In this document: positions 1 to 64,000 of the stretch, one piece after another
How the letters are laid out: every line of letters starts with the position of its first letter
How positions within the stretch are numbered: the first letter of the stretch is position 1
Source: Escherichia phage JLBYU50
Reading direction: 5' to 3' (one strand)
DNA: 64,000 nt
Sequence record: OK272470.1
Position numbers and translations under genes: made by a program
The notes under the pieces: generated by a model
What the model was told of the DNA's origin: nothing
What the model saw: the letters and a program-made list of their open reading frames with translations, nothing else
The model's database searches: none

Positions 1-106
1 CCACAACAAAATCCAGCGGTTTGTCTGTTACTGTGTTCAGTGCGGAAATAGACAGACCATCACCAGAAATCAGGGTTACGCAAGATTTGAAATTTTTAGC
101 AAACAT
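1..106 (-). CDS. hypothetical protein, N-terminal fragment (gene continues beyond left edge)
   Basis: ATG at 106..104 on minus strand preceded by GAGGAG (rc of 113..118, 6-nt spacer); frame open to position 1; absent from ORF track because truncated. Confidence 0.4.
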   Translation of the reverse strand, partial: MFAKNFKSCVTLISGDGLSISALNTVTDKPLDFVV

Positions 107-116
107 AGTTTTCTCC

Positions 117-395
117 TCAAATAATAACTACAAAATATTTTACACCATCATATTCGACAATATGATCAGGATATTTAAATCCTTTATAAGATTTACCAAA
201 CAGACTAACAGCCTCATTAGCTTTGTTTTGCGGATTACTCAGCCACTGTTCTTCTGTGTAAAACTTAAACTCTGTTCTCTTACCTTCTTTTTCTAAACCA
301 ACAATTTCCTGTGTGATATCTTCAATACCTGCATTCTTCAAGGATTTGATTACCTGACGCAAACCGTGTTTAAAGATATCTTCTGCTGTTAACAT
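117..395 (-). CDS. hypothetical protein (92 aa)
   Basis: ORF track; GGAGG RBS 8 nt upstream of ATG on minus strand. Confidence 0.55.
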   Translation of the reverse strand: MLTAEDIFKHGLRQVIKSLKNAGIEDITQEIVGLEKEGKRTEFKFYTEEQWLSNPQNKANEAVSLFGKSYKGFKYPDHIVEYDGVKYFVVII

Positions 396-407
396 AATAC
401 CTCCAAC

Positions 408-431
408 AAGCCCCCGAAGGGGCTTTATTTC
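408..431. terminator. GC-rich stem-loop AAGCCCC-CGAA-GGGGCTT followed by TATTTCTT
   Basis: perfect 7-bp stem with tetraloop; U-tract lies on the + strand although flanking genes are on minus. Confidence 0.4.
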
Positions 432-1154
432 TTAAGCAATGATTGCTGCGATATTAGGTTTAACAAAGGTAGATGGTTTCATAATTTTACCTTTGTCATC
501 AAAGAATACGTACACCTTTTGAACTTCGTTATATACAGCATGTACCCCAGTATAAGAACCTTCTGCACGATCTTTGCTTCGCATCTCGATAGCATCGCAC
601 TCTTTTTCAAGAGCTTCAATAATATCCTTAGTTTCCCAAATAGCCAGGAGTTGCTTCTTGGTAGGATACTTGGACTCATTGCTATTCAACACTTCACGCA
701 TAACCTTCTTCTCGTTATAAACAGAACGCACCAAAGTATCTCGTGCCATACGTGTAAGTGTAAGAGACATTAAGGCAAATTGCAAGTCATTTTCTACCAT
801 TTTATCAAATTCAATGATAACATCGTAAATGTTTTCTGCCAGAACATCGCCTGTCGGCATTTCCAGAGCTTTATCAACACCTTCTTTACCAAAGAACATA
901 AATGCCAGATAGGATGCTACCACAAAAATATCTGCTGCTGCATCAAGTAATTCAACGTGATCATTTTCCTGTGCTGCTGCTTGAAACTCTTTAAGTTCTT
1001 CTCGTACAAAAGAAAGTTGAGCTTCAAACATCTCTTGAGTAAATTCTGGGGTTACTCCACCGCGTGCCTTAGCATTCCAAGCAACAATTTGATCGGCAGC
1101 TTTGATAAAGAAGCTATTGTCCACTTTTACTTGTTTGAAAAAATTCTCGATCAT
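432..1154 (-). CDS. hypothetical protein; possible all-alpha NTP pyrophosphohydrolase (MazG/HisE-like)
   Basis: ORF track; AAGGAG RBS; acidic motif REELKEFQAAAQENDHVELLDAAADIF resembles the EExxE...E..D metal-binding signature; product weakly supported. Confidence 0.45.
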   Translation of the reverse strand: MIENFFKQVKVDNSFFIKAADQIVAWNAKARGGVTPEFTQEMFEAQLSFVREELKEFQAAAQENDHVELLDAAADIFVVASYLAFMFFGKEGVDKALEMPTGDVLAENIYDVIIEFDKMVENDLQFALMSLTLTRMARDTLVRSVYNEKKVMREVLNSNESKYPTKKQLLAIWETKDIIEALEKECDAIEMRSKDRAEGSYTGVHAVYNEVQKVYVFFDDKGKIMKPSTFVKPNIAAIIA

Positions 1155-1351
1155 TGTTTCTCCTTATTTAAAGTATTGTTCTAACAAAACACTAATGCGA
1201 ACTACCGATTCGCCCATATACGCCCCAGCACAGAGGAAAACAACAAATCTACAAAAATTGCAGTACCATTTGTCCACTGGAAACGAGGTTAACATTATAA
1301 TTGCAATAGCAATTAACATCATAAAAACTGTTACTAATACCATATTACCTC

Positions 1352-2467
1352 TTACTCTGCTGGTTCCCAAGTACCTGGAATCATCTTACGTACACGTACC
1401 CCAACAGGCTTGGTAGGAATACCTTCGTCTGAAAATTCTTCGTACTCTATTTCAACAAATTGACCAATAAGTATCAAAGCATTTTCTTCTTTACGATAGT
1501 TAATGGTTTCATCTGAATCCTTACGCATCAGGAATTCGACTACTTTACCATTTTCCATCTCACCTGTCAATACCCCGTCACCATTTTTATCACGTTTTGC
1601 ACTTACCACCTTAACTTCCAGCGTCTGCCGTGGTTTACGTTTAATAACATCATAAGAACGTTTATCAAACTCGTAAACACCTTGTGCATTACGATACACA
1701 ACACCTTCCGCTTTCTCACGCAGAGCTTTTGCATAGAATTCATCAAACTGCTCTTGGTTTTCAATGTACTCTGTATGTACTACACAAATAAGTTCATCTA
1801 AACCTTTATCTTCAACAACGTCTTTTAGAGCAGCCAAAACTTCAACCCTCTTCTCAAATGGTACAGATGGCACAGGAACATCATATACATAGTATTTAAG
1901 AAGCGGAGTGTTAGCATTATGCTTTTTCCACGCACTATTAATTTGTTGAAGGCTAAGGACACCCAAACCAGCAAAAACTTCACCGTCAAGAGGATGACCA
2001 ACTACTTCTTTAATGAAGGTTGGAATTTCTTTCCAGTGAGGTGGAAGTTTATATACTTCCCCAGCTTTAGATAAACATTCACCTTGCATGTTAATCATTG
2101 AACGTAGACCATTCAATTTATATTGTGCATAACCTGGGAACAAAACACGATCAGCATAATCTTTATAATCCTGACATTTCATGGGTGTGGAAGGAACATG
2201 GTTTTCAGCTTCCTCTTTTGTTTTATAATACCCATTCTTAAGTTGTTTTGTCCATTTGGCAAGAGCTTCTATTTCAGCTTGTTCTTCTGCTGTTGTTTCA
2301 TTTGAGCGACCAATATTTTTAGGTTCTGCTGTATAAGATTTGCTAGTAATCTTTCCACCTAATTGACCATGAGCAACAGTTACAACACTACCTTCGGTAT
2401 AGACTGACCACTGTTTAATTTTACCTGTAGAAGTTTTACCATACAATGTAGGATTAGTTTGTTTCAT
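1352..2467 (-). CDS. ATP-dependent polynucleotide ligase (DNA ligase-like; covalent nucleotidyltransferase superfamily)
   Basis: motif I variant KLNGLR, motif III LDGEVF, motif IV EGVVYR, motif V KRK plus C-terminal OB-like region; start moved to ATG at 2467 (MKQTNPTLYGK) with GGAGG RBS rather than the ORF-track ATG at 2515. Confidence 0.6.
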   Translation of the reverse strand: MKQTNPTLYGKTSTGKIKQWSVYTEGSVVTVAHGQLGGKITSKSYTAEPKNIGRSNETTAEEQAEIEALAKWTKQLKNGYYKTKEEAENHVPSTPMKCQDYKDYADRVLFPGYAQYKLNGLRSMINMQGECLSKAGEVYKLPPHWKEIPTFIKEVVGHPLDGEVFAGLGVLSLQQINSAWKKHNANTPLLKYYVYDVPVPSVPFEKRVEVLAALKDVVEDKGLDELICVVHTEYIENQEQFDEFYAKALREKAEGVVYRNAQGVYEFDKRSYDVIKRKPRQTLEVKVVSAKRDKNGDGVLTGEMENGKVVEFLMRKDSDETINYRKEENALILIGQFVEIEYEEFSDEGIPTKPVGVRVRKMIPGTWEPAE

Positions 2468-2657
2468 CTTTAACCTCCAGTTGCGAAAGAACCCATTTAG
2501 CCATTTCAATTTCACCGTGTAGTCTGCCTAGTTCATAGGCATCATCAATATTACCACCAGTGTAATCATCCACCATAAAGTAAGGATCTTCACTACTGTT
2601 AGGTGCGTTTGCAATTCTCGTTAGTTCTTCAATAAATGTCATAGTTAACCTTACCAA
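2454..2657 (-). CDS. hypothetical protein (67 aa)
   Basis: ORF track; part of tightly packed minus-strand operon. Confidence 0.4.
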   Translation of the reverse strand: MVRLTMTFIEELTRIANAPNSSEDPYFMVDDYTGGNIDDAYELGRLHGEIEMAKWVLSQLEVKDETN

Positions 2658-2875
2658 TTATACACAAGAGTTTGAATTTCTTCCATCAAGTCTTCAAGAT
2701 CTGTATCAACATATTCAGAAGATGTTGCCATAAAGTATGTAATCATTGTGAACCCTTCCGAAGAAAGGGCATCAAGGATATCATTAAACATATCTTCCAT
2801 TTCAGTATTTTCACCAAACGAGAATAACATTTGTTGATCTTCGCTTACACCTTTAACATAGATAGCTGTACTCAT
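2651..2875 (-). CDS. hypothetical protein (74 aa), acidic
   Basis: ORF track; overlaps neighbours by a few nt (operon-style coupling). Confidence 0.4.
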   Translation of the reverse strand: MSTAIYVKGVSEDQQMLFSFGENTEMEDMFNDILDALSSEGFTMITYFMATSSEYVDTDLEDLMEEIQTLVYNW

Positions 2876-2878
2876 ATA

Positions 2879-3199
2879 TTAATCCTTAAGACGTTCATTT
2901 AAATCTGCAATAACATCACCTAAATCTTCACATTCCAGTGTTAACTCTGAAACTTGTTCATTCAAACAAGAAACTTCTTCATTTAGATCTGAAATAATGT
3001 TTTCTAATGAATCTACTTGGTCATCATATGAACGTTTTGTTTCTTCAAGTTCTTCCGTAAGATCATTAATCAAACGGAGCAAAGATAAGATATAGCCGTC
3101 TCCTGTCTCGTTCCTCCACTCACTTCCGTAGCGATAAATAATAATTTCACCATTATCGACTACTGTAAAATACTTACCTTCACCAGAATAAATTTCCAT
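2879..3199 (-). CDS. hypothetical coiled-coil protein (106 aa)
   Basis: ORF track; heptad-rich C-terminal half (LNEEVSCLNEQVSELTLECEDL). Confidence 0.45.
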   Translation of the reverse strand: MEIYSGEGKYFTVVDNGEIIIYRYGSEWRNETGDGYILSLLRLINDLTEELEETKRSYDDQVDSLENIISDLNEEVSCLNEQVSELTLECEDLGDVIADLNERLKD

Positions 3200-3208
3200 A
3201 TACTCTCC

Positions 3209-3613
3209 TTATTGTAGTTTAAGTGAACTGCGAAGACGTTTCTCTTGCTGATCACGAATATGTTGTGGAACCTCATGAATTGAATCGTTACCGTGCCTAT
3301 TTTCAACTACTAAAGAGATAACTTGATAACCAAACTCTTCAGCAAGAGTTAAATAAGGTTTAAGTTCTTTCTCTGTGGTTGAAGTGTTAGAGACAATAAT
3401 CTTTTTAATATTAGATGCCATAGCATCACGAACAATACTCTGACACCATGCGTGTGCTTTACCTACATTCTCTGGCTTCCAATCGTAAACACCACTTTCT
3501 GTGTAATGATATTGATCTGCCTCACAGATAGGCCAATAACCTTCAGAAATAATTTCTGCTACTGTAGATTTACCTGCACCTGAAACACCACGTAAGATGA
3601 TAAGTTGTTTCAT
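3209..3613 (-). CDS. P-loop polynucleotide 5'-kinase-like protein
   Basis: Walker A GVSGAGKST near N-terminus; small single-domain kinase; abuts RNA ligase gene (stop/start adjacent at 3613/3614). Confidence 0.6.
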   Translation of the reverse strand: MKQLIILRGVSGAGKSTVAEIISEGYWPICEADQYHYTESGVYDWKPENVGKAHAWCQSIVRDAMASNIKKIIVSNTSTTEKELKPYLTLAEEFGYQVISLVVENRHGNDSIHEVPQHIRDQQEKRLRSSLKLQ

Positions 3614-4546
3614 TTAGCCTCCAAAGAAGTTTTCTATTTCTTTACGTCGCTCTTGTGGATCTAAAGCAGCCCATTGAGTCTTAGTAAAGTTGTTTCGAAG
3701 CCATTCTAGCAAAGTATAATATTCTTCGTCAACAATTTGTTTAGCATTGTTTGGGTTGTCCCAAATCATATCCCACTTCTTATTGCCACCACGCATAAGG
3801 AATTTTTTAGCAAGATAGTATGGTGACTTAATCTTTAACAGTAAGTTAAACGGGTAGTTTGTTTCACGAACAACAAACCCTTCGTGTTTACAATGTTTAG
3901 ACATTTCAACAACATCTGAAAATTTAATCATCGGATAAACTTCAGGACGTTTAAATTTTGTAATAGATGCAATCCCATCAAGAACACCTTCAGGTAGCAT
4001 GAAACTTGTCCCATCAGGATTTTGAATCCTTGCTCCGATTAAGTATGCGCCTGGTTCTTCTTCAACAATATGTGGATCAGAAGGATCACAGATTTCAAAA
4101 AGAAAAGTTGCTTTTGCACTTTCTGTCCACTTAATGAAATACTCTATGTCGTCACACTCGGAAACAATACGGTTCTTTGCCATAATTGCGAAATCTGATT
4201 CTAGGCTCCCTGTTGTTGATACAACAAGTTTCCCTTTGTACACACCTACAGATGCCATAAAACCGTTTACTTTACGGACAGCATCTACAATTTCGTCTGC
4301 TGGAAGATTTGTACCATTTTCAAAACGATTAAAGATTTTAGTAAAAGGCCAAATAACAACATTGTCTTCTGAGTCAACAACCAACCCACGACAATCTAAA
4401 AGTCGTTTGTCAACGTTCCACAAGTTATCCCAGAATACATTGTTTTTGTATTTAAGTACAGCAAGACCAGCATACTCTCCAGATTTAACTTCTTTTTTAT
4501 GCACTAAACCTTTTGCAATCAGGTCATCACAATTGAACTTAGCCAC
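3614..4546 (-). CDS. RNA ligase, T4 Rnl1-like
   Basis: LLDCRGLVV...KIFNRFENG matches T4 Rnl1 N-terminal block (ALECRGIMF...KFFNLNE); adenylation motif KVNGFM; FLFEICDP and LLKIKSPYY blocks. Confidence 0.75.
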   Translation of the reverse strand: MAKFNCDDLIAKGLVHKKEVKSGEYAGLAVLKYKNNVFWDNLWNVDKRLLDCRGLVVDSEDNVVIWPFTKIFNRFENGTNLPADEIVDAVRKVNGFMASVGVYKGKLVVSTTGSLESDFAIMAKNRIVSECDDIEYFIKWTESAKATFLFEICDPSDPHIVEEEPGAYLIGARIQNPDGTSFMLPEGVLDGIASITKFKRPEVYPMIKFSDVVEMSKHCKHEGFVVRETNYPFNLLLKIKSPYYLAKKFLMRGGNKKWDMIWDNPNNAKQIVDEEYYTLLEWLRNNFTKTQWAALDPQERRKEIENFFGG

Positions 4547-4547
4547 C

Positions 4548-5099
4548 TTAATCTCCTTTGATTATCTTATGATGATCTACAACAATAATATCACGCTTAT
4601 CCATAATAGAGATGATTTCGTCAAAATGCAAGATTTTCCCGTGTGCATCCCAACCAACATCCAACATTTTCCCATACAAATGATCAGGGAATGATCCGTG
4701 AGAGTGTCCGTGTAGCATGATTGATCCATGCCCTTGTTTATTCCAGGCAGCCATAGGGTAATGGCTTAAGACGAAAAACAGCTTCTGATATTTCACTTCG
4801 TCATAATAAACCACTTCTCCATACTCTGCAAGCACTTTTCTGTGTTTACTGTAATCATGGTTCCCAACACAGTAAGTAATATCCCCTTGGAGACGGGAAG
4901 CAATCTTACGGGTATCTTCTTCAGTCCCGAAACAGAAGTCCCCAAGATGGTACATCTTTACTCCTGGTGTTGTGGCACATTTATTCCATGCTTCGATCAG
5001 TGCTTCTGTCATATGCTCCATATCTTCCCACGGACGATATTCAGGAGCAAACTCTCGGATACGTTTGTGCATAAAATGCAAATCACTTGTAATAAACAT
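4548..5099 (-). CDS. calcineurin-like metallophosphoesterase
   Basis: complete metallophosphatase signature: SDLHF, HLGDF, VGNHDY, LHGHSHG. Confidence 0.75.
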   Translation of the reverse strand: MFITSDLHFMHKRIREFAPEYRPWEDMEHMTEALIEAWNKCATTPGVKMYHLGDFCFGTEEDTRKIASRLQGDITYCVGNHDYSKHRKVLAEYGEVVYYDEVKYQKLFFVLSHYPMAAWNKQGHGSIMLHGHSHGSFPDHLYGKMLDVGWDAHGKILHFDEIISIMDKRDIIVVDHHKIIKGD

Positions 5100-5458
5100 T
5101 AGTATAATCCCTCGCTGAATAGTTCACTGTTGTGACCATTTCTTTCGTAATTAATTTGTTTGGCGTTATCTGCAATGATATAAGCATCTTTGCGACTCCA
5201 CCAGTTATAATACTGGTCAATAAACCCTTGATTATCAGGTAAGCAAAACAGTTTATCAATCAATCCTGCATCTTTTAAAACATTAAGTTGTGCAGATAGT
5301 ACAGGATTTGCATGCCTAACACAAGGAATAATTAACTCTTTGCCATTGTTGAGAATATACTTATTCGCAGCGCAGACTATAACACGTTGAGCATAGTGAT
5401 CCTCACCAATCCAAGTAAGAGGTTGGTAACAAATATCATGTTGATTAGTAGCGCACAT
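5099..5458 (-). CDS. hypothetical protein (119 aa)
   Basis: ORF track frame; start placed at ATG 5458 (ORF track used TTG at 5461). Confidence 0.45.
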   Translation of the reverse strand: MCATNQHDICYQPLTWIGEDHYAQRVIVCAANKYILNNGKELIIPCVRHANPVLSAQLNVLKDAGLIDKLFCLPDNQGFIDQYYNWWSRKDAYIIADNAKQINYERNGHNSELFSEGLY

Positions 5459-5607
5459 CAATTTTCTCCATACTCTTTTAATTTATCAGCGAAAAAACTG
5501 TAATCAGGAAGTAAAAGATCATTACTCGTATCGCTACAGTTTTCTTCCTCTTTATAGATAAAATGCCCTTCATCCTCTTCTTGCTCTGACCAAACTGAGT
5601 AATGCAT
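5458..5607 (-). CDS. small acidic hypothetical protein (49 aa)
   Basis: below ORF-track size cut-off; ATG at 5607..5605, stop TGA overlaps ATG of downstream gene (ATGA-type coupling); weak RBS. Confidence 0.3.
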   Translation of the reverse strand: MHYSVWSEQEEDEGHFIYKEEENCSDTSNDLLLPDYSFFADKLKEYGEN

Positions 5608-5616
5608 AATACCTAC

Positions 5617-5991
5617 TTAATAGTTAACACGTTTAATTTCAACACCATAGGATGAAATAAAATTTTCCTTAGCTAACATATATTTACCAGCAGCAGAAGG
5701 ATTTGATGTATGAACATAGATAGTTTTAAGAGCATCCCATTCACCCGCGTACAACATACATTCTACGTCTAAGAACGCATGATATCCTTCTTGATCTTCT
5801 CCAAGATCATTATCGAAGTGTATCTCTGAGATATTATTGAAATTATCTTCATCTGAAACAAAAGATAACCAATCCTCAAAAGATTTTAACCAAATGGCAT
5901 CCTCATAACCATAATCTTTAGGATCTCTTAAATCGTCTAACCAAAGAATTTTAGCCACTATCAACCCCCTTCCTGTTTCTCTTCTTTCCAA
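5617..5991 (-). CDS. hypothetical protein (124 aa)
   Basis: ORF track. Confidence 0.45.
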   Translation of the reverse strand: MERRETGRGLIVAKILWLDDLRDPKDYGYEDAIWLKSFEDWLSFVSDEDNFNNISEIHFDNDLGEDQEGYHAFLDVECMLYAGEWDALKTIYVHTSNPSAAGKYMLAKENFISSYGVEIKRVNY

Positions 5992-6152
5992 GTTTTACCA
6001 TTATCTACCAACTTCTTAGAAACAGCAAATCTTTCTCCATTGATATAAAACAAATAAAGAATAAAGGATTTTCCTATAGTTACAGTATCTGCTACTTCTA
6101 CACGCTTTACACCTTGCATGTATTTGGCTTTACCTGAATAAATAAGAAACAT
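5961..6152 (-). CDS. hypothetical protein (63 aa)
   Basis: ORF track; overlaps neighbours. Confidence 0.3.
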   Translation of the reverse strand: MFLIYSGKAKYMQGVKRVEVADTVTIGKSFILYLFYINGERFAVSKKLVDNGKTWKEEKQEGG

Positions 6153-6430
6153 TACTTATTCCTTTTGTTGTTGATCACATCTAAAGCTGTGTAAGGTTTG
6201 TTTGTACCGCTGTATTCAAGAATAATTGGTGCATGTTCATAGACCAACTCAAAAGTACCATACACAGAATCTGCAACTGAAATAAGCATTTCAGTGCCTT
6301 CATCGTTCTTAATTAATGAAAACCTTGCCCCTGGTTTATTTAGCACTTCATATTTCTTACCTGCTGTCAGCAAACCTGAATACCATTCATTTTGCACAAC
6401 AGACAAACACTTCAGATAGGTTTTTCTCAT
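6152..6430 (-). CDS. hypothetical protein (92 aa)
   Basis: ORF track. Confidence 0.4.
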   Translation of the reverse strand: MRKTYLKCLSVVQNEWYSGLLTAGKKYEVLNKPGARFSLIKNDEGTEMLISVADSVYGTFELVYEHAPIILEYSGTNKPYTALDVINNKRNK

Positions 6431-6768
6431 TTCTTTTTGCTCCTTCTTTTAGGCTTCTCGTATAAACCTAACACAGCAGACTCTTTTGCACAGATAGGAA
6501 CTGACTTCATTCCTCGTTTTTTAGCTTCTGGTAGATTCAAAACCCACCAGCCAAACCAGTACAATTCATCTTCTGTGAAAGGATCTGCCATAGGATCTGC
6601 ATCACGTGCTTCAAATTTAGCAAGAGCTTCTTCTATCTTTTCTATTGGAGTATCAAAGACAAAAGCCTCTGTGTCAAATTTTTGTTTCTTAGGAGCGGCT
6701 TTTGCCGCCCCATCTTTAGATGCGCGCTTTGTTACGGATCGCTTCTTCGGTGTTTTCGCCATCAACAA
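6427..6768 (-). CDS. hypothetical protein with highly basic N-terminus (possible nucleic-acid binding)
   Basis: ORF track; KKRSVTKRASKDGAAKAAPKKQK lysine-rich tail and KRRSKKK C-terminus. Confidence 0.45.
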   Translation of the reverse strand: MLMAKTPKKRSVTKRASKDGAAKAAPKKQKFDTEAFVFDTPIEKIEEALAKFEARDADPMADPFTEDELYWFGWWVLNLPEAKKRGMKSVPICAKESAVLGLYEKPKRRSKKK

Positions 6769-6955
6769 CCTCCATGCGGTGTAAGAAATCTTGCTGGAAT
6801 CGCCAATACTGTTGACCAGTCCTTACATCTTCGTAGATCACAACAGGATCAAATACTTTAGATACACCCGCTGGTTTAGGAAAGCCAACTACACGATATA
6901 AACCGCCTTTGCTAATACAAGAATATGTTACATCAGTTAAAATTTCTTTTTTCAT
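6716..6955 (-). CDS. hypothetical protein (79 aa)
   Basis: ORF track. Confidence 0.4.
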   Translation of the reverse strand: MKKEILTDVTYSCISKGGLYRVVGFPKPAGVSKVFDPVVIYEDVRTGQQYWRFQQDFLHRMEVVDGENTEEAIRNKARI

Positions 6956-7149
6956 TTCTTAATAAACTCCAATACAGGTACGTGATCAGCAGTTAAAGTT
7001 ACACAATTGTAACTTACCTTTTCAACTTCAGAGAATGCTTCAACCCATAGCAAGAAATTCTCTTTAGCTTCTTCATAATTCAATGTTGACTTAACAACAT
7101 GGAACTCACCAAGGATGACTCTATAGATTGTTTGCATAGTTTGATTCAT
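6952..7149 (-). CDS. hypothetical protein (65 aa)
   Basis: ORF track. Confidence 0.4.
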   Translation of the reverse strand: MNQTMQTIYRVILGEFHVVKSTLNYEEAKENFLLWVEAFSEVEKVSYNCVTLTADHVPVLEFIKK

Positions 7150-7215
7150 TTATTTTTCCTTTGTTTAAAATGTGTTAAACAATCGCAAATGCTTGTGACG
7201 CACTTTGTGATCCCA

Positions 7216-7584
7216 CTAATTAATGTCAGCACTATGATTGTTGAGAGTATAGGATACTCCATCGCCCAAGTCAACATGAATCTCAACTCCTAACTGTCTT
7301 TCTAATGGTAAACGTTTTGAGAATTGATAATTACAAAGTTTACAGTCTAAGTCAAGCAACTCATGTTTGCTTAAACCTGGGATGATAACTTTGCTTCCCA
7401 CTGTCCACTCAATACCTTCAAAGTTATCTCTTCTTTTCAAAATGTCAAGTAAGAAGATGATTTGTTGCCATTCCGTAGACAAGTCTTCTTCATAGAACGC
7501 AGAACAAAAAGTTTTATCATCGTAGAAAGCATACATTATGCCTCCATCTATTGTTTCACTTCTAACGTAACGTGTGACCCTCAT
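7216..7584 (-). CDS. hypothetical protein (122 aa), first gene of minus-strand operon
   Basis: ORF track; AGGAGG RBS directly upstream on minus strand. Confidence 0.45.
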   Translation of the reverse strand: MRVTRYVRSETIDGGIMYAFYDDKTFCSAFYEEDLSTEWQQIIFLLDILKRRDNFEGIEWTVGSKVIIPGLSKHELLDLDCKLCNYQFSKRLPLERQLGVEIHVDLGDGVSYTLNNHSADIN

Positions 7585-7715
7585 TATTTCCTCCTGTACG
7601 GCTCTGTAACGAGCTAATAGCCTCTAAGATATGCAACCACCTTACCTCACAGTAAAACTCGTTACAATCGTTTTTAGGAGGTTTAGGTTGTACTTAAAAA
7701 TAATCTAAAAAGGTG

Positions 7716-7744
7716 TTGACAAACGCAAAAAAGTATGCTACCCT
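7716..7744 (+). promoter_or_regulatory. sigma70-like promoter (TTGACA-N17-TGcTACCCT)
   Basis: perfect -35 hexamer at 7716-7721, extended -10 at 7736-7744. Confidence 0.4.
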
Positions 7745-7925
7745 AACCCCCGAAAAACGCCGAGCGCAGCGAGGGGGTGTTATCTAATCTTGTGATACAT
7801 GATCTAACAGACAACTTAGTAGTCTACATATAGCACTATGTTATGTCTATAATACTAACATACATGCTCTATACTAACAATAGATTCTTTATTAATTTTA
7901 TTATTAATTAAATAATAAATATCTA

Positions 7926-7954
7926 TTGACTTTAGATCTATCTGTATGTAGAGT
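7926..7954 (+). promoter_or_regulatory. sigma70-like promoter upstream of Prs-like gene
   Basis: TTGACT at 7926-7931, 17-nt spacer, TAGAGT at 7949-7954; followed by AAGGAG RBS. Confidence 0.5.
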
Positions 7955-7993
7955 AGAGAACATAAAGTCCTAACTCAACTAAGGAGATAAACA

Positions 7994-8887
7994 ATGAAAG
8001 TTAGTATTCTGCATGGTGTTGACTGTTATGTTACTGATGTAGACGTTAAAGTCTTTACATTCTCTGGTGGAGAACAGCATGTTCAACTAGATACGAATCT
8101 ATCAGGTTTCAATCATGCTACAGACAGAATCTTACTCACTTTAGAAGTAAGATCTGCTAAAGACTTGATGACTTTGGTTATGACTAAGAATGCATTGGAC
8201 AATATGCTATATCATAAACCATATTGTGTTGATTTGCTCATGTTGTATGTGCCGTATGCACGACAAGACAGAGTGTGTGAGCCTGGGGAAGCATTCGGAG
8301 TTAAAGCCTTTGCTTCTATAATTAATTCATTAAATTTCTCACGTGTTATCGTTGCTGATCCACATAGTGATGTTACGCCAGCAGTGTTTGACAGACTCTG
8401 TGTAATACCTCAAGAAGAGATTGCTTACGAAACTTTAAAGTGGAAGTTACGTATGGAGAATTTTGCTCTTGTTAGTCCTGATGGTGGTGCTCTTAAGAAA
8501 ATATTTAAATTATCTAAGAAAATGTCTTTAGATGTGTTCTGTGCAGAGAAGGTTAGAGATACTGCAACAGGTGCTATTGTTCGTACAGACATTTCTGTAC
8601 AGGATTTCAATAAGCGTAACCTGATGATCGTAGATGATATCTGTGATGGTGGTAGAACTTTTATCGAATTGGCTAAAGTGCTACGTGCTCGTAACGCAGG
8701 TAAGATTGAGTTATATGTTACACACGGTATCTTTTCTAAAGGTCTTAAAGAGTTAAGTGAGCACTTTGACTGCATTCATTCTCTTAATGTGTGGGAAGAT
8801 AACATCCAAGAAGATTCCGGTGTTCTTGTTAAGAATCAGCCAGATTTGCAACAACAAATTGTATCTCCATACGTGTGGAATTTTTAA
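7994..8887 (+). CDS. ribose-phosphate pyrophosphokinase (Prs)-like protein; candidate PRPP or ADP-ribose pyrophosphokinase
   Basis: YVPYARQDR, VIVADPHS, VSPDGGAL and PRTase-type nucleotide loop LMIVDDICDGGRTF; strong RBS. Confidence 0.8.
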   Translation: MKVSILHGVDCYVTDVDVKVFTFSGGEQHVQLDTNLSGFNHATDRILLTLEVRSAKDLMTLVMTKNALDNMLYHKPYCVDLLMLYVPYARQDRVCEPGEAFGVKAFASIINSLNFSRVIVADPHSDVTPAVFDRLCVIPQEEIAYETLKWKLRMENFALVSPDGGALKKIFKLSKKMSLDVFCAEKVRDTATGAIVRTDISVQDFNKRNLMIVDDICDGGRTFIELAKVLRARNAGKIELYVTHGIFSKGLKELSEHFDCIHSLNVWEDNIQEDSGVLVKNQPDLQQQIVSPYVWNF

Positions 8888-8897
8888 ATAATAAGTG

Positions 8898-8926
8898 TTG
8901 ACAATAGGGAGTATGCTTAGTAAGAT
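8898..8926 (+). promoter_or_regulatory. sigma70-like promoter upstream of Nampt-family gene
   Basis: TTGACA 8898-8903, 17-nt spacer, TAAGAT 8921-8926. Confidence 0.5.
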
Positions 8927-8958
8927 ACTCCCACACTAACAAACAAGGAGACATAACT

Positions 8959-10692
8959 ATGAATATTTTTGCACCTTTTGCTACTGATTGGTATAAACCT
9001 GGTCACAAGCAGATGTACAACCAAAATACAAAACTCATTTTCTCTAATTTAACTCCTCGTAATGATAAAAACTTTGCACACTATGCAGATCGTGAAGCAC
9101 GTGGTGTGATTGTTTTAGGTATTCGTCGAGCAGTTACTGATGCTCTTGTAACTATGTGGGATGGCTTCTTTAAAATGTCTCGTAGTGCAGCAGTAAATAA
9201 ATTTTATCGTATGTCTAAGAATGCATTAGGTGCTTCTGCTCCTTCTGCTGAATGTTGGGGAGAATTGCACGATTTAGGTTATCTTCCGCTAGAAGTTCGA
9301 TCTCTGCCAGAAGGTGTTTTGTGTCCTATTGGTGTTCCTGTGTTTACTGTGCATAACACTTTAGAAAAATTCTTTTGGTTAACTAACTATGTGGAAACAC
9401 TCTTGTCAGATGAAACTTGGAAGACAATGACTAATGCCACAGCAGCTTTTCAGTATAAGCGTATCGCTATGGCGTATGCGATGGCAACGTGTGATAACAT
9501 TGATCACGTTAATTTCCAGTGTCATGATTTTAGTCTACGTGGCTTAAGCAATATCGAAGATGGTTATAAGAGTGGTATCGCTCATTTGGCATCTTTCACA
9601 GGAACAGATAATATTCTGGCTATTGAAACTGTGCATGATTACTATGGTATTGATTATGATCAATTTGTTGCAGGTTCTATTCCGGCAACAGAACATTCAG
9701 TAGCAACGACTAATATTGGAGCTATTGTTGAAGATCTGAAGAAACATTTCCCACATCTTAAAGATGATGTTGATGGGCTTCGTTATGTAGCAGAGAAAGA
9801 GTTTCTTCGCCGCTATATTGAAGAAATTGTTCCAGAAGGTTTTTGTTCATATGTAGCAGATTCTTATGATTACTGGGCTGTCTTGACTCGCATTCTGGTA
9901 GAATTGAAAGAGTCCATTATGTCACGAAATGGTCGTCTTGTTATTCGTCCAGATTCAGGAGATCCGGTTAAAGTTGTTGCAGGATACAATGTTGAATCTT
10001 TTGATAACTATGAAGACCTTTTAAATAATGGTATTGCGACAGCTACTGAAGTAGTTCATTTGGCTGATGTTAATAAGTATTACAATGTTCTTCAGGATTG
10101 TAGCGTTGCTGATTGTATTGATGAAACTTATGAGATTCCTTATTGTGAAGCAGTAGGTTCTATTCAAATCCTTTGGGAAGTGTTTGGCGGTACTATCAAT
10201 CGAAAAGGCTACAAGGTTCTTGATCAGCACATCGGTATGATTTATGGTGATTCTATTACTGTTGAACGAGAACACGAAATCTTACTCCGACTGAAGAAGA
10301 AAGGCTTTGCTGCTTCCAATATTGTATTTGGTGTTGGTAGTTATACTTATCAGTTCAATACACGAGATACTTTTGGTTTTGCTGTTAAAGCAACAGGTAG
10401 TATCATCGGTGAACACGAAATTTTGGTAAGTAAGGAGCCTAAAACTGATCCTGGTAAACGCTCTGCAAAAGGTTTTATTAAGGTTGTTAAGGATACAAAT
10501 GGTAAACTTTCTCTTGTGGATAATCTTTCTTTTAAAGATATTCAAGATGAAGACAATGAGTTAAAAGTTATCTTCAGGGATGGTACGGTTATTACACCAC
10601 AAGTAGAAGGACGTGATGAAACATTTACTGATATCCGCAACCGTGTTGATGTAGAGGTTCTTCGTACTATGGGAACCATCCAGGTTGACTAA
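8959..10692 (+). CDS. nicotinamide phosphoribosyltransferase (Nampt)-family protein
   Basis: block-by-block match to Nampt: ATDWYKPGHKQ, LPEGV..FTVHNT..FWLTNYVETLL, HDFSLRGLS, FTGTDN, PATEHSV, ADSYDYW, VIRPDSGDP, IVFGVGS..NTRD, DPGKRSAKG. Confidence 0.85.
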   Translation: MNIFAPFATDWYKPGHKQMYNQNTKLIFSNLTPRNDKNFAHYADREARGVIVLGIRRAVTDALVTMWDGFFKMSRSAAVNKFYRMSKNALGASAPSAECWGELHDLGYLPLEVRSLPEGVLCPIGVPVFTVHNTLEKFFWLTNYVETLLSDETWKTMTNATAAFQYKRIAMAYAMATCDNIDHVNFQCHDFSLRGLSNIEDGYKSGIAHLASFTGTDNILAIETVHDYYGIDYDQFVAGSIPATEHSVATTNIGAIVEDLKKHFPHLKDDVDGLRYVAEKEFLRRYIEEIVPEGFCSYVADSYDYWAVLTRILVELKESIMSRNGRLVIRPDSGDPVKVVAGYNVESFDNYEDLLNNGIATATEVVHLADVNKYYNVLQDCSVADCIDETYEIPYCEAVGSIQILWEVFGGTINRKGYKVLDQHIGMIYGDSITVEREHEILLRLKKKGFAASNIVFGVGSYTYQFNTRDTFGFAVKATGSIIGEHEILVSKEPKTDPGKRSAKGFIKVVKDTNGKLSLVDNLSFKDIQDEDNELKVIFRDGTVITPQVEGRDETFTDIRNRVDVEVLRTMGTIQVD

Positions 10693-10763
10693 ATAAAAAC
10701 TTCGTGATAAGATTAAGGTAAGGAGAGCCTGCAACTGCCCTGGATGGGCTTCACGAAGGATTT

Positions 10764-10985
10764 ATGAAACAACATAATTTTTATTTTCGTTGCCGAGCCT
10801 GTAACAGACACTTGACTAATCACTCCCGTAGAGACAGGAATGGTAATATTCAAGAGTCGGATCTATGCTCGATTTGTACAAGTTTGGCATTCGACGACAG
10901 TCCCGAAAGGGTTTATCAACATCAAAGTGTAACTGATCTTCTTCTAAATTACACAGCACCAGAGGAGGAATTAGATTTCACATAA
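10764..10985 (+). CDS. small Cys-rich (zinc-ribbon-like) protein
   Basis: ORF track; CRACNRH...CSIC four-Cys arrangement; GAAGGA RBS. Confidence 0.45.
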   Translation: MKQHNFYFRCRACNRHLTNHSRRDRNGNIQESDLCSICTSLAFDDSPERVYQHQSVTDLLLNYTAPEEELDFT

Positions 10986-10998
10986 TTAAGGAAACAGT

Positions 10999-11109
10999 AT
11001 GTCTACAGAAATTATTTTTGGCTTATCTGTTTTTATTGCTATTGTATCTTTTGTATGCGGTTATACACTAGGTTACAGATCAAGAAAAAATATTGTAAAA
11101 ACTAGTTGA
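10999..11109 (+). CDS. possible 36-aa single-pass membrane peptide
   Basis: below ORF-track cut-off; AAGGAAACAGT-ATG; hydrophobic core IIFGLSVFIAIVSFVCGYTLGY then basic tail. Confidence 0.25.
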   Translation: MSTEIIFGLSVFIAIVSFVCGYTLGYRSRKNIVKTS

Positions 11110-11135
11110 CAACATAGCTAGTTATTTGCTAAGAT
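11106..11135 (+). promoter_or_regulatory. sigma70-like promoter
   Basis: TTGACA 11106-11111, 18-nt spacer, TAAGAT 11130-11135; upstream of 11165 CDS. Confidence 0.45.
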
Positions 11136-11164
11136 AAGCACAAGTTAAACAAAAGGAGAAAACT

Positions 11165-11431
11165 ATGACAGAAAATACTTATGGTAAAGAATTGATTGAG
11201 AAGCACGTATTGATTGATAATAAAGGTGGAGCAATCTTTCTTTTTGATCCTGAATCAGTTCTTACTGAAAACGAAAATGGTAGCGTTAGCCTTAAAACAG
11301 AAAGTTTGGTAATTGACTTCCTTGCTCTTCTGGATGAAATGGGGCTTCCTCACGAAGAAGAAGCAGCTATTGCTTTGATTACAGTTCTTCTGGAGAAACG
11401 CGAAGCTGGTGAAATGACCCAGTATGCTTAA
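11165..11431 (+). CDS. hypothetical protein (88 aa)
   Basis: ORF track; AAAAGGAG RBS. Confidence 0.5.
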   Translation: MTENTYGKELIEKHVLIDNKGGAIFLFDPESVLTENENGSVSLKTESLVIDFLALLDEMGLPHEEEAAIALITVLLEKREAGEMTQYA

Positions 11432-11438
11432 TATTCAA

Positions 11439-11514
11439 GGTTCCATAGCTCACTGACGAGAGCGCACACCTCATAAGTGTCGAGGGCAGGGATTGTAACC
11501 CTGGGGAACCACCA
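11439..11514 (+). tRNA. tRNA with CAT anticodon (Met/Ile-type), non-canonical D- and T-loops
   Basis: complete cloverleaf: acceptor GGTTCCA/GGGAACC, D-stem GCTC/GAGC, anticodon loop CTCATAA, T-stem CAGGG/CCCTG, encoded ACCA; T-loop is ATTGTAA rather than TTCRANY. Confidence 0.45.
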
Positions 11515-11545
11515 TTTAAAAGGAGGTGCTATGCATCTCCTATAT

Positions 11546-11631
11546 GCAAGTGTGGTGGAATTGGTGATACACATTGTGCTTAAAACGCAACGCTTAAATG
11601 CTTGAGGGTTCGAATCCCTCCACTTGCACCA
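11546..11631 (+). tRNA. tRNA-Leu (anticodon TAA)
   Basis: acceptor GCAAGTG/CACTTGC, anticodon loop CTTAAAA, long variable arm, T-loop GGTTCGAATCC, ACCA encoded. Confidence 0.8.
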
Positions 11632-11647
11632 ACACCTAAAAAAATAT

Positions 11648-11677
11648 CTTGACATTTACTTAGTTTTTTGTTATAGT
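11648..11677 (+). promoter_or_regulatory. sigma70-like promoter inside tRNA array
   Basis: TTGACA 11648-11653, 18-nt spacer, TATAGT 11672-11677. Confidence 0.45.
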
Positions 11678-11687
11678 TACTATGAAA

Positions 11688-11769
11688 ACGGGGTGTATCT
11701 CACCTGACTTCTAATCAGGCGTTAACCGAGTAATTGGAGTATGCAGGTTCGAATCCTGTCACCCCGGCC
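11688..11769 (+). tRNA. atypical tRNA-like gene, anticodon hairpin reads TCT (Arg-type)
   Basis: perfect acceptor CGGGGTG/CACCCCG, canonical T-arm GCAGG-TTCGAAT-CCTGT, GCCA 3' end, perfect hairpin CCTGA-CTTCTAA-TCAGG; no conventional D-arm fits between acceptor and this hairpin. Confidence 0.4.
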
Positions 11770-11787
11770 AAAAAGTTTTAAAAACTA

Positions 11788-11817
11788 CTTGACAAGCAAG
11801 ATAGTTTTATGTTAGAT
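11788..11817 (+). promoter_or_regulatory. sigma70-like promoter inside tRNA array
   Basis: TTGACA 11788-11793, 18-nt spacer, TAGATT 11812-11817. Confidence 0.4.
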
Positions 11818-11833
11818 TTAAAGTATAATAACT

Positions 11834-11923
11834 GGAAGGTAGGGCGCAGCGGTGCGCAACCAGGTTTGAACCCTGGCCCATTGTAGCGATACGGTGATGG
11901 TTCGACTCCATTATCTTCCTCCA
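11834..11923 (+). tRNA. tRNA-Ser (anticodon TGA)
   Basis: acceptor GGAAGGT/ATCTTCC, anticodon stem CCAGG/CCTGG with loop TTTGAAC, long variable arm, T-loop TTCGACT, TCCA 3' end. Confidence 0.7.
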
Positions 11924-11929
11924 AATTCA

Positions 11930-12094
11930 ATGAGTGATTTTATGAATTATAAAACTATTGGACAGGTTGTTACCGGAGTTAAGATTGTAAATAATAAAGT
12001 TGTTTATGAGTATTCTAATCTTCAACAATCTGAAGATGGTAAGAATATTCGTATGGTAAAAGAAGAACAAAAAGATTCCGGTTGTTTTGAATAA
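11930..12094 (+). CDS. possible small protein (54 aa) between tRNA genes
   Basis: ORF-track ORF 11894..12094 starts inside the tRNA-Ser; first ATG after the tRNA is at 11930; no clear RBS. Confidence 0.25.
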   Translation: MSDFMNYKTIGQVVTGVKIVNNKVVYEYSNLQQSEDGKNIRMVKEEQKDSGCFE

Positions 12095-12102
12095 TTAAAA
12101 AC

Positions 12103-12188
12103 GGTAGATTGGTGAAATGGTAGCCACAACAGTTTGCTAAACTGTCGTCGGAAACGGCGTGTAGGTTCAAGTCCTACATCTACCGCCA
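12103..12188 (+). tRNA. tRNA-Ser (anticodon GCT)
   Basis: acceptor GGTAGAT/ATCTACC, anticodon stem ACAGT/ACTGT loop TTGCTAA, long variable arm, T-arm TAGG-TTCAAGT-CCTA, GCCA. Confidence 0.8.
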
Positions 12189-12315
12189 AGTTATCTTTAA
12201 TGTAGCTTGTCATCTTACTTTAATAGAGTAAACTTTCGGCAGATGGCCCCCCACCATCTTACCGATATCCCATAGTCAAGTGCCGCAAACACTGGCTATT
12301 TTAAAGATAATTTAT

Positions 12316-12391
12316 ACATCGTTAGCTTAGTTGGTAGAGCAAGGGGCTTTTAACTCCAAGGTCGAAGGTTCGAATCCTTCACGATGTACCA
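12316..12391 (+). tRNA. tRNA-Lys (anticodon TTT)
   Basis: acceptor ACATCGT/ACGATGT, D-arm TAGCTTAGTTGGTAGAGC, anticodon loop CTTTTAA, T-loop GGTTCGAATCC, ACCA. Confidence 0.75.
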
Positions 12392-12396
12392 AACAC

Positions 12397-12483
12397 GTAG
12401 GTATCGCATAGCGGCAATTGCTGGAGACTGTAAATCTCTTGCCCTTCGGGGCTTCGTTGGTTCGAGTCCAACTACCTGCACCA
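12397..12483 (+). tRNA. tRNA-Tyr (anticodon GTA)
   Basis: acceptor GTAGGTA/TACCTGC, anticodon loop CTGTAAA, long variable arm, T-arm GTTGG-TTCGAGT-CCAAC, ACCA. Confidence 0.75.
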
Positions 12484-12490
12484 AATTAAA

Positions 12491-12575
12491 GATGGATTGG
12501 CCTAGTGGTTGGGCGACGGACTGTTAATCCGTGAACGAAAGTTCTAGCAAGGTTCAAATCCTTGATCCATCGCCA
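12491..12575 (+). tRNA. tRNA with GTT anticodon (Asn-type) carrying a long variable arm
   Basis: acceptor GATGGAT/ATCCATC, anticodon stem ACGGA/TCCGT loop CTGTTAA, 15-nt variable hairpin GAAC-GAAA-GTTC, T-loop GGTTCAAATCC, GCCA. Confidence 0.55.
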
Positions 12576-12580
12576 AATAG

Positions 12581-12646
12581 TGCTTGTAGAGTTAATAGAA
12601 ACCTCTAGAATTTTCTAGAATTGTAGGTATCAAATCCTACCAAGCA
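12581..12646 (+). other. degenerate tRNA-like remnant
   Basis: acceptor-like TGCTTG/CAAGCA and T-arm-like GTAGG-TATCAAAT-CCTAC, but no foldable anticodon arm and no CCA. Confidence 0.25.
12604..12620. repeat. tandem direct repeat TCTAGAA-TTT-TCTAGAA
   Basis: two copies of TCTAGAA (each containing palindromic TCTAGA) separated by TTT, read directly at 12604-12620. Confidence 0.7.
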
Positions 12647-12654
12647 AATATTTT

Positions 12655-12729
12655 GCTCCTATCGTATAACGGCTATTACGGTTGCCTTGTAAGCAACTTA
12701 TCAGGGTTCGAGTCCTTGTGGGAGCACCA
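12655..12729 (+). tRNA. tRNA-Thr (anticodon TGT)
   Basis: acceptor GCTCCTA/TGGGAGC, anticodon stem GTTGC/GCAAC loop CTTGTAA, T-loop GGGTTCGAGTCC, ACCA. Confidence 0.8.
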
Positions 12730-12751
12730 ATTTAACTCTAAAGGAGTGTAT

Positions 12752-13075
12752 GTGACAGAAAAAGAGTTAGAGGAATATTTTAATATCAATGTTTTCGATG
12801 GTTTTGATGATATTGAAGATGTTGAAAGATATTATGAAGTAGAGTTAGATAAGGATAACATTGTAATTCTTTCTGCAACTTATGATTGTGCATATTATGA
12901 AGGCGAATCTCACGTTTATTTTTATGATATGAAAACATCTTTGTTTTATGAAGTACACGCATATCATTGTTCTTGTTATGGCTTAGAAGGTCAGTGGGAA
13001 CCTGAAGAAATAGGTGATTTGGACTTTACTATTGCATATCTAAACAGACGTGGTGCATCTACTATTTTAAAATAA
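12752..13075 (+). CDS. hypothetical protein (107 aa)
   Basis: ORF-track ORF 12653..13075 starts inside tRNA-Thr; start re-set to in-frame GTG at 12752, 5 nt after AAGGAG. Confidence 0.4.
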   Translation: MTEKELEEYFNINVFDGFDDIEDVERYYEVELDKDNIVILSATYDCAYYEGESHVYFYDMKTSLFYEVHAYHCSCYGLEGQWEPEEIGDLDFTIAYLNRRGASTILK

Positions 13076-13089
13076 ATATCAAAAGCCTC

Positions 13090-13119
13090 TTGACAAAGGG
13101 GCTAATAATATGTTAGAGT
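13090..13119 (+). promoter_or_regulatory. sigma70-like promoter inside tRNA array
   Basis: TTGACA 13090-13095, 18-nt spacer, TAGAGT 13114-13119. Confidence 0.4.
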
Positions 13120-13130
13120 AATATTGTTAA

Positions 13131-13205
13131 GCGGGTATAGTGTTAATGGTAGCATATGAGGTTTCCACCCTCCAGGTGCAGGTTCAAGTCCTGTTACTCG
13201 CTCCA
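13131..13205 (+). tRNA. tRNA-Gly (anticodon TCC)
   Basis: acceptor GCGGGTA/TACTCGC, anticodon loop TTTCCAC, T-arm GCAGG-TTCAAGT-CCTGT, TCCA. Confidence 0.75.
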
Positions 13206-13304
13206 AGATTATTTAAATGGAATCGCTAGAGAAAATTTCTCTTTTCGCTCATGGTTTTCTCCTTCAAACTCTAGCGGTTCTTTTTAAGTGATTTTTAGTT
13301 TTAT

Positions 13305-13379
13305 TGGAGATTAGCCTAGTGGGAAGGCAACGGCCTTTGAAGTCGTGATGACTAGGTTCGATTCCTAGATCTCCAGCCA
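13305..13379 (+). tRNA. tRNA-Gln (anticodon TTG)
   Basis: acceptor TGGAGAT/ATCTCCA, D-arm GCCTAGTGGGAAGGC, anticodon loop CTTTGAA, T-arm CTAGG-TTCGATT-CCTAG, GCCA. Confidence 0.8.
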
Positions 13380-13386
13380 ATATTTA

Positions 13387-13462
13387 CAGTGCGTAGCGCA
13401 GTTGGTAGCGTGGGAGCCTTGGACGCTTCAGGTCGCAGGTTCGAGTCCTGCCGCACTGACCA
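13387..13462 (+). tRNA. tRNA-Pro (anticodon TGG)
   Basis: acceptor CAGTGCG/CGCACTG, D-arm GCGCAGTTGGTAGCGT, anticodon loop CTTGGAC, T-arm GCAGG-TTCGAGT-CCTGC, ACCA. Confidence 0.8.
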
Positions 13463-13467
13463 AATTT

Positions 13468-13542
13468 GCAGAGATAGCTGAGACGGATTAGTGCTACCCT
13501 GAAAAGGTAGAAAGGATGGATCGTTACCATCTCTCTGCACCA
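13468..13542 (+). tRNA. tRNA-Phe (anticodon GAA)
   Basis: acceptor GCAGAGA/TCTCTGC, anticodon stem CTACC/GGTAG loop CTGAAAA, T-stem GATGG/CCATC (loop ATCGTTA), ACCA. Confidence 0.7.
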
Positions 13543-13617
13543 AATATCACCATCCAAGGAGTAGACTTGGTTAACTGTCAATAGCACATTGAGGCTTCTT
13601 ACAGTGGTGTATTTTAT

Positions 13618-13702
13618 GGCTAAGTGGTGGAATGGTATACACGATACGCTTAGAACGTATTGCCCCAAGGGATTGTGAGTTCGAGTCTCACCTTAGCTAC
13701 CA
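13618..13702 (+). tRNA. tRNA-Leu (anticodon TAG)
   Basis: acceptor GGCTAAG/CTTAGCT, anticodon stem ATACG/CGTAT loop CTTAGAA, long variable arm, T-arm GTGAG-TTCGAGT-CTCAC, ACCA. Confidence 0.8.
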
Positions 13703-13780
13703 TATCTAAGAGATATCATAGGGTTTGCAACGGATATCTACCGTCCTGTTAAGGATACCACGCCAAGACGGGTTATAAAG

Positions 13781-13856
13781 GGTTAGCCATTGATAGTGTG
13801 AAGCTGGCGTTTCGAGTGCTTTCATAAGGCATTGCGAGAAGAGTTCGATCCTCTTA
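13781..13856 (+). tRNA. tRNA with CAT anticodon (Met or Ile-lysidine type)
   Basis: perfect acceptor TGATAGT/ACTATCA, anticodon loop TTCATAA, T-arm AAGAG-TTCGATC-CTCTT, ACCA. Confidence 0.65.
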
Positions 13857-13871
13857 CTATCAACCAAATTA

Positions 13872-13950
13872 TTACAGATTGTGCGGGATAGAGGAGTCTG
13901 GTCGTCCTCGCCAGTTTCATATGCTGGAGATCATCGGTTCGAATCCGATT
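13872..13950 (+). tRNA. tRNA with CAT anticodon (Met or Ile-lysidine type), 1:72 mismatch
   Basis: acceptor TGCGGGA/TCCCGCC with unpaired first position, anticodon loop TTCATAT, T-arm ATCGG-TTCGAAT-CCGAT, TCCA. Confidence 0.6.
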
Positions 13951-13994
13951 CCCGCCTCCAATAAATACCTCCCTTCTGGTGTAATGATTAAGTT

Positions 13995-14091
13995 ACATTG
14001 ACACTTCAAGGAACTCATAGCCGGGTAGATTTAAAAGAGTATGGTACTCAATATGGCTCCAAACCATAGATCAGGGGGTTCGATTCCTCAC
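13995..14091 (+). tRNA. tRNA-like element with Trp-type anticodon arm (CCA); 5' half non-canonical
   Basis: perfect anticodon arm TATGG-CTCCAAA-CCATA, T-loop GGTTCGATTCC, GCCA 3' end; no 7-bp acceptor partner at the expected distance, only a 5-bp CAAGG/CCTTG pairing about 40 nt upstream. Confidence 0.35.
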
Positions 14092-14106
14092 CTTGCTGCC
14101 AATTAT

Positions 14107-14182
14107 TGTGGTATCGTACAGATGGTTAGTACACTCGACCGATAATCGAGAAACAACGGTTCGACTCCGTTTACCACGACCA
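14107..14182 (+). tRNA. tRNA-Ile (anticodon GAT)
   Basis: acceptor TGTGGTA/TACCACG, D-arm GTAC-AGATGGTTA-GTAC, anticodon stem CTCGA/TCGAG loop CCGATAA, T-arm AACGG-TTCGACT-CCGTT, ACCA. Confidence 0.75.
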
Positions 14183-14293
14183 AACTCCGTGCCAGCGGTG
14201 TCTTCGAAGAACAAGCCTAGTTCCTTCTGAGATGGAGGGGTGCGACTCCTTAACGCACAATATACTACTACTAAATACTTATCAGGAGATATC

Positions 14294-14563
14294 ATGTATA
14301 CTTTAAAAGTAATTCGCAAGTTTCCTCAAGAAGAGGAAGTAAGAATTTATAACACTGTACCATTCGTAGTAAATGAAGAAGAATTCTTTTATTGCTTAGA
14401 AGATGAAGTAATTATTCAATATCATTGGGAAGGTTACGACAGACAAGATGGTGTTGTAGCTTCTGTGCTTGCTGGTGATAGAGTGTTATTCATTCACAAG
14501 ACTGAATCAGCATATCTAATGAATGATAAAGGACAAACTGTTAAAGTAATTAACAGACCATAA
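14294..14563 (+). CDS. hypothetical protein (89 aa)
   Basis: ORF-track frame; start re-set to ATG 14294 preceded by AGGAGA RBS. Confidence 0.5.
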   Translation: MYTLKVIRKFPQEEEVRIYNTVPFVVNEEEFFYCLEDEVIIQYHWEGYDRQDGVVASVLAGDRVLFIHKTESAYLMNDKGQTVKVINRP

Positions 14564-14574
14564 AGAATTTTATA

Positions 14575-14607
14575 AAAGCCTCCTTTTTGGAGGTTTTTTA
14601 TTATCTA
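14575..14607 (+). terminator. rho-independent terminator
   Basis: GCCTCC-TTTTT-GGAGG stem-loop followed by TTTTTTATTAT. Confidence 0.6.
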
Positions 14608-14669
14608 TAAAATAAAGATCTTTACAAAACGTATAAAATATGTTATCCTTAAGTAAGGAGGTGCATATT

Positions 14670-14960
14670 ATGCCTAAATTGAAAAGAGGTCGAGGTAGAC
14701 CTACAGCCGAAATGCAACAGATTTATGCTATGGATGCTGCACAGGCGCAAGTAAAAGAAATTTTTGCTGGTCGTTATTTAGATGCTATGCGTTACATTGC
14801 AGATCTTGTTGTAGATGAAAAGGCTTCTGCTAATATTAAGTTGACTGCTTCTAAGATCATCAAAGAACAAGTAGAAGAATGGCTGGAAGAACATTATGAA
14901 TCTATGGAAGAAGAAGATATTCTTCCAGAAAATTCTCCCCCTCAAAAAATCGTTATCTAA
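14670..14960 (+). CDS. small protein with AT-hook-like KRGRGRP motif (possible DNA-binding protein)
   Basis: ORF-track frame; start re-set to ATG 14670 after AAGGAGG RBS; PKLKRGRGRPTAE near N-terminus, acidic C-terminus. Confidence 0.5.
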   Translation: MPKLKRGRGRPTAEMQQIYAMDAAQAQVKEIFAGRYLDAMRYIADLVVDEKASANIKLTASKIIKEQVEEWLEEHYESMEEEDILPENSPPQKIVI

Positions 14961-14972
14961 TTCTCCTCTCTT

Positions 14973-15040
14973 GGGAACTTTGTTCCCCCTCTCCTTGTTA
15001 ATTAACACCCCTTTCCGAAAGGTTAGGGGGTTTTTTATTT
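14973..15040 (+). terminator. tandem stem-loops ending in a U-tract
   Basis: GGGAAC-TTT-GTTCCC (14973-14987) then CACCCC...GGGGG hairpin followed by TTTTTTATTTT (15008-15040). Confidence 0.55.
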
Positions 15041-15098
15041 TATACCTATTGCTTTTATATATGTTTTTATGATATGATTAATACAGGAGGACTATAAA

Positions 15099-15272
15099 AT
15101 GAGAAACTATGTAGCTAAACACGATTTTAATAGGGCTTCTTATCACAGAGATAAGAAGAACAGTTATTCGCGTAAATGGGATCTGGAGGAAGAGTTAGAC
15201 TATGATTACAGAAGAACAATGGAAGGAGATTTTGGAGAATGCACAACCGATGGTAGTGAAGAAGATAGTTAA
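15099..15272 (+). CDS. small hydrophilic protein (57 aa)
   Basis: below ORF-track cut-off; ACAGGAGG RBS 8 nt upstream of ATG. Confidence 0.35.
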   Translation: MRNYVAKHDFNRASYHRDKKNSYSRKWDLEEELDYDYRRTMEGDFGECTTDGSEEDS

Positions 15273-15307
15273 TAATTCACCAAATCTGCCTAAAGTAAAA
15301 TTTAAAG

Positions 15308-15739
15308 ATGATGATACTGACTATGTTAATAAACCTACTGAAGAATAAATGGGTTAGGTATTTTGTTCTTATTATAGCACTATTTGGTGGTTTGTATGTT
15401 GGTTTAAACAAATTACACGATGACGTGTATGCACAAGGCTACAACGCAGGTGTTGCTAAACAAGAACAAATATTACAACAAAACCAAATTAAAGCAAAAC
15501 AGCAATTCGATATCTTACAAGCAAAAGCAGATTCAGAAAGATCTAAATTGAATGAAAAAATTCATTCATTAACGAAAGAAAGAAATGATCTTCTTACACA
15601 ACTGGATAAGAAGAGTAATAACATAACACAAGAGAGAATAGATTATGCGAAAACATCTTCTGGCGCTATGTCTTGTTTTAGCCCTAATGATGACGGGTTG
15701 CGCATCATCAACAACAGCTTCCCAGCCTCTACTGATTGA
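15308..15739 (+). CDS. i-spanin (Rz-like): N-terminal TM helix plus periplasmic coiled coil
   Basis: TM segment YFVLIIALFGGLYVGL followed by Q/K-rich heptad region; 3' end overlaps the lipoprotein ORF in another frame; exact start uncertain. Confidence 0.5.
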   Translation: MMILTMLINLLKNKWVRYFVLIIALFGGLYVGLNKLHDDVYAQGYNAGVAKQEQILQQNQIKAKQQFDILQAKADSERSKLNEKIHSLTKERNDLLTQLDKKSNNITQERIDYAKTSSGAMSCFSPNDDGLRIINNSFPASTD

Positions 15740-15974
15740 GCAGTGTAAAGCTGTAGCAACACAACAAATAAAAGCCCCTGATTCTGTCAGTATGGAAAAA
15801 CCATCTACCCCTGTTTTATATACCCCTAATCAAATAAAGAAAGGAGTTACAAGATCAGAGGTAGTTGAGAATCAAACTTTAAACAACGCTTTGTGGGAAA
15901 AAGATAGGATAAAACTTATCAGTTTACAAAACTATATTAAAACATTACAAAGTGAAGGAATAATTTCTAATTAG
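15645..15974 (+). CDS. o-spanin (Rz1-like) outer-membrane lipoprotein
   Basis: signal peptide MRKHLLALCLVLALMMTGC with lipobox Cys; gene starts inside the preceding ORF (15645-15739 overlap). Confidence 0.55.
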   Translation: MRKHLLALCLVLALMMTGCASSTTASQPLLIEQCKAVATQQIKAPDSVSMEKPSTPVLYTPNQIKKGVTRSEVVENQTLNNALWEKDRIKLISLQNYIKTLQSEGIISN

Positions 15975-15982
15975 GAGGAGAT

Positions 15983-18067
15983 GTGGCAAGGAAACCTGTC
16001 AAACAATCTTTTGAAAATGTAGATATTGAAGTTAAAGCCCAACCTGGCAAACAAACACTAGCTATGGATCTTATGCCTGAAGTAATGATTTATGGTGGTG
16101 CGGCAGGTTGTGTTTCAGCAGAAACAGAATACCTAACAAGAGACGGTTGGAAACAAATAAGTGAATATGATGGTGAGGATATTTATCAATACAATCCAAG
16201 AAATAAACGTCTTGAATTAGTTACACCATCTTTTGTAGAATATGATGCTAAAGATAATCTGTATTGTATCACAAACGGAGTAGGTGTCTTCCAAGAATTA
16301 AGTATGGAACATCGCTTTGTTTTCTACAAGAAGAAAAAATCCAAAAAACATTTTGAAATTCTTGTTGGGGATCTTATTGCACTACAGCAAGCAGGACACC
16401 CATTACGAGGATATATTGAAAATCCTTTTGGTAAGCGTGTTCCGTTTAACATTCAAGGTAAACCTAGCACATACCTAAAAATTCATGAGGTAATGACAAG
16501 TGATGATAAGAAATATTGCTTTGAAACTCCAAGCAGTTATGTCGTGTTTAGACGTGGCGATCACATCTTCGTTACTGGGAATAGCGGCAAAAGCCGTCTG
16601 CTACTTCTAAAGGCACTTAAATACGCATATAAAGATCCACTGTTTGGTGGTATTCTTTTCCGTAAAAATACAACAGCTTTACGTAAATCTGGTGGTTTGT
16701 TTACTGAAGCTAAAAAACTTTATCTACCATTAAAGCCTCACGTAAGAGAACAGGCTATGGAGATGGAGTTCAGAGCCACAAAAGGTGGTACACTTAAATT
16801 TGACCATCTTGAAAATGATAACGTAACTGCTGAAACTAACCATCAAGGTACACAGTATTCGATGGTGGGGTTTGACGAACTTACACATTTTACACAATAT
16901 GAAATGCTATATCTGTTAGGGCGTATGCGTTCTGAATCAGAAACGTCTTTTATGCTGTGTACTTGTAACCCTGATGCGGATAGTTGGGTGTTAAAGTGGG
17001 TACTTCCTTATTTGGATGAAGCTGGTTATCCACGAGAAGATATGTGTGGCAAACAGCTATACTTTCTTATTGTACAAGATGAACCAGTATTTGCTGAAAC
17101 AGCAGAAGAGTTGAAAGAAAAGTATCCTGAAAACTGTTTTATGCAAAACCCGAACACAGGTGAAACAGTGGTTATTGAACCACAAACATTTGTGTTCATT
17201 GGTGGTACTATCTTTGATAACCCTGAACTAATAAGACTTAACCCTAAATACTTAGCTTCTTTGAAGGCTCAAACCGCCGTTAAGAGAGCACAGCTTTTAG
17301 ATGGTTGTTGGTTTGCTCGTGCACAAGAAGAGAGTTTCTTTAACAGAGAATGGTTACACGTTATCAAGTTTAAAGATTTACCAAACAATCTTAAATATAT
17401 GCGAGCGTGGGATAAAGCAGTATCTGTTCCAACAGAATCTTATCGTTATCCTGACTACACAACATCTGTTAAAATGGCTAAAGACTCGGATGGAAATTAT
17501 TACATTTTTGGTGATTATGATTATGATGCTCACGATGAAGGTAGTAAGATTTTTGGTAGATTCAGAAGACTACCAGGTGACAGAGATAATTTAATTCTAA
17601 ACCAATGTAAGATTGATGGAGATGAAGTTACAGTTGTATTGCCAAAAGATCCTTCTGGTGCTGGTTTGATTGAATATACAGAATCAGCTAAAAAACTAAT
17701 TGCTGAAGGGTTTGTTGTTAAACCAGATGCTATGCCTGGTAACAAGAAAAAATTACAACGCTTTATGCCATTTAGTAGTGCTTGTCAAAATGGTTTTGTT
17801 TATATTGTAGAAGAATCTTTCCCTAACAAAGAAACTCTTGATCATTTCTATAAAGAGATGGAGTCATTTAATGGAGAAAGATCTACGGCAACATTAAAAG
17901 ATGATATTCCAGATGCTGCTGCATCTTGCTTTAATACTTTGTCAAAAGAACAGATGTTTAAAGCAGTAGCAATACCTTCTGCAACAAATGCATTAACAGG
18001 GTACGGTAAGATGGGTGGAAGATCAAGAAACTCTTTATCTTCTCCATACAGTATCAGAGGAAGATAA
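15983..18067 (+). CDS. terL: terminase large subunit (intein-containing precursor)
   Basis: 694-aa ORF first in the packaging/head block, GTG start after AGGAGG; Walker A GGAAG/SGKS is split by an intein-like insert. Confidence 0.75.
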   Translation: MARKPVKQSFENVDIEVKAQPGKQTLAMDLMPEVMIYGGAAGCVSAETEYLTRDGWKQISEYDGEDIYQYNPRNKRLELVTPSFVEYDAKDNLYCITNGVGVFQELSMEHRFVFYKKKKSKKHFEILVGDLIALQQAGHPLRGYIENPFGKRVPFNIQGKPSTYLKIHEVMTSDDKKYCFETPSSYVVFRRGDHIFVTGNSGKSRLLLLKALKYAYKDPLFGGILFRKNTTALRKSGGLFTEAKKLYLPLKPHVREQAMEMEFRATKGGTLKFDHLENDNVTAETNHQGTQYSMVGFDELTHFTQYEMLYLLGRMRSESETSFMLCTCNPDADSWVLKWVLPYLDEAGYPREDMCGKQLYFLIVQDEPVFAETAEELKEKYPENCFMQNPNTGETVVIEPQTFVFIGGTIFDNPELIRLNPKYLASLKAQTAVKRAQLLDGCWFARAQEESFFNREWLHVIKFKDLPNNLKYMRAWDKAVSVPTESYRYPDYTTSVKMAKDSDGNYYIFGDYDYDAHDEGSKIFGRFRRLPGDRDNLILNQCKIDGDEVTVVLPKDPSGAGLIEYTESAKKLIAEGFVVKPDAMPGNKKKLQRFMPFSSACQNGFVYIVEESFPNKETLDHFYKEMESFNGERSTATLKDDIPDAAASCFNTLSKEQMFKAVAIPSATNALTGYGKMGGRSRNSLSSPYSIRGR
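16109..16582 (+). other. mini-intein (158 aa, no endonuclease domain) in TerL P-loop
   Basis: begins CVSAETEYLT (Cys1), block-B-like SMEHRF, ends HIFVTGN with +1 Ser; excision would give GGAAGSGKSRLL. Confidence 0.7.
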
Positions 18068-18070
18068 ATC

Positions 18071-18100
18071 TTGACAAAACTATTTAAAATATGTTAAAGT
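18071..18100 (+). promoter_or_regulatory. sigma70-like promoter upstream of portal gene
   Basis: TTGACA 18071-18076, 18-nt spacer, TAAAGT 18095-18100. Confidence 0.4.
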
Positions 18101-18164
18101 AGCATTATATGTCTACCCCTTCAATTGGGTAGAGTCATTTGTCCAGCATTAGCGGAGGTTCTGA

Positions 18165-19733
18165 GTGTCTACAGGTAAGCGTAAGTACACTAAAAGATCG
18201 GATTACTGGAACAAAGGCTCAACTGAAAAAGCTGCACTGTCTCCAACACAAAGTGCAACTAAAGAGAAGAACTTGGTACTTTCACCAGAAATAGGTACTA
18301 TTGGTCTTAATTCGATTAAAGCCTTTACGAACTTCATGCAACCGTATGAAACTCGCTTCCCAGAAAACATCCGAACATACAAAGAAATGGGTGAAGACCC
18401 TGACGTAGCTACTGCTCTTGATGCTACGTACATCTTTGTAGATAGAGCATTCTTTGATTTTAAAATAAAATACAATGTTAGTTCAGCTAAGTCAAGACGT
18501 GCTGCAAAGTTTGTAGACTACACACTTCGCAACATGAATGCACCACTAAGACAGTATGTACGCTCCTTGCTAACATATAAGCAATTTGGGTTTGCATTTG
18601 CAGAGAAGGTGTATGAACTTGATGAAGATCCAAAAAGCCCGTATTTTGGTTATTACCGTCTTGTTAAATTGGCGTTTAGACCCCAGGATACAATTGATTT
18701 GGCACAACCTTTCACTTATTCTGATGACGGTCGCACTATTCTTACGGTAAACCAAAACATTACTAATGGAATGGTAAGCCCTGGTACTAACGCTACTCTA
18801 ATAGGAAGAAAAGAAATTCCTATGGAGAAAGTTATTTACGTAGGGAGCAACATTACAGAGAATAATCCATTAGGTGTAAGTCCACTTCTTGCAGTATATA
18901 GAAGTTGGCGTGAAAAATCTCTGATTCAAGAATACGAAGTTGTTGGTGTTTCGAAAGACTTAGGCGGTATGCCAGTGTTGATGGTTCCAAGTGATATTCT
19001 CAACAGGGCATCACTAAACCCAAGCGGAGATGAAGCACAATCTTTACGTGTTCTACAAGCAAATATCGCTAACTTACACGCAGGTGAACAATCTTATATG
19101 GTGTTACCTTCTGATGTTTACGAAGGTACTGTTATGCGCCAATATGATCTTGTATTCCAAGGTGTTGAGGGTAGTGGTAAGCAATTCGATACACAGGCTC
19201 TAATAAAACAACGTAAATTAGATATCTACAACAGATTTGGTGCAGGTGTTCTGATTATGGGTGATGGAGAAGGTGGTAGTTATTCTTTGTCAGATAACAA
19301 ACAAACTCTTCTTTCACATTTTATTGAGCGTGATGTAGATATTATTACAGAAGCACTAAATACTCAAGTAATTCCCCAACTTCTACGTTTGAATGGTATT
19401 TTCTTATCTCAAGAAGATATGCCTAAATTTGTTAGTGATGATATCGGTGATCCTGATATTGAAGTTAATGCTAAGGCAATCCAACAAATCGTAGCTGCTG
19501 GTGCAATACCATTAACGCCAGAAGTGATTAATGAATTCTTCGAACGTTTAGGTTTCAATTATAGAATACCTGATGATATTGTTGCTGATCCAGATAAGTT
19601 CCAAGAATACCTTGAGACTTTTATGCCAGACAAGACTTCAAGATCTGGTGATGGTTTAGCGGCTGGTGCTGGTAATGGAACGTCAACATCTCCTGCTGCA
19701 TTAGATACATCGGCAGCAAATTTGGCAAATTAA
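18165..19733 (+). CDS. portal protein (by position and size)
   Basis: 522-aa ORF immediately after TerL; GTG start after GCGGAGG RBS. Confidence 0.55.
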   Translation: MSTGKRKYTKRSDYWNKGSTEKAALSPTQSATKEKNLVLSPEIGTIGLNSIKAFTNFMQPYETRFPENIRTYKEMGEDPDVATALDATYIFVDRAFFDFKIKYNVSSAKSRRAAKFVDYTLRNMNAPLRQYVRSLLTYKQFGFAFAEKVYELDEDPKSPYFGYYRLVKLAFRPQDTIDLAQPFTYSDDGRTILTVNQNITNGMVSPGTNATLIGRKEIPMEKVIYVGSNITENNPLGVSPLLAVYRSWREKSLIQEYEVVGVSKDLGGMPVLMVPSDILNRASLNPSGDEAQSLRVLQANIANLHAGEQSYMVLPSDVYEGTVMRQYDLVFQGVEGSGKQFDTQALIKQRKLDIYNRFGAGVLIMGDGEGGSYSLSDNKQTLLSHFIERDVDIITEALNTQVIPQLLRLNGIFLSQEDMPKFVSDDIGDPDIEVNAKAIQQIVAAGAIPLTPEVINEFFERLGFNYRIPDDIVADPDKFQEYLETFMPDKTSRSGDGLAAGAGNGTSTSPAALDTSAANLAN

Positions 19734-19764
19734 AAATATTTTTAAAAATTTTTTAATTTAGGTA

Positions 19765-19793
19765 TTGACAAATAAGCAAATATCCTGTAGACT
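19765..19793 (+). promoter_or_regulatory. sigma70-like promoter
   Basis: TTGACA 19765-19770, 17-nt spacer, TAGACT 19788-19793. Confidence 0.4.
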
Positions 19794-19829
19794 AAGATTT
19801 ATGGGATATTTGTTTTTATGAGGAACCGT

Positions 19830-20309
19830 ATGGAACTTAATAAAGACACGCTTTGGGAACTCTATAAAACGTTCAGTGGAACGAAAGAGAAAAAGCAAAC
19901 CCAACAAAATTCCACTCCAGAAGAAACACCTGCTACTATCGTCAAACAAAATAAATTTGACGAAGAAAAAATGCAAGTGATTGAAGTGATGTATTGTCCA
20001 CCAGAACACGATGACCTCCACGGTGAACGTATGTCTGAAATTGAAATCAGAAAGATGGTTGACAACTTCAACGCAAATATTACTAACGTAAGTGGTAATC
20101 TTGGTCATATCAAAAACACCGATAAATTTAAACCAGTTAAGGCTTGGGTTAATGAAGTCGATTGTTATATTGGTGACGAGTTTGTTGTTGAAGGAACACC
20201 ACTCGTTAAAATTCAATTCTATGATCCTGAACTGTATGAAGCAAGAAAGAACGGCGTTCTTAAAGGTTTAAGTATTGGTGCAGTAGGATGTAAAGTGAAG
20301 AAGGATTAA
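19830..20309 (+). CDS. head morphogenesis protein (possible prohead protease)
   Basis: ORF-track frame; start re-set to ATG 19830 with GAGGA RBS; sits between portal and scaffold-like gene. Confidence 0.35.
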   Translation: MELNKDTLWELYKTFSGTKEKKQTQQNSTPEETPATIVKQNKFDEEKMQVIEVMYCPPEHDDLHGERMSEIEIRKMVDNFNANITNVSGNLGHIKNTDKFKPVKAWVNEVDCYIGDEFVVEGTPLVKIQFYDPELYEARKNGVLKGLSIGAVGCKVKKD

Positions 20310-20311
20310 TT

Positions 20312-21427
20312 GTGGCACATACATATCTAGCTGACGTAGACTTTTCGGGTAAAGCTACGGAAGATTCTTGCGGAGCACACATTGCTTACACCTTCGATTT
20401 TCAAGGTGGTGCTGCTTCTGGCTTTAATACCCCTCTACTTTTTAAATCTGGCGACAACCCAGACATTAGCTTCACTAAATTAGAAGCTCTAGAAAAAATG
20501 GGTGAAGACGTTACTGAATTACGTAAATCATATATGAACCAACTTATGGGATCATTATCTGATGCCGTTCGTGAAAAATACGAGTCTGGTTGGGATTGGG
20601 TTTATGTAGTCGATGCCGATTTTGATAATGGCATTGTTATTTTCTGTTCTGACTATGGAATGTTCTCTACCGATTTTACCATTAACGGACTTCTTGTTGA
20701 AGTTGGTGATGTTGCAAAACCAGTGGTACAAACAACGGACTATGAAGTAGTAGACGGTGATGTTTTAGTTTCCCTGGATTTCTTTGATAACTTGATTGAT
20801 GATGCTCTAGGTGATTTAGTTAAGAGCGCAATTAAGTTTGATCACGTAAAAGATTATTTAGTAAAAGCTCACGAAGCTCGTACTAATAAAGACTCTGTGA
20901 TTGCAGAGGATAATCCAGCAGATCTTGAATCTGCAAACACAACCGATATAAATAAAGGAGATACCCCTTTGGAAAATATTAACAAAGAAGAATTCCTGAA
21001 ATCTGCTGAGGTGCAAGACCTTATTAAAGCACAGATTGCAGAAGCGGTAGAAAAAGCTGCTGCTGAAGCTCGTGCAGAGGCAGAAGCTAAAGCACAGGAA
21101 GAAATCAACAAAGCTAAGGCAGAAGCCGAAGAACTTCGTAAAGCAGAAATTGCTCGTATCGAAGAAGACTATACCAATGTAATTAAGTCTTATGGCTATG
21201 TTGAAGAAGACAAAGTTGAAGCACTTGTTAAATACCTAGTAGATAACAAAGAAATTGCTGAAACTGTTGTTACCGCATTTGAAAAAGCTCGCGAAGAAGT
21301 TGAAACAGTTAAGAAAGAATTTGGCAAAGAAGTAGGTGTTGATGTTGAAAACAAAGAACCTGTTGCTAAATCTGCTTCTGAACTGATTCGTCAAAAAGCT
21401 GCTGAACTTAAAAAAGCCCAGAAATAA
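20312..21427 (+). CDS. scaffolding-like protein
   Basis: acidic protein with long Ala/Glu/Lys coiled coil (AEAVEKAAAEARAEAEAKAQEEINKAKAEAEELRKAEIARIEE); GTG start. Confidence 0.55.
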   Translation: MAHTYLADVDFSGKATEDSCGAHIAYTFDFQGGAASGFNTPLLFKSGDNPDISFTKLEALEKMGEDVTELRKSYMNQLMGSLSDAVREKYESGWDWVYVVDADFDNGIVIFCSDYGMFSTDFTINGLLVEVGDVAKPVVQTTDYEVVDGDVLVSLDFFDNLIDDALGDLVKSAIKFDHVKDYLVKAHEARTNKDSVIAEDNPADLESANTTDINKGDTPLENINKEEFLKSAEVQDLIKAQIAEAVEKAAAEARAEAEAKAQEEINKAKAEAEELRKAEIARIEEDYTNVIKSYGYVEEDKVEALVKYLVDNKEIAETVVTAFEKAREEVETVKKEFGKEVGVDVENKEPVAKSASELIRQKAAELKKAQK

Positions 21428-21445
21428 TCTAAGGAGATTTAATTA

Positions 21446-21838
21446 ATGGCAACTGGAATTTCTTTATCAAACTACCGCCAGGAATTTGGACACCTTGTTC
21501 TGGGTGGAGTATTTAGTTCTGACCTAGGTCACTGTGTTCGTGAAGTGAACCTGGTTAAAACTGCAACCATGAAAATTGGTTCTGTACTGAAAGCTGACAA
21601 CACAGAAGCTACTGCTGCTGGTGAAGCTGTTAAAGTTCTGCTGTGGACTGACGCACTGTTCGGGATCGATGATGTTGCAGTAGGTGACACTTTCACCGCA
21701 GTTGTTGGTGTACGTGACCTGACTCTCAACCGCTATGCAGTTTACTACAAGAGTGGTGATCTGATTGATGACGCTGGCGTTGCAGCACTGGAAACTCACG
21801 ATCTGAAACTGACTGAAAAAGTTGTTTTCACTTCTTAA
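21446..21838 (+). CDS. small head protein (possible decoration protein)
   Basis: 130-aa ORF directly upstream of major capsid gene; AAGGAG RBS. Confidence 0.35.
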   Translation: MATGISLSNYRQEFGHLVLGGVFSSDLGHCVREVNLVKTATMKIGSVLKADNTEATAAGEAVKVLLWTDALFGIDDVAVGDTFTAVVGVRDLTLNRYAVYYKSGDLIDDAGVAALETHDLKLTEKVVFTS

Positions 21839-21859
21839 TTTTTAATAGGAGATTTATAC

Positions 21860-22861
21860 ATGCCAGCTATTATCTTAGATCAGGTTGTTGACTTTAGCCC
21901 AATGATTGAGCTACAAGAAACTCCTGATACACTTATCGCAAGTCTGAACCTGTTCGATGTTCAGTACCATGCTACCACTGCTATCGAAATTGGCAGACAG
22001 AAAAATGCAGATGGTCTGATCCCAGCACGTGAACGTGGTGGTGAGCGTAACTTCCTGACTATGGACGCTCCTAGCGTTAAAGTCTTCCGTATTCCGTTCT
22101 TCCCTCTGGATAAGAACATTAAGGCACAGGATATTCAATCCTTCCGTAGCTTCGCTATGGGTGGCATCAATGATAACCTGCGTACCGAAGCGGAAGTTGT
22201 TAACCGCTATATGACTCAAATCCTGCGTGATGTTGCAAAAACTAAAGAAAAAATCTTTGCAGAAGCAGTAATGGGTCGTGCATACAATGGTGTTGGTGGT
22301 GCAGCTAACTCTGCATACAACTGGTACACAGAATGGGGTGCTACCCAGAAATCAGTATCTGTAGATTTCGCTTCTACTACTGTTTCTCCGGCTGCTACCA
22401 TTGAGAAAGAAGCTCGTGCATACATCATCGATCAGAAACAAGACGGTTCTACCGCTACTCGTATCGTTGCTCTGTGCTCTCGTGAGTTCTTTGCTTCTCT
22501 GGTTAACTCTCCGTTTGTTCGCCAGGCTTATCAATACTTCCAAGGTACTCCGAACCTTCTGCGTGACCGCCTAAGCGGTAATATGGACGTTCAGGTATTC
22601 GAATGGAATGGTGTAACCTACATCGAAGATATCCACGGTAACATCCCTGCTGGTGAAGCGTTTGTTCTGCCAATGGGTATTCCAGATATGTTCCAGGCGC
22701 ACTATGCTCCAGCGGATACTCCAGAACTGGCTAACACTGTTGCTCGTGATCTGTATACCTTTATGGTATCTGAACACCGCACTGTACAGCTACAGTCTGA
22801 ATTCTCCCTGCTGGCGGTTAATACCCGTCCAGAACTGGTAGTTAAACTGACTACTGCTTAA
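21860..22861 (+). CDS. major capsid protein (by position, size, codon usage)
   Basis: 333-aa ORF after scaffold/decoration genes, strong RBS AGGAGA, followed by strong terminator. Confidence 0.6.
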   Translation: MPAIILDQVVDFSPMIELQETPDTLIASLNLFDVQYHATTAIEIGRQKNADGLIPARERGGERNFLTMDAPSVKVFRIPFFPLDKNIKAQDIQSFRSFAMGGINDNLRTEAEVVNRYMTQILRDVAKTKEKIFAEAVMGRAYNGVGGAANSAYNWYTEWGATQKSVSVDFASTTVSPAATIEKEARAYIIDQKQDGSTATRIVALCSREFFASLVNSPFVRQAYQYFQGTPNLLRDRLSGNMDVQVFEWNGVTYIEDIHGNIPAGEAFVLPMGIPDMFQAHYAPADTPELANTVARDLYTFMVSEHRTVQLQSEFSLLAVNTRPELVVKLTTA

Positions 22862-22880
22862 TCCTTAACGGGATTCTAAA

Positions 22881-22912
22881 AAGCCTGCCCCTTGCGGGTG
22901 GGCTTTTTTATT
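22881..22912 (+). terminator. rho-independent terminator after capsid gene
   Basis: GC-rich hairpin GCCTGCCCC...GGGTGGGC followed by TTTTTTATT. Confidence 0.6.
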
Positions 22913-22946
22913 ATGTGTCCCACTAACAATGAGAGGAAACACGATT

Positions 22947-23297
22947 ATGGGTAACGCTGTACTGAAAACATATTTTAGCTACCATGAAATGATTATGGAT
23001 TTTGCTTCACTATCTCCTGCCTTAGATGCAGGTAAGACACTTAGTGTTGCTCCACCTATGTCATTCTATACTACAGATGGTAGAGTAGCTCTTGGCGGTA
23101 ACTTTATTCACTTCTTAGTTCGTCTACGTGAAGAGACAGGGATTCAGGTTCATCCTTTCGGAAGTGAAGAACATCCTGGCTACTATCTCGTTAGCTATGA
23201 AGATTATGCCCCTGTAGAATTAAAAACGCAAGATAAAATTGAAGTTAAAGCAGTAGACACACCAGCAAAGAAACGTGCACAGCGCACTAAAAAGTAA
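22947..23297 (+). CDS. hypothetical structural protein (116 aa)
   Basis: ORF-track frame; second ATG chosen (GAGGA 11 nt upstream). Confidence 0.4.
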   Translation: MGNAVLKTYFSYHEMIMDFASLSPALDAGKTLSVAPPMSFYTTDGRVALGGNFIHFLVRLREETGIQVHPFGSEEHPGYYLVSYEDYAPVELKTQDKIEVKAVDTPAKKRAQRTKK

Positions 23298-23309
23298 CAG
23301 GAGGTTTAC

Positions 23310-23858
23310 ATGCTTGTAGCTAGTGACCTTGTACCTATGATCCGCATATTGGTGTTTAATCCTTCACAAGAAACGCTTCCTGATGCAATGATTGAACAGA
23401 TCATTCAAACGTGGATAGATGTGCTAGGAAATGATGATGCCAATAAATGTGCCGTATTGTGGAACAGTCTGATCTCTGTACTTGAATATTTGTGGAATAC
23501 AGACGTACTAAATCATAATACACAGACAGGTGGTGCTCTTTCTAGAAAAGAGAAAGTTGGCGAAGTACAGGTTGAAGTAACCTTTGGTACTGGACAGACA
23601 GAATACATCTCACCTTGGGAAAATATCTATAAAGGATATCTTGATGGTGATATGATGATACCTGGTTGTACTTCTGGTAGAGGTGTAACGAGTAAAGTAT
23701 TAGTTGGTGGTGTTGATGCTCGTGAAATTGATCGTGTCAACAGTGATCCTAATTCAGTAAATGGTTTAGGTGGTGTTGGCAGTGTAGATCGACACACGAG
23801 AAATATCAAGTATGCCAGAAACTATGGCCCCATTGGTTACTACAGAAGGGATAAATAA
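23310..23858 (+). CDS. hypothetical head/neck protein (182 aa)
   Basis: ORF track; AGGAGG RBS. Confidence 0.4.
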   Translation: MLVASDLVPMIRILVFNPSQETLPDAMIEQIIQTWIDVLGNDDANKCAVLWNSLISVLEYLWNTDVLNHNTQTGGALSRKEKVGEVQVEVTFGTGQTEYISPWENIYKGYLDGDMMIPGCTSGRGVTSKVLVGGVDAREIDRVNSDPNSVNGLGGVGSVDRHTRNIKYARNYGPIGYYRRDK

Positions 23859-24346
23859 TGAAATGTGAGATCAAACGTGGCGATGATATGTCGTTAGATG
23901 AATATTTTAGTAAAATGCTGGCTCTGGATAATATAGAAATAGATGCTGGTTTTCTTACTGCTGTTCGCCATCCAGAATCAGATCTCACTATCCCTGCAAT
24001 TGCTGCCATACAACAGTTTGGTAATGAAACAAACAATACTCCTGCACGTCCGTTTTTAACGGACGGTGCAGTCCACGCCAGTAAAGAAATACCTAAGCAT
24101 TTTGATGAAGTGTTTAGAAATTATTTACTTCGTGGAAGGGGTTTAGCTGCCTTTGAACCTATTGCAAAAGTTTCACGAGAATCTATTGCTAAAGCGATTG
24201 CTCTGCAACGTTATAGACCGCTATCTCCTGTGACTATTAAAATCCGTAGAGATAAAGGTAACTACTCTTCTCATATTCTTATTGATACTGGACACTTAAT
24301 TAACAGTATTGAATCAGAAATCAAGAAGGGTCGTTCTAAAAAATAA
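23858..24346 (+). CDS. hypothetical head/neck protein (162 aa)
   Basis: ORF track; start overlaps upstream stop. Confidence 0.4.
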   Translation: MKCEIKRGDDMSLDEYFSKMLALDNIEIDAGFLTAVRHPESDLTIPAIAAIQQFGNETNNTPARPFLTDGAVHASKEIPKHFDEVFRNYLLRGRGLAAFEPIAKVSRESIAKAIALQRYRPLSPVTIKIRRDKGNYSSHILIDTGHLINSIESEIKKGRSKK

Positions 24347-24390
24347 CTTGCAATAAGTCTGTTTTTGATGTATACTAAAAAGGAGATACA

Positions 24391-24807
24391 ATGCTATTAG
24401 ACCAATTTACTCTCCTTGATCTAACAACGTATCAGGGTCGTAAAAGAACCTATGTTCAAGATCCTGATTCGCCAATTTCCAATATGGGTAATACAGTAGC
24501 ATACGAAGACTTTACAATAGAGGCTGCAAGTTTGCAACCAATATCAGGTAGAACACTTCAAGCACTGCCAGAAGGATACAGATCTAAGGCACAATATAGC
24601 TTCTGGACAAAAACAGAAATCAGAGGCATCCAGCAAGGATCAGATCAATTATCTGACCAAATACTAATAGATGGACAATGGTTTTCCATTTATTCTTTGA
24701 AAGACTGGACAAGAACATCTTTCTTAAGACACACACATTGTGTTGCTATTCTAGATGACCAGAATAACACCTACTCATATTCTGAGGAGGGTGGTAATTT
24801 TGGCTAA
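24391..24807 (+). CDS. hypothetical neck/tail protein (138 aa)
   Basis: ORF track; AAAAGGAG RBS. Confidence 0.4.
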   Translation: MLLDQFTLLDLTTYQGRKRTYVQDPDSPISNMGNTVAYEDFTIEAASLQPISGRTLQALPEGYRSKAQYSFWTKTEIRGIQQGSDQLSDQILIDGQWFSIYSLKDWTRTSFLRHTHCVAILDDQNNTYSYSEEGGNFG

Positions 24808-25456
24808 TATCTATGAACAAATTGAATTGTATGAAAATACGATATTATTAAATATCGCTAAGTTCTTACAAAGACTAGTGGGGCTTCCGGTTTATGTTAT
24901 GGATAAACCATTTGTTAAACCAACAACCCCATATCTGACATTACGTATTGTATCATCTGATGATTCAGGTGGTTGGTCACAAAAATATTCTTTTAGTGAA
25001 GATGCGTTTTCCTATCTAATGGACAATAAGTATGAAATAGAACTTATGGCTTTTAGAGGAAGACCCATGACACTTTTAAGTTATGTTCTTGCGGCACTTC
25101 GTGGTGCAGATGAATTAAAATACCAGTATCTTTATTCCAAAGGTATTAGCTTCTTATCTGCAACAAATGTTGCACAGGCTAACACTGTTCTGGATGGAGA
25201 TAAAACTGAACAAAGAGCGAGAATATTTCTTACATTCAATACTACGATGGTTATTGAGGATTTAGTAACTACCGAAATTGAAGCAATTAATATGAACATT
25301 CATTCGTTCAGAGATGATTACGATGATCCTACTCCAATAGATCTTCCTTTGGATAAGATTTACATTGTTGCTCACAGAAGTAAAACTTATTACTTTACGA
25401 CGACTGATGATGGATCATTAATTAAGTATATCCCAACGGATAATTCATTGGAATAA
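24800..25456 (+). CDS. hypothetical neck/tail protein
   Basis: ORF-track frame; probable TTG start at 24800, 9 nt after GAGGAGGG, overlapping upstream stop. Confidence 0.4.
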   Translation: MANIYEQIELYENTILLNIAKFLQRLVGLPVYVMDKPFVKPTTPYLTLRIVSSDDSGGWSQKYSFSEDAFSYLMDNKYEIELMAFRGRPMTLLSYVLAALRGADELKYQYLYSKGISFLSATNVAQANTVLDGDKTEQRARIFLTFNTTMVIEDLVTTEIEAINMNIHSFRDDYDDPTPIDLPLDKIYIVAHRSKTYYFTTTDDGSLIKYIPTDNSLE

Positions 25457-25476
25457 AGTTTCTAACAGGAGCATAA

Positions 25477-26883
25477 ATGGCAACTTTTCGTGATAAGGTA
25501 GTTTCCGTAACCCTTACCTACGGTGCTACTTCAATTAGTGAAACACAGTTTGATATCCCTCTAATTCTTACAGGGCATAACGTTACTGGCAATCTTGTAG
25601 ATTATTTCACTTCTTCAGACGCACTTCTGCAAGCAGGTTTTGGCACTGCCGATCCAGCTTATAAAATGGCAAAACTACTATTTGACGGTCTGTTCGCACC
25701 AGAACAAGTTATCGTCGGTAAGCGTGATGTTTCTAAAACAACTCTAACTCCAGTAGTTGAAGATAGTGCAACTTACGTTATCACTATTAAAGCAAATTCA
25801 AAAAGCAAGGACTTCAAGTTTGTTGCCGATGATACTGCAACTGCTCAAGAGATTGTTGTTGGTTTAACAGAAATGATCAACGCAGACGTAGTGTATAAAG
25901 AATTTTTCACTGTGTCAAACGATGGTAGTGTTATCACTGTAACCCCAGTTGCAGGTAAATACGCTACTATGGATAGTTCAGGATTCACAACTAATGTAGA
26001 ATATGCAAATGATATCTTAGAAGATATTGCTAAAATTGCAGACTATGAAAACAGTTGGTTCTGGTTACTATCTGATTCTCACGCAGAACAAGATATTATC
26101 GATCTAGCAGGTTATGTAGAAGAGCACGATAAAGTGTATTTCTTCTCTACCTCGCAACCAGGTGTTCTAACTAAAGAAGAAGATAACATTCTAGAACGCT
26201 TAGGTGATATGGGCTACAATAACACTTGTATGGCATTGTGGATGACTAACGCTGACACAGTGTTCCCAGAGGCTGCTGTAGTTGGTTCTATCTGCTCTGC
26301 AACACCAGGTACTACTACCCTGCATGGTAAAACCCTTGTTGGTATCGAGATTGAAAAACTTGGTCAGACAGCAGAAAACTTTATTGTTCAACAGAATGGT
26401 AATATTTACCGTAAAGAACACGGTGTTCTGTTCTACCGTGATGGCTTCATGGTTAGTGGTTTCTATGTTGACTATGTGGTACACGCTCTGTGGTTCAAAG
26501 CTCGCGTAGAAGAATCTCTGTTCGCTCTATTCAAACAGCAATCTATGCTTGGTAGTGGTGTTAGAGCAACTTCTGCTGGTCTTGCTTTGATTCGTCAGGC
26601 TGTTACTGCAAACCCAATCCAAGTAGGTATTAACAATGGTTCTATTGCCAATGAGGTAGTAACTTCAGAGGAAACAGGACTTCTGGTAAGCCTTAAACCT
26701 ACTATCTATATCCCATCTCGTGCAGATATGACTGATGCTCAAATCAATGCACGTTTGGTTGATGGTATGGTTATTGAATACGTATATGCTGGATTCTTCC
26801 ACTATGTTAAAGTGCAGGTAAACGTTCTGACGAACCGCACTGCAAATAGCCAGAATTCCAATAGCTCTACTGTATCTTCATAA
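25477..26883 (+). CDS. tail sheath protein (by size and position)
   Basis: 468-aa ORF immediately upstream of a 159-aa tube-sized ORF, then chaperone and tape measure: canonical contractile-tail order. Confidence 0.55.
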   Translation: MATFRDKVVSVTLTYGATSISETQFDIPLILTGHNVTGNLVDYFTSSDALLQAGFGTADPAYKMAKLLFDGLFAPEQVIVGKRDVSKTTLTPVVEDSATYVITIKANSKSKDFKFVADDTATAQEIVVGLTEMINADVVYKEFFTVSNDGSVITVTPVAGKYATMDSSGFTTNVEYANDILEDIAKIADYENSWFWLLSDSHAEQDIIDLAGYVEEHDKVYFFSTSQPGVLTKEEDNILERLGDMGYNNTCMALWMTNADTVFPEAAVVGSICSATPGTTTLHGKTLVGIEIEKLGQTAENFIVQQNGNIYRKEHGVLFYRDGFMVSGFYVDYVVHALWFKARVEESLFALFKQQSMLGSGVRATSAGLALIRQAVTANPIQVGINNGSIANEVVTSEETGLLVSLKPTIYIPSRADMTDAQINARLVDGMVIEYVYAGFFHYVKVQVNVLTNRTANSQNSNSSTVSS

Positions 26884-26891
26884 TTAAAAGC

Positions 26892-26912
26892 AGCGGGGGC
26901 AACCCCGCTTAT
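26892..26912 (+). terminator. stem-loop AGCGGGG-GCAA-CCCCGCT (weak U-tract)
   Basis: perfect 7-bp GC stem after sheath gene; downstream tract is TATATG, so more likely attenuator or stability element. Confidence 0.3.
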
Positions 26913-26941
26913 ATGAAAAGTAGTATAAAAGGAGATCCACT

Positions 26942-27421
26942 TTGGATAAAATGCTTACTGGCGTAATGGCCTATGATCCTTCTCAAGTAATCCTGTCTTT
27001 GGGTGGTTGGGAACCTTGGGGTTTCGCCGCAGATACCAAAATTGTTATTAACAAAACTAACGATATTATCAACCCATATTCAGGTACTGATGGTGACGTT
27101 TCCTTGGCGCTTAGTCGTAACCGTTTAGGTACGCTAACAATGTCACTGCAACGTACTTCCCCAGCAAACGAAGTTCTTGCTGCTTATGCACAAACGATGT
27201 ATTCTACTCGTCAAGTAGCATTTAGCGTATATCTAGAAGACCCTCGCGGATATTATATCAGCACAATTGGTTGGATTCAAAGCCAACCGGACGACACTAT
27301 TGGTGAAACTATTCAAGAAAACCAATGGGTAATTGGTCTTAAAGATGCAAGCCTACTTCGTTCTACTGTAGGTGTTGGTGTTAACGCACTTAACTCTATT
27401 AGTGCTCTAACTATTCAGTAA
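26942..27421 (+). CDS. tail tube protein (by size and position)
   Basis: 159-aa ORF after sheath gene; AAAGGAG RBS; followed by terminator. Confidence 0.5.
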   Translation: MDKMLTGVMAYDPSQVILSLGGWEPWGFAADTKIVINKTNDIINPYSGTDGDVSLALSRNRLGTLTMSLQRTSPANEVLAAYAQTMYSTRQVAFSVYLEDPRGYYISTIGWIQSQPDDTIGETIQENQWVIGLKDASLLRSTVGVGVNALNSISALTIQ

Positions 27422-27424
27422 CAA

Positions 27425-27450
27425 AAAGGGCAGAAATGCCCTTTATTTTT
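27425..27450 (+). terminator. rho-independent terminator after tube gene
   Basis: AAAGGGCA-GAAA-TGCCCTTT followed by ATTTTTA. Confidence 0.6.
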
Positions 27451-27464
27451 AAAGAGAGGAAATA

Positions 27465-27947
27465 ATGGAACAACAAAAAGATAATACTATTGCAAAATTT
27501 GCTCGTCCAGAAGTAATGGTTGAAATTGATCTGGATGAAGGACGCAGTGTAAAATTTAGAGTTCTCAAGTGGAGTCCAACTAAAGTTTTTGAAAGGATTC
27601 CAGAACTAGGTAGTGTACTAGCTGTTCCTATGACAATGTATAATACTGCTCTTATGTCAGCAGATGAAGATCTAGAAGCTCGTATTGCTATGGCGCTGAT
27701 CCAGTTATTCAGTGGTCTGGAAGAAAAAAACTTAGCCGCATTCTTACGTAAAATTTTAGATGAAGTTTACACAGAAGCAGGTCACAGTGTTTCCGATAAT
27801 TTTGATGAATTGTTTTTTGCTCACCCAGAATTAGTTGTTGACTTAGCTGCAAAAGTTCTTGAGGTGAACTATGCCCCTTTTTTCAAACGAGGTTTCGGAA
27901 AACTGTTGACCCAATTTCAAGGAATAGAGACTCTAGCGAAGAGTTAA
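27465..27947 (+). CDS. tail assembly chaperone (short, in-frame product)
   Basis: 160-aa acidic ORF between tube and tape-measure genes. Confidence 0.5.
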   Translation: MEQQKDNTIAKFARPEVMVEIDLDEGRSVKFRVLKWSPTKVFERIPELGSVLAVPMTMYNTALMSADEDLEARIAMALIQLFSGLEEKNLAAFLRKILDEVYTEAGHSVSDNFDELFFAHPELVVDLAAKVLEVNYAPFFKRGFGKLLTQFQGIETLAKS

Positions 27948-28222
27948 GTCCGGCAATTAAATCAGCAATTGAAATTGCCTCACAAACCCTTAGCTTGACA
28001 TGGTATGAAGTAATTCTTTGTAAGGTAATTAAGAATACCTCCGAAACCTTGTCCTCGTTAGATAATTACGGTGTAGATTATCTACTTAAAATTTATGAAT
28101 ATTTAACATTTGAAGACTATGTACAAGATCTTCACGTTAAAGATGCGGATATTAAACGTGGTCAACAGAGAACAATAAGAGAACTGGATACGGCTATGAA
28201 AAAATTAATTCCAGATTCATAA
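27465..28222 (+). CDS. tail assembly chaperone, predicted -1 frameshift fusion product
   Basis: joins 27465..27884 to -1 frame 27884..28222 (no stops in the shifted frame across 27878-27995). Confidence 0.4.
27878..27884 (+). other. slippery heptamer T_TTT_TTC (candidate -1 programmed frameshift site)
   Basis: X_XXY_YYZ heptamer in the zero frame of the chaperone gene; the -1 frame is open from here to 28222. Confidence 0.45.
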
Positions 28223-28241
28223 GTAATACGGAGGATTACCC

Positions 28242-30221
28242 TTGTTAGAAATTAACACTTCCAAGATTAAGAATACAGTAACGTTTACTGTAGATAAAGA
28301 CAGTTTAAAAAATACTAAAGACGCAATTAAAAACCTTAAAACTTTTACAGAATCTATTGAACCATCTTTAAATATGACTAAAATGCGTCGTCAGTTTAAA
28401 AGTATGGAAGAGTATGCTAAAAGAATAAGGCAGCAAATGTCAGGTCTTGGCGGCGGTAATCCTCCACCAATCCCACCAACCGGAGGTTCAAGTGGTGGTG
28501 GAAAAGGAGGAAGTGGCAGAGGTGGTTCTGGATCTTCTGGAGGACGTAAGACACCGGAGGAAAGAGCCGCAGAAGCCGCCGCTAAACGTGCAGCACTTGC
28601 TAATATGAAGCAAGACGATTTTAGTTTTAAAGCTATGCCTTTTACAAAAGCAGACAGCAGAATTCTAGAAAAATCTAAAAAGATTGTAGAAGAAACTCTT
28701 GAACTTTATCGTAAAGGCGTGATTACTAGCCAACAAATGAACAATACTTTGGCTAGACAGTTAGAAGAACTACGCAGATCTCATAGAGAGAAGAATGCAC
28801 AACTTCTTGATGAAGAGAGAGCTAGACGTAGAATTGCCCGTCTGCAAGAAGCAGAAGATAAAAGAAGACAGCGTGTTCGAGAAAGAGAAAGAAAGGAGTT
28901 CGAACGTCAGCAAAGGAGAGAAAAAGAAGCAAGACAGCGAGATAGACAACGTAAGCTATCTGGTGTAGGTAATGCTGCTATTGCTCTTAACCCTGCTATG
29001 TTTGGTGCTGCTCTTTTAGGTGCTGGTTTATATCAAGGCATAAGCAAAATAGCTGAAAGTATCACAACTGCGGCAGAACGTATTAATATGGTTAGTAAAG
29101 GTGGTCAGAACGTACAGGTAAACCCTAATGCAATTTTAACAATGCGTACTTGGGGTGAGATGAACGGTGTAGACTCTGCCAGCATTATTAAAGCCATTGA
29201 CAATATTAAAGACGTTCGTGAACGTTTAGGTAATACTGTACTCCACTCTGAATTTGATGAAAAATCAGGTAAATGGAAAGGTGGAGATAGTGGTATTAAT
29301 GAAATCATGAACCAATTTGGTTGGTCGAAAGAAGATGTTGCTAAATTCCAGAACAGACCTTTAGACTTTGTTCAAGCACTTGTTAATGAAGGTCAAAAAA
29401 GAGGAATGAACTCCGCGCAAATTGGTCGTTTGATGGAAAACCTTGGTGATGACTTAATGCACTACCAACGTATGTTTTTGGATAACGGTAAAGAGTACAT
29501 GAAAGTCTTGGATATGTTAAAAAATTCAGGAGCCACTCTTAACGATGAAAACATCAAAGCAGCACAAGATTTTGTTAAGCTAAGAGCACAAATTAGTGCA
29601 GCAGGAGAAGGTTTTACCAATAACTTACTTATAGGATTTATGGATGGTTTAAAATCTGCACCAGATTTTGCAGAGAATATGAAAACTTTCCAAGAAGCTG
29701 CTCGTGGTCTTGGTGAAATGTCTGGTAGTATTGTAAGTAGCCTTGCAAAAATTGCGAAATATTTCCTTGATTTTTCAAATAAGGTTGGGCCAAAAAACAA
29801 TACTAAAGAAGCTGTAAGAGATTATTATAATGGTACGCAGTATGGGTACGATGCACAGGTTGGTGGTAATCCTTGGGCTTATTGGCCTATTGGAAGAGAT
29901 CAACATCTACCTGAAAATCAACCTTTAGGTAACTTTGATAGTAGTTTCTTAACTAGTGCCTTAAACCCAAGTGCTTCTAGTATCGGTTACAATAGACCTG
30001 ATTTAACAGCATCTATGCTAACACCACGCCAAGGTGTTCCAGTACCGTTAAGTGTAGAGAATACGGTTGTTATCCCAGACAACGCATTCCAGATTAATGT
30101 TATTCCAGATGGCTATGGTTTTAGTAATTATCTAGATGCGACAATGAATACCAGTTTTAGTAACTTCTCACAAGGCTTAACTCTTCAGTTAAGCAGTGGA
30201 CAATCTTCTACTGGTGGTTAA
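28242..30221 (+). CDS. tail tape measure protein
   Basis: 659-aa ORF after chaperone pair; Gly-rich tract GGGNPPPIPPTGGSSGGGKGGSGRGGSGSSGG, Arg/Glu-rich coiled coil; TTG start after ACGGAGGA. Confidence 0.65.
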   Translation: MLEINTSKIKNTVTFTVDKDSLKNTKDAIKNLKTFTESIEPSLNMTKMRRQFKSMEEYAKRIRQQMSGLGGGNPPPIPPTGGSSGGGKGGSGRGGSGSSGGRKTPEERAAEAAAKRAALANMKQDDFSFKAMPFTKADSRILEKSKKIVEETLELYRKGVITSQQMNNTLARQLEELRRSHREKNAQLLDEERARRRIARLQEAEDKRRQRVRERERKEFERQQRREKEARQRDRQRKLSGVGNAAIALNPAMFGAALLGAGLYQGISKIAESITTAAERINMVSKGGQNVQVNPNAILTMRTWGEMNGVDSASIIKAIDNIKDVRERLGNTVLHSEFDEKSGKWKGGDSGINEIMNQFGWSKEDVAKFQNRPLDFVQALVNEGQKRGMNSAQIGRLMENLGDDLMHYQRMFLDNGKEYMKVLDMLKNSGATLNDENIKAAQDFVKLRAQISAAGEGFTNNLLIGFMDGLKSAPDFAENMKTFQEAARGLGEMSGSIVSSLAKIAKYFLDFSNKVGPKNNTKEAVRDYYNGTQYGYDAQVGGNPWAYWPIGRDQHLPENQPLGNFDSSFLTSALNPSASSIGYNRPDLTASMLTPRQGVPVPLSVENTVVIPDNAFQINVIPDGYGFSNYLDATMNTSFSNFSQGLTLQLSSGQSSTGG

Positions 30222-30226
30222 TGCAT

Positions 30227-30256
30227 AAAGCCTCGCTTCGGCGGGGCTTTTTATTT
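30227..30256 (+). terminator. rho-independent terminator after tape measure gene
   Basis: AAAGCCTCGC-TTCG-GCGGGGCTTT followed by TTATTT. Confidence 0.65.
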
Positions 30257-30259
30257 GTC

Positions 30260-30289
30260 TTGACAAAGAGTTGTTTTTCGTGATAAAAT
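30260..30289 (+). promoter_or_regulatory. sigma70-like promoter with extended -10
   Basis: TTGACA 30260-30265, 18-nt spacer, TGaTAAAAT 30281-30289. Confidence 0.5.
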
Positions 30290-30336
30290 GAGTGATAAGG
30301 GAGAATGTTTCTTATCACATTAAGAGGTAAAATTAT

Positions 30337-31047
30337 ATGGCAGCAAACACTCCAGAACAACACGTTCAAGCGGTTTATAAAGCGGAACAAGATATAAATT
30401 CTACAAAAAACACAAATAACTCTGCCTCTACTGTGAAAGGGGAGAATGGTTTTTGTATTTTAGCAAGTGTTTACAATAGTGCAAGTGATCAATATATTCA
30501 AAACTACCAAGCTATAGTTTTTGATGCTGTTCCAAATATCGGTGTAAAACGTCAAGCAGATGTAACTAGTTATCCTGTAGAAAATGGAGCTAACGTATCG
30601 GATCACGTTCAAGTTAAAAATAATACTTTCTCTTTATCAGGAATGATTACAGAGACACCTGTAAGATTAATGCGAGATATGCTATATAGTGCTGGTGTTA
30701 ACGGTACTCGTATCAGTCAAGCAATTACTTACTTAGATAAAATATTTGATGAAAGACAGCCTATCATTTTAATAACAGAACATAAGGTGTATGAGAATGT
30801 TATTTTGAAAGGCATATCATATGAATATCAAACAGAATATGCAATGCAATTTGACTTGGAATTTGAACAAGTAAGATTAGTTTCTTACGGGGAAACAAAT
30901 GCTATTGCACTTAAGACAAAACCAAATAAGAATACAGGTGTTAAAAACAAGAAAGGTACTAGTCCAGATGCTGATTTGGATGCAAGAACAGGGAAAGCAA
31001 CTGGCACAGAACATCTTAGTGATCACAGTGCAGATGGTAAAAAATAA
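30337..31047 (+). CDS. baseplate/tail structural protein (236 aa)
   Basis: ORF track; RBS AGAGG; position in baseplate block. Confidence 0.4.
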   Translation: MAANTPEQHVQAVYKAEQDINSTKNTNNSASTVKGENGFCILASVYNSASDQYIQNYQAIVFDAVPNIGVKRQADVTSYPVENGANVSDHVQVKNNTFSLSGMITETPVRLMRDMLYSAGVNGTRISQAITYLDKIFDERQPIILITEHKVYENVILKGISYEYQTEYAMQFDLEFEQVRLVSYGETNAIALKTKPNKNTGVKNKKGTSPDADLDARTGKATGTEHLSDHSADGKK

Positions 31048-31058
31048 GGAGAAAATTT

Positions 31059-31478
31059 TTGGCTATTTCATCTTATTCAAAGATCAGTAGAAGCACATCT
31101 AATAGTGGCTACAATGCAGTATTTATTGATCGAAATTTAGGTTATTATTCTTGGTACTTACCTACAGAACAGTACCCAGACCAAACATATACAGTAACTC
31201 TCGATGGAGTAGATTATGATATACGTTTGAGATGGAATACAAGAGATCAAGCGTGGCAAATGCAATTAGGGTTATCAGGAGACAACCCTAGTGTAACTTT
31301 TAAAGTAACCAATGGTTTAGATCTTCTAGAACCATATAAGTATATAGAATCTGTGCCGGATGGTCAACTTTATTTGGTAGATACTGTTAAAATAAATGGT
31401 AGACCTAATTACTATGACACAGGTGTAGATAAAAGATTTGCTTTGGTTTATATCGACGCTCTTCCATATCAAGCATGA
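31059..31478 (+). CDS. baseplate/tail structural protein (139 aa)
   Basis: ORF track; TTG start after AAGGAGA. Confidence 0.4.
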   Translation: MAISSYSKISRSTSNSGYNAVFIDRNLGYYSWYLPTEQYPDQTYTVTLDGVDYDIRLRWNTRDQAWQMQLGLSGDNPSVTFKVTNGLDLLEPYKYIESVPDGQLYLVDTVKINGRPNYYDTGVDKRFALVYIDALPYQA

Positions 31479-31494
31479 TAAAAGGAGTTTTTAA

Positions 31495-32505
31495 ATGGCA
31501 GAAGAAAGAAATTACACAAAAGCTCCTGCACCCAATCTAAACAGAGCATACAAACTGTTAATAGGTACAGCTACTAATACTAAAGAAAAAAGGACAAAAA
31601 ATTCCTCTTTCAAATCTACAGTAGACTTAGATACTAAACTAGGGGATGCTAAAAAATCAACCCCTAATTTGTATGTTATTACGGAGCACCAAATATCTTT
31701 CACAATAAGAAAAGATAATAATAAAGATCCTAATCAAGCCGAGATAACTATTTATAACCTAAGCGATGATACTGTTAATTATATTAACAAAGGTATTCGT
31801 AACAACTTGGCGGTTGCTTTAGCGGTAGGTTATGAAGGTCAAGAGTTAATTATGATCTTTAAGGGAACGGTGCAATGGGTGAGTGATACTTTTAACAATA
31901 CAGACAGACGTACAGTGTTACATTGTCTGGATGGTGGTATTAACATCTCCGAAGCAAGGACAAGCAGAAGCTATCCGAAAGGTACAAAAGTAAGTAAGGT
32001 TGTTAAAGACTTAGTTAAAGATTTAGGTACTACAGAAGGTAATATTCACGTAGACACAGAGAAAACTTTATCATCTGCAACAGCTATGTGTGGTAACACA
32101 TCACATTACTTAGAAAGTATCTGTAAAGGTATTGATCATAATGTGTCAATACAAGATGGATCTGTTTACGTAACACCAAGATCACAAATGTCTAGTGCAA
32201 GATGCGCATATATTAGTGCAGAAACAGGTTTAATTGGTAGTCCAGAACCTTTCCACAACGATATTAAACCGACACAAAAAGTAACTAAATCTTCCAAGAA
32301 AGCTAAAAAGCCTACAGATGGTGTTAAGTTCAGATGTGAAATGAACGGTGCTATCTTACCAGAAAAAACTGTTTGGCTCAAGAGTCATAACTATGATGGT
32401 GGTTTTAAGGTGGTGTCTGTTGTTCATACAGGAGATAGGGAAGGTAAAGACTGGACAACTGAAGTAGAGTCTGTATCTGTATCTGCAATTATTAAGAAGG
32501 GATAG
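31495..32505 (+). CDS. baseplate/tail structural protein (336 aa)
   Basis: ORF track; AAAAGGAG RBS. Confidence 0.4.
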   Translation: MAEERNYTKAPAPNLNRAYKLLIGTATNTKEKRTKNSSFKSTVDLDTKLGDAKKSTPNLYVITEHQISFTIRKDNNKDPNQAEITIYNLSDDTVNYINKGIRNNLAVALAVGYEGQELIMIFKGTVQWVSDTFNNTDRRTVLHCLDGGINISEARTSRSYPKGTKVSKVVKDLVKDLGTTEGNIHVDTEKTLSSATAMCGNTSHYLESICKGIDHNVSIQDGSVYVTPRSQMSSARCAYISAETGLIGSPEPFHNDIKPTQKVTKSSKKAKKPTDGVKFRCEMNGAILPEKTVWLKSHNYDGGFKVVSVVHTGDREGKDWTTEVESVSVSAIIKKG

Positions 32506-32507
32506 AA

Positions 32508-33245
32508 ATGGATGCTTTAAATTTTGTAACAGCAATCCGTGGATTAATCAACGAGCAAGTTGCGGAAGTACATACATCTTTACCTGTAAGGGTAATTGGT
32601 GTAGATTATGGATCTAAGACAGTAACTTTAGAATCTATCGTAAAAAATACCAGATCTACTGAAGATGAAATAGATTACCCAACATTCCACGATGTTCCTT
32701 TTATGGTAAATGGTGGTGGTACAGGTAGAATTTCATTTCCAATTAAAGCAGGAGATATTGGTGTTGTTGTCTTTTCAGAAAGAGATCCGTCGAATGCTTT
32801 CCAGACAGATGGAGATACAGCCAGCAGCGGAACATTAATTCAACCTTGCGGTTTGTATCCAGCCTGTTTTATTCCTAAGATAGCAACAGCTACAGATTCT
32901 TCAGAAGAAGTAGATTCTGAAAAAGTTGTTATCTCAAATAATAAGCAAACTTACGCTTCGTTTGATCCTAACGGTAATATATCTGTGTACAACACACAAG
33001 GTATGAAAATAGATATGACACCAAACAGTATCGTTCTTACTGATGCAGGAGGAGGAAAACTTACACTGCAAGGCGGGACTATGACATATAAAGGTGGCAC
33101 TGTAAATTTAAACGGTTTAACAATCACACCTGACGGTCGTATGAAAGATAGTGGTGGCATTGGTTTACACACACATACACACCCTGTACGCGGTGTTGAA
33201 ACTGGTGGTAGCACTGTTACTTCCGACAAACCAAATGGAGGTTAA
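32508..33245 (+). CDS. baseplate central spike-like protein with His-rich tip motif
   Basis: 245-aa ORF; C-terminal LHTHTHP (33163-33185), plausible metal-binding spike apex. Confidence 0.45.
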   Translation: MDALNFVTAIRGLINEQVAEVHTSLPVRVIGVDYGSKTVTLESIVKNTRSTEDEIDYPTFHDVPFMVNGGGTGRISFPIKAGDIGVVVFSERDPSNAFQTDGDTASSGTLIQPCGLYPACFIPKIATATDSSEEVDSEKVVISNNKQTYASFDPNGNISVYNTQGMKIDMTPNSIVLTDAGGGKLTLQGGTMTYKGGTVNLNGLTITPDGRMKDSGGIGLHTHTHPVRGVETGGSTVTSDKPNGG

Positions 33246-33248
33246 CAG

Positions 33249-33884
33249 ATGGGAATACCATTTGATTTAAAACTTGATGGTTCTAACGATTTAGTAATGG
33301 TAGATGGTGATTTAACACTAACCACAACTAAAAGTGAAATTGCAGCACAGACGCTTGGAATAACACTTAGAACTTTCCGTGGAGAATGGTTCCTCAATTC
33401 TAATTTTGGGGTTCCATATCTGCAAGAGATTATTGGTGTTGCCAAGAAGAAAGAGATTGTTGATCGCATTTTCTTATCAACTATCGCAAGTAATGTTTAT
33501 ATAGATAATATTAATTCCTACACATCCTCTTATGATAGAGATGATAGGTATTACTCAATGAACGTTACTGTTACAGTTGGTGAACAAGTTGTTAGTGCTC
33601 TATTCAGTACACAGCCGTCTGAAGAATATATCTATCCAGAAGCTGGTGACGATAATGCAGCAATCACTTGTGAAGCATTTGAAATTGTTGAATCTGCAAA
33701 TAGACTCTATCGCTTTATTAACATTGTTGGTCTTCCTAAAGATACTTATTCTACTTGGTGGAATGAGTGGTCTAACGAGGCATTGCTTGAAAAATACCTT
33801 GTTAACGAAGCCAATAAAGGTCTTGCAACCAATTACAACTATGCTATAACAGCAACAATGGGAGCTACAAATAATAATGGCTGA
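33249..33884 (+). CDS. baseplate protein (211 aa)
   Basis: ORF track; AATGGAGG RBS. Confidence 0.4.
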   Translation: MGIPFDLKLDGSNDLVMVDGDLTLTTTKSEIAAQTLGITLRTFRGEWFLNSNFGVPYLQEIIGVAKKKEIVDRIFLSTIASNVYIDNINSYTSSYDRDDRYYSMNVTVTVGEQVVSALFSTQPSEEYIYPEAGDDNAAITCEAFEIVESANRLYRFINIVGLPKDTYSTWWNEWSNEALLEKYLVNEANKGLATNYNYAITATMGATNNNG

Positions 33885-34350
33885 TTTAACTACAATCAAG
33901 GTGTCTGATCTACCTGTAACAACATCTGTTTCAGACACAGATTATTTTGTAACAGATCAATCAGGCATCACTAAGAAAACATCATTACGTGTTCTTCTTG
34001 CGGGTGCTGGTGTTACACGAAATCGTCTTTCTGCAAGGGGTACTGTTACAAATACCCTAGCTTTAGATATTAGCACGGCAGAGTATTTCTCTGCCACTTT
34101 ATCTAGTCCAACTTGCAGTATTTCATTTAGTAATGTTCCAGTTACAACTAACATTGTTCAAAACTTTACACTATCCCTACGTCAAGGCAGTGGAGCAAAT
34201 AAAGTAACGTGGCCTCAATCTGTTAAATGGAGTTTTGGTCGCGCTCCTGTTTTGAGTTATAAACAGGGAGCTACAGATATTTTTGAATTTGTTAGTTATG
34301 ATAATGGAGCTACCTGGATAGGTAGTTTAGTGATGGCAGGAGTGATTTAA
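33877..34350 (+). CDS. baseplate/tail protein (157 aa)
   Basis: ORF track; start overlaps upstream gene end. Confidence 0.4.
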   Translation: MADLTTIKVSDLPVTTSVSDTDYFVTDQSGITKKTSLRVLLAGAGVTRNRLSARGTVTNTLALDISTAEYFSATLSSPTCSISFSNVPVTTNIVQNFTLSLRQGSGANKVTWPQSVKWSFGRAPVLSYKQGATDIFEFVSYDNGATWIGSLVMAGVI

Positions 34351-37226
34351 TGTCAAGAATTAAGCACAGAATTGACAATGTTTTTCAACTGATCGATGGA
34401 CATATTCAGTTCTTAGATCGTAATACAGGTTTAACTGTAGATCCTACAGTGCAACACTATGTATTAAACCCACAAAACGTTCTAGCTAATAACAGACACT
34501 TTATAAACTGGACTGCTCAAGAAGGGCAACCAAACGGGGATGCTACAACAGAAGGTCAATCCGTGCTTATTCTTGGTTGCGCTTATGCATACCTGGCTTC
34601 CGGCGATACAAAGTATTTAGACTCTGCTAAAAAATATTGGCAAGCCTATATAGATTACTTCTTTGGTGGTCAACCTATCCCAGATCCGCCAGCAAAGTAT
34701 CGCCCTAACTGGATTATTAACGGTAAAGAACCACGTCTTGCACATTATCCTCTTACAGATGATGGCTACCCTACACACGGAGGTTTTAAGGGTAGCTTAA
34801 TGACGTGGACTAACGGTAGAACAGTTATTCCTCATGGTGCTCCACATTGGGGAGAATACCTTGACAAAGCATGGTTTGCTTTTAATGGTAATCTAGGATG
34901 GAACTCTGTAAACGCTACAGTATATGCTGTTAATGCAGATGGTACAACAGATTGGTCTAAGAAGGGAGATCAATGGGATGTTGATTGGATCATTGATCGT
35001 CTAGGACGTAAAGTTGATTGGGATGGAAATATCTTAGAAGAAGGTTTTCCAACATCTCAATACGGAACAGTTCAACTAAAAAATACTTCTGTAAATGGTA
35101 CATATAAATTTAACTACGCGACTTGTAACCCTGTTGAACACGGTGGTTATTTAATGGAGCGTAACACTATGTGGCATAACAGACCAGTTAACGTTCCGGT
35201 AGAAATGGGCTTTCAGGATAATGCGTCAGATGCCGAAACTTGGTGGTGTGATGCTAATTACCTGATGTACCAAATTACAGGGGAAAGAAAATATTGGCTA
35301 TGCTGGCAGTCTTCACTGTTAGTGTGTCAAGATTATTCAAACATTGATATGTTTGATAAATTCTTCCGTAAGTCTACATATGCAACTATTCCGTTTACAG
35401 ATGGCATCTCTTACGATTATTCGTATCCATCTACAGCAATACCTAAATATTCAAGAGATACTTTAGGTTATATTGTTATTAGACAAGATGTTGCTGCTCA
35501 AACAACATTAGAACAGCAAGCCATTTGGTTTAAAGTTGATCAGAACTCTAAGTTACGAGTCCAGTTTCAAGGTGTAGATGACGCAGGACAGGGTATTCTT
35601 TTCCGTCCAGAGTTGGAATTAAGTAAGACCAAAGATGAAAATAACACAGTAACTTACCGCTGTGGCTTACCACTAGGTACAGCTAATATGACAAGCATGG
35701 ATATTCCACTATCCAGCTTTATGAGAAGTACCCCTCCTAGTGGTGGAACATATATTATCGCAGATCCGCGAATTATTGTTGACTGGGGTGACAATACTGT
35801 GGTACAATATAAGTATGTAACAGGTATTGCTGGAACTAATAATGACCAGATTGTTACTGCATCAATGGATACGGATGGTGGTATCACTGTTGGTTTTTGG
35901 TTAACTCCTACATCAAAAGCTAATGTTAAGTCTATTACATATAGAACATATGAAGATGACTTTAACATGACTATCACGGATGCTCAAGGTTGGAGATGGT
36001 GGGTTATGCTTCCTAAAACACAAGGAGCATGGAGTACGAAGACTTTATCAGCTTCTGATTTTAAGTTAAGTGCTTACCAGCCTAATCATCCAGATACAGA
36101 TCCTAAACCTTCAGCAATAAATCTTACTGCGGTAGATCAGGTAAATTTAGTTCTTGATACGGCTCCTGTAAATGGTTTAACAGGAACAATAGATTTCTAT
36201 TGTATTAACGATGTACCTGAAAGATATTCGTCATCTTCTGGTGATGATTATACCATGTACTTCCGTATTACTGTACAGGCTTCAAGTCCTCATACTGCTA
36301 AATTAGGTGATTGTACTATTATTGACTATAAATTAAATAGTCTTAATTACACACCAGGAATAATTCCATTCTCTAATATCAGTGACCCAAACACTGCATT
36401 ATACGATGGATGGCGTGGTATTCCATACCCAGGATACCAGTATCCTTCCTTATACTGTTTCGCAGGTAGGGATATTGATTGGACACGTTTAAACAACAGT
36501 ATTGATTTCTTGTATGATGCTCAAATGTGGTTTTATAACACGTTTGATCCTGTGATGCCTGGGCCTATGGCACAAGCATATGTGTGGGATCGTTGGGATG
36601 CAAGAAAATACGGTGAACCTAATACGTTTACAATGAAACACTGGAATGAAAAAGCGTGGGATGGTTATGAAGCTCGTGCATTCTACTGTGCTTGTCATGC
36701 TGTATACGAACTTGTACAAAGAGGAGAAACACCTCCTGAAAAACTAGTAACTGTTTGTAAAAATTGGATCAACTACCTTAAATGGTTCCAAGACAATAAT
36801 GATGGAAGAACACCAACTATCTTTAACCCAGATGGTACAGTTCTTGCTCCTATAGATGACTTTACTAGTCATATGTCTGCACTGTTTATGGCGGGTTGTT
36901 CAATCATGGGCTTGGCAGGTTATGATTCACAAATTCCAAACATTGGTATTGTAGCAGACAGATGTTTTGATCTGATTCAGCAAAACTATATTGTGCTTTC
37001 CCCTAACCATCCGATGAATGGTTCCTGGAGTGTTGCACCACGCCCAGATTCAGATAACGGAATGTTCTTTGGTTTCCATGCTGGAGAACTATTACGTGGT
37101 TTTGGTTTATATGCCTTGTATCGTAAACTAAACCCTCAAAACGCTTTACCAATTTTGGATAATAGTAACATACCAACACTAACTGTTCTAACTATGAATG
37201 ATATTAGTGTTGATGTAACCAAATAA
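34350..37226 (+). CDS. large tail/baseplate protein (958 aa), Trp/Tyr-rich
   Basis: ORF track; AGGAG RBS; start overlaps upstream stop. Confidence 0.45.
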   Translation: MSRIKHRIDNVFQLIDGHIQFLDRNTGLTVDPTVQHYVLNPQNVLANNRHFINWTAQEGQPNGDATTEGQSVLILGCAYAYLASGDTKYLDSAKKYWQAYIDYFFGGQPIPDPPAKYRPNWIINGKEPRLAHYPLTDDGYPTHGGFKGSLMTWTNGRTVIPHGAPHWGEYLDKAWFAFNGNLGWNSVNATVYAVNADGTTDWSKKGDQWDVDWIIDRLGRKVDWDGNILEEGFPTSQYGTVQLKNTSVNGTYKFNYATCNPVEHGGYLMERNTMWHNRPVNVPVEMGFQDNASDAETWWCDANYLMYQITGERKYWLCWQSSLLVCQDYSNIDMFDKFFRKSTYATIPFTDGISYDYSYPSTAIPKYSRDTLGYIVIRQDVAAQTTLEQQAIWFKVDQNSKLRVQFQGVDDAGQGILFRPELELSKTKDENNTVTYRCGLPLGTANMTSMDIPLSSFMRSTPPSGGTYIIADPRIIVDWGDNTVVQYKYVTGIAGTNNDQIVTASMDTDGGITVGFWLTPTSKANVKSITYRTYEDDFNMTITDAQGWRWWVMLPKTQGAWSTKTLSASDFKLSAYQPNHPDTDPKPSAINLTAVDQVNLVLDTAPVNGLTGTIDFYCINDVPERYSSSSGDDYTMYFRITVQASSPHTAKLGDCTIIDYKLNSLNYTPGIIPFSNISDPNTALYDGWRGIPYPGYQYPSLYCFAGRDIDWTRLNNSIDFLYDAQMWFYNTFDPVMPGPMAQAYVWDRWDARKYGEPNTFTMKHWNEKAWDGYEARAFYCACHAVYELVQRGETPPEKLVTVCKNWINYLKWFQDNNDGRTPTIFNPDGTVLAPIDDFTSHMSALFMAGCSIMGLAGYDSQIPNIGIVADRCFDLIQQNYIVLSPNHPMNGSWSVAPRPDSDNGMFFGFHAGELLRGFGLYALYRKLNPQNALPILDNSNIPTLTVLTMNDISVDVTK

Positions 37227-37234
37227 GGAAAATA

Positions 37235-39394
37235 ATGAAACAGGCTATTTTTACTGTAACTCGAAATACGAGAGTAAATGCCAGTTCATTCAGCTATAAG
37301 ACCGTCGATGGAACGGCGGTCGCTGGTAGAGATTATGTAGCTAAACAGGGAACAGTAACGTTCCCTTCTGATGCAGATTCTGCTACTGTAGTGGTTGATG
37401 TATATGAACGTCCGGCAAACTCTTTAGATCTTTATTTTACTCTTGAGATTACTAGCATAAGTCAAAATAACATGATGATCAACGAAGAAATTCGTTGTGT
37501 TATTACGACTGATCAATCGAATACAACCCCACTAACTTGGCCTGTTGTGAAGTCTAGAATGTTTGATCCTAAGTTTTGGACAATAGATTCTCAAGCAACA
37601 GAGAGCTGTTCTATTATCTCTAATGGTGATTCTTTCACAGCAAGAATGGTTAATAGGACAGTGGCTGGTCTTGCTGGGATTATTTGGTCAACTTACGATA
37701 AATATGATCACAAAGGATTAGGCTACCAAGAACATTCTGACTTAAGTAAAGAGAAACTTTGGTTTAAAATGGAACTTAGTCAAGGTGTTCCTGGATTAAA
37801 AGAAGAAAAATTATTGCCATCCTTAACAGTGACACTGAAGGATGAAACAGTTCATTATGTATCTCTAAACTTTTATGCAGAAGAAGTTTCAGAGGACGGT
37901 AAAACAGCAACAATAAAATTAGATTTCTCAAATTTAAAATCTGGGCCAGAAAATGATATTGTTGTTGACACTACACAGATAGATAATATGTTCTTCTCCT
38001 TGATCTCCACAAGGTATCAAGAAATTGAAGATGTTATACCTGTAGACAATATGGATCTTTCCTTTAAGTTTACCATACTAGAGCCTGATACTGGTTACAG
38101 TATGATGAATATGGGTAATTTAAATGTTCCGGCGCACACCATAAGAATGTGTACATCTTATGATGATATGTATAACCTAACCCCAGAGCGAGTTATTTCT
38201 AACACCTATAGATTAGGTTATAGAGATATGATTAACCATTATAATGGTATGTCACACTATTATCAATTTAGTTGGGATGCTGGATCTAATAAATGGGCTT
38301 TGAACAGAACAGAATATTTAAACCCAGCAACAGAAGCCTGGTTTGACAATTTCCACGCTAATGCAAAAGCTATGGGCTACACAGTAATGAACTCCTTAAG
38401 TTTTGAACTTATGAGTACAGTGTGTCCTGTAGAATGGGTACAACATGCTTGGAATGATGATCTTGCTGCTACAGGTTATGAGCCACCAAGTTATGTTTTA
38501 TCTCCTTCAATTGATGAAGGGATGAATTATTTACAAGGTGTAATAAATAAGATAGCTTCTATATCCGCTGCCAATGATCTTCCTGTTATTATTCAGGTTG
38601 GTGAACCGTGGTGGTGGTATAACACAGCTACCAATCTACCGTGTATTTATGATTATACAACCAAAGTTGCATTTAATAATGAAACTGGATTATATGCACA
38701 AGATGTTGGTACAGTTAAGAATTATAAAACTGGTACACCATATGATGAATATTATGCATTCCTATCTAAAACATTAGGACTACGTGTTGCTAAGTTTGCA
38801 ACGGATACTAGATTAGCATATCCTGGAGCGAAAGTTACATTGTTACCATTTGTGCCATCCATTTTGGGTAATGGTATGATGGAGTTTGTTAACTTCCCTA
38901 AAGATTATTATATCCCAGAAAACTTTGACTTTTATTGTTCAGAATGTTATGACTGGTTGTTGGAAGGCAAGATGGAAAGATCTTTCGACGCTATCACAAT
39001 ACCTAATGAGCAACTAGGTTTTAGTTACGATAAGATACATTATCTTGCAGGGTTTGTTCCAGATGCAACTCTAGCACCATTATATGGCTTTGATCCTGAA
39101 TCAAACTATAGAACATATTTGTGGAAAATGATTATAGGCAATATTGTATTGAATGACCAGAAGTTTGTTGGTTTATATCAATACATATGGGCTTACCCAC
39201 AAATAATGCATGATTCAATAACTGTTCTTAATTCAAAATCCCAAGTGTTTTATATGGGTAATGTGCCTTTGAATTGCTACTTGCAAGATATCACTCTTAA
39301 ACAGGTAAATGTTGAGATTGCCACTATAAGTGGAATTACATTAGCCACTAAATCTGGAGAAGATTTAGTAACAACACAAAAATTTTATATATAG
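37235..39394 (+). CDS. tail/baseplate protein (719 aa)
   Basis: ORF track; AAGGAA RBS. Confidence 0.45.
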   Translation: MKQAIFTVTRNTRVNASSFSYKTVDGTAVAGRDYVAKQGTVTFPSDADSATVVVDVYERPANSLDLYFTLEITSISQNNMMINEEIRCVITTDQSNTTPLTWPVVKSRMFDPKFWTIDSQATESCSIISNGDSFTARMVNRTVAGLAGIIWSTYDKYDHKGLGYQEHSDLSKEKLWFKMELSQGVPGLKEEKLLPSLTVTLKDETVHYVSLNFYAEEVSEDGKTATIKLDFSNLKSGPENDIVVDTTQIDNMFFSLISTRYQEIEDVIPVDNMDLSFKFTILEPDTGYSMMNMGNLNVPAHTIRMCTSYDDMYNLTPERVISNTYRLGYRDMINHYNGMSHYYQFSWDAGSNKWALNRTEYLNPATEAWFDNFHANAKAMGYTVMNSLSFELMSTVCPVEWVQHAWNDDLAATGYEPPSYVLSPSIDEGMNYLQGVINKIASISAANDLPVIIQVGEPWWWYNTATNLPCIYDYTTKVAFNNETGLYAQDVGTVKNYKTGTPYDEYYAFLSKTLGLRVAKFATDTRLAYPGAKVTLLPFVPSILGNGMMEFVNFPKDYYIPENFDFYCSECYDWLLEGKMERSFDAITIPNEQLGFSYDKIHYLAGFVPDATLAPLYGFDPESNYRTYLWKMIIGNIVLNDQKFVGLYQYIWAYPQIMHDSITVLNSKSQVFYMGNVPLNCYLQDITLKQVNVEIATISGITLATKSGEDLVTTQKFYI

Positions 39395-39402
39395 GAGTAA
39401 AA

Positions 39403-41976
39403 ATGTCAACTACAATTACTAATTTACCCGAAACATCAAAAGTTAATGGTTCTGATTACCTGGTTTTAGACCAACCTGATAAGACTGTTAAAAGCACAGT
39501 TTCCAACTTTCTTGCTGACACTGGGGTGGTTTTAGCCACCCAGTTGAAAGATACAGATGGAGCAGATTTAATACAATCCTCAAATGGTAATACTGTTCAG
39601 GAAGAGTTGAATAACAATCTTCTTAATGATCGTGAACAGTGGCATCGTAGTCTTGCTGAGGCAGGGTTAACCCTTGTCAACGGTAGCTTTGAAGAAGGGG
39701 CTACAGTAAACAATAAGACGGATGCTGTTTGGCATATTGCTGGTGGGCAGTGCTATACGTGGGGTGGTGAATTTCCTAAAACAGTAGCTGCTGGTTCAAC
39801 TCCAGAAACATCTGGTGGCATTGGTCTTGGTGCATGGGTTAGTGTTGTGGATATGTCATTAAGGGATAATCTTTCAAACTCCAGTAATGATAATTACGGT
39901 GATGCGCTGGTAGCAGTTAAGCAGCCGTATACTACCGCAATAAGTAGAACGCAGCATGATAAAAATGCTGATGTACTTGATATTTCGGATTTTGGTGTAG
40001 ACATAACTGGTGCTTCTGATGAGGGTAGTAAGTTACAACAGATATTTAATGAGTTGGCCGCAGCAGGCAAGACTATTCGTATGCGCGGTTCTGTAAAGAC
40101 TACTATTAACCTAGATATAAGGTGTAACGTGCTGTTTGAGCAGGGTTTCAAACTAACTGGCGTGAAACTAGAAACTGGACCTCAGACTTACATTAATATT
40201 TTTAATCGTAATGTAGATGTAAGCCATATTATCCTAGATGGTATTGTTATGTGTTTCTACCCCGTAAGTTCCACTACTACTGTTAGAAACAAAAGATGTA
40301 TTACGTTTACATCCAACACGTTAGAAGATTCATGTGTTCAGGTGGGCGGTAATAACCTATCTGTACGTAACGTGTTAATTTCTAACAATACTTTTAAGAA
40401 CTCTGGGTCACGTATTCCAACAGCAATTCGCCTAACTAATGTCTCAAATATTGAGGTGAGTTTTAACCTTATCCATGAGTATGGTAGACCTATTTACCAA
40501 ACAGCAACCCGCTCTTTCTCCAACTACAATGTCAATATACACCACAATAATATGGTTTGTGAGTATGGTATAACTCTTGCGGGTACTACTGCTTTTAGGG
40601 TTAGTAAGTTCACAATTGCTGACAATGACATTGTTTGCGAGGTAAGAAATACAGCAACAGGTGGTCGGGATGGTATTGATGTAGTTTATGGTACTAGTGG
40701 TTTGATTACTAACAATAACATAAGGACAAACGGAAGAAGCCTTAGACTGTCTAATACTAAGGTAGATGTACTGTTTAACGATATGATATCCAGCGCAACC
40801 AGTGCATTCTCAGTATTAATGGCGAGTTGTTATGAGTCATCATTTGTTGGTAACACTGTTTTCAATAACTCAACTGCTGAAATTATTGTTGTACATGTGC
40901 AGGATGAAGCTGGTGGGCTTTACCGGAGTAATAACATTCGTGTGGAATCTAATACAATCAAGGGATTTGGTAGGCTGATTCGGGTATTAGATACAAAGGA
41001 TTATGTTGTCATCAATAACAGATTAATCAGAACATCAAACAATGGTAATGCAGTTATTATTGCGGATGGGACTAGTGACAGAGGCCAGGTGCATAGCAAT
41101 GTGGTAGTTGGTCCTGCTGGAGTGGTAGTATCTGATATAGGCGGAACCAACAATGCAACAACCCCTGCTGATACACTGCTGAGTGTTGCAGCTAACAGCA
41201 AGACCATAACAGCCGTGGCGAATGGATTAGTTGATCCAGACTTGAATAATTCGAAGGCATTCATCTTCAATGTTCAGGTGTCTGATGTTCAACTATTACG
41301 TGCGGTATCTTCTACAGGCTCAGGAAATGCTAAAACCGTATCTCAGTTCATGTCGGGTATAACTGGGGCAACTCTGGCATGGAATGGTACTGCCTTCCTA
41401 TCAGAGATGTCTGGACCACCAGATATATTTGTGAATGGTGTACTTCAAGATTCCTATGGTGCAGAAGACTATGTGTTCTACAGATCAGGGATGCTTATTG
41501 ATTCCCAGAATAAACTCAGTGTTAGAGACTTCCAGTGTATTGGGGATGGGGATACCATAAACGATGGGACTGGTAATATGACCCTTCGTAATATGGCAGC
41601 AGCACAATCGGCTGAGGGCGCTATTCACAGTGCTTTCTTCCGTGCTCCTCTTGTTATGAATGGCTCAGTGTATGACCCTACAGTAACAGGTATTGCATCT
41701 TCAGATTTGTTTAGCACAGCTCTAGATCCAAGAATGGCTATAGGACAAAAAGCTGATGGAACCTACGTTATTATTTGTGTTAATGGCAGAAACGCAGATG
41801 GGGTAAGTCCAGGCTGCACTATGCAGCAGCTAGCTTCTAAGTTTGTAGCCCTTGGTTGTATCAACGCAATGAATTTGGATGGCGGCGGTTCAGCTACTCT
41901 TTGGTATAACGGTGCTATCATTAATGACCCGGCGGATGGAAGTGAACGCCCTGTTTACCATTGTATGTATGTGTAA
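39403..41976 (+). CDS. tailspike-like protein: beta-helix body plus C-terminal NLDGGGS domain
   Basis: N/V/I-rich repetitive beta-helix-like middle region; C-terminal ...CINAMNLDGGGSATLWYNGAIINDPADGSERPVYHCM resembles the phosphodiester-glycosidase (NAGPA/DUF2233-type) signature. Confidence 0.55.
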   Translation: MSTTITNLPETSKVNGSDYLVLDQPDKTVKSTVSNFLADTGVVLATQLKDTDGADLIQSSNGNTVQEELNNNLLNDREQWHRSLAEAGLTLVNGSFEEGATVNNKTDAVWHIAGGQCYTWGGEFPKTVAAGSTPETSGGIGLGAWVSVVDMSLRDNLSNSSNDNYGDALVAVKQPYTTAISRTQHDKNADVLDISDFGVDITGASDEGSKLQQIFNELAAAGKTIRMRGSVKTTINLDIRCNVLFEQGFKLTGVKLETGPQTYINIFNRNVDVSHIILDGIVMCFYPVSSTTTVRNKRCITFTSNTLEDSCVQVGGNNLSVRNVLISNNTFKNSGSRIPTAIRLTNVSNIEVSFNLIHEYGRPIYQTATRSFSNYNVNIHHNNMVCEYGITLAGTTAFRVSKFTIADNDIVCEVRNTATGGRDGIDVVYGTSGLITNNNIRTNGRSLRLSNTKVDVLFNDMISSATSAFSVLMASCYESSFVGNTVFNNSTAEIIVVHVQDEAGGLYRSNNIRVESNTIKGFGRLIRVLDTKDYVVINNRLIRTSNNGNAVIIADGTSDRGQVHSNVVVGPAGVVVSDIGGTNNATTPADTLLSVAANSKTITAVANGLVDPDLNNSKAFIFNVQVSDVQLLRAVSSTGSGNAKTVSQFMSGITGATLAWNGTAFLSEMSGPPDIFVNGVLQDSYGAEDYVFYRSGMLIDSQNKLSVRDFQCIGDGDTINDGTGNMTLRNMAAAQSAEGAIHSAFFRAPLVMNGSVYDPTVTGIASSDLFSTALDPRMAIGQKADGTYVIICVNGRNADGVSPGCTMQQLASKFVALGCINAMNLDGGGSATLWYNGAIINDPADGSERPVYHCMYV

Positions 41977-42016
41977 TTATCTGGTGGGACTATGCTAATG
42001 GCGTAGATTTCATAGC

Positions 42017-42045
42017 AAAAAAAAACCCCGCTTCGGCGGGGTAAT
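42017..42045. terminator. GC stem-loop CCCCGC-TTCG-GCGGGG flanked by A-run upstream
   Basis: perfect 6-bp stem; A8 run on the 5' side means the U-tract is on the minus strand although flanking genes are on +. Confidence 0.4.
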
Positions 42046-42071
42046 CATTGAGAATAACAATAGGAGTACAT

Positions 42072-42170
42072 ATGGAATCTCAACTCAGTCAACCTAAGCA
42101 GGTTATCAACGTCAAAGTGAACAAGCAGAGTATCGCTCATGATTTAAAAAGTAATGAGAACGCACTATGA
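42072..42170 (+). CDS. small protein (32 aa)
   Basis: below ORF-track cut-off; AGGAG RBS 6 nt upstream; stop TGA overlaps ATG of next gene (ATGA). Confidence 0.3.
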   Translation: MESQLSQPKQVINVKVNKQSIAHDLKSNENAL

Positions 42171-42412
42171 GAAAATTTTTAATAGGTATGTTCTGTACAT
42201 ATCCTGATAATAAAGTCAGTTCTACTAAAGTTTGGAATGCTATTGGTATGATTGTTATGTCCAGTATGTTTATTTATTTGGGAATTGATAAAGAAATTCC
42301 TGAATGGATGGGCTGGGCTTTTGTTTTTATGATCACACCATCCAGACTAATGAAGAATTTAATAGATTTACGTTGGGGCAGATCACCTGCTCCTGATAAG
42401 GAGGATAACTAA
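42167..42412 (+). CDS. small membrane protein with two predicted TM helices (holin-like topology)
   Basis: 81 aa; hydrophobic segments IGMIVMSSMFIYLGI and WMGWAFVFMITP, charged C-terminus. Confidence 0.45.
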   Translation: MRKFLIGMFCTYPDNKVSSTKVWNAIGMIVMSSMFIYLGIDKEIPEWMGWAFVFMITPSRLMKNLIDLRWGRSPAPDKEDN

Positions 42413-43899
42413 TGGCAGATTATGGTTTAACAGATGCTGGTTTTGTAATTCCAACGTTTGATGATATTTTAAATAATTATATGACAGCATTGAAAAACAC
42501 TTTCGGTGCAGATACAGCTACATCTGAAGATACTGTCTTTGGTCAACTGTTTCGTATTATTGCATATACAGATTACACCCTTTGGGAAGGTATGCAAGGT
42601 GTTTACAATACCCAAACCTTAGATGGTGCAGAAGGTATTTACCTTGATGAAATCTTCTCTAAAAGAGGTTTTTATCGTAAAGCTGCTTCTGCTGGTAGTG
42701 GTTATGCTTATGTTAAATCTAACAATAAGGCAGCTTGGACTTATGAACTAAGCACAGATGTTTATTTTAATGCTGATAACGATTTAACATATTATGTCAG
42801 TGCACCGACAATGTTGAATGCTAAGATTGGAGCATATACCATTTCTAAAGCAAACGCAACAGCTTCTGGTGAAACTTCCATTACTTTCTACATTCAAAGT
42901 GCCATTGATGGTGGGCTTAACAGTAAAACACTAAGTCCTAGCAATACAAACTTTATTGTAGACCTCACGAATTTCATTAAAGCTAACGTATCAACAACAG
43001 ATCGTGCTTTAGTATGGAATGATGCTAGTAATGTTTACATGGGTTATAATCCAGAAGATAATGTTAACCCAGTAGGTCTAGTAACACCAGTGAAATTTTA
43101 CGCATCTATTGCAATAGGTACAAAATGGAGTGAAATTCCAGTTACGTGTTCAGACGTTGGTTATAATCCAGTAGGTACAGAAAGTATTACAGGTATTTCT
43201 TCAACGTTTACAGGCTTTTTAGATACAGGTAACTTCTATCCGTTCTCTCCAGGTACAGATGTTGAAACAGATGCAGAATTCCGTTCTCGTTTCAATGATA
43301 ATATGGATGAAGCTAATGCTGCTACTCGTGCTGCTATTGTTAAAGCTCTATTACTGACAGATGGTGTGACAAAGGTTAAGATTTATGATAACCCTACACT
43401 ACACGATCAGGAACATGCTCCAGCTATGACATTCCAGACTATTGTGTATGGTGGTACAGCAGAAGAAGTTGCACAGGTTATTTATAATACTAAGCCTATT
43501 AACACCTTAACTTATGGTACGACAGCAATTACTATCATAACAGAAGATGGTGGTCAAGAAGTAATTCGTTTTTCTCCTGGGGATAATGCGGAATACTCGC
43601 TTAAACTGGTGTATCAAACTGGCAATGGTAGTGTGTTAAGTACAACAGAAAGGGAAAATATTGTTTCTGCTCTTGCAAACTTACAGGCTTATTTTGAATT
43701 AGGGTCAACAGTAACTAACGACCAGATAAAAGGTGTAATTTATTCTGCACTTGCGTTCGGACGCTTGACTTCTCTCCGTGTTTATGTTAAACTTAATACT
43801 GAGGATGACAGTAAATATAATGAGGGAGATATCACTCCAGCGTACAATGTTGTACCATCCTTTGACCTTGATAATATTTCCTACGAGTACGGAGTCTAA
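42412..43899 (+). CDS. baseplate/tail structural protein (495 aa)
   Basis: ORF track; AAGGAGG RBS; start overlaps upstream stop. Confidence 0.45.
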   Translation: MADYGLTDAGFVIPTFDDILNNYMTALKNTFGADTATSEDTVFGQLFRIIAYTDYTLWEGMQGVYNTQTLDGAEGIYLDEIFSKRGFYRKAASAGSGYAYVKSNNKAAWTYELSTDVYFNADNDLTYYVSAPTMLNAKIGAYTISKANATASGETSITFYIQSAIDGGLNSKTLSPSNTNFIVDLTNFIKANVSTTDRALVWNDASNVYMGYNPEDNVNPVGLVTPVKFYASIAIGTKWSEIPVTCSDVGYNPVGTESITGISSTFTGFLDTGNFYPFSPGTDVETDAEFRSRFNDNMDEANAATRAAIVKALLLTDGVTKVKIYDNPTLHDQEHAPAMTFQTIVYGGTAEEVAQVIYNTKPINTLTYGTTAITIITEDGGQEVIRFSPGDNAEYSLKLVYQTGNGSVLSTTERENIVSALANLQAYFELGSTVTNDQIKGVIYSALAFGRLTSLRVYVKLNTEDDSKYNEGDITPAYNVVPSFDLDNISYEYGV

Positions 43900-43901
43900 A
43901 A

Positions 43902-44531
43902 ATGGCAGTGAGTGTTGACCATGTGACAACGTGGGATAGTATCAATGAAGATGTTAAAGACCTACTGATTGAAGATTTTAAATCTTCTCCGAACATTGTC
44001 AAACTACTCTATATCATTTCTAGCGAAAAACAAAAGATAGATCAGGCAATGATCTATCTTGCCAAACACCGCTTAATCTCTACTGCAACTGGTAAGTATT
44101 TAGATCTTATTGGTGAAGAAATGGGGATGGAAAGAAATGGTGCTACAGATGAAGAGTATCGTACAATATTAAAAATCAGGGCTTATCGTGTTGCGTCTTC
44201 TGGTACGCGAGATGATATCATTGATATGTTCGCTCGTTTTACAGGAACAGAAAAAGAAACGATTAATACATACGTTGGATTAAATAAAACATTCGACGTA
44301 TTCTTTTATAATTTGTGTCTACAATCCGATCAGGCAGTAGCACAGTTACTTAACGTTTTCCCGATCCTAAGTAGTTATCGCTTAGGTGCGAAAGCGGGTT
44401 CAGCCTTTGGTTTCACTTCCTATTATGCCACAAAGCCACCTCATGGTATAGGTGGTTTAGGTTCTCTTTACACAGAGGCTGAAGGAGATGATACAGGGCG
44501 AATGACTATGCTGATAGCTCAAATAGAATAA
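43902..44531 (+). CDS. tail protein (209 aa)
   Basis: ORF track. Confidence 0.4.
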   Translation: MAVSVDHVTTWDSINEDVKDLLIEDFKSSPNIVKLLYIISSEKQKIDQAMIYLAKHRLISTATGKYLDLIGEEMGMERNGATDEEYRTILKIRAYRVASSGTRDDIIDMFARFTGTEKETINTYVGLNKTFDVFFYNLCLQSDQAVAQLLNVFPILSSYRLGAKAGSAFGFTSYYATKPPHGIGGLGSLYTEAEGDDTGRMTMLIAQIE

Positions 44532-44544
44532 GGAGTTACCCTTA

Positions 44545-45528
44545 ATGGCAAAGCCACAATACTACCCTGACTGGGCGACACAAACAGTAACCCTCCCAGG
44601 AACGGGAAACACAAACAAGATTAGACCAAAAGAAACCATCCGTAATGTTGGTATGGACTTTGGTCAGATTATGACTTGTGAAGAAATGAACTGGATCTTA
44701 AACAATATTGGGTCTTGGATTCGCTATATGCAAGATGAATTCTTCCCAACATTGCCTACGACATATCTTCCTATAGTCGGTACTAAAATTACAATGGCAG
44801 GTGATGCTACAGGTGAAGTTACATGGAATGGTAATGCTGCTGTAACATTGTCTATTCAAGTAGTAGATAACAGCCATAATCACTTATCAGCTAACATTAC
44901 AGACGCAACATCAAACCAAGTTGTAGGGAATGTCCTTGTTAAGCGTGATAATGGTGGTGCTATCTATGCAGGTGATATTTACACTTGTGGTACAGGTGCT
45001 ACAGATCCTGCAACATTATTTTTTAGAAACTACAACGGACAAACAGTAGGTAATATGTCCTCTGAACCAGGTGCAGGTGGTCAACTCTATATTTATAGAA
45101 TAAATCCATCTACTGGAGGAACATCTTGTGGAGTCCGTTTGTATGATGCAGGTTATGTTTTAATAGACAATCCTCGTTCTAATTCTGGTCAAGATACTGG
45201 TAATGGTAATGCTCTTGTAAGATTAGATTATCTTAACTCAAGACTAAACTCATTGCAAAGCACACTGCAAAATAATATTAACAACGTTAATAGCAACTTG
45301 CAAGGCCAAATTAATAACATTAACAATAGAGTTTCTTCTGTTGTGTCTGGTATTCGTCTAGGAGCACGTATCCAAGCTGGTGTGTCTGAGTCTCGTTTCT
45401 ATGCTGGTCACGTGATCACAGGTTGGGGCTTTGGTGATAAGAAAGAACTTCGTGGTGCTTGGTATTGGTCAGCCCCGCTACAATATTATATTAATGGTAG
45501 CTGGATAACAGTAACCAACGTTTCATAA
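44545..45528 (+). CDS. tail fibre protein (327 aa)
   Basis: ORF track; AAGGAG RBS; Gly/Asn/Ser-rich repetitive region and N/Q-rich coiled segment. Confidence 0.5.
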   Translation: MAKPQYYPDWATQTVTLPGTGNTNKIRPKETIRNVGMDFGQIMTCEEMNWILNNIGSWIRYMQDEFFPTLPTTYLPIVGTKITMAGDATGEVTWNGNAAVTLSIQVVDNSHNHLSANITDATSNQVVGNVLVKRDNGGAIYAGDIYTCGTGATDPATLFFRNYNGQTVGNMSSEPGAGGQLYIYRINPSTGGTSCGVRLYDAGYVLIDNPRSNSGQDTGNGNALVRLDYLNSRLNSLQSTLQNNINNVNSNLQGQINNINNRVSSVVSGIRLGARIQAGVSESRFYAGHVITGWGFGDKKELRGAWYWSAPLQYYINGSWITVTNVS

Positions 45529-45537
45529 GGAGAGTCT

Positions 45538-46089
45538 ATGAAAAAAGATGTTATTTTTACAGGTTTTGAATTGTACGAACCGGAATTAACAGAGGAAAAC
45601 ATTCTTTATCTTTCTGTTGGCGGTGGTTTTTTGCAAGACAAGGATGGTAATGATTGGTATCAACTTCAAAAAACCTTGATGGCTGAATATCCCGACGCTT
45701 ATTTTATTACCTTAGATGATAATAATATTGTACGTGGTGCTACTAAAGATGTTACTACCTATTTCCCTGCCGGACAATCTATTTTAGTTACATATAATGC
45801 ACCAGATAAAATAGAAGATGAAAGTAATATTGGCTCTTGGCAATATGTTAAAGGTAAATTTGTTCCTCACAATAGTCTTGCTATTGAAGATGCTACTCTT
45901 AAGTTAGAAAAGGAGTTAACTTGGGCTACGAATCAAGTGTCTGCGATTCAAGATTTAGAGGAATTACAAGGTTTATCTGAAGAACAAAAAGATTGGTTAG
46001 GAAAAGTTAAACTCTATCGTGCAACATTAATTCAAATTAACGTTGAAGATGCACCTAATATAACTTGGCCTACAAGACCTAAGAAATAG
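45538..46089 (+). CDS. tail fibre assembly/accessory protein (183 aa)
   Basis: ORF track; immediately downstream of fibre gene; AAGGAGAG RBS. Confidence 0.4.
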   Translation: MKKDVIFTGFELYEPELTEENILYLSVGGGFLQDKDGNDWYQLQKTLMAEYPDAYFITLDDNNIVRGATKDVTTYFPAGQSILVTYNAPDKIEDESNIGSWQYVKGKFVPHNSLAIEDATLKLEKELTWATNQVSAIQDLEELQGLSEEQKDWLGKVKLYRATLIQINVEDAPNITWPTRPKK

Positions 46090-46098
46090 GGGCAATGT

Positions 46099-46440
46099 AT
46101 GGAGCTAACAGAAGTATGGGATATCGCTAAAGAGGCGATTATCCCTCTTATTGGCGTAATCTGGGTGGTCTTCAAACAGAAGATAGATGATATGGCAAGT
46201 GATTTGGATAAAATGGAAGACAAATACCGCGAACTAGAAAAGAAGTTGGTGTTTGTTGAATCCACTTATGCTACCAAAGCGGAACTTGCTCAAATGCTTA
46301 ACCAGATCAACTCTACATTAATGGCAAATAACACTGCCTTAGAACAGAAGATTGAAAAAATAATGGATTTAAAAAATGCTCCTGTTCAATTAATGTTAGA
46401 GGAGATTACGAAGCGCACACAAAGTAAGGACAAAAATTAA
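46099..46440 (+). CDS. small protein with N-terminal hydrophobic helix and coiled coil (113 aa)
   Basis: ORF track; IIPLIGVIWVVF segment then heptad-rich region. Confidence 0.4.
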   Translation: MELTEVWDIAKEAIIPLIGVIWVVFKQKIDDMASDLDKMEDKYRELEKKLVFVESTYATKAELAQMLNQINSTLMANNTALEQKIEKIMDLKNAPVQLMLEEITKRTQSKDKN

Positions 46441-48854
46441 TGGCGAATTTTCCAACATATCCTGCTACGACACTAGAACAAGGTGTTGATCTGGTTATAT
46501 TCTCGTCTAACCAGATGCATGATGTTATTAATGGGGATGCTACAGCAACTGTAGAAACCGAAACAGGTTTAATACCTACACTGCGTAAAGCACTTGTTGA
46601 TAACTTCTTCTTTAAGAGTCCTGTTGCTTGGTCAGCAGGATCAACTGAAACTGTATTTAACCAGTTACGTTATTTTGAAAACGGTATCTTGAGTGGGTAC
46701 TATTATGCCCCATCTGCCACTACTGCGAACCCTGTACCTATGCAGGGAACACCTGTAGGAGACAGTAACTGGACTCTGTACGCTCTTAAAACTGAACAGT
46801 TAGCTTCAGATGTGTATCCTTGGTATTTTAAAGGTGCTACAGGATATGAAACAGAAATCAGTCCTCCTTATATCTTTGATAATGCTATTGTCACCATTAA
46901 CGGTGTAATTCAGATTCAAGGTGAAGCATTTACTATCAAAGATAGTAAAATTATTCTGGCAGAACCATTAGGTTTAGATCCGTCTACTGGTCTACCTAAC
47001 AAATTGTTTGCTTTTATTGGTAAAACAACAGCCTCTACTTCTTACGTAGAGAAAAACCTTTTGTCATCCACCACTGGTGCAGCAATGGTTGGTCTTCCAT
47101 CTGGAGGCAACCTGTTACAAGCTCAATACTTTGTAACGCCTGAGCAGTTTGGTGCAATTGGTGATGGAGTTACCGATGATACTCAAGCAATTTTAAAAAC
47201 CATTACTTTCGCTAACACGAATAACATTCAAGTACGTGCAGATAAGAATTATAGATTCACAAGCTCAATTGCTATGTCTGGTATTCGTTGGTATGGTGGT
47301 ACATTCACTGGTAACGGTGGAACAATGATTTCTACTGTGTCCTGTTGGATGGAAAACGTTCGCTTTGAAAAATGTTATGTTAAGATGTTAGGTGGTGATT
47401 GCCGATTCTATCGTAATATCTTCTCCAATGCAACATCTACAGCAGCATTCTTAATGCAAGCAATGACAAGTGAAGGTACGTTGGACTTCAGTTACAACGA
47501 AATGTATGGTTGTAAATATGCGATCCTGCAACAAGGTACTGGAGAAGTAATGACCTACGGGCGTTACTCTAACAACTATATTCACGATATTAAAGGTGAT
47601 GCTATTGAACTTAACGTAGTTCAAAAACACTACACTGAAGGTTTGATTATCGAGAATAACCACATTGCTAACGTAGATGCTTCTGGACAAGGGGCAAACT
47701 GGGGTATTGGTATTGGTGTAGCAGGTAGTGGCCCATATGGTGTTGATGTTCCTGATTCACAATATGTACGTAATTTCAGTATCGTTGGGAATAGGGTTTA
47801 CAATTGCCGTCAATGTTTACACGTTGAAATGGGTAAAAACTTCACAATACGTGATAATGAAGTTTATCCTAACACAGCAGTTTCAACAGGTACAGGTTTA
47901 ACTACTTGTGGTGTTGCATTATACGGATGCCAAGATTTTGAAGTTGATGGTTTAACTGGTTATCTGCTTAATGATCCATCTGTTTCAACACGCATGGTCT
48001 TTATTGACTGGGGTGTTAACAGTGGAAGATATGCGGGGCCACCAATTAACTTTACAATTAAGAATTTGGATATTCCAGAATCTTCAATTGAGATTGCAAC
48101 ATCTGGATCAGATGACTGGGAAAACTCTACAATTGTTAGTAATATCAATTGTAATGTTTTTAAATGGCGTGGGCTACCATCTAGCTCTACCTTTAATAAT
48201 ATTCGTTGCCGTAGTATTGACTTTATTGGTCAACACGGAAGCGGAGAAGGAAGTGGTGGCGGTTTCTATACTCGCAGCCAATTCACGTATATGAAGTGGG
48301 TAGGATGTACAGCACTTAGCGGAGATGAAACAACAGTTTCTTTTGCTAAAATCTACACTGATCGTTGCGATCAGGTTGGAAATAACTTTGGTGTTCCAAC
48401 TGCTGTTGATGGTACAGGTCATCGTGGGCCAGTTTTAACTACTATTTCTGAACAATATTTTACAGCTTATGATGAATTCCCAGGTGGGCGTGAATTCCCT
48501 ACTGGAACAGTTATTCATTGTGCAAGCGGTAAAAAACATGTTGTTACAGTAGGTGGTGCTTTCTTTAGTGCCAACGAGAAAATAAAAGCAACTGTTACAG
48601 GTCAAACCTATCTACAGTCTAATGCTTTAAACTGGGCTAGTAATGGCTACGCTAAAGCAGCAGGTACTAAGATTGTTATTCCAGGTGCAGGTGCAAATGG
48701 CGGCGATCTTGTGACAACTATAGCACGTGCTACATATGTGACAAATAGTTTGTACACAATAGATATTGCAGATCCAATTGTAACACCTACAGCAGAGAAT
48801 ACACAAATTAAAGCTCTGAACCCTGTTACTTTTGTTACTGTCAATAATGCTTAA
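46440..48854 (+). CDS. tailspike with pectate-lyase-type beta-helix (depolymerase-like)
   Basis: FGAIGDGVTDDTQAI near 47147-47190, hallmark N-terminal cap of pectate-lyase-fold tailspikes; 804 aa. Confidence 0.65.
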   Translation: MANFPTYPATTLEQGVDLVIFSSNQMHDVINGDATATVETETGLIPTLRKALVDNFFFKSPVAWSAGSTETVFNQLRYFENGILSGYYYAPSATTANPVPMQGTPVGDSNWTLYALKTEQLASDVYPWYFKGATGYETEISPPYIFDNAIVTINGVIQIQGEAFTIKDSKIILAEPLGLDPSTGLPNKLFAFIGKTTASTSYVEKNLLSSTTGAAMVGLPSGGNLLQAQYFVTPEQFGAIGDGVTDDTQAILKTITFANTNNIQVRADKNYRFTSSIAMSGIRWYGGTFTGNGGTMISTVSCWMENVRFEKCYVKMLGGDCRFYRNIFSNATSTAAFLMQAMTSEGTLDFSYNEMYGCKYAILQQGTGEVMTYGRYSNNYIHDIKGDAIELNVVQKHYTEGLIIENNHIANVDASGQGANWGIGIGVAGSGPYGVDVPDSQYVRNFSIVGNRVYNCRQCLHVEMGKNFTIRDNEVYPNTAVSTGTGLTTCGVALYGCQDFEVDGLTGYLLNDPSVSTRMVFIDWGVNSGRYAGPPINFTIKNLDIPESSIEIATSGSDDWENSTIVSNINCNVFKWRGLPSSSTFNNIRCRSIDFIGQHGSGEGSGGGFYTRSQFTYMKWVGCTALSGDETTVSFAKIYTDRCDQVGNNFGVPTAVDGTGHRGPVLTTISEQYFTAYDEFPGGREFPTGTVIHCASGKKHVVTVGGAFFSANEKIKATVTGQTYLQSNALNWASNGYAKAAGTKIVIPGAGANGGDLVTTIARATYVTNSLYTIDIADPIVTPTAENTQIKALNPVTFVTVNNA

Positions 48855-48857
48855 TTA

Positions 48858-48882
48858 AAAAGGGGCGAAAGCCCCTTTATAA
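48858..48882 (+). terminator. rho-independent terminator-like hairpin
   Basis: AAAGGGGC-GAAA-GCCCCTTT followed by ATAAAAGG. Confidence 0.5.
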
Positions 48883-48895
48883 AAGGAGTAGTAAA

Positions 48896-50857
48896 GTGAT
48901 TTTAACACGTCCAAATAGTGCCATTGCAGACATGGTAGAGTCTCGCTATAGAAAGCGTAGAAGTTTTGCAAGTGGTTTTACCTTAAGAGATGCTCGTGAA
49001 GCATTGCTCTTTGAAGCTGACGGTAACTACTATCAGTGGAAAGGTTCTCTACCTAAAGTTGTACCTGCTAACTCTACTCCTACATCTACTGGAGGGATTT
49101 CAGATACAGCTTGGAAAAATGTGGGTAATGCAGATGACATTGCTCAAATAGAATCAGAATTAGATGCTATTGAAGCTGAAATTGAAGATCTTAGAGAATC
49201 CATTCCAGAAGCTGGTAAATCAGCTTACCAGATTGCCGTAGACAATGGTTTCCAAGGTACTGAGACAGACTGGTTGGCTTCTTTAAAAGGTGATCCAGGT
49301 GCTCCATTAAAGCTGCTAGGGACGCTATCTAATACCAACCAATTACCTACAACTGGAAACAATGCAGGAGATGCATGGATTGTAGGCGAGAATATGTATG
49401 CTTGGGATGGTACTGCTTGGAGAAAAGTAAACTCACAGGGGCCAGAAGGTAAATCAGCTTATCAAGTTTGGCTTGCAGCAGGAAACCAAGGTACAGAACT
49501 AGATTATCTTGCTTCAATTAAAGGTGATAAAGGGGAACCTGGCCCAGAGGGGCCACAAGGTGTGCCAGGTAACAATGCTAATGGTTTTGATTACCAAGGT
49601 GCAGCTAATTCCGTTTCAGATCTTCCTTCTGCATCTCCTGGAAACACATCTCAAGCATGGAGTATTGGTACATATCTATACGTGTCAAACGGTGTAGAAT
49701 GGATCAATATGGGCGCTATAGTGGGGCCAAAAGGAGATAAAGGCGACAAAGGAGATAAGGGTAACACTGGTGATTCTGCTTATCAAGTCTGGTTAAATGC
49801 TGGTAACGTTGGTACTATTGACGAATATATTGCCTCTCTGAAAGGAGAAAAAGGTGATAAGGGAGACAAGGGTGATCAAGGTGAGCAGGGTATACAAGGC
49901 TTGACGGGGCCAACTGGTGCAGGGTTGACAATTATTGATATTCTGACTGACACTTCTGAACTACCACAAACTGGAGAAGATGGTGATGGTTATCTGATCA
50001 ATAATGAACTTTGGGTTTGGTTGCAAGGAGCCACACAGTGGACAAATGTTGGTCGTTTAGCTGGTACTCCAATCACTGCAAAAGGACACGTTGCGTCTGC
50101 AAGTGCACTTCCTCCTACAGCCAATTACGGTGATGCTTATCTGACGGAAGATACAGGTCATCTTTACATTTACACCTATGATGAACAAACTCAAACTGCT
50201 GAATATGTAGATATGGGTAGTTTGAAAGGTGATAAGGGTGAAAAAGGTGACGCTGGTACTAACGGTACAGACGGTGCAACTTGGATTGTTAAAACAACAG
50301 ATCCAATCTCTAGTGATGGTAAACAAGGTGATTATGCCTTTAATATCTCCACTGGCGAGGTGTTCTTAAAAACATCTGCAACTGCCTGGACTTCTCAAGG
50401 TACACTGCCTAGCATCACAGATGCACCTAGTGACGGTAAAATTTATGCTCGTAAAGATGGAGCATGGGAAGAACTCACTAGTTCTGTAGATGGTCAAGAT
50501 ATAGTTCCAACAAAAGTAACAGCTAATTTTATAGAGGTTACAGCATACACCAACAACTCTGTTACAGGTGACTGGACACCTCCAGGAACACATAACATGA
50601 ATGTGTTGAATCTTACTGGTAACGCTACTATAAAAGCATGGCCTGGTGTCGAAGATAGCACAAAACCTAAACCATTCTCTGCAATAGTTTATCTTATCCA
50701 AGATGCCACTGGGGGTCATACTGTTACTTTAGATCCATCTTACAAAGTAATTGGTTCTAGTGATATTAATACAGATCCTAACGGAGTAACAATACTACAA
50801 CTAACATATTGTGGTATTGGCGATTACGTGGATGCTATTGTTGCTAAACGCACATAA
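48896..50857 (+). CDS. tail fibre with collagen-like G-X-Y tracts and internal triplication
   Basis: GTG start after AAAGGAG; GDKGEPGPEGPQGVPG, GPKGDKGDKGDKGNTGDS, KGEKGDKGDKGDQGEQGIQGLTGPTGAG, GDKGEKGDAGTNGTDGA; three copies of SAYQ.W..AGN.GT..DY.AS.KG. Confidence 0.6.
   Translation: MILTRPNSAIADMVESRYRKRRSFASGFTLRDAREALLFEADGNYYQWKGSLPKVVPANSTPTSTGGISDTAWKNVGNADDIAQIESELDAIEAEIEDLRESIPEAGKSAYQIAVDNGFQGTETDWLASLKGDPGAPLKLLGTLSNTNQLPTTGNNAGDAWIVGENMYAWDGTAWRKVNSQGPEGKSAYQVWLAAGNQGTELDYLASIKGDKGEPGPEGPQGVPGNNANGFDYQGAANSVSDLPSASPGNTSQAWSIGTYLYVSNGVEWINMGAIVGPKGDKGDKGDKGNTGDSAYQVWLNAGNVGTIDEYIASLKGEKGDKGDKGDQGEQGIQGLTGPTGAGLTIIDILTDTSELPQTGEDGDGYLINNELWVWLQGATQWTNVGRLAGTPITAKGHVASASALPPTANYGDAYLTEDTGHLYIYTYDEQTQTAEYVDMGSLKGDKGEKGDAGTNGTDGATWIVKTTDPISSDGKQGDYAFNISTGEVFLKTSATAWTSQGTLPSITDAPSDGKIYARKDGAWEELTSSVDGQDIVPTKVTANFIEVTAYTNNSVTGDWTPPGTHNMNVLNLTGNATIKAWPGVEDSTKPKPFSAIVYLIQDATGGHTVTLDPSYKVIGSSDINTDPNGVTILQLTYCGIGDYVDAIVAKRT
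49520..50280 (+). repeat. collagen-like triplet-repeat coding tracts (GGT/GAT/AAR-rich)
   Basis: repetitive ggtgataarggngan units at about 49522-49570, 49724-49775, 49840-49925 and 50228-50280. Confidence 0.6.
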
Positions 50858-50860
50858 TCA

Positions 50861-50886
50861 AAGCCCCTTCGGGGGCTTATTGTTTA
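50861..50886 (+). terminator. rho-independent terminator
   Basis: AAGCCCC-TTCG-GGGGCTT followed by ATTGTTT. Confidence 0.55.
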
Positions 50887-50896
50887 AGGAGATTAA

Positions 50897-53716
50897 ATGT
50901 ATCCTATTCCTTTATTTATGTCAACAACATCAGCTTCAGTAGTAACAGCTACATCTATAACCACTTCCTCTATTGGTATTGCAATAGTTGGTAGTAAAAA
51001 GCAACTGACATACACAGTTTCACCGGAAGATGGTGCGTTATTTGATATAGCTTTTTCATCTTCAGATAATACCAAAATGGTTATAGATAATAGTGGTATG
51101 ATGGAGTTTGTTGCCGAAGGTGGTTTTGATGCAATAATGACAGCTAAAAATAATTTAGGTGCTGTCTTAACTGATCAATCTGGTGGTTATGCTTCAGAAT
51201 TAAGCGTGTACACTGAAAGTCTATCAGCTATGGATGTAGGCACTACTCAACAGTTGGTTGCTACAATCAGTCCAGAAGGTGCTAAAGATCTTCCAGACAT
51301 GGTAATTACGTACACCACAACAGATCCAGAAGTAGCTACTGTAAGCCCTACAGGATTAATAACTGCTCTTAAAGATGGTAATTGCCGTATAGGTTGTACT
51401 GCAACTTATCAAGGAACAGTGGTGGCCTCTGATAGTTCTTATTTAGGTGTTAATGCTATTCCTGTTATTTCTAATGTAACAGCCGTGGCAAACAGCTATG
51501 GAGACGTTCGTGTTGCTTGGGATGTAGCTGATCCGCTAGATGGTGATACTTATACTGTAGAAGTATTAGATTTAAGTAATAATAGTGTTCAGTGGACTAC
51601 AACAACCACGAATACTTACGCTTACTTTGATATCTCTGACTCTATTCCTCTTTATGGGTTTGCTCCAACATACCTTAAAATTAGCGTTAAGAGCACCAAA
51701 GCAGCAGCCGTTATCTTTAATAACTCAATAGCTACAGATGATTCGTTCATTAAAGAAGTTATTGTTTTTGCTGGACAAGATAACGTAAATGCACACTTTA
51801 CAGAACTATCTGGTGCAAATAAAGCAGCAATGAGTAGCACAACAGCCCGTAATGCATATGCTACGCAACGTGGTTTAGCAAATGCTGAAGTTCTTCCGTT
51901 AAATACAGCTTCTGGATCATCAGCAGCAGATAAATATGCTGACGATAAAGCTGGAACAGGTACACCAGACAACTACTGGTATGATCTGGATAACACAGCA
52001 GATGGGCCATGCTTAACTAACTTTATCACTAAAGTCACACCTTATGCAAGTAAGGTTAAAGCCATTATTTGGGGACAAGGTGAAAATGATGCTGTATCAT
52101 CATCTTCAACTGTTGCAGGTAGATACAGTAACACTACACGTTACCATGATGCTACGATAGCTATCTTTGATAAGATGCGTACAATAGTTCCTGCTTCTCA
52201 AGCAAAAATTGTTTGGCAGATCCTGGGACGTTCTTATTTATATGGTGTAGAAGTTAATGGTGTGGATTGGCAGAAGTACAGAAATGTACAAAGAACCATC
52301 TCTACAGCACGTGATGATGTTATCATTGGTTCTTGGGTAGATGGTGCTGAACGTTACAGTGGTTATGTTTATGAAGAAGGTATTGATGGTCGTATCCATT
52401 ATATTTCTTCTGTATACCAAACAGCAGCTACAAAACTTGCTAAATCAGCAGCAGACGGTACAGACCTAACATCAACGTCACCTGTTTGGGTTGATATGGC
52501 TGTTCCAACTGGAGCAACAGCTACTTCCCAATCTAATCAAGATACAATTTTAGTATGGGATGCTCAAGGCTATAGTAAACACTACTTCCGTAATATTAAC
52601 GTCTTAACAGCATCTGTATTAACTGAACAAACGCTTAATACGAACAGCTATACGTTTACCTATGCAGATCAAGTAGAACAATATGGTTTTGCAGCAGGAA
52701 CTACTATATTTGATGTTGCATATTATGATGAAGCAAATGATGTGTTATCTCCTTTAGTACGTTTTAATGTTAACGTTACAGCAGGAACCGTAGAAGATAA
52801 ACCTGTAGTGATGGATTATGATTTAACACAAGAAACTCTTCCATCAGATGTTAAGGTTAATGGTGGGAACTCTTTTGCTCGTGCTTCTGGAGATACACTT
52901 GTAGCCACTAACACCTTGGTTGCTCCGTTGGAGTATGTTGGCACTACCCCTGTAGGTAGACGTGTAACAGCTAACACAGCTACACAAATTTTTGTCAACA
53001 ACGCCTTAACAAGCGCAAGCCCGTGGGTAAAGACCAACTTAACTGTTTCAACTTCATCTGATAAATCTCCGGCTGGAACTACTGCCAATGTATTCAAATT
53101 AACTCCGACTACAACATCTGGTAGTCATATCTTAACTGCAACATATACTAACGCGTACAACATATATGCCGGACGTAACTGGTCTGCCTCTGTTTTCTTG
53201 AAAGCGAACGGGATTACTAAGGCCAAACTAAGATTAAAAGCAGGAACTGAAGTTAATGAGGGTACTTTTGATTTAGCAGCAGGTACATTTACAGGAAGTG
53301 AAGCTAATATTATATCTATGGGTAACGGTTGGTATCGTGCTATTCTGCATAAAACAGGGATAGCCAAACAGTCCTCCATAAGTTTTGAAATAATTGCCTT
53401 GGATGCAACTGGTGCGGAGATTTTCGCTGGGGATGGTACTAGTAACCTTGCAGTTTGGTTGCCACAGCTTGAAGGTGCTCCTACAGGAGAAACATCAAAA
53501 GCTGGAGCGCCTTATGTCTGCACATATCCTGGAAGTTTAGGAGGAGTATCCTTCACTATACCAAGGAACGGACATACTGGTGTGGATGTTTACTATTCCA
53601 ACGGGGACGTTGTTCGTGACGTATTCTCTGGTACGGCATCTACTTGGACAATAAACTACTCCAGCTTGTACGATTGGGGATCAGTCTTTATTACAGGTTT
53701 GAAATATTACGACTAA
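50897..53716 (+). CDS. tail fibre/adhesin with Ig-like (Big_2-type) segment and SGNH/SASA-like esterase-fold domain
   Basis: 939 aa; VGTTQQLVATISPEG...ATVSPTGLITALKDGNCRIGCTATYQG resembles Big_2; VIVFAGQDN (about 51771) and IWGQGENDA (about 52071) resemble sialate-O-acetylesterase blocks I and III. Confidence 0.55.
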   Translation: MYPIPLFMSTTSASVVTATSITTSSIGIAIVGSKKQLTYTVSPEDGALFDIAFSSSDNTKMVIDNSGMMEFVAEGGFDAIMTAKNNLGAVLTDQSGGYASELSVYTESLSAMDVGTTQQLVATISPEGAKDLPDMVITYTTTDPEVATVSPTGLITALKDGNCRIGCTATYQGTVVASDSSYLGVNAIPVISNVTAVANSYGDVRVAWDVADPLDGDTYTVEVLDLSNNSVQWTTTTTNTYAYFDISDSIPLYGFAPTYLKISVKSTKAAAVIFNNSIATDDSFIKEVIVFAGQDNVNAHFTELSGANKAAMSSTTARNAYATQRGLANAEVLPLNTASGSSAADKYADDKAGTGTPDNYWYDLDNTADGPCLTNFITKVTPYASKVKAIIWGQGENDAVSSSSTVAGRYSNTTRYHDATIAIFDKMRTIVPASQAKIVWQILGRSYLYGVEVNGVDWQKYRNVQRTISTARDDVIIGSWVDGAERYSGYVYEEGIDGRIHYISSVYQTAATKLAKSAADGTDLTSTSPVWVDMAVPTGATATSQSNQDTILVWDAQGYSKHYFRNINVLTASVLTEQTLNTNSYTFTYADQVEQYGFAAGTTIFDVAYYDEANDVLSPLVRFNVNVTAGTVEDKPVVMDYDLTQETLPSDVKVNGGNSFARASGDTLVATNTLVAPLEYVGTTPVGRRVTANTATQIFVNNALTSASPWVKTNLTVSTSSDKSPAGTTANVFKLTPTTTSGSHILTATYTNAYNIYAGRNWSASVFLKANGITKAKLRLKAGTEVNEGTFDLAAGTFTGSEANIISMGNGWYRAILHKTGIAKQSSISFEIIALDATGAEIFAGDGTSNLAVWLPQLEGAPTGETSKAGAPYVCTYPGSLGGVSFTIPRNGHTGVDVYYSNGDVVRDVFSGTASTWTINYSSLYDWGSVFITGLKYYD

Positions 53717-53720
53717 TAAA

Positions 53721-53750
53721 AAAGGAGCCTAATGGCTCCTTTTCTTTTAT
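53721..53750. terminator. bidirectional terminator at convergent junction
   Basis: AAGGAGCC-TAAT-GGCTCCTT flanked by AATAAAAAA upstream and TTTCTTTTAT downstream; separates last + strand gene from first convergent minus-strand gene. Confidence 0.65.
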
Positions 53751-53751
53751 C

Positions 53752-54183
53752 TTAATCAGTGAAAATTACGCTTACATCTTCTTTAGAAAAGAGTTTATGA
53801 TCTTCACCTTTTGTCTCAAGAGTTTCATACAGGTTAAGAAGTTCTGAAACATCTTTCTCTACCAGTTTCTTCAATGTTGCAATTTTCTGTTTGCGATTCT
53901 TAATACGTTCAGCTACAACCTTACGTTGGTATCCAGCAGTACGATAACCTGAGAAAGTTACACCAGTGAGACTTGCAGTTACAGGATCGTAATGACGTTC
54001 AATCTGAAATTTATTAAAAGGTACAGCGTCATCACGAATAATCTTCCCGCCATTACTTACTTGACGAAGACCAGTAACTTGTTCTAGTCGTGCCATAGAA
54101 ATCTTTGGAGACAGACCAGAGTCTAGGTTCATACCATTGTTAATCAGTGCTTTCAGGGTGATTTTGCTGTTCAGTGTACTCAT
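53752..54183 (-). CDS. hypothetical protein (143 aa)
   Basis: ORF track; 5' end overlaps the methyltransferase gene by 44 nt, so the true start may be the internal Met (MNLDSGL). Confidence 0.4.
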   Translation of the reverse strand: MSTLNSKITLKALINNGMNLDSGLSPKISMARLEQVTGLRQVSNGGKIIRDDAVPFNKFQIERHYDPVTASLTGVTFSGYRTAGYQRKVVAERIKNRKQKIATLKKLVEKDVSELLNLYETLETKGEDHKLFSKEDVSVIFTD

Positions 54184-54871
54184 TTAGTCGTTCCTCCGCT
54201 TGCTTAAAAATATTTACATCGGCTTCACAGCCTAAGTATTCTCTACCTGTTAAAAGTGCCGCAACTTGTGTTGTTGCACTTCCAGAGAAGAAGTCTAAGA
54301 CTACATCTCCTTCGTTGGTGTGTATATTAATAAGGTCACAAAACAAAGTCAAGTGTTTTTGTGTTGGATGAAAACGATCTGCTCCTTGATAGATAGGATA
54401 CTCAAACACACCCTTATGGTAGGAAGCATTGAAGGTTGGCTTAGAACCTTTAACACAAACAATAGCCATTTCTTTAGCGTTACTAAGGTAGTTAACACCA
54501 CTGTTGATGGGTACAGGGTTTGTTTTAATCCATTCAATAGTACGGAACATACGAAAACCAAGCGGTTCAAGGATTTCACGTAGCTCCTGGATCTTCCAGA
54601 TATCATACCAAACTATGCAAGTACCACCTTTTCTAAGCACCCTGTAGGCTTCTTTGAATACTTCTTTAAAGTAAGGAATATCTACAACATCCCAATCACC
54701 AAAGTTGTAAGATACACGGAATCTATCCGTATCTTTTCCAGTAGGCTCTCCAGATTGAAAATTTGTGTCACGAGAAATAGCATATGGTGGGTCAGTAAGA
54801 ATCAAATCTACACTATTGCTTTCGAGGGTTTGCAGGTAGTTTAATGCGGTGTTGTTTACAAATTCGCTCAT
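54140..54871 (-). CDS. DNA N6-adenine (amino) methyltransferase, beta-class
   Basis: catalytic DPPY (LILTDPPYAI) near N-terminus, HPTQKHL block, SAM-binding FFSGSATT near C-terminus; motif order IV before I. Confidence 0.75.
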   Translation of the reverse strand: MSEFVNNTALNYLQTLESNSVDLILTDPPYAISRDTNFQSGEPTGKDTDRFRVSYNFGDWDVVDIPYFKEVFKEAYRVLRKGGTCIVWYDIWKIQELREILEPLGFRMFRTIEWIKTNPVPINSGVNYLSNAKEMAIVCVKGSKPTFNASYHKGVFEYPIYQGADRFHPTQKHLTLFCDLINIHTNEGDVVLDFFSGSATTQVAALLTGREYLGCEADVNIFKQAEERLNEYTEQQNHPESTD

Positions 54872-54879
54872 TATATCTC

Positions 54880-54910
54880 CTTCAAAGAAAAGGAGCCGTT
54901 AGGCTCCTTA
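54880..54910 (-). terminator. rho-independent terminator (minus strand)
   Basis: AAGGAGCC-GTTA-GGCTCCTT; on minus strand followed by TTTTCTTTGAA. Confidence 0.55.
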
Positions 54911-54931
54911 TATTCACACAATATTTAACTA

Positions 54932-55879
54932 TTAGAAACAGTGCAGGAAGTTTCGACCATACTGCAAACCAATAGGAGCAAATGGGATATCATCATCGAA
55001 ATCTTGAACAACAGGTTCTGGTTCTTTCGGTGCTGGCTCTTTCTTCTCTACTTTTTTAGTTTCTTTCTTAACTTCTTGTACTGGGGTAGACATTCCACGG
55101 ATAGCAGCAGCTACTTTATCAGACAAAGCAAGAACTTCACGAGCAGCTTCAATAATCTCTTCTGCCGTTACAGTTTTACCTGTATGATCACGACAAGCGT
55201 TAAGAATTGCGTGTCCAACTGAAGCACCAAGATCATAATCAGTCACATCAACGCCACGATCTTTAGCAATTTCTGCTTTCAGAGTAACAGTTGCAGATTG
55301 TACCACACCAGCCAAGTCGAAAGCATCACCTTTCACACCAGCACGTAGAAGCTCCAGAGCGCCGTTTACAGCGTGTCCTGTTTCAATCCCTACGGTATCA
55401 CGTTTTTTGTAGTTAGGCTTGCTACCTTCGTTATTAGATGGCTTATTTCCACCTTTTGAAGAAGATTGTGCTTGCTGAACACCTTCTGTTGAAAGAATAG
55501 TGATTTTACCTTTAGAGGAATTGTAGTATGTTTTGCCATTCCATTCAGAAGGTTTAACATCCATAGTTAGTTCTACACCTTTTTCGATAGTAACCCACTT
55601 GTCACCATCTTTAACTTGCAGGTTTTCATGTTCTGGATGCAGTTTAACTTCACCTAGGCTAACCCAAACACCTTTATCATCAGCACTAGCACCTTTCTCT
55701 TTAATAAGCAGAGATGCTTTGTGAGTTGATTCAATTTTCTTATCTGGCTGACCTGCAACCTTAATATAAGAGACTTTCATTTCATCAAACTTATCCAGTT
55801 TGACATATTCAACGATACCTTCAGCCCAGAATGCTTCTTTTTTAGTACGACGGTCGATTTCAGAATTAATTACTGGCAT
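54932..55879 (-). CDS. ssb: single-stranded DNA-binding protein with internal acidic DFDDDIPF motif
   Basis: OB-fold-like N-terminal half, Gly/Ser/Asn-rich linker, acidic DFDDDIPF identical to bacterial SSB C-terminal tip, followed by 15 extra residues. Confidence 0.65.
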   Translation of the reverse strand: MPVINSEIDRRTKKEAFWAEGIVEYVKLDKFDEMKVSYIKVAGQPDKKIESTHKASLLIKEKGASADDKGVWVSLGEVKLHPEHENLQVKDGDKWVTIEKGVELTMDVKPSEWNGKTYYNSSKGKITILSTEGVQQAQSSSKGGNKPSNNEGSKPNYKKRDTVGIETGHAVNGALELLRAGVKGDAFDLAGVVQSATVTLKAEIAKDRGVDVTDYDLGASVGHAILNACRDHTGKTVTAEEIIEAAREVLALSDKVAAAIRGMSTPVQEVKKETKKVEKKEPAPKEPEPVVQDFDDDIPFAPIGLQYGRNFLHCF

Positions 55880-55895
55880 AAATTCTCCTCTATAA

Positions 55896-56294
55896 TTACA
55901 TTACTTTAACACAAAACTCTCGTAAAAGAGTAGCGTCAGTTTCTTCCAACAGGTATTTACCAAGACCAATACCAAATCCTATTTCACCACTTTCAAAATG
56001 GAGGATTTGTATCTTTTCTCCACCAAGATTAATTACTTTTGCTTTTCCAGGATTATCCAAAACATCTCGTATTGTATCCTGTAGTAGCATAAGCTCACGT
56101 TTTGTGATAGTGGTTTCAGATATCTCTTTGTTTTCTACTCTCACTGTTAAACGATTGTATCCACCAAAGAGACATAGTATTTGAATAAAAAAGGTATTAT
56201 CTTGAGGTTCAACATCTTTTTTGGTTAGCTCAAGACGATTAGTTTCTCTACTGTAGAACGTCTCGACTAAGATTTTAGAACGATTATCTGTCAT
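55896..56294 (-). CDS. hypothetical protein (132 aa)
   Basis: ORF track. Confidence 0.45.
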   Translation of the reverse strand: MTDNRSKILVETFYSRETNRLELTKKDVEPQDNTFFIQILCLFGGYNRLTVRVENKEISETTITKRELMLLQDTIRDVLDNPGKAKVINLGGEKIQILHFESGEIGFGIGLGKYLLEETDATLLREFCVKVM

Positions 56295-56304
56295 TCAAGT
56301 CCTC

Positions 56305-56334
56305 ATAATAACACATAATTATAATGTTTGTCAA
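56305..56334 (-). promoter_or_regulatory. sigma70-like promoter (minus strand)
   Basis: rc reads TTGACA (56334..56329), 18-nt spacer, TATTAT; upstream of 55896..56294 gene. Confidence 0.4.
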
Positions 56335-56337
56335 CAC

Positions 56338-56931
56338 TTAAATCTTAAATTCTTCGTTGTTAAATGAATCTAGTGTACGTACTTCTGGCTCTTTGGGAAT
56401 GAAAACGTCTTTTACAAAGCGGAACATAGGGAAACGTTCTGCCATTTTACGGACGTGTGCTTCTTTACCTGTGTATCGGTGATTAATAGTACAAATATTA
56501 GTTTTCAGTGCAAATTCAAAATCTGGATGATATACATAATTTTGACCATCCCAGTAACACAAGCAAATAGCTACATCAAAGTTCCATACGATTTCACTGC
56601 GTACACCTTCTTCCATGATCATAAAGTTAAACTTAAGATCTTTATAGTATGCTTCAAATACCCATTTCAAATGTGGTAGTTCGGCATAAGTGTGTTCTGT
56701 TTGCTTAGTAAGTTGTTTAACATTACGTGCACCAACACCCAACATCAAAAATTTCTCTACTAGTACGATTGTATTGTGGTTAGGCATACGCAAGTAAATA
56801 TCAATATCTTGCGCAGGTTTCTCTAATCGCCAATCACGTACAGCGCCGCCAGCTACAATTGCAAACGGATCTACCAGTTGGCACATACGTAACACTTCTA
56901 AAGCTCGTACTTTTTGATCTTCAATATTCAT
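56338..56931 (-). CDS. Pol-beta-superfamily nucleotidyltransferase (CCA-adding/poly(A) polymerase head-domain-like)
   Basis: IVAGGAVRDWRL followed by DIDIY: GGxVRD glycine loop plus DxD carboxylates typical of class II tRNA nucleotidyltransferase/PcnB heads; only 197 aa. Confidence 0.55.
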   Translation of the reverse strand: MNIEDQKVRALEVLRMCQLVDPFAIVAGGAVRDWRLEKPAQDIDIYLRMPNHNTIVLVEKFLMLGVGARNVKQLTKQTEHTYAELPHLKWVFEAYYKDLKFNFMIMEEGVRSEIVWNFDVAICLCYWDGQNYVYHPDFEFALKTNICTINHRYTGKEAHVRKMAERFPMFRFVKDVFIPKEPEVRTLDSFNNEEFKI

Positions 56932-56959
56932 ATTTTCTCCTATCTCTTATGGTCTTTGC

Positions 56960-57045
56960 GTTATTCTAGATGTTCAAACATCTAATTATGAAATGGTTTA
57001 AAAGTGTGGAACAACCTTGGCAATAATAGGTTGTCCCACATAAAA
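56960..57045. other. pair of stem-loops downstream of DNA polymerase gene
   Basis: TAGATGTT-CA-AACATCTA (about 56968-56985) and GGAACAACCT...AGGTTGTCC (about 57013-57040). Confidence 0.35.
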
Positions 57046-57068
57046 ACTCCTTTAAAATCAAAGAGATG

Positions 57069-59648
57069 TCAGTGACAACTAGCCCATGAGTTACCAACAT
57101 CGTAACCAGCAGTGAGAGGTACATTAAGATTGTAATACTCACCAGCTTTATTAACAGCAATAGATGCTAATTCTCCAGCACGACTGTAGGCTGTAAACCA
57201 ACCACCTTTCGGAGATTCATGTACGTTAGCCCAAATCTTGCCAGTACGTTTCTCTTCCTCTTCTTTCCAGGTATTAACTTTATCCAAACATTCTTTATCA
57301 ATTTTCTTTTGTTCTTCTGGATCATCAACTTGAGTCCAACCTAAAGATTCTTTAGAGAACCATTTAAAATGCACCAGATCACGAGTTACTTCAAGCTGTG
57401 CTTCATCGTGGTATGCAATCATTTGTTGAACGAATGACTTATTTTTCCAGTCATCAACAAAAAAGTCAACAGCTAATCCTTCTTCTTCGATAAGATCATC
57501 GTAGATAACCATTGCTCTTTTTGCACAAATAACACCACCACTCTGGAACAGAGAGTTAAGTATTGCGTGTGCAGATCGTGTAGGTACTTTCCTTCCATCA
57601 ATACCAAGAATGTATTTCTTACCTGTTTTAACCCAAAAATCATGCAGACGTTCTTTAAGAAGAGCAAGAGGTTTTGCAGCTTCCCAGAAAGCATCGTATA
57701 CAAGCTGTCCTGTATACATATCACTACCAATGGTTTTTGCTACTTTTGCAGCTTGAGCACCATAAGTAATACCATACTTAACAGATTTAGCAGGGCTTCG
57801 TTCAAACTTACGACCAATAGTATCAGAAATACGTCGAGCCATCATTGTATGAACATCATTAGGTTTTTCCAACAATAGAGCATTACAATATTCGTGTGGT
57901 TCCTGCTCGTACCGCCAACAGTAGTGTGATTCTATTTTTGCCTCAAGAGAATCAAAGTCATAACCAATTTGGAAGTATTTTGGAACTTCTACACCAAATA
58001 AGTTACGCATTTCATATCCGTACAGAGATGTTACACGTGGGATATTTGCTACTAACCTATGTTTCATACGAGATGTAGCTGCATCACACGTTGCAGCAGG
58101 AGTTGGTATACGACCATCAGCCCTTACTGCTGCCAGATAACCTTTATCGTAATCCTCTTCATCTTCTTCCCAATCAGCACCACCCCCTAAAATAGAGTTC
58201 CTACGGTGTTTATACGTAAGATACTGCACAATCTGCGTAGCATAAGGAAACTTTTCACCTAGTGCTTCCAAGTTAGGACAAATATCTTTCTCTTGCCCTT
58301 TTGTAAAGGAAGGGTTAGTAAGCACTTTAACACCACGACCTTTAGCTTTAGCAATACGATCTCTTAGTTTCCATTCCAAAGTTTCTGGTGTGCACTCCAG
58401 ATGATCACATCTGTCCTGGCAGAAGTTAGATGCTAATGTTTGATCAACGTAGTCACGAATAGCTTTCTCCATTTGTGCTTCATCTTTCTTAATCTTAGTG
58501 CCAGATTTAAGAGTGATATCTTTATCTTTATATTCAGATGGACTCCAACCTAAACCAACTAACCAGTTTTTAATATGTGTAGTGTCATCTAAAGTAGCAG
58601 GTACTGTAGGATCACAAATAGGTTCTTCTGCTGGAATAGGGAGTTTAAACTCTTTACCTAATGCAAATAACCACCAACCATCTTCTTTTTGTACAAGTTC
58701 ACCAGAATGTTTCTCTGCAAACTTTATCATGTTACTTGAAGGTTCACCATTCTTTTTAAACTGTAGTTTAGGTGGAATGAATGATTTCAAATAACCTTTA
58801 GTAGCAGGTTTGGGAGGTAGTACAGGTTCTGCCTCTAAACGACATGCTTCCATTCGAGCATCCAGATCACGAATATTATCTTCTGCTTGTTTCATATTGA
58901 AAGCAAAGCCACGGTGCTCTTGACGTGTAATAATATCAGCTACACGTTGTTCTAAGTTAAATGGTTCAGACCACTTATTATAATCACCCCACTCTTCCAT
59001 CAAATAACGGAACACTGCGGTGTTAGCTTTGTTATCGTAAATACAGTAATACAGCATATCTGCTGCAAATGTTTTAAATCTTTCAGTTTCAGGAATGTTT
59101 TTTCTAAAATCAATTTTAACATCCCCTCCAGCTTTCTTAGATAACTCTGCCAGACTATGACCACCGAAGCGATCAGGGTTTAGTGTCTTACTTAAGATCA
59201 TAGTATCACAAATTTCAATGTTACTATTACCCCAAGTATTGTACTTAATACTATAGTTGAGTTTAAAAAATAATTTAATTGCCAGTAAGTCGAAGTTAAT
59301 GATGTTGTGTCCAACTACTTTGGTAATTTTATAGTTTGAATTACCTTTAAATTTACCTGTTCCATTTACAAAATCAGGAAAATCTTTAAGAGGGAAATGG
59401 GTATATTCTAAATGCTCATATTCCTCCAGTCGGTATTCATACTTTCCGTCAGTCTCAATATACGGACGACCATCGAAAAGATATTTATCACCATCATGGA
59501 AAGCAATAATCTCTCCAGTATCATGACTTTCGCACACAATACAGTGCATTGCAAAACTATCTTTTAAACGATATGGACTTGCCAAGTAATCTACACTTTC
59601 GTCATTAAGCAAGTTGTTACTTTCAATGTCGAAAGTAAAAGCTCCCAT
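57069..59648 (-). CDS. DNA polymerase, family A, with 3'-5' exonuclease
   Basis: Exo I FDIES near N-terminus; motif A DFDSLEAKI, motif B KSVKYGITYG, motif C YHDEAQ in canonical order. Confidence 0.8.
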   Translation of the reverse strand: MGAFTFDIESNNLLNDESVDYLASPYRLKDSFAMHCIVCESHDTGEIIAFHDGDKYLFDGRPYIETDGKYEYRLEEYEHLEYTHFPLKDFPDFVNGTGKFKGNSNYKITKVVGHNIINFDLLAIKLFFKLNYSIKYNTWGNSNIEICDTMILSKTLNPDRFGGHSLAELSKKAGGDVKIDFRKNIPETERFKTFAADMLYYCIYDNKANTAVFRYLMEEWGDYNKWSEPFNLEQRVADIITRQEHRGFAFNMKQAEDNIRDLDARMEACRLEAEPVLPPKPATKGYLKSFIPPKLQFKKNGEPSSNMIKFAEKHSGELVQKEDGWWLFALGKEFKLPIPAEEPICDPTVPATLDDTTHIKNWLVGLGWSPSEYKDKDITLKSGTKIKKDEAQMEKAIRDYVDQTLASNFCQDRCDHLECTPETLEWKLRDRIAKAKGRGVKVLTNPSFTKGQEKDICPNLEALGEKFPYATQIVQYLTYKHRRNSILGGGADWEEDEEDYDKGYLAAVRADGRIPTPAATCDAATSRMKHRLVANIPRVTSLYGYEMRNLFGVEVPKYFQIGYDFDSLEAKIESHYCWRYEQEPHEYCNALLLEKPNDVHTMMARRISDTIGRKFERSPAKSVKYGITYGAQAAKVAKTIGSDMYTGQLVYDAFWEAAKPLALLKERLHDFWVKTGKKYILGIDGRKVPTRSAHAILNSLFQSGGVICAKRAMVIYDDLIEEEGLAVDFFVDDWKNKSFVQQMIAYHDEAQLEVTRDLVHFKWFSKESLGWTQVDDPEEQKKIDKECLDKVNTWKEEEEKRTGKIWANVHESPKGGWFTAYSRAGELASIAVNKAGEYYNLNVPLTAGYDVGNSWASCH

Positions 59649-59716
59649 TCTCCCTCCTTAAAATATTTCTAAAGTCTTAATTTGTTAATACTGTACCATA
59701 AATTAATTGTTTTGTA

Positions 59717-59745
59717 AAGGGGCTTTCGCCCCTTCTTGTTATTTA
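59717..59745. terminator. GC stem-loop AAGGGGC-TTTC-GCCCCTT with T-rich tract on + strand
   Basis: perfect 7-bp stem between two minus-strand genes; U-tract orientation is + strand. Confidence 0.35.
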
Positions 59746-60134
59746 TTGTCAGCACTTAATTGTACTTTAATAAGGCAATTAGGGACACCATTGGTATTTC
59801 TCAAGCCTACACGTTCAATTTTAACTGTCCCTGTTAAGCCACTAAAAGTGGAAACAATGTTATTAATGTTTTCATCCTTACTAGCGATATCAAGAACAAC
59901 TTTATCACTAACATTTTTCAACATACGATCTACAAGCTCTCCCACAAAACCACTGGTAGTTTGAATGAGAAGGTATAGACAACCATCCTCAAACCACAAA
60001 TGTTCACCATAAGCATAACCGTATGGTTCTAACTCCGATCCATCTTGAAATTTAAACTTAGCAATAGTTTTCGTATAATCATACCCTAACGCAGAAGGGG
60101 ATACCCCATAGAGGATATTTTCGTTGTCTTTCAT
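59739..60134 (-). CDS. hypothetical protein (131 aa)
   Basis: ORF-track frame; start re-set to ATG 60134 (MKDNENILYG) with AAGGAGAG RBS, just downstream of primase-helicase stop at 60145. Confidence 0.45.
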   Translation of the reverse strand: MKDNENILYGVSPSALGYDYTKTIAKFKFQDGSELEPYGYAYGEHLWFEDGCLYLLIQTTSGFVGELVDRMLKNVSDKVVLDIASKDENINNIVSTFSGLTGTVKIERVGLRNTNGVPNCLIKVQLSADNK

Positions 60135-60144
60135 ATTTCTCTCC

Positions 60145-61917
60145 TTAATAAGAACCATCAGGAATATTCTCTGGGTTACTTGTGTATTGATCGTAATCGT
60201 GAAGTGTAGCTGTTTTAATCTCATAGAAGAAACTACCTGCTGCACCAGTCTCTGAGAACTCACGGTTCTTTAGAATGTAGCAATATGTGCGGTTACGTTC
60301 CATAGGATCTTCAGCTTGTTTATCACGCTCCAGCGCAATTGTGATACCAGCACCTTTAGCAAGGAAGCTACTACCCATTGCATCATCTTCTACAATATGT
60401 TCATTACTATTGTTAGAAGACTTTTTAACGTGTGAAATTACAACAATGGTAATTGCGTACTCTTTCATAATGCGTTTGAGCCACGTCGCAAGTTCCTCTT
60501 GTTGTGACACGTCCATACCAGAAAGCAAGTCAGAATAAGGGTCGATAACAAGAATGGTTACTCCGAAATAAATAATCATTTCCAGAACCTTCTCTTTAAT
60601 CACATCTACGTTAGCTCCACGATCATCACAAACATAGAAACGTGGTGTTCCATCTTCTCGTTCGTAAAAATCACGAATCTTTTCTTCATTATCTTTTAAA
60701 ATCTTTTCCTTCTCTTCTTTCGTTTTACGGTGAAGAGGGATATGCAAGAATGAAGACAGTAAGTTACGAGAATACTTCTTATACGTTGCCTCCAAAGATA
60801 AAATACCAAGAGTATGTTCTGGGTGTGCAAGAATAATGTGCTTCGTAATCTCGTTAACCAACAGTGTTTTACCGATACTTGTTTTTGCAAGTATAACAGT
60901 AATTTCTTCTTCTACCAAGCCTCCACCTAACATATTAGAAGCAACACGCATGAATGGAGGAAGGGTGATCATTTTAGCTTCCAGGCATTCCAAGGCTGCT
61001 TCATACAGTACGTTAGAAGCGTAAACACCAGCAGGTGTGTACAGTTTAGCTTTGAAAAAGCGATCAATAAAATGATCAATTTTTCCTTCTACTAGTGCCT
61101 GGTTAGGATCTTTAACATCAGTTAGTTCCATCACGTAAACTTTATTACGTGGTAAGATTTTAACACATTTCTCAACTGCTGCACGTCCAGCGTCATCATT
61201 GTCCATACATAGAACAATCTTTTTAAATTGGTCTAAGAATTTATAACGATGTTGAAGCTGCTTATGCAGAGATGTTTCGCCACAAGTACCAGATACTACA
61301 GCAGGAACAGGATATTTACCACCCTTGTTATAATCTTTTAGCATCTGTGTTGCAGCCAGCATATCGTGTTCACCACCAACGATTAGAATAGTACCGCTGT
61401 GGTTACGATATTTAAACTCCCCAAAAAGATCACAATCCTTTCCTGTTTCACCGATAGGATGTGAGAAATCTTTTGGATCGATACGTTGTTTATACCCCGC
61501 AATATTGTAATCTTTAGTTGTAGGGTATAGTGTTGAAATTACTTCGCCAGTAGCTTCATCGTACATATAACGTACACCGAAAGGCTTAGAGATATCTTCA
61601 CGAATACCGCGATAACCTTTTGGATTAGTTCCAGTGCTGGCTTTTAGTTTATCATGTACTTCTGGATTAAACTCACTACCCAAGATATCCTCCTCTTCAA
61701 TTTCTTCGCCGTGTGCATTTAACCATTTTTGATCAGGGATAGTAAAGCCACAAGAAAAACAATGTGCGCCTCGATGGTCTTCATCGGCATCTAAGCCATA
61801 TACCATCAAATTGTTTTGTGATCGATCACGCCCTCCTTTCATACAACGAGGACACCCAGTATGTCCTTCTTGACTTAGATCAATGTTATACCCATATTTA
61901 TTTACAACATAAGACAC
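60145..61917 (-). CDS. primase-helicase (zinc-ribbon primase fused to DnaB-like helicase)
   Basis: N-terminal Cys4 CPRC...CFSC, central region, C-terminal Walker A AKTSIGKTLL; 590 aa. Confidence 0.75.
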   Translation of the reverse strand: MSYVVNKYGYNIDLSQEGHTGCPRCMKGGRDRSQNNLMVYGLDADEDHRGAHCFSCGFTIPDQKWLNAHGEEIEEEDILGSEFNPEVHDKLKASTGTNPKGYRGIREDISKPFGVRYMYDEATGEVISTLYPTTKDYNIAGYKQRIDPKDFSHPIGETGKDCDLFGEFKYRNHSGTILIVGGEHDMLAATQMLKDYNKGGKYPVPAVVSGTCGETSLHKQLQHRYKFLDQFKKIVLCMDNDDAGRAAVEKCVKILPRNKVYVMELTDVKDPNQALVEGKIDHFIDRFFKAKLYTPAGVYASNVLYEAALECLEAKMITLPPFMRVASNMLGGGLVEEEITVILAKTSIGKTLLVNEITKHIILAHPEHTLGILSLEATYKKYSRNLLSSFLHIPLHRKTKEEKEKILKDNEEKIRDFYEREDGTPRFYVCDDRGANVDVIKEKVLEMIIYFGVTILVIDPYSDLLSGMDVSQQEELATWLKRIMKEYAITIVVISHVKKSSNNSNEHIVEDDAMGSSFLAKGAGITIALERDKQAEDPMERNRTYCYILKNREFSETGAAGSFFYEIKTATLHDYDQYTSNPENIPDGSY

Positions 61918-61929
61918 ATGATTCTCCTA

Positions 61930-62199
61930 CTAAAATGATTCGTTTGTCTCCATAATATATTGCATTTCCAAATCTTCCATATGTTTCTTAAATTGGTAAA
62001 CAATTTCCGATGGGGAAATATCTATATCAAAAAGTTCTTTTGTACCAGAATAAAATCTAATACCATCAACAATAAGACCACCATAATAATCCCAATCACT
62101 TTCTCGTGAGAAAGGGTTAGGTTCTTCATAATAGTAATCTACTTCAACAATAATAGGTTCTTTATTATCTTGTTTATACTCAAAATCAAAAGTGTTCAT
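61930..62199 (-). CDS. hypothetical protein (89 aa), acidic
   Basis: ORF track. Confidence 0.4.
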   Translation of the reverse strand: MNTFDFEYKQDNKEPIIVEVDYYYEEPNPFSRESDWDYYGGLIVDGIRFYSGTKELFDIDISPSEIVYQFKKHMEDLEMQYIMETNESF

Positions 62200-63143
62200 T
62201 ATAAATCCTCGATAAGCAGTCTGCGGGTTTCATTTAAATCATCAATATTGTAGTTATCTCTTACATACTTAGCAAGAGCCAATCCTTTCTCAATACAAAC
62301 ATCAGGGGATTCGATTAAGTATTCTACAATATCTTTCCACTCTTTAACTGAATCAGCAAAGAAGATTAGATCTTTAAATTCTTCAGTATAGTAGTTCTCT
62401 CGTGGTGAACAAACGAGTGGCAAACCTTTAGCACCAGCTTCAAGAATTTTTAAATTACTTTTGGCATTATTAAAATGATTATTTACTAACGGAGCTATGG
62501 AGATTTGATGACCATCGTATGCTTCCATATAGCACTCATAAGGACGAATACCTTCATAAACACAATTTGGTTGAATATCTTCTTTAATTTGCAACCATTG
62601 AGCACTACTTAACTCTTCGTGATCTCTACGAAATCCACATAAAGTTAAATCTTTACCAAAACTAGGAAGAATAGCTAAATCATGTTTATGTGTTTCACTT
62701 CCCGCCCAAACCAGTGGACTTTTAGAATAACGATCTTTAGTAAGAACAAACTGTCCTTCATCAAAAGGTAGTCCGTTAGGCACAATATGTACATTATCAT
62801 TGTATTGGCTTAATTCAACCTTTAATGCTGGAGTTGTTGTAGTTACAAGATCGCTTCTTTCAAGGAACCATTTTAGGTCATCTCGGATTTGATTTTCAAA
62901 TAATCCTTCCAGCATATGCCCTTCAGGAATAATTAAAGAATCATCCAGATCCATTACCAATTTAAACCCAAGTTGTTTAAGAGCCAGGAAACCTGGCTTT
63001 CCACGGGTTGGTACTCCATTGAACACAAAAATATTATGCTTAGGATTAATGGTCAGTTTGCGTTTATATGGCAAAATGATTCTGTGAAAATCACATACAC
63101 TATACTTTTCATTTCCGCGTGTGTCAAGAATAATATTAGGCAT
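62199..63143 (-). CDS. GT-B fold glycosyltransferase-like protein (paralog 1)
   Basis: C-terminal SNLKILEAGAKGLPLVCSP resembles GT-B E-x7-E/Gly-loop donor-binding block; paralogous to adjacent gene. Confidence 0.55.
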   Translation of the reverse strand: MPNIILDTRGNEKYSVCDFHRIILPYKRKLTINPKHNIFVFNGVPTRGKPGFLALKQLGFKLVMDLDDSLIIPEGHMLEGLFENQIRDDLKWFLERSDLVTTTTPALKVELSQYNDNVHIVPNGLPFDEGQFVLTKDRYSKSPLVWAGSETHKHDLAILPSFGKDLTLCGFRRDHEELSSAQWLQIKEDIQPNCVYEGIRPYECYMEAYDGHQISIAPLVNNHFNNAKSNLKILEAGAKGLPLVCSPRENYYTEEFKDLIFFADSVKEWKDIVEYLIESPDVCIEKGLALAKYVRDNYNIDDLNETRRLLIEDL

Positions 63144-63154
63144 ATCGCTCCTTA

Positions 63155-64000
63155 TTAAAGACTTTCAATAACTTGACGACGCAGTTCATTGGCATCTGCA
63201 AGATTATAATTAAGACGAACGTGTTCTGCAAGCATCATACCACGATCTTCTGTGTATCTAGGGTTCCTCATTAGCTTGACAACTTCATAATGCCAAGATG
63301 CTTTAGAGTCTGCATAGATAACAGCCTTTGCATCTACCGGATTGAAGTACGGCAGCACAGGAGAACAGATAATAGGAAGACCCTTTGCACCTGCTTCCAA
63401 AATCTTCAAATTGCTTTTACAGTTGTTGAAGTCATTATCTACCAGAGGAGCAATTGCAATACTGTGACCGTCATACACAGACATATACTCACCTAAATTT
63501 TTAATAGCTGGTTTATACTGTGCATTTGGAATTTTACGTTTTACTTTAACCCACTCCGCAGTAGTTAGATACTGACTATTATTTCCAACAGGTGCAGAAG
63601 GATACACTTCATACCCTGCAATTGTCAATAGTGTATCATCAAATGTATTAGCTACAAGAGATAAATCAGGCTCATGGCTTGCTCCTCCAGCCCAAACAAT
63701 AGGCGTGTCAGAATAACGGTCTTTTGTTAAAGTAAATTGACCTTCGTCGTAAGGCAGTGCGTTTCTAATAACGACAACATTACGATTTAAATGACGAATT
63801 TTGTAAGCTAGGTATTCTGTTGTTACTGTAACAACATCTGCTAACTTAACCATCTCTACAATAGTCTTTGAGTGATTAGTAAATACGCCAGCCATATAAT
63901 GTTCAGGATTAAGCGAATAAAAATCATCTAAATCAACAATAATCTTAACACCTTGTGCCTTCAGGCGTTTAACTTCGTCTGATCCACGAGAATACACTCT
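63155..64000 (-). CDS. GT-B fold glycosyltransferase-like protein (paralog 2; N-terminus beyond window edge)
   Basis: shares LPYDEGQFTLTKDRYS..WAG, YDGH.I.IAPLV.N.FNN.KSNLKILEAGAKGLP with paralog 1; alignment implies about 35 residues lie beyond position 64000. Confidence 0.5.
   Translation of the reverse strand, partial: RVYSRGSDEVKRLKAQGVKIIVDLDDFYSLNPEHYMAGVFTNHSKTIVEMVKLADVVTVTTEYLAYKIRHLNRNVVVIRNALPYDEGQFTLTKDRYSDTPIVWAGGASHEPDLSLVANTFDDTLLTIAGYEVYPSAPVGNNSQYLTTAEWVKVKRKIPNAQYKPAIKNLGEYMSVYDGHSIAIAPLVDNDFNNCKSNLKILEAGAKGLPIICSPVLPYFNPVDAKAVIYADSKASWHYEVVKLMRNPRYTEDRGMMLAEHVRLNYNLADANELRRQVIESL

What the first reader, a model, noticed from the sequence alone, without database searches (positions are those of the whole stretch)
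13995..14091. Trp-type anticodon arm and canonical T-arm without a matching acceptor stem
Seen: a perfect anticodon arm (TATGG-CTCCAAA-CCATA, anticodon CCA), T-loop GGTTCGATTCC and GCCA end are present, but the 3' acceptor strand CCTTGCT has no complementary 5' strand at the expected distance. The only partner is a 5-bp CAAGG about 40 nt further upstream, which also overlaps a TTGACA motif. This could be a tRNA-Trp with an inserted 5' region, a pseudogene, or my misfold.
Basis: seen in the sequence. Interest (0 to 1): 0.4.

Follow-up and report, generated by a model that had tools for sequence, protein, structure and literature searches.

The report
Rewired phage tryptophan tRNA gene
The odd stretch is a real, conserved tryptophan tRNA gene of a phi92-like coliphage with a non-standard fold (an 8-pair acceptor stem, a 4-pair T stem and a 9-base insertion that pairs with the variable loop), which is why tRNA finders and every public annotation examined miss it.

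Summary
The acceptor 5' strand is not missing. It is AGCCGGGT at 14019-14026, 7 nt further upstream than a standard tRNA allows, and it pairs with ACCTTGCT at 14090-14097.

The gene is window 14019-14101 (+), 83 nt, anticodon CCA. It has an 8-bp acceptor stem, a 4-bp T stem and a 10-nt connector instead of 2 nt. Three connector bases (GAT, 14028-30) pair with the variable loop (ATC, 14070-72). The D arm is compact (5 bp plus a TGG loop).

Relatives occur in three subfamilies of enterobacterial myoviruses, about 22 metagenomic phage lineages and 2 of 185,579 species genomes. In 35 distinct sequences 91.7% of predicted pairs form, against 41-47% in slid controls. The eighth acceptor pair forms in 35/35 with six pair types, and the connector-variable pairs covary.

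Trp identity marks (CCA; G73 in 34/35; A1-U72 or G1-U72) are kept. No cluster searched that carries the element has another tRNA-Trp.

Best reading: a functional, non-canonical tRNA-Trp. The pseudogene reading and the CAAGG pairing are rejected. Expression and charging are untested.

The parts
14019..14101 (+). Whole gene: non-canonical tRNA-Trp(CCA), 83 nt, with the 3' CCA encoded
   Evidence: Model R1 scores 102.6 bits. ARAGORN -mt calls mtRNA-Trp at exactly these coordinates. Homology with relatives starts at about 14017 and ends at about 14102.
14019..14026 (+). Acceptor stem 5' strand AGCCGGGT (8 nt); T precedes it at position -1
   Evidence: Pairs with 14090-14097. All eight pairs vary while staying paired across the family; seven show changes on both sides, and pair 1 alternates only A-U/G-U. 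Pairs 4 and 5 are often mismatched.
14027..14027 (+). Single unpaired A (equivalent of position 9)
   Evidence: Alignments A5 and A7: A in nearly all members.
14028..14030 (+). Connector strand GAT of the connector-variable helix ('X' helix)
   Evidence: Pairs with ATC at 14070-72. Family counts: 34/34, 35/35 (five pair types) and 26/35. In five held-out sequences 15/15 cells pair.
14031..14036 (+). Unpaired connector TTAAAA (family motif YTAAW)
   Evidence: Conserved as TTTAAA, TTTTAA, TTAAT or CTAAT in alignments. Its function is unknown.
14037..14049 (+). Compact D arm: GAGTA-TGG-TACTC (5-bp stem, 3-nt loop with an invariant GG)
   Evidence: All five pairs show changes on both sides in the family. 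GG is invariant in A2.
14050..14051 (+). AA spacer between the D arm and the anticodon stem
   Evidence: Direct reading.
14052..14068 (+). Anticodon arm TATGG-CTCCAAA-CCATA; anticodon CCA at 14059-14061, with U33 and A37
   Evidence: Direct reading. Stem pairs covary. TCCAA is invariant.
14069..14074 (+). Six-nt variable region GATCAG; its ATC (14070-72) is the 3' strand of the X helix
14075..14089 (+). T arm: 4-bp stem GGGG/CCTC (with a conserved G.U) and loop TTCGATT
   Evidence: 100% of T-stem cells pair. G.U is present in 34/35. The would-be fifth pair 49:65 forms in only 3/16.
14090..14097 (+). Acceptor stem 3' strand ACCTTGCT; A14090 pairs with T14026 (the eighth pair)
   Evidence: The eighth pair forms in 35/35 with six pair types and in 16/16 of the first set.
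14098..14101 (+). Discriminator G73 and encoded CCA
   Evidence: Direct reading. G73 in 34/35 family members.
13090..13119 (+). Nearest strong sigma-70-like promoter upstream (TTGACA-18-TAGAGT, TG-extended); presumed start of the polycistronic tRNA transcript. This role is inferred.
   Evidence: Promoter scan. No acceptable -10 follows the TTGACA at 13998.

Best explanation
Window 14019-14101 encodes a functional elongator tRNA-Trp(CCA) with a re-wired cloverleaf.

Shown: the acceptor stem has 8 bp and the T stem 4 bp, so the acceptor/T branch keeps the usual 12 bp. The connector between the acceptor stem and the D arm is 10 nt instead of 2. Three connector bases pair with variable-loop bases next to the anticodon stem. 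The D arm is compact (5 bp plus a UGG loop). This fold is maintained by selection in many phages.

Inferred: the RNA is co-transcribed with the neighbouring tRNAs from the promoter at about 13090. RNase P cuts after the conserved U at position -1, and the CCA is encoded. Host TrpRS charges it, using C34-C35-A36, G73 and the A1-U72 pair. EF-Tu carries it, because the 12-bp branch is preserved. It reads UGG and supplies the one amino-acid specificity that the phage's otherwise broad tRNA set lacks.
For: Fold found independently:
- RNAfold, RNAalifold on a sequence-only MAFFT alignment and ARAGORN -mt all give the 14019-26/14090-97 acceptor stem.

Conservation:
- Unannotated homologues lie in the tRNA clusters of Stephanstirmvirinae, Ounavirinae and Vequintavirinae.
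- There are 17 metagenomic lineages, 5 more found with a connector-independent pattern and 2 bacterial genomes.

Covariation:
- MAFFT alignment A2: 87.3% of cells paired against 41-50% when slid; 14 pairs with changes on both sides; 0/500 shuffles reach this.
- 35 distinct sequences: 91.7% against 41-47%; 22 of 25 pairs with changes on both sides.
- Eighth acceptor pair: 35/35 paired, six pair types. The canonical 49:65 pair forms in only 3/16.
- X helix: 34/34, 35/35 and 26/35. Held-out set: 15/15, with all four Watson-Crick types at the middle pair.

Functional residues:
- TCCAA of the anticodon loop, GG of the D loop, GTTCGA of the T arm and U72 are invariant.
- G73 in 34/35; pair 1:72 is A-U in 29 and G-U in 6.
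- These match the bacterial Trp identity set (PMC9976931).

Context:
- No ARAGORN tRNA-Trp in the window or in any cluster searched that carries the element.
- The L016 cluster has tRNAs for the 19 other amino acids plus this element.
- The 3' half is about 81% identical to canonical phage tRNA-Trp genes.
Against: There are no expression, processing or aminoacylation data.

In the window copy the acceptor stem has a C4.U69 mismatch and a G5.U68 pair. The Certrevirus copies have two adjacent pyrimidine mismatches.

The minimum free energy is no better than that of shuffled sequence (z = +0.24).

The X helix has only 2-3 bp and appears in the MFE fold of only 4 of 35 members. Its third pair is absent in 9 of 35.

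The D loop lacks the usual A14, R15 and A21 positions, so the L-shape is not assured.

Alignments A3, A5, A7 and A8 were fitted to the model and lean towards it. A2 was not fitted.

Some 8/4 tRNAs described earlier were charged but not used in translation, or were inactive (PMC5389517).
Confidence: 0.75

Rival explanations
1. It is a decaying tRNA-Trp pseudogene or a recombination remnant whose 5' half was scrambled, and it has no function.
For: Default ARAGORN and Rfam do not recognise it. The acceptor stem has a mismatch. The folding energy is no better than shuffles. HNH homing endonucleases shuffle these tRNA clusters.
Against: The same architecture is kept at only 73-80% sequence identity across three phage subfamilies and more than 20 metagenomic lineages. 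Compensatory changes occur in all five helices, including the unusual ones, and the functional loops are invariant. A neutral remnant would not covary.
Confidence: 0.03
2. It is a tRNA-like RNA that is not used for decoding. It could be a decoy for a host tRNA-targeting nuclease, a sink for an enzyme, or a regulatory RNA that only mimics tRNA-Trp.
For: The core is rebuilt, which could impair ribosome use. Some irregular 8/4 tRNAs were charged but not used in translation (PMC5389517). Phage tRNAs are linked to evasion of anticodon nucleases (my own knowledge, not checked here).
Against: Everything translation needs is conserved: a 7-nt anticodon loop with U33 and A37, a 12-bp acceptor/T branch, G73 and CCA. 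It sits in tRNA sets that lack any other tRNA-Trp.
Confidence: 0.12
3. It is a tRNA-Trp(CCA) whose rebuilt hinge lets it read UGA as well as UGG. That would make it a natural analogue of the Hirsh G24A / A9C suppressors, giving the phage UGA read-through.
For: The insertion and the X helix lie exactly in the hinge (positions 9-12, 23-26, 44-45) whose mutation makes E. coli tRNA-Trp read UGA (PMC13092985). The 31:39 pair is unpaired in 12/35 and in 4/5 held-out members. TGA closes only 5 of 59 long ORFs in the window.
Against: The window is 38% G+C, which by itself favours TAA. TGA is still used as a stop, including on an 859-aa ORF. Read-through extensions are short (2-28 codons), and no convincing in-frame TGA genes were seen. 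In the window copy the 31:39 pair is an intact G-C.
Confidence: 0.1
4. It is a tRNA-Trp closed by the CAAGG at 14007-14011, with a ~40-nt insert or intron.
For: CAAGG can pair with CCTTG.
Against: The region upstream of about 14017 is not conserved. In SD2 and UAB_1 it is replaced, in SD2 by an HNH endonuclease gene that ends 5 nt before the tRNA, while the tRNA stays 99% identical. The AGCCGGGT strand covaries with the 3' strand. No bacterial mechanism is known that removes such an insert (my own knowledge).
Confidence: 0.01

Closest known systems
8/4 tRNAs of Mukai et al. 2017 (PMC5389517): allo-tRNAs, (8/4) tRNA-Ser and tRNA-His of phages, and 8/4 tRNAs with an 'extra loop' (E-loop)
   Same: An 8-bp acceptor stem with a 4-bp T stem, keeping a 12-bp branch. 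A long D stem with a very small loop. Found in phage tRNA clusters and missed by standard finders.
   Different: Those tRNAs have long variable arms and Ser, His, Cys or mixed identities. No Trp species is mentioned in that paper. Here the variable region is 5-7 nt and the extra sequence is a 7-9-nt insertion 5' of the D arm that pairs with the variable loop. I could not see where their 'E-loop' lies because the figure is not held, so overlap with that subgroup cannot be excluded.
Canonical bacterial and phage tRNA-Trp(CCA), e.g. those of Klebsiella T4-like phages
   Same: The anticodon arm, T loop, G73, A1-U72 and CCA. The 3' half is about 81% identical. The presumed function is the same.
   Different: Canonical genes are 7/5 with a 2-nt connector and a 4-bp D stem. 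In an arbitrary sample of 94 viral Trp-type tRNA matches (those whose acceptor stem paired at 6 or more of 7 positions) nearly all had the canonical spacing.
Compact phage tRNA-Trp class (L015 2775-2846, L379, L024, L375)
   Same: The same D arm (5-bp stem, TGG loop, AA spacer) and the same anticodon and T arms.
   Different: These have a 7-bp acceptor with a pairable 49:65, a 1-nt connector and no insertion or X helix, and default ARAGORN finds L015, the one checked. The family here looks like this class plus the insertion, but that derivation is inferred.
tRNA-Sec (Rfam RF01852)
   Same: The best Rfam match. It shares an extended acceptor stem and a long D stem with a tiny loop.
   Different: The score is 22.4 bits against a gathering score of 47. 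The anticodon is CCA, not UCA. There is no long variable arm. The branch has 12 bp, not the 13 bp of bacterial tRNA-Sec.
Hirsh (G24A) and A9C suppressor forms, and 4-bp-anticodon-stem forms, of tRNA-Trp(CCA)
   Same: The same tRNA identity, with changes in the D-arm/variable hinge or at the end of the anticodon stem.
   Different: Those are point changes in a canonical fold with demonstrated UGA reading. Here the hinge is rebuilt and no UGA reading is shown.

Membership tests
tRNA (general) | Acceptor stem closed next to a discriminator base and a 3' CCA | tested here: met
   14019-26 pairs with 14090-97, followed by G and CCA. The stem covaries.
tRNA (general) | T arm with a TTCRANN loop, and an anticodon arm with a 7-nt loop, U33 and a purine at 37 | tested here: met
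   TTCGATT and CTCCAAA; invariant columns.
tRNA (general) | D arm carrying the GG that contacts the T loop | tested here: met
   GAGTA-TGG-TACTC at 14037-49. GG is invariant and the stem covaries. The contact itself cannot be tested here.
Canonical cloverleaf (7/5, 2-nt connector) | A 7-bp acceptor stem plus a 5-bp T stem | tested here: not met
   The 8:65 pair forms in 35/35. The 49:65 pair forms in 3/16.
Canonical cloverleaf (7/5, 2-nt connector) | Two nucleotides (8, 9) between the acceptor stem and the D stem | tested here: not met
   Ten nt in the window copy (14027-14036), and 8-10 nt across the phage relatives compared.
Canonical cloverleaf (7/5, 2-nt connector) | Recognised by the standard models (Rfam RF00005 gathering score; default ARAGORN) | tested here: not met
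   tRNAscan-SE was not available.
Bacterial tRNA-Trp identity | Anticodon C34 C35 A36 | tested here: met
   Present in the window and every relative collected. The metagenome and viral patterns required TCCAA, so invariance there is partly by construction. The BLAST-found phage homologues were not selected that way.
Bacterial tRNA-Trp identity | Discriminator G73 and an A1-U72 first pair | tested here: met
   G73 in 34/35. Pair 1:72 is A-U in 29 and G-U in 6. Identity set taken from PMC9976931.
Bacterial tRNA-Trp identity | Charged with tryptophan by TrpRS | not testable with these tools
   Needs an aminoacylation assay.
8/4 tRNAs (Mukai et al. 2017) | A 12-bp acceptor/T branch split 8 + 4 | tested here: met
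8/4 tRNAs (Mukai et al. 2017) | Long variable arm with Ser-type or other non-Trp identity (allo-tRNA group) | tested here: not met
   The variable region is 5-7 nt and the identity marks are those of Trp.
tRNA-Sec | UCA anticodon, a 13-bp branch, a long variable arm, and the Rfam RF01852 gathering score | tested here: not met
   CCA anticodon, 12 bp, 22.4 bits against 47.
tRNA pseudogene | Helices decay without compensation and there is no conservation beyond close relatives | tested here: not met
   22 of 25 pairs show changes on both sides with pairing kept.
UGA-reading tRNA-Trp(CCA) variants | Measurable UGA read-through | not testable with these tools
   Only indirect signs, and they are inconclusive.

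The most novel reading that the evidence does not exclude
The rebuilt hinge (the connector insertion paired to the variable loop, and often an open 31:39 pair) has a specific purpose. Either it lets this tRNA-Trp(CCA) read UGA as well as UGG, as a natural, phage-borne Hirsh-type suppressor. Or it makes the phage's tRNA-Trp invisible to a host tRNA-targeting defence while it still works in translation. Either way it would be a naturally occurring, translation-competent tRNA in E. coli phages whose core is held together differently from the canonical L-shape.
Probability: 0.15. Interest if true: 0.8.

Novelty: new variant of a known kind. Interest (0 to 1): 0.55.

Why it matters
First, it is an annotation gap. 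None of the public records examined for phi92-like, Certrevirus and some Ounavirinae phages lists this gene, and several carry a spurious 'hypothetical protein' over it. Their tRNA sets therefore appear to lack Trp.

Second, it is a natural experiment in tRNA architecture. [quoted passage not shown] Here an 8/4 tRNA with an insertion that pairs with the variable loop is maintained in phages of E. coli, where TrpRS, EF-Tu, RNase P and ribosome assays are routine.

Third, the change sits in the very hinge that controls UGA misreading by tRNA-Trp. This gives a directly testable link between natural tRNA shape and decoding fidelity.

Fourth, a scaffold that E. coli machinery accepts but that differs in its core could be useful for engineering orthogonal tRNAs.

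Tried and rejected
- **CAAGG (14007-11) as acceptor partner.** Rejected: not conserved.
- **TTGACA at 13998 as a promoter.** No -10 at 16-18 nt. The TAGATT inside the connector is 22 nt away and is not conserved where the X helix covaries.
- **A canonical 7/5 fold.** 49:65 pairs in only 3/16. My first test, hit a gap column and was uninformative.
- **L015 2766-2846 as a GC-rich family member, and L164 3074-3156 as an Arg version of the same fold.** Both withdrawn: ARAGORN calls canonical tRNAs at L015 2775-2846 and L164 3081-3156. I therefore have no evidence that the architecture extends beyond Trp.
- **ARAGORN with relaxed thresholds.** It calls tRNA-Trp at 14024-14101 but forces a poor acceptor stem.
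- **MAFFT alignment A4 of 33 sequences.** It misplaced the 5' strand of members with shorter connectors, so it was not used for counts.
- **Thermodynamic support for the X helix.** Weak: present in 4 of 35 MFE folds.
- **UGA recoding.** No convincing sign.
- **Literature.** Five searches and four papers gave no description of this tRNA.
- **Not used.** The protein and structure-prediction tools were not relevant to this finding.

Full report
**Where the window comes from.** The 701 bases around the finding are 98-99% identical to phi92-like coliphages (Justusliebigvirus, Stephanstirmvirinae). The finding lies inside a tRNA cluster at 11439-14182. ARAGORN tRNAs there, none of them Trp and none in the 146-nt gap at 13961-14106.

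**Checking the observation.** The anticodon arm (TATGG-CTCCAAA-CCATA, 14052-14068), the T loop (TTCGATT, 14079-14085), the 3' strand CCTTGCT, G73 and CCA (to 14101) are all present. So are TTGACA (13998-14003) and CAAGG (14007-14011). Rfam gives only a sub-threshold tRNA-Sec match at 14024-14100 (22.4 bits against a gathering score of 47).

A complementary 5' strand does exist, however. AGCCGGGT at 14019-14026 pairs with ACCTTGCT at 14090-14097, with one C.U mismatch and one G.U pair. It lies 7 nt further upstream than a canonical tRNA would allow. RNAfold finds this stem unaided. RNAalifold finds it on a sequence-only alignment. ARAGORN in its permissive -mt mode returns exactly 14019-14101 as Trp(cca). 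With merely relaxed thresholds ARAGORN calls 14024-14101 and forces a poor stem.

**Relatives.** BLAST of the spacer finds the element in all phi92-like genomes. Homology at about 80% starts at window position ~14017 in Klebsiella phage KP13-26 and Citrobacter phage Tr1 (Stephanstirmvirinae). Homology at about 75% is found in Hafnia phages and 'Listeria' phage LPML1 (Ounavirinae). A further group lies in Certrevirus phages of Pectobacterium, Cronobacter, Enterobacter and Klebsiella (Vequintavirinae).

In every case the element sits between annotated tRNAs. It is itself either unannotated or overlaid by a 'hypothetical protein'. In phage SD2 the upstream spacer is replaced by an HNH endonuclease gene that ends 5 nt before the element, and the element stays 99% identical. 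This fixes the 5' boundary and excludes the CAAGG pairing.

**Wider sampling.**
- A pattern scan of JGI metagenomes gave 17 further lineages.
- A second viral scan, with a pattern that says nothing about the connector, gave five more.
- A scan of one genome for each of 185,579 species gave only two real members, in Paenibacillus melissococcoides and a Carnobacterium MAG. The other hits were chance matches.

The family is therefore a phage-borne minority form.

**Structure.** In window coordinates:
- acceptor stem, 8 bp (14019-26 with 14090-97);
- a single A (14027);
- GAT (14028-30), pairing with ATC (14070-72) in the 6-nt variable region;
- TTAAAA (14031-36), unpaired;
- D arm GAGTA-TGG-TACTC (14037-49);
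- AA (14050-51);
- anticodon arm (14052-68);
- T stem of only 4 bp, GGGG/CCTC (14075-78 with 14086-89);
- G73 and CCA (14098-14101).

The 3' half has the same length as in a normal tRNA. Position 65 pairs with position 8 instead of position 49. The only extra sequence is a 9-nt insertion (7 nt in Certrevirus) between position 9 and the D arm.

**Comparative support.**
- On the MAFFT alignment A2 (15 sequences, not fitted to any structure), 87.3% of cells pair against 41-50% when the partners are slid. Fourteen pairs show changes on both sides, and 0 of 500 shuffles reach these values.
- On 35 distinct sequences aligned to model R1, 91.7% of cells pair against 41-47%, and 22 of 25 pairs show changes on both sides.
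- The eighth acceptor pair forms in 35/35: UA 20, GC 6, AU 3, CG 3, UG 2, GU 1. The canonical 49:65 pair forms in only 3 of 16.
- The three connector-variable pairs form in 34/34, 35/35 (AU 14, CG 11, GC 5, UA 4, UG 1) and 26/35.
- The five sequences found without reference to the connector, and not used to build the model, pair in 15/15 of these cells. All four Watson-Crick types occur at the middle pair.

**Caveats on the structure.** Alignments A3, A5, A7 and A8 were fitted to the model. The connector-variable helix is short and appears in only 4 of 35 MFE folds, so it rests on covariation rather than energy. The window copy folds no better than shuffled sequence (z = +0.24).

**Function.** The residues needed for translation are conserved. 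These are TCCAA of the anticodon loop with U33 and A37, GG in the D loop, GTTCGA in the T arm, U72, G73 (34/35), and an A-U (29) or G-U (6) first pair. They coincide with the bacterial tryptophan identity set of anticodon, G73 and first pair (PMC9976931).

The 8 + 4 split keeps the 12-bp branch that EF-Tu reads (PMC5389517). The base at position -1 is T in almost all members.

No ARAGORN tRNA-Trp is present in the window or in any cluster I examined that carries the element. The L016 cluster encodes tRNAs for the 19 other amino acids plus this element. The 3' half is about 81% identical to ordinary tRNA-Trp genes of Klebsiella T4-like phages.

No sigma-70-like promoter follows the TTGACA at 13998. 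The nearest strong one is at 13090-13119, so co-transcription with the neighbouring tRNAs is likely.

I conclude, with about 0.75 confidence, that this is a working tRNA-Trp. Transcription, processing, charging and decoding are all inferred, not shown.

**Rivals.**
- A pseudogene is excluded by the covariation.
- A non-decoding tRNA mimic (decoy or regulator) cannot be excluded, and it has precedents among irregular 8/4 tRNAs. It does not explain why every translational feature is kept.
- A UGA-reading variant is attractive. The rebuilt region is the hinge where the Hirsh G24A and A9C mutations act (PMC13092985). The 31:39 pair is open in 12/35 members. The window's stop codons are TAA 49, TGA 5 and TAG 5. 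But the genome is 38% G+C, TGA still ends an 859-aa ORF, and read-through extensions are short. This reading remains speculative.

**Comparison with what is known.** 8/4 tRNAs were described by Mukai et al. (2017) for Ser, His, Cys, Sec and 'allo' species, some of them in phages. Those have long variable arms, and Trp is not mentioned in that paper. They also mention 8/4 tRNAs with an 'extra loop', whose position I could not check. A 2020 review of non-canonical tRNAs lists nothing like this one.

A compact phage tRNA-Trp class has the same D arm, a 1-nt connector and a 7/5 branch (L015, L379, L024, L375). It looks like the parent form. I therefore file the element as a new variant of a known kind: an 8/4 tRNA of Trp identity, with an insertion in the 8-10 connector that pairs with the variable loop.

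**Corrections made during the work.** Two sequences that the covariance model suggested as further members (L015 2766-2846 and an Arg-type hit, L164 3074-3156) turned out to be canonical tRNAs when checked with ARAGORN. Both were dropped.

Noticed in passing
window 11689-11770 (+): A second tRNA missed by ARAGORN. Its anticodon loop is CTTCTAA (UCU, Arg-type). It has a normal 7/5 acceptor/T branch but only 7 nt (TATCTCA) between the acceptor stem and the anticodon stem, so no D arm, and a 24-nt variable region (CGTTAACCGAGTAATTGGAGTATG). Rfam tRNA scores 38.6 bits. It is conserved at 83-100% identity in Stephanstirm-, Ouna- and Vequintavirinae, a Klebsiella siphovirus and a jumbo phage, where it is annotated as 'tRNA-OTHER' or not at all. 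The acceptor and anticodon stems covary while the core is invariant. A long variable arm with G73 raises the question of which amino acid it carries.
   Followed up: partly
L003 1463-1558 (-); L045 401-583 (-); several phi92-like records: Public records place 'hypothetical protein' CDSs over the unrecognised tRNA-Trp gene. These are probably spurious ORF calls that fill the gap.
   Followed up: no
L006 1189-1497 (Escherichia phage SD2); also L004 2158-2637, L040 1590-2018, L044 1-206, L177 241-384: HNH homing-endonuclease genes are interspersed in these tRNA clusters. In SD2 one ends 5 nt before the tRNA-Trp gene and replaces the spacer seen in the window.
   Followed up: no
L015 2775-2846; L379, L024, L375: A compact class of phage tRNA-Trp (~72 nt). 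It has one nucleotide between the acceptor stem and the D arm, and a 5-bp/TGG D arm identical in form to that of the window element. It is a possible ancestor of the inserted form.
   Followed up: partly
L133 1226-1584; L359 90-440; L373 883-1294: tmRNA genes lie next to large tRNA clusters on metagenomic contigs that also carry the non-canonical tRNA-Trp. L359 comes from a 248-kb viral contig.
   Followed up: no
L016 9301-9375 (-); L365 187-260 (+): tRNAs with a CTA anticodon (amber-suppressor type, labelled 'Pyl' by ARAGORN) occur in two phage tRNA clusters that carry the element.
   Followed up: no
window 11649-11677, 11789-11818, 13090-13119 (+): Three near-consensus sigma-70-like promoters (TTGACA, 17-18 nt spacer, TG-extended -10) lie inside the tRNA cluster. 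The first two stand directly before the odd UCU tRNA and before tRNA-Ser. The -10 region of the second (TAGATTTAAAG) resembles the connector TAGATTTAAAAG of the Trp gene, but that match is not conserved in relatives.
   Followed up: partly
whole window (59 ORFs of at least 80 aa): Stop-codon use is TAA 49, TGA 5, TAG 5 at 38% G+C. TGA looks scarce, but the sample is small and no control genome was compared.
   Followed up: partly
records MG065639, MG065645, MG065656, MG065689 ('Campylobacter phage'); OK283618 ('Listeria phage LPML1'): The four 'Campylobacter' phage records are 98.6% identical to phi92-like coliphages over this locus. LPML1 is classed in Ounavirinae alongside enterobacterial phages, so its Listeria host label looks doubtful, as do the Campylobacter labels.
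   Followed up: no
window 14076:14088, and the same pair in relatives: The second pair of the 4-bp T stem is G.U in 34 of 35 family members. This is stricter conservation than pairing alone requires. It may tune EF-Tu affinity (my inference).
   Followed up: no

What the first reader, a model, noticed from the sequence alone, without database searches (positions are those of the whole stretch)
15308..15974. Overlapping Rz/Rz1-type spanin pair directly upstream of the terminase, with no endolysin or holin beside it
Seen: 15308..15739 has an N-terminal TM helix and coiled coil; 15645..15974 starts inside it in another frame and begins with a lipoprotein signal (LALCLVLALMMTGC). This is the classic overlapped i-spanin/o-spanin architecture. 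No endolysin-like or holin-like gene is adjacent, so the lysis cassette appears split across the genome.
Basis: partly seen in the sequence, partly recalled or inferred. Interest (0 to 1): 0.45.

Follow-up and report, generated by a model that had tools for sequence, protein, structure and literature searches.

The report
Known phi92-type overlapping spanin gene pair
These two overlapping genes are the outer-membrane-breaking "spanin" pair of a phi92-like E. coli phage; both the pair and its position beside the DNA-packaging gene, far from the other lysis genes, are already catalogued, so the finding is correct but ordinary.

Summary
ORF 15308-15739 (143 aa) has an N-terminal transmembrane helix followed by one long helix. 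ORF 15645-15974 (109 aa) starts inside it in the +1 frame, with a 95-nt overlap, and begins with a lipoprotein signal (MRKHLLALCLVLALMMTGC|A). The window is a phi92-like coliphage (Justusliebigvirus), over 99% identical to phi92 and BME3.

Both proteins hit PHROG "Rz-like spanin" families (1.9e-40 and 1.2e-20). Comparison with diverged relatives shows there is no wobble position inside the overlap, so both frames are under selection. The TMD, the lipobox and one periplasmic Cys in each protein are conserved.

This very pair is already listed in Kongari et al. 2018: phi92, "ovl", 55669-56101 / 56006-56336, overlap 95. It is annotated as i-/o-spanin in several GenBank records.

The lysis genes are indeed scattered. 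No muralytic gene and no adjacent small membrane protein occur in the window. In BME3 the GH24 lysozyme lies about 31 kb from the spanins and the SleB-like hydrolase about 50 kb away. Spanins sitting next to the large terminase, outside any lysis cassette, has already been described for rV5, PVP-SE1 and CB7.

Verdict: interpretation supported, already known, low interest. No experiment on this family was found in the literature searched. The best by-product is an intein-like 158-aa insertion in the terminase Walker A motif.

The parts
15308..15739 (+). i-spanin gene (143 aa; alternative in-frame starts at 15311 and 15323 cannot be told apart, as none has a clear Shine-Dalgarno)
   Evidence: ORF. 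phrog_4297 'Rz-like spanin' 1.9e-40 over residues 2-140. Same protein as phi92 gp118, 'Rz-like spanin' in RefSeq, and as the 143-aa phi92 overlapped i-spanin entry (labelled OIS) in Kongari 2018.
15350..15406 (+). N-terminal transmembrane segment of the i-spanin (residues 15-33)
   Evidence: Kyte-Doolittle 19-residue mean 1.84. A hydrophobic segment sits at this place in all 10 aligned homologues. Helical in the AF2 model.
15407..15649 (+). Periplasmic long helix / coiled-coil region of the i-spanin (residues about 34-114)
   Evidence: AF2 gives a single helix 14-114 with block-mean pLDDT 82-94 over residues 11-100. Kongari 2018 supplement lists a predicted coiled coil at 54-115 for phi92 OIS.
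15650..15736 (+). Conserved C-terminal region of the i-spanin (YAKTSSGAMSCFSPNDDGLRIINNSFP) with the single, invariant Cys123 (15674-15676); inferred contact and disulfide region
   Evidence: Invariant or near-invariant columns Y113 K115 G119 C123 F124 P126 D128 G130 L131 I133 I134 N135 S137 F138 P139. The role is inferred from the lambda Rz model (Kongari 2018).
15645..15974 (+). o-spanin gene (109 aa precursor, 91 aa mature lipoprotein)
   Evidence: ORF. phrog_1267 'Rz-like spanin' 1.2e-20. Same as the phi92 overlapped o-spanin entry (labelled OOS: 109 aa, mature 91 aa, coordinates 56006-56336) in Kongari 2018.
15645..15701 (+). Lipoprotein signal peptide (residues 1-18) with lipobox M-T-G-C (15690-15701) and the acylated Cys19 (15699-15701); +2 residue is Ala
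   Evidence: Regex and hydropathy. Signal plus lipobox conserved as MTGC, ITGC or VSGC in Tr1, phAPEC8, KP2025 and FBKp34. Processing itself was not tested.
15744..15746 (+). Cys34 of the o-spanin, the only periplasmic cysteine of the mature protein
   Evidence: Invariant in all 8 aligned phi92-type sequences. Inferred site of a homotypic disulfide.
15852..15953 (+). C-terminal helix of the o-spanin (residues 70-103; motif NN-LW--DR-KL--LQ-YI-TL)
   Evidence: AF2 helix 70-103, pLDDT about 76-85. The motif is conserved even in the rV5-like LL12 o-spanin.
15645..15739 (+). 95-nt dual-coding overlap (o-spanin in the +1 frame of the i-spanin)
   Evidence: All three codon positions are 57-81% invariant here, against 8% and 18% at wobble positions outside. 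The +1 overlap is kept in all relatives at 80-110 nt.
15973..15985 (+). Shine-Dalgarno AGGAGG and GTG start of the large terminase, overlapping the o-spanin stop codon
   Evidence: Read from the sequence. TerL identity from phrog_979 3.3e-221 and PF03237.
14574..14598 (+). Terminator-like hairpin upstream. With the terminator-like site at 18112-18133 it brackets a possible transcription unit: gp115, gp116, i-spanin, o-spanin, TerL (inferred)
   Evidence: 10-bp stem plus T-run. Terminator-like sites are enriched in the region (7 found, 1.8 expected). The unit itself is inference only.

Best explanation
This is the two-component spanin of a phi92-like (Justusliebigvirus) coliphage.

Shown by sequence analysis: gene 1 encodes a protein with an N-terminal transmembrane helix and a roughly 80-residue helical stalk. 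Gene 2 encodes a precursor with a signal-peptidase-II lipobox and no Asp at +2.

Inferred from the lambda Rz/Rz1 model: gene 1's product sits in the inner membrane as a type II protein with its stalk in the periplasm. Gene 2's product is lipidated at Cys19 and sorted by Lol to the inner leaflet of the outer membrane. The two C-terminal regions bind each other, so the complex spans the periplasm threaded through the peptidoglycan. The single periplasmic cysteines (i-spanin Cys123, o-spanin Cys34) form homodimer disulfides. Once holin and endolysin, encoded elsewhere in the genome, have removed the peptidoglycan, the complexes collapse and fuse the inner and outer membranes, which completes lysis.

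Also inferred: the genes are expressed with the late packaging genes. The o-spanin stop codon overlaps the ribosome-binding site of the large terminase, and no terminator-like site lies between them.
For: The ORFs, the +1 frame and the 95-nt overlap are confirmed. The proteins match PHROG spanin families 4297 and 1267 at 1.9e-40 and 1.2e-20. The TMD, signal, lipobox and cysteines are conserved in Stephanstirmvirinae relatives down to 33-37% identity. Both proteins occur together in the same number of phage records, 135 each. The loss of wobble freedom in the overlap shows purifying selection on both frames. AF2 gives a TMD plus one long helix for the i-spanin and a C-terminal helix for the o-spanin. 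The rV5-like phage LL12 has homologous, curator-annotated I-/O-spanins at the same position next to TerL. The identical pair is listed as an overlapped spanin pair of phi92 in Kongari et al. 2018 and is annotated i-/o-spanin in the BME3 and BASEL records.
Against: I found no experimental test of this family (phi92, phAPEC8, rV5) in the literature searched, so the function rests on topology, architecture and catalogue membership. There is no Pfam or NCBIfam hit to lambda Rz/Rz1 or P2 LysB/LysC at threshold; the best is P2_Rz1 at 12 bits against a cut-off of 27. The mature o-spanin is 91 aa, only 5.5% Pro, and has a predicted helix, unlike the 40-aa proline-rich lambda Rz1. Neither start codon has a strong Shine-Dalgarno. 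Lipoprotein processing and TMD topology were judged from a regex and hydropathy only, not with SignalP, LipoP or TMHMM.
Confidence: 0.9

Rival explanations
1. The second ORF is a phage lipoprotein with another role, for example superinfection exclusion or receptor blocking like T5 Llp or the Cor proteins. The first would then be an unrelated membrane-anchored coiled-coil protein, and the overlap would be plain genome compaction.
For: There is no sequence-family link to an experimentally proven spanin. The location is away from endolysin and holin. The weak NCBIfam hits are only to generic lipoprotein signals such as TraV at E=0.04.
Against: The two genes always co-occur, in the same number of phage records (135 each), and always as an adjacent i-then-o pair. 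The topology pairing (type II inner-membrane protein plus outer-membrane lipoprotein without Asp+2, each with a conserved periplasmic Cys) is the defining spanin signature (Kongari 2018). No other spanin candidate pair turned up: the window holds no other lipobox ORF, and the BME3 genome annotation lists no other spanin. A myophage of a Gram-negative host is expected to need one.
Confidence: 0.06
2. The +1-frame ORF is real only from the internal ATGs at 15687 or 15690 (MMTGC...), as annotated in the BME3 and BASEL GenBank records. It would then have no signal peptide and would not be a lipoprotein.
For: Two GenBank records start the 'o-spanin' CDS at positions equivalent to 15690 and 15687.
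Against: A start there leaves 3-4 residues before the Cys, which cannot direct export. The upstream 14-15 codons keep an n-region plus hydrophobic core in every lineage, including FBKp34, where the overlapping i-spanin C-terminus has diverged. 15645 has a weak GAGAG upstream and 15687/15690 have nothing. The curated spanin catalogue uses the 109-aa form.
Confidence: 0.03
3. The overlapping ORF is a chance open frame and only the first gene is real.
For: The original phi92 GenBank and RefSeq records do not annotate it, and they call even gp118 'bad Prodigal statistics'.
Against: Seventy-eight of its 109 codons lie in otherwise non-coding DNA between the i-spanin stop and TerL, and they show a normal codon-position conservation pattern (positions 1/2/3 invariant at 51/71/18%). 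The overlap has lost wobble freedom. The protein is conserved at 34-72% identity across genera.
Confidence: 0.01

Closest known systems
phi92 spanin pair (phi92 gp118 plus the unannotated overlapping ORF; the 'phi92 family' of overlapped spanins with phAPEC8 in Kongari et al. 2018, BMC Bioinformatics 19:326)
   Same: It is the same genes. The DNA of this region is 99.2% identical to phi92. Lengths are the same (143 and 109 aa, mature 91 aa), as are the 95-nt +1 overlap and the 432-nt i-spanin.
   Different: Nothing of substance. The window comes from a phi92-like isolate with a few substitutions.
rV5-type spanins (LL12 gp66 I-spanin / gp65 O-spanin; rV5, PVP-SE1, CB7)
   Same: They match the same PHROG families (4297 and 1267) at 3e-48 and 7e-22. 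Pairwise BLASTP gives 24-27% identity at E 1e-4 and 2e-8. The synteny is the same: tRNA cluster, small genes, i-spanin, o-spanin, TerL, portal. They also sit outside any lysis cassette.
   Different: The architecture is 'separated' (4-nt ATGA overlap) rather than overlapped by 95 nt. The rV5-type i-spanin lacks the Cys123 equivalent, and the o-spanin Cys is elsewhere. Kongari 2018 lists them as separate families.
P2 LysB/LysC
   Same: It has the overlapped architecture: the o-spanin starts inside the i-spanin in the +1 frame and runs past its end. The topology signals are the same.
   Different: There is no significant sequence similarity (NF038368 P2_Rz1 at 12 bits, cut-off 27). In P2 the pair sits in a lysis cassette next to holin and endolysin (general knowledge).
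Lambda Rz/Rz1
   Same: It is the same functional class with the same predicted topology: a type II inner-membrane coiled-coil protein plus an outer-membrane lipoprotein, each with periplasmic Cys.
   Different: Lambda Rz1 is fully embedded in Rz, its mature form is 40 aa and proline-rich, and it is part of the S-R-Rz/Rz1 cassette. Here the o-spanin is only partly overlapped, 91 aa mature, 5.5% Pro, and has a C-terminal helix. There are no Pfam Rz/Rz1 hits.
T4 PseT.3/PseT.2
   Same: [quoted passage not shown] 8 legend).
   Different: The architecture is separated, there is no detectable sequence similarity, and the genes are not next to the terminase.

Membership tests
Two-component spanin (functional class, as defined by Summer et al. 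2007 and Kongari et al. 2018) | The i-spanin is a small protein with a single N-terminal TMD (type II, N-in/C-out) | tested here: met
   One hydrophobic segment at residues 15-33 (KD19 1.84), preceded by K12/K14/R17 and followed by a polar domain. It is conserved in 10 homologues. The orientation is inferred, not computed with a topology predictor.
Two-component spanin (functional class, as defined by Summer et al. 2007 and Kongari et al. 2018) | The i-spanin periplasmic domain is mostly alpha-helical / coiled coil | tested here: met
   AF2 gives a helix at 14-114 with high confidence. A published coiled-coil prediction places it at 54-115 for the identical phi92 protein.
Two-component spanin (functional class, as defined by Summer et al. 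2007 and Kongari et al. 2018) | The o-spanin is an outer-membrane lipoprotein: SPII signal, lipobox Cys, no inner-membrane retention residue (Asp) at +2 | tested here: met
   MRKHLLALCLVLALM-MTGC-A: the lipobox regex matches at residues 16-19 and +2 is Ala. The lipobox is conserved in five lineages and +2 is always S, A, T or N. SignalP/LipoP were not available, and actual lipidation cannot be tested here.
Two-component spanin (functional class, as defined by Summer et al. 2007 and Kongari et al. 2018) | The i- and o-spanin genes are adjacent in embedded, overlapped or separated architecture, with the i-spanin first | tested here: met
   Overlapped, +1 frame, 95 nt. Both frames are under constraint.
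Two-component spanin (functional class, as defined by Summer et al. 2007 and Kongari et al. 2018) | At least one periplasmic cysteine is available for homotypic intermolecular disulfides | tested here: met
   i-spanin Cys123 and o-spanin Cys34 are invariant within the phi92-type alignments. Disulfide formation itself was not tested.
Two-component spanin (functional class, as defined by Summer et al. 2007 and Kongari et al. 2018) | Required for outer-membrane disruption; complements the lambda RzRz1 defect | not testable with these tools
   This needs genetics. No experimental report for this family was found.
Lambda Rz / Rz1 sequence families (Pfam Rz and Rz1 models) and P2 LysB/LysC (NCBIfam) | Score above the curated threshold of the family model | tested here: not met
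   Pfam gives no Rz or Rz1 family among hits up to E=0.1 for either protein. NCBIfam gives P2_Rz1 (NF038368) at 12 bits against a cut-off of 27. So 'Rz/Rz1-type' describes how it works, not sequence-family membership.
PHROG 4297 / PHROG 1267 ('Rz-like spanin' clusters that also hold the rV5-type pair) | Full-length significant match to the family profile | tested here: met
   1.9e-40 (residues 2-140 on profile positions 1-129 of 130) and 1.2e-20 (residues 1-108 on 2-92 of 119). The LL12 spanins hit the same two profiles.
Classic contiguous lysis cassette (holin-endolysin-spanin, lambda-like) | Holin and endolysin genes lie next to the spanin genes | tested here: not met
   There is no GH24 or SleB homologue in the 64-kb window and no neighbouring small TMD protein. 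In BME3 the spanins are at 90.7-91.4 kb, the GH24 lysozyme at 122.6 kb, the SleB-like hydrolase at 40.8 kb, and the holin candidates at 32.9 kb and 65.0 kb.

The most novel reading that the evidence does not exclude
The phi92-type 'overlapped' pair and the rV5-type 'separated' pair may be one homologous spanin lineage held at one locus, immediately upstream of TerL. They share PHROG families, give significant pairwise BLASTP, and have identical synteny. If so, gene architecture (a 4-nt versus an 80-110-nt overlap) and the positions of the disulfide cysteines have switched within a single lineage, whereas the published catalogue lists them as separate families. A related reading is that coupling the spanins to TerL expression (stop codon inside the TerL ribosome-binding site) has a function, for example in setting spanin dosage or timing.
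Probability: 0.6. Interest if true: 0.2.

Novelty: already known. Interest (0 to 1): 0.08.

Why it matters
It matters little beyond correct annotation. The pair tells annotators of phi92-like therapeutic phages where the outer-membrane lysis function lies. It also shows that the o-spanin CDS must start at the position equivalent to 15645: several GenBank records start it at MMTGC or MTGC, which removes the signal peptide, and the phi92 record omits the gene altogether. The scattered lysis genes are a known trait of rV5-like and phi92-like large myophages, as in T4. The holin of this group remains unidentified, but this locus offers no new handle on that question.

Tried and rejected
- **Family scans of both proteins.** Pfam and NCBIfam gave no spanin family at threshold.
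- **Large protein collection.** Word-indexed searches returned only 4 and 9 clusters, all close relatives and unnamed. tblastn against annotated phages was more useful.
- **phi92 genome paper.** The paper (PMC3457257) is not held, so its own account of the lysis genes could not be read.
- **Nearby lysis-related gene.** phi92 gp113, annotated 'putative rIII lysis inhibition accessory protein', lies in the tRNA region of phi92. That roughly 320-bp segment is simply absent from this window, so it is irrelevant here.
- **Sigma-70 promoter scan.** Matches are no more frequent than in shuffled sequence (13 found, 14.8 expected). The promoter-like site at 14621-14649 is therefore not evidence, and only the terminator-like hairpins are enriched.
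- **TerL insertion.** It gave no Pfam, NCBIfam or PDB sequence hit to intein/Hint models.

Full report
**What the window is.** A 3.5-kb query around the finding is at least 99% identical to 34 phage records. These include Escherichia phages phi92, BME3, KMB37, alia and the BASEL phages of genus Justusliebigvirus, subfamily Stephanstirmvirinae. The whole 64-kb window is collinear with BME3 positions about 106,835 to 43,452, reversed, at 98-99% identity. The one break lies at window 39,570-42,136.

**Check of the observation.** Both ORFs are at the stated coordinates.
- ORF 15308-15739 encodes 143 aa. It has one hydrophobic segment (residues 15-33, Kyte-Doolittle 19-mer mean 1.84) and a polar remainder.
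- ORF 15645-15974 encodes 109 aa, starts in the +1 frame and overlaps the first ORF by 95 nt.
- Its N-terminus, MRKHLLALCLVLALMMTGCASS, has a basic n-region, a hydrophobic core, the lipobox M-T-G-C with Cys19, and Ala at +2.
- Its stop codon (15972-15974) overlaps the AGGAGG ribosome-binding site of the next gene, which starts with GTG at 15983. That gene is the large terminase (phrog_979 at 3.3e-221; PF03237, Terminase_6N).

**Is it more than chance?** I aligned the 667-nt locus with the orthologous loci of Citrobacter phage Tr1, phAPEC8 and Klebsiella phage KP2025.
- In the i-spanin-only part, the third codon position is invariant at 8% of sites, against 47% for position 2.
- In the o-spanin-only part, the third position is invariant at 18%, against 71% for position 2.
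- Inside the overlap, all three positions are invariant at 57-81%.

The overlap therefore has no free wobble position, which is what two simultaneously selected reading frames produce. All five lineages examined keep the +1 overlap, at 80-110 nt.

**What it is.**
- The two proteins match the PHROG families 4297 and 1267, both labelled 'Rz-like spanin', at 1.9e-40 and 1.2e-20 over nearly their full lengths.
- tblastn finds each protein in 135 phage records, all of the phi92 / phAPEC8 / Klebsiella-relative group.
- In i-spanin homologues down to 33% identity, the N-terminal hydrophobic segment, the central helical region and a C-terminal motif (YAKT-SG-MSCF-PNDDGL-IIN-SFP) with an invariant Cys123 are conserved.
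- In o-spanin homologues down to 37% identity, the signal peptide, the lipobox (MTGC, ITGC or VSGC), a non-Asp +2 residue, an invariant Cys34 and a C-terminal motif (NN-LW--DR-KL--LQ-YI-TL) are conserved.
- AlphaFold2 predicts the i-spanin as one continuous helix over residues 14-114 (block-mean pLDDT 82-94 over residues 11-100) with a low-confidence C-terminus.
- It predicts the o-spanin as largely unstructured after the signal peptide, with a C-terminal helix at 70-103 (pLDDT about 76-85; overall mean only 64).

**Already known.**
- Kongari et al. 2018 (PMC6139136) list phi92 and phAPEC8 as a two-member family among both overlapped i-spanins and overlapped o-spanins.
- Their supplementary tables give, for phi92: 'ovl', strand 1, 55669-56101 and 56006-56336, overlap 95, i-spanin 143 aa with a coiled coil at 54-115, o-spanin 109 aa with 91 aa mature. 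These are the same numbers as in the finding.
- RefSeq names phi92 gp118 'Rz-like spanin'. BME3 and the BASEL phage PaulScherrer annotate both genes as i-spanin and o-spanin, and the BME3 paper mentions the spanin complex.

**The split lysis cassette.**
- tblastn with the two muralytic enzymes of BME3 finds nothing in the window. These are a GH24 phage lysozyme (PF00959, 4e-12) and a SleB-like cell-wall hydrolase (PF07486, 2.9e-20).
- In BME3 the enzymes lie at 122.6 kb and 40.8 kb, and the spanins at 90.7-91.4 kb.
- A hydropathy scan of all non-overlapping ORFs in the window finds only three other small ORFs with a hydrophobic segment: 1164-1370(-), 42167-42412 and 46099-46440. None is near the spanins.
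- The three genes just upstream (14240-14563, 14640-14960, 15099-15272) hit only families of unknown function.
[quoted passage not shown] - T4 is the textbook case of spanins located away from t and e.

**Relation to rV5-type spanins.**
- The rV5-like phage LL12 has the same local order: tRNA cluster, small genes, I-spanin, O-spanin, TerL, portal. Its two spanin genes overlap by only 4 nt, the 'separated' architecture.
- The LL12 proteins hit the same two PHROG profiles (3.1e-48 and 6.8e-22).
- They align to the window's proteins at 24% and 27% identity (pairwise E 1e-4 and 2e-8).
- The rV5-type i-spanin lacks the Cys123 equivalent, and its o-spanin cysteine sits elsewhere.

This suggests one lineage in which architecture and cysteine positions have changed. 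It is a modest point that the 2018 catalogue, which lists the two as separate families, does not make.

**Mechanism, with the steps marked.**
- Shown here by sequence analysis: the topology signals, the helical stalk, the conserved cysteines, dual-frame selection and co-occurrence.
- Inferred from the established lambda Rz/Rz1 model (Kongari 2018 and references therein): insertion into the inner membrane; Lol-dependent outer-membrane sorting of the Cys19-lipidated o-spanin; contact between the C-terminal regions of the two proteins across the periplasm; homodimer disulfides; and membrane fusion after the endolysin destroys the peptidoglycan.
- Inferred from local anatomy: co-expression with TerL. 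The stop codon lies inside the TerL Shine-Dalgarno. No terminator-like site lies on the + strand between the hairpin at 14574-14598 and TerL; within TerL there are two weak + strand matches (16637-16650 and 17044-17062) before the site at 18112-18133.
- The sigma-70-like promoter matches are at background frequency and carry no weight.

**Membership.** As a functional class (two-component spanin), every testable sequence criterion is met. As members of the lambda Rz/Rz1 or P2 LysB/LysC sequence families, they fail: no Pfam hit, and NCBIfam P2_Rz1 at 12 bits against a cut-off of 27. The mature o-spanin (91 aa, 5.5% Pro, C-terminal helix) also differs from the short proline-rich lambda Rz1 and looks more like the larger T4-type o-spanins. 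No experimental study of this family was found.

**Annotation note.** BME3 starts its o-spanin CDS at the equivalent of 15690, and PaulScherrer at 15687. This gives MTGC... and MMTGC..., which removes the signal peptide. The phi92 record lacks the o-spanin CDS entirely. The upstream start at 15645 is supported by a conserved signal peptide in all lineages, including FBKp34, where the overlapping i-spanin C-terminus has diverged.

**Verdict.** The feature is already catalogued and of low interest.

Noticed in passing
window 16109-16582 (+), residues 43-200 of the large terminase (15983-18067): There is a 158-aa insertion exactly inside the Walker A motif: IYGGAAG|CVSAETEY...DHIFVTGN|SGKSRL. The TerL of Klebsiella phage FBKp34 reads IYGGAAGSGKSRL without interruption. 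A first Cys, a last Asn and a Ser at +1 are the hallmarks of a mini-intein. The insertion is also present in Tr1, phAPEC8 and KP2025 and resembles an insertion in a PhoH-like PHROG family (9.5e-12). [quoted passage not shown]
   Followed up: partly
window 15687-15692; GenBank PP239276 (BME3) and MZ501100 (PaulScherrer); NC_023693 (phi92): In two public records the o-spanin CDS starts at MTGC or MMTGC, which cuts off the signal peptide. In the phi92 record it is not annotated at all. The 109-aa form starting at 15645 is the one with a conserved lipoprotein signal.
   Followed up: yes
window 46099-46440 (+): This is a 113-aa ORF in the tail-fibre module with an N-terminal hydrophobic segment (residues 6-24) followed by a coiled-coil-like sequence. 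It matches phrog_15210 'lipoprotein' (2e-70) and, weakly, phrog_739 'Rz-like spanin' (8.8e-4). It has no lipobox and no partner lipoprotein gene nearby. It has an i-spanin-like topology in an odd place.
   Followed up: partly
window 42167-42412 (+): This is an 81-aa membrane protein between baseplate and tail-spike genes. BME3 annotates it 'membrane protein-holin', but its only family hit is phrog_1322 'membrane protein'. The holin of this phage group remains unidentified according to the BME3 and LL12 papers.
   Followed up: partly
window 39570-42136: This is the only break in collinearity with BME3. About 2.6 kb of the window replaces about 1.8 kb of BME3 (65,314-67,131) in the tail-spike region. 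It is probably a receptor-binding-protein swap.
   Followed up: no
window 11439-14182 (+): A cluster of 16 tRNA genes, including three tRNA-Met(CAT), lies directly upstream of the spanin/terminase block. Relative to phi92, about 320 bp carrying phi92 gp113 ('putative rIII') is missing at about window 13300-13312.
   Followed up: partly
window 14640-14960 (+): This is a 106-aa protein (phi92 gp115, phrog_3330, function unknown) with a basic N-terminus (PKLKRGRGRP), two genes upstream of TerL. No small terminase subunit is annotated anywhere in BME3, so it is a positional candidate for TerS. This was not tested.
   Followed up: no
BME3 locus L003:40819-41328 (about 2 kb beyond the window's right end): The SleB-like cell-wall hydrolase begins with a hydrophobic, signal-like N-terminus (LSIKTFVAIALLSLTAFTFTPVVAQAEA). 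It may therefore be an exported or SAR-type endolysin that does not need a canonical holin, which could bear on why no holin is found in this group.
   Followed up: no

What the first reader, a model, noticed from the sequence alone, without database searches (positions are those of the whole stretch)
27465..28222. Probable -1 programmed ribosomal frameshift producing a long tail assembly chaperone
Seen: the slippery heptamer T_TTT_TTC (27878-27884) lies in the zero frame of the 160-aa gene between tube and tape-measure genes. The -1 frame is open from the heptamer through to the stop at 28222; the ORF track only shows its distal part from 27995. Established: contractile and long-tailed phages commonly make G and G-T chaperones by a -1 frameshift at this position. 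Inference: two chaperone isoforms here.
Basis: partly seen in the sequence, partly recalled or inferred. Interest (0 to 1): 0.5.

Follow-up and report, generated by a model that had tools for sequence, protein, structure and literature searches.

The report
Frameshifted tail chaperone in phi92-like phage
This phi92-like E. coli phage almost certainly makes a short and a long tail-assembly chaperone from one gene by a -1 ribosomal slip at U_UUU_UUC, an ordinary and expected phage trick that public genome annotations of this phage group have missed.

Summary
T_TTT_TTC (27878-27884) lies in phase in the 160-aa gene 27465-27947. This gene is phi92 gp132, a Pfam Phage_TAC_15 protein, and sits between the tail tube and tape-measure genes. 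The -1 frame is open from 27863 to the stop at 28222, giving a predicted 252-aa long isoform.

Comparative evidence is strong. All 71 related loci not cut by a contig end (58 unique sequences; Stephanstirmvirinae, Vequintavirinae, Acinetobacter and Aeromonas phages, down to about 25% protein identity) keep the same in-phase TTTTTTC and an open -1 frame of 108-149 codons. Synonymous variation is 0.00-0.01 at the three heptamer codons against 0.48 overall. The "intergenic" stretch 27948-27994 evolves with coding periodicity in the -1 frame. The first possible start codon of the downstream ORF moves between 90 and 255 nt past the heptamer and falls inside a conserved domain.

No significant downstream RNA structure was found. 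An SD-like GAGG 13 nt upstream is common but not universal.

This is a new member of a known kind (lambda G/GT, P2 E/E+E'). None of the 25 annotated records I read joins the two ORFs. No protein-level evidence exists, and transcriptional slippage on the T6 run is not formally excluded.

The parts
27456..27459 (+). Shine-Dalgarno GAGG of the chaperone gene
   Evidence: Read from the sequence. It corresponds to the RBS feature the phi92 authors annotated for gene 132.
27465..27947 (+). Short isoform ORF (TAC-N, 160 aa, 18.1 kDa), equivalent to phi92 gp132
   Evidence: ORF. Pfam Phage_TAC_15 E 1.6e-22, residues 29-144. phrog_3840 'tail assembly chaperone' E 4e-54. Mass.
27861..27866 (+). SD-like GAGGTG, 13 nt (from GAGG) upstream of the heptamer; possible dnaX-type upstream stimulator (inferred)
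   Evidence: A match of at least 4 nt to GGAGG at this position occurs in 45 of 58 unique relatives. It uses the Glu codon GAG although this genome uses GAA 80% of the time. Thirteen sequences lack it.
27875..27881 (+). Accessory in-phase slippery heptamer C_CCT_TTT, overlapping the main one
   Evidence: Present only in the Stephanstirmvirinae-like loci. C_CC.U_UU.U is listed among shift-prone motifs in E. coli (PMC4066793). It gives the same product, APFFQ.
27878..27884 (+). Main slippery heptamer T_TTT_TTC (P-site UUU, A-site UUC, both read by tRNA-Phe)
   Evidence: In phase. Invariant in 71 of 71 complete related loci. Synonymous diversity is 0.01/0.00/0.00 at its three codons against 0.48 overall.
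27884..28222 (+). -1 frame extension (112 aa plus stop). Long isoform = join(27465..27884, 27884..28222), 252 aa, 28.8 kDa
   Evidence: Translation, mass. The fusion alignment shows the conserved RFR motif and the AI..A....LSLTWYEV domain beginning upstream of any start codon.
27884..27947 (+). Dual-coding overlap (0-frame tail KRGFGKLLTQFQGIETLAKS; -1 frame QTRFRKTVDPISRNRDSSEEL)
   Evidence: The 0-frame third positions of GGT TTC (27891-27896) are frozen (synonymous diversity 0.00 and 0.02). They are first positions of the conserved -1 frame F and R.
27891..27911 (+). Weak hairpin 6 nt after the heptamer; not supported as a stimulator
   Evidence: -4.6 kcal/mol. The region folds no better than shuffles (z +0.26). 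No covariation, broken in Klebsiella phage 05F01, absent in Vequintavirinae.
27948..27994 (+). Stretch annotated as intergenic in public records; coding in the -1 frame
   Evidence: Pairwise mismatch by -1 frame codon position is 0.31/0.18/0.625. This matches the flanking coding regions (0.26/0.14/0.50 and 0.26/0.18/0.51). No stop in any relative.
27995..28222 (+). ORF as called by gene finders (phi92 gp133, 75 aa, 'hypothetical protein'); the distal part of the long isoform
   Evidence: The 20 nt before the TTG have no SD. The phi92 authors annotated no RBS for gene 133. phrog_16039, unknown function.

Best explanation
The window comes from a phi92-like Justusliebigvirus, a myovirus of E. coli. 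Gene 27465-27947 encodes the tail assembly chaperone.

Most ribosomes read through to the TAA at 27945-27947 and make the 160-aa short form (TAC-N). A minority slip when UUU (27879-27881) is in the P site and UUC (27882-27884) in the A site. Both tRNA-Phe molecules move back one base, onto UUU 27878-27880 and UUU 27881-27883. Decoding then resumes at CAA 27884 in the -1 frame and runs to the TAA at 28220-28222. The result is a 252-aa long form (TAC-NC). Its N-terminal 140 residues are those of the short form. Its C-terminal 112 residues include the ORF now annotated separately as gp133.

By analogy with lambda gpG/gpGT and P2 gpE/gpE+E', both forms would coat the tape-measure protein (28242-30221). 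The C extension of the rare long form would recruit tail tube subunits, and neither form would stay in the virion.

Shown here: the sequence anatomy, family membership, and the evolutionary constraints on the heptamer and the -1 frame. Inferred: that the slip is ribosomal, that its efficiency is low, what the C extension does, and that the upstream SD-like GAGG may act as a stimulator.
For: 1. Anatomy: an in-phase U_UUU_UUC lies 15 nt after the -1 frame opens and 69 nt before the 0-frame stop.

2. Identity: Pfam Phage_TAC_15 above its curated cut-off. PHROG 'tail assembly chaperone'. The gene sits between the tube (gp131) and the tape measure (gp134).

3. Conservation: 18 GenBank relatives and 47 IMG/VR loci all keep the in-phase TTTTTTC and an open -1 frame of 108-149 codons. 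Overall this is 71 of 72 loci held (58 unique sequences), and the one exception is cut by a contig end. They cover Stephanstirmvirinae, six Vequintavirinae genera, Acinetobacter ABPH49 and Aeromonas 4L372XY. Protein identity falls to about 25%. In the Aeromonas phage the -1 frame opens only 3 nt before the heptamer, which pins the shift site.

4. Synonymous sites: diversity is 0.01/0.00/0.00 at the heptamer codons against 0.48 overall. The preceding residue varies (Pro CCT, Cys TGT, Ser TCT or AGT) but its codon always ends in T.

5. The -1 frame is translated upstream of any start codon. 27948-27994 shows coding periodicity. A conserved RFR motif follows directly after the shift, and the conserved domain starts before the first start codon. 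That first start codon sits anywhere from 90 to 255 nt past the heptamer in different phages and has no SD.

6. Database proteins for the downstream ORF are all 64-84 aa fragments covering only 55-72% of the -1 frame extension.

7. U_UU.U_UU.C and C_CC.U_UU.U belong to the H_HH.U_UU.Y class, measured as efficient -1 motifs in E. coli and used by IS elements (PMC4066793).

8. gp132 and gp133 are not among the phi92 virion proteins modelled by cryo-EM, as expected of chaperones (PMC13450770).

9. The same recoding, with an invariant GTTTTT motif, has been argued for the related Vandenendeviridae and Andersonviridae (PMC12846349).
Against: - No protein, ribosome-profiling or reporter data exist for this phage group in the library searched.
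- No significant or covarying downstream RNA structure was found, and no Rfam frameshift element.
- The upstream SD-like element is missing in 13 of 58 unique sequences.
- Conservation of a T6 run is equally what transcriptional slippage would need.
- No natural single-ORF fusion was found to serve as a Rosetta stone.
- Fold evidence is weak. Single-sequence AlphaFold2 models gave pLDDT 66 for TAC-N and 46 for the C part. The best PDB fold match is the HK97 tail assembly chaperone 2OB9, but at E 0.26.
Confidence: 0.85

Rival explanations
1. Transcriptional slippage. RNA polymerase occasionally adds one extra U while copying the T6 run (27878-27883). A fraction of mRNAs then carry U7 and encode the long form in a single frame. 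The two isoforms are the same, but the step that changes frame is different.
For: The conserved element is a homopolymer run, and one extra U gives exactly the -1 frame. All constraints seen on the run would also be needed for slippage. Sharma et al. attribute the depletion of U7 and A7 in all three frames of E. coli genes possibly to transcriptional slippage (PMC4066793).
Against: The run is exactly six T in all 58 unique sequences and never longer. From my own knowledge, not tested here, productive slippage by bacterial RNA polymerase is documented mainly on runs of about 8-9 or more. Selection for slippage would be expected to lengthen the run in at least some lineages. The run is always a perfect X_XXY_YYZ heptamer of an experimentally efficient class. 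Most relatives carry an SD-like element at the spacing that stimulates ribosomal -1 shifts.
Confidence: 0.07
2. Two separate genes. gp133 is translated on its own, either from TTG 27995 or by re-initiation after the stop at 27947, as the public annotations imply. On this view the heptamer is an accident of the conserved Phe-Phe.
For: Gene finders call a 75-aa ORF from TTG 27995. Most GenBank records annotate a separate hypothetical protein. The Phe-Phe dipeptide is invariant at the protein level.
Against: There is no SD before TTG 27995, and the phi92 authors annotated no RBS for gene 133. The first start codon in this frame lies anywhere from 90 to 255 nt past the heptamer among relatives, often deep inside the conserved domain. 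The 'intergenic' 27948-27994 evolves as coding sequence in the -1 frame and never contains a stop. Invariance of Phe-Phe does not explain zero synonymous change at TTT and TTC, nor the T at the third position of a variable preceding codon. Annotators disagree on this ORF: it is absent, split in two, or given different starts in different records.
Confidence: 0.05
3. The heptamer and open frame are conserved, but the long product has no function: a frozen relic or tolerated noise.
For: No functional data exist for this phage group.
Against: Purifying selection acts on the -1 frame protein over its full 112 codons across lineages that share only about 25-30% identity. The arrangement matches a system shown to be essential in lambda (PMC5009743).
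Confidence: 0.03

Closest known systems
Bacteriophage lambda gpG / gpGT tail assembly chaperones (Levin et al. 1993; Xu, Hendrix and Duda 2004, 2013, 2014; summarised in PMC5009743)
   Same: Gene pair directly upstream of the tape-measure gene. [quoted passage not shown] No strong RNA stimulator is evident. The products are expected to be absent from virions.
   Different: The heptamer is U_UUU_UUC (tRNA-Phe) rather than G_GGA_AAG (tRNA-Lys). The phage has a contractile tail. There is no detectable sequence similarity to lambda G or T, and the Pfam family is different (Phage_TAC_15). Efficiency and stoichiometry are unknown here.
Phage P2 gpE / gpE+E' (myovirus counterpart of G/GT; PMC5009743)
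   Same: Contractile-tailed phage. The chaperone pair lies between the tube and tape-measure genes, with a -1 shift on a T-rich run.
   Different: The proteins are unrelated at sequence level (no P2 GpE family hit). P2 efficiency is reported as 2-3 fold higher than lambda; nothing has been measured here.
TAC-N / TAC-NC locus of Vandenendeviridae (phage Adele, Pakpunavirus) and Andersonviridae, with an invariant GTTTTT motif (PMC12846349, Dec 2025)
   Same: The argument and the pattern are the same: the downstream 'hypothetical protein' is really the C-terminal part of TAC-NC. The -1 frame is uninterrupted in all genomes, and there is a conserved poly-T motif at the 3' end of TAC-N. That paper places Vequintavirinae and Stephanstirmvirinae as relatives of these families. 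The Vequintavirinae context here, G TTTTTT C, contains GTTTTT.
   Different: That paper analysed the TAC locus only in Vandenendeviridae and Andersonviridae, not in the phi92 or rV5 groups. phi92-like phages have CCCC before the T run, which creates a second overlapping heptamer. I did not align the two sets, so homology of the sites is inferred.
E. coli dnaX gamma/tau frameshift signal (upstream SD-like element, heptamer, downstream hairpin)
   Same: An SD-like GAGG/GGAGG lies about 12-13 nt 5' of the heptamer in 45 of 58 unique sequences, at a spacing that is stimulatory for -1 shifts (the spacing rule is from my own knowledge of Larsen et al. 1994).
   Different: No stable or conserved 3' hairpin. 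The SD-like element is not universal, and it also encodes the conserved residues Leu-Glu-Val.
T4-like tail assembly chaperones (Vladimirov, Gautam and Davidson 2022, as described in PMC10885494)
   Same: The same functional need for a short and a long chaperone form.
   Different: Some T4-like phages are reported to carry separate short and fused long genes rather than a frameshift. Here there is a single copy plus an overlapping -1 ORF, and no fused gene was found.

Membership tests
G/GT-type frameshifted tail assembly chaperone (Xu et al. 2004 criteria) | Located between the major tail (tube) gene and the tape-measure gene, on the same strand | tested here: met
   Tube 26942-27421, chaperone 27465-27947, tape measure 28242-30221. 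Identities of gp131 and gp134 are confirmed by cryo-EM (PMC13450770).
G/GT-type frameshifted tail assembly chaperone (Xu et al. 2004 criteria) | Second ORF overlaps the 3' end of the first in the -1 frame and lacks its own start codon and RBS near the overlap | tested here: met
   -1 frame open 27863-28222 with an 85-nt overlap. The first start codon is TTG 27995 with no SD.
G/GT-type frameshifted tail assembly chaperone (Xu et al. 2004 criteria) | Canonical X_XXY_YYZ slippery heptamer in phase inside the overlap | tested here: met
   T_TTT_TTC 27878-27884, plus C_CCT_TTT 27875-27881. The motif class is efficient in E. coli.
G/GT-type frameshifted tail assembly chaperone (Xu et al. 2004 criteria) | Arrangement conserved among divergent relatives, with selection on the slip site and on the -1 frame | tested here: met
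   71 of 71 complete loci. Synonymous diversity 0.00-0.01 at the heptamer. Coding periodicity in 27948-27994.
G/GT-type frameshifted tail assembly chaperone (Xu et al. 2004 criteria) | Two proteins sharing an N terminus are actually made in a fixed ratio, and both are required for tail assembly | not testable with these tools
   No proteomic or genetic data were found for gp132/gp133.
Pfam PF21822 Phage_TAC_15 / PHROG 3840 (tail assembly chaperone) | Score above the curated family threshold | tested here: met
   80.8 bits against a cut-off of 22, residues 29-144. phrog_3840 E 4.4e-54.
Tail assembly chaperone fold (e.g. HK97 TAC, PDB 2OB9) | Significant structural similarity of the N-terminal domain | tested here: inconclusive
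   The single-sequence AlphaFold2 model has pLDDT 66. 2OB9 is the top Foldseek hit, but at E 0.26 with TM 0.32-0.50. A PDB profile search gave only a marginal hit, 5ir0, at E 0.085.
dnaX-type stimulated -1 frameshift signal | Upstream SD-like element about 10-14 nt from the heptamer | tested here: inconclusive
   Present in the window (GAGG 27861-27864) and in 45 of 58 unique relatives, absent in 13. It is confounded by the conserved Leu-Glu-Val coding.
dnaX-type stimulated -1 frameshift signal | Stable downstream hairpin or pseudoknot 5-9 nt after the heptamer | tested here: not met
   z-scores of +0.26, +1.63 and +0.21 in the window. Consensus folds have no compensatory changes and differ between subfamilies.
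Programmed transcriptional slippage site | Long homopolymer run (typically about 8-9 or more A or T in bacteria; threshold from my own knowledge) | tested here: not met
   The run is exactly T6 in all 58 unique sequences.
T4-like arrangement (separate short and fused long chaperone genes) | A second gene encoding the N domain fused in frame to the C domain | tested here: not met
   There is no such ORF in the locus. All database homologues of the C part are 64-84 aa and none carries a TAC domain.

The most novel reading that the evidence does not exclude
The frameshift cassette may be more than a bare heptamer. Three features are frozen over an order-level span of myoviruses (Stephanstirmvirinae and Vequintavirinae here; a GTTTTT motif is reported for Vandenendeviridae and Andersonviridae).

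- An invariant U_UUU_UUC.
- A nearly invariant AAC codon 9 nt upstream, and a frequent SD-like element further upstream.
- An invariant CGGUUUCG 6-9 nt downstream.

There is no detectable RNA structure. This could reflect a structure-independent stimulator not yet described, such as the conserved nascent peptide (L-E-V-N-Y-G-x-F-F) or a linear mRNA-ribosome contact. The phage's own tRNA-Phe(GAA) and tRNA-Pro(UGG), encoded side by side at 13387-13542, could tune the slip during infection.
Probability: 0.1. Interest if true: 0.55.

Novelty: new member of a known kind. Interest (0 to 1): 0.27.

Why it matters
Mostly as a correction. phi92 is a structurally well-studied model myovirus, and its relatives (Justusliebigvirus, Phapecoctavirus, rV5-like Vequintavirinae) are widely isolated for phage therapy. 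A tblastn search found the locus in 370 GenBank phage records. In the 25 annotated records I read, the downstream part is a free-standing "hypothetical protein", is split, or is left unannotated.

Recognising join(27465..27884, 27884..28222) has three practical consequences:
- It removes an orphan gene.
- It assigns a role to PHROG 16039.
- It gives a concrete junction peptide (VLEVNYAPFFQTR) and a silent knockout (CCC TTC TTC) for testing tail-length determination in this group.

The absolute invariance of U_UUU_UUC at about 25% protein identity is also a clean natural example of a structure-less, Phe-tRNA-based -1 signal. It would be useful for training frameshift predictors.

Tried and rejected
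- Downstream stimulatory RNA. I folded 27885-27960, 27878-27930 and 27885-28010 and four relatives. None was more stable than shuffles beyond about 1 sd. RNAalifold on 6 Stephanstirmvirinae and 12 Vequintavirinae sequences gave weak consensus folds that differ between the groups and have no helix-supporting covariation. Rfam gave only two sub-threshold hits, both on the minus strand. Rejected as evidence for a stimulator.

- The other in-phase heptamer, A_AAA_AAC at 27725. The -1 frame stops after 6 codons and the motif is not conserved. Rejected.

- A +1 frame alternative. That frame is open for only 7 codons around the stop. Rejected.

- A natural fused homologue as a Rosetta stone. One large-database search with the 112-aa C part returned 17 proteins of 64-84 aa and no fusion.

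- Records with higher tblastn E-values (phi1_175008, ECO340P2) looked as if they might be single-frame fusions. Their sequences show the ordinary two-frame arrangement.

- Structure. Single-sequence models of the two halves were of moderate and poor confidence. The fold search was not significant, and PDB sequence searches were marginal or empty.

- Literature. No paper in the library mentions a frameshift in phi92, rV5, PVP-SE1 or phAPEC8 chaperones. The nearest is PMC12846349, for sister families.

- Other long -1 runs in the window null scan (47971-48294 and 6392-6784) are shadow ORFs.

- One paper reading timed out and was repeated. One had a malformed term.
Full report
**Source of the window.** The segment 26900-28300 is 99.4-99.9% identical to Escherichia phage phi92 and its close relatives (BME3, vB_Eco_J-01, Paula, alia and others). 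These belong to genus Justusliebigvirus, subfamily Stephanstirmvirinae. In phi92 numbering:
- 25477-26883 is the tail sheath gp130.
- 26942-27421 is the tail tube gp131.
- 27465-27947 is gp132.
- 27995-28222 is gp133.
- 28242-30221 is the tape-measure protein gp134.

The sheath, tube and tape-measure assignments are confirmed by the 2026 cryo-EM structure of phi92 (PMC13450770).

**Check of the observation.** The sequence reads ...GAG GTG AAC TAT GCC CCT TTT TTC AAA CGA GGT... in the frame of ATG 27465. T_TTT_TTC therefore occupies 27878-27884 in X_XXY_YYZ phase. UUU is the P-site codon and UUC the A-site codon.

The -1 frame has a TGA at 27860-27862 and is then open to the TAA at 28220-28222, 119 codons. 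Its first ATG/GTG/TTG is TTG 27995, which is why the ORF list shows only the distal 75 codons.

Two additions:
- A second in-phase heptamer, C_CCT_TTT (27875-27881), overlaps the first and would give the same peptide.
- The in-phase A_AAA_AAC at 27725 is irrelevant, because the -1 frame stops 6 codons later.

**Is it more than chance?** In long ORFs of this window the -1 frame carries a stop at 0.118 per codon, and in-phase XXXYYYZ heptamers occur at 0.0045 per codon. Thirty-seven stop-free codons between the heptamer and TTG 27995 have p of about 0.01. A heptamer in the 28-codon overlap has p of about 0.12.

Of 94 in-phase heptamers in ORFs of at least 100 aa, the median -1 run is 5 codons. 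The only other run longer than the 112-113 codons seen here (229 codons, ORF 47971-48294) lies in a shadow ORF inside a larger gene. The next-longest runs (80 and 59 codons, ORF 6392-6784) lie in a shadow ORF opposite a minus-strand gene array.

**What the gene is.** The 160-aa protein matches Pfam PF21822 (Phage_TAC_15) at 80.8 bits against a gathering cut-off of 22, over residues 29-144. It also matches phrog_3840, "tail assembly chaperone", at E 4e-54. The family domain ends at the shift site, residue 140.

The -1 frame extension has no Pfam family. It matches phrog_16039, of unknown function.

A single-sequence AlphaFold2 model of the N part is of moderate confidence (pLDDT 66). Its best PDB fold match is the HK97 tail assembly chaperone 2OB9, but not significantly (E 0.26). 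The C part is predicted helical at low confidence.

**Comparative test.** A tblastn search with the reconstructed 252-aa fusion found 370 phage records. Of these, 290 have one joined place covering at least 80% of the query, and in the rows listed such places were matched in two pieces. I fetched 18 diverse GenBank loci:
- Klebsiella phages KP13-26, phi1_175008 and 05F01.
- phAPEC8, phiWec179 and ECO340P2.
- Avunavirus 24-2-1, Henunavirus Hena1, and Seunavirus KE22 and EspYZU15.
- rV5_ev168, Certrevirus phiTE and POP17, and Mydovirus KB57.
- SSBI34, ENT3, LTH01, Acinetobacter ABPH49 and Aeromonas 4L372XY.

I also fetched 47 IMG/VR loci. One of the two search patterns for the IMG/VR scan contained Phe-Phe, so that set is partly biased. 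The GenBank set is not.

In every locus not cut by a contig end (71 of 72 loci; 58 unique sequences) the same TTTTTTC is in phase. The -1 frame is open from just upstream of it for 108-149 codons. In the Aeromonas phage the -1 frame opens only 3 nt before the heptamer, which leaves no other place to shift.

**Selection on the slip site.** Over the 58 unique sequences, synonymous diversity (pairs with the same residue but different codons) averages 0.48. It is 0.01, 0.00 and 0.00 at the three codons of the heptamer. The residue before Phe-Phe varies (Pro CCT, Cys TGT, Ser TCT or AGT), but its codon always ends in T. The run is always exactly six T, followed by C.

**Selection on the -1 frame.** Among six Stephanstirmvirinae, the stretch 27948-27994 is annotated as intergenic. 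Its pairwise mismatch is 0.31/0.18/0.625 at -1 frame codon positions 1/2/3. This is the same periodicity as the upstream 0-frame coding region (0.26/0.14/0.50) and the annotated gp133 ORF (0.26/0.18/0.51).

Inside the overlap, the 0-frame third positions of GGT TTC (27891-27896) never or almost never vary (0.00 and 0.02). They are first positions of the Phe and Arg of an R-F-R motif. That motif is conserved in the -1 frame directly after the shift in all but the Aeromonas phage.

The alignment of reconstructed fusions shows the conserved C-terminal domain (…AI..A….SL.W.D/E.L…) starting well before any start codon. The first ATG/GTG/TTG in that frame is anywhere from 90 to 255 nt after the heptamer in the different phages. 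The one exception is Hena1, where an ATG happens to lie 3 nt before the heptamer. None has a recognisable SD.

Consistently, database proteins for this ORF are 64-84 aa fragments covering 55-72% of the extension. Annotators omit it, split it, or start it at different places. The phi92 authors, who marked an RBS for most neighbouring genes, marked none for gene 133.

**Mechanism.** The best-supported reading is a tandem -1 slip of two tRNA-Phe on U_UUU_UUC. It yields a 160-aa (18.1 kDa) short form and a 252-aa (28.8 kDa) long form that share 140 N-terminal residues.

Sharma et al. measured H_HH.U_UU.Y heptamers among the most efficient in E. coli. They list U_UU.U_UU.C and C_CC.U_UU.U among motifs that exceed 0.1% without any stimulator, and both are used by IS elements (PMC4066793).

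I found no stimulatory RNA structure. Folds of 27885-27960 and neighbouring windows are no more stable than shuffles (z +0.26, +1.63, +0.21). A weak hairpin at 27891-27911 has no covariation and is absent outside the subfamily. The Vequintavirinae consensus fold includes the heptamer itself. Rfam has nothing relevant.

An SD-like GAGG (27861-27864; GGAGG in many relatives) lies about 12-13 nt upstream in 45 of 58 unique sequences. It uses the Glu codon GAG although this genome uses GAA 80% of the time. That spacing fits the dnaX-type upstream stimulator (spacing rule from my own knowledge). However, the element is absent in 13 sequences and overlaps conserved residues, so this step is only inferred.

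Function is inferred from lambda G/GT, where neither product is in the virion. Both forms bind the tape measure, the T part binds the major tail protein, and a ratio of about 30:1 is critical (PMC5009743). Consistent with this, gp132 and gp133 are not among the modelled phi92 virion proteins.

**Rival explanations.**
- Transcriptional slippage on T6 would give the same long form and predicts the same conservation. I rate it low because the run is never longer than six and is always a perfect heptamer of an efficient class. Only RNA sequencing or in vitro translation can exclude it.
- Independent translation of gp133 is contradicted by the missing and shifting start codons, the coding signal upstream of them, and the synonymous freeze on the heptamer.
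- A non-functional relic is contradicted by purifying selection on 112 codons across lineages that share about 25-30% identity.

**Comparison with what is known.** This is the classical arrangement described for lambda, P2 and many other long-tailed phages (PMC5009743). A December 2025 paper made the same argument, with an invariant GTTTTT motif, for Vandenendeviridae and Andersonviridae. It places Vequintavirinae and Stephanstirmvirinae as relatives, but it did not analyse their chaperone loci (PMC12846349).

No paper in the searchable library mentions a frameshift for phi92, rV5, PVP-SE1 or phAPEC8. None of the 25 annotated records I read carries a joined CDS.

The arrangement differs from the one reported for some T4-like phages, which have separate short and fused long genes (PMC10885494).

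**Verdict.** It is a new member of a known kind. Its value lies in correcting annotation across a large, therapeutically popular phage group and in a very clean conserved Phe-tRNA slip site. Interest is low to moderate. The frameshift product itself remains to be demonstrated.

Noticed in passing
window 11439-14182: A cluster of 16 tRNA genes on the + strand. It includes tRNA-Pro(UGG) at 13387-13462 and tRNA-Phe(GAA) at 13468-13542, side by side. These are the tRNAs that would read CCU and UUU/UUC at the slip site. Whether the phage tRNA-Phe affects slippage is pure speculation.
   Followed up: no
window 27425-27444: A bidirectional terminator-like hairpin (AAAGGGCAGAAATGCCCTTT followed by a T run) between the tail tube gene and the chaperone gene. 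Terminators are also annotated at this spot in phage Paula and phAPEC8. It would lower transcription of the chaperone and tape-measure genes relative to sheath and tube.
   Followed up: partly
window 27422-27547, minus strand: Sub-threshold Rfam match to the SraG sRNA (36 bits against a gathering score of 50, E 2.8e-4 for the 901 nt searched). It overlaps the terminator hairpin and the start of the chaperone gene and is probably driven by the hairpin.
   Followed up: no
GenBank MG065639, MG065645, MG065656, MG065689 and others: Records labelled 'Campylobacter phage' with host Campylobacter jejuni are 99.6% identical here to phi92-like E. coli phages. Others match Phapecoctavirus and rV5-like phages. 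The host labels look doubtful.
   Followed up: no
L001 2528-2620 (equivalent to window about 26428-26520): The phi92 RefSeq record annotates a 'Hypothetical tRNA' inside the tail sheath coding sequence. ARAGORN finds no tRNA there in the window, so it is probably a spurious feature.
   Followed up: partly
window 47971-48294 and 6392-6784: ORFs of more than 100 aa that carry in-phase slippery heptamers followed by long open -1 frames. Both are shadow ORFs: the first lies inside the 804-aa gene 46440-48854, the second opposite a minus-strand gene array. They are not frameshift candidates.
   Followed up: yes
L008-L019, -1 frame extension just after the RFR motif: In Vequintavirinae the long isoform has a Gly/Ser/Asp-rich low-complexity linker of variable length between the shift site and the conserved C-terminal domain. 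The linker is much shorter in phi92-like phages.
   Followed up: no
window 27867-27869: The Asn codon AAC, 9 nt upstream of the heptamer, is almost never AAT in 58 unique relatives (synonymous diversity 0.04). The genome overall uses AAT 57% of the time. It lies upstream of the shift, so -1 frame coding cannot explain it. Unexplained.
   Followed up: partly
L024 (phage NHEP1), L006, L009, L016, L020, L022, L023: Public annotations of the downstream ORF are inconsistent. It is missing in seven records read, split into two tiny ORFs in NHEP1, and given different start codons elsewhere.
   Followed up: yes
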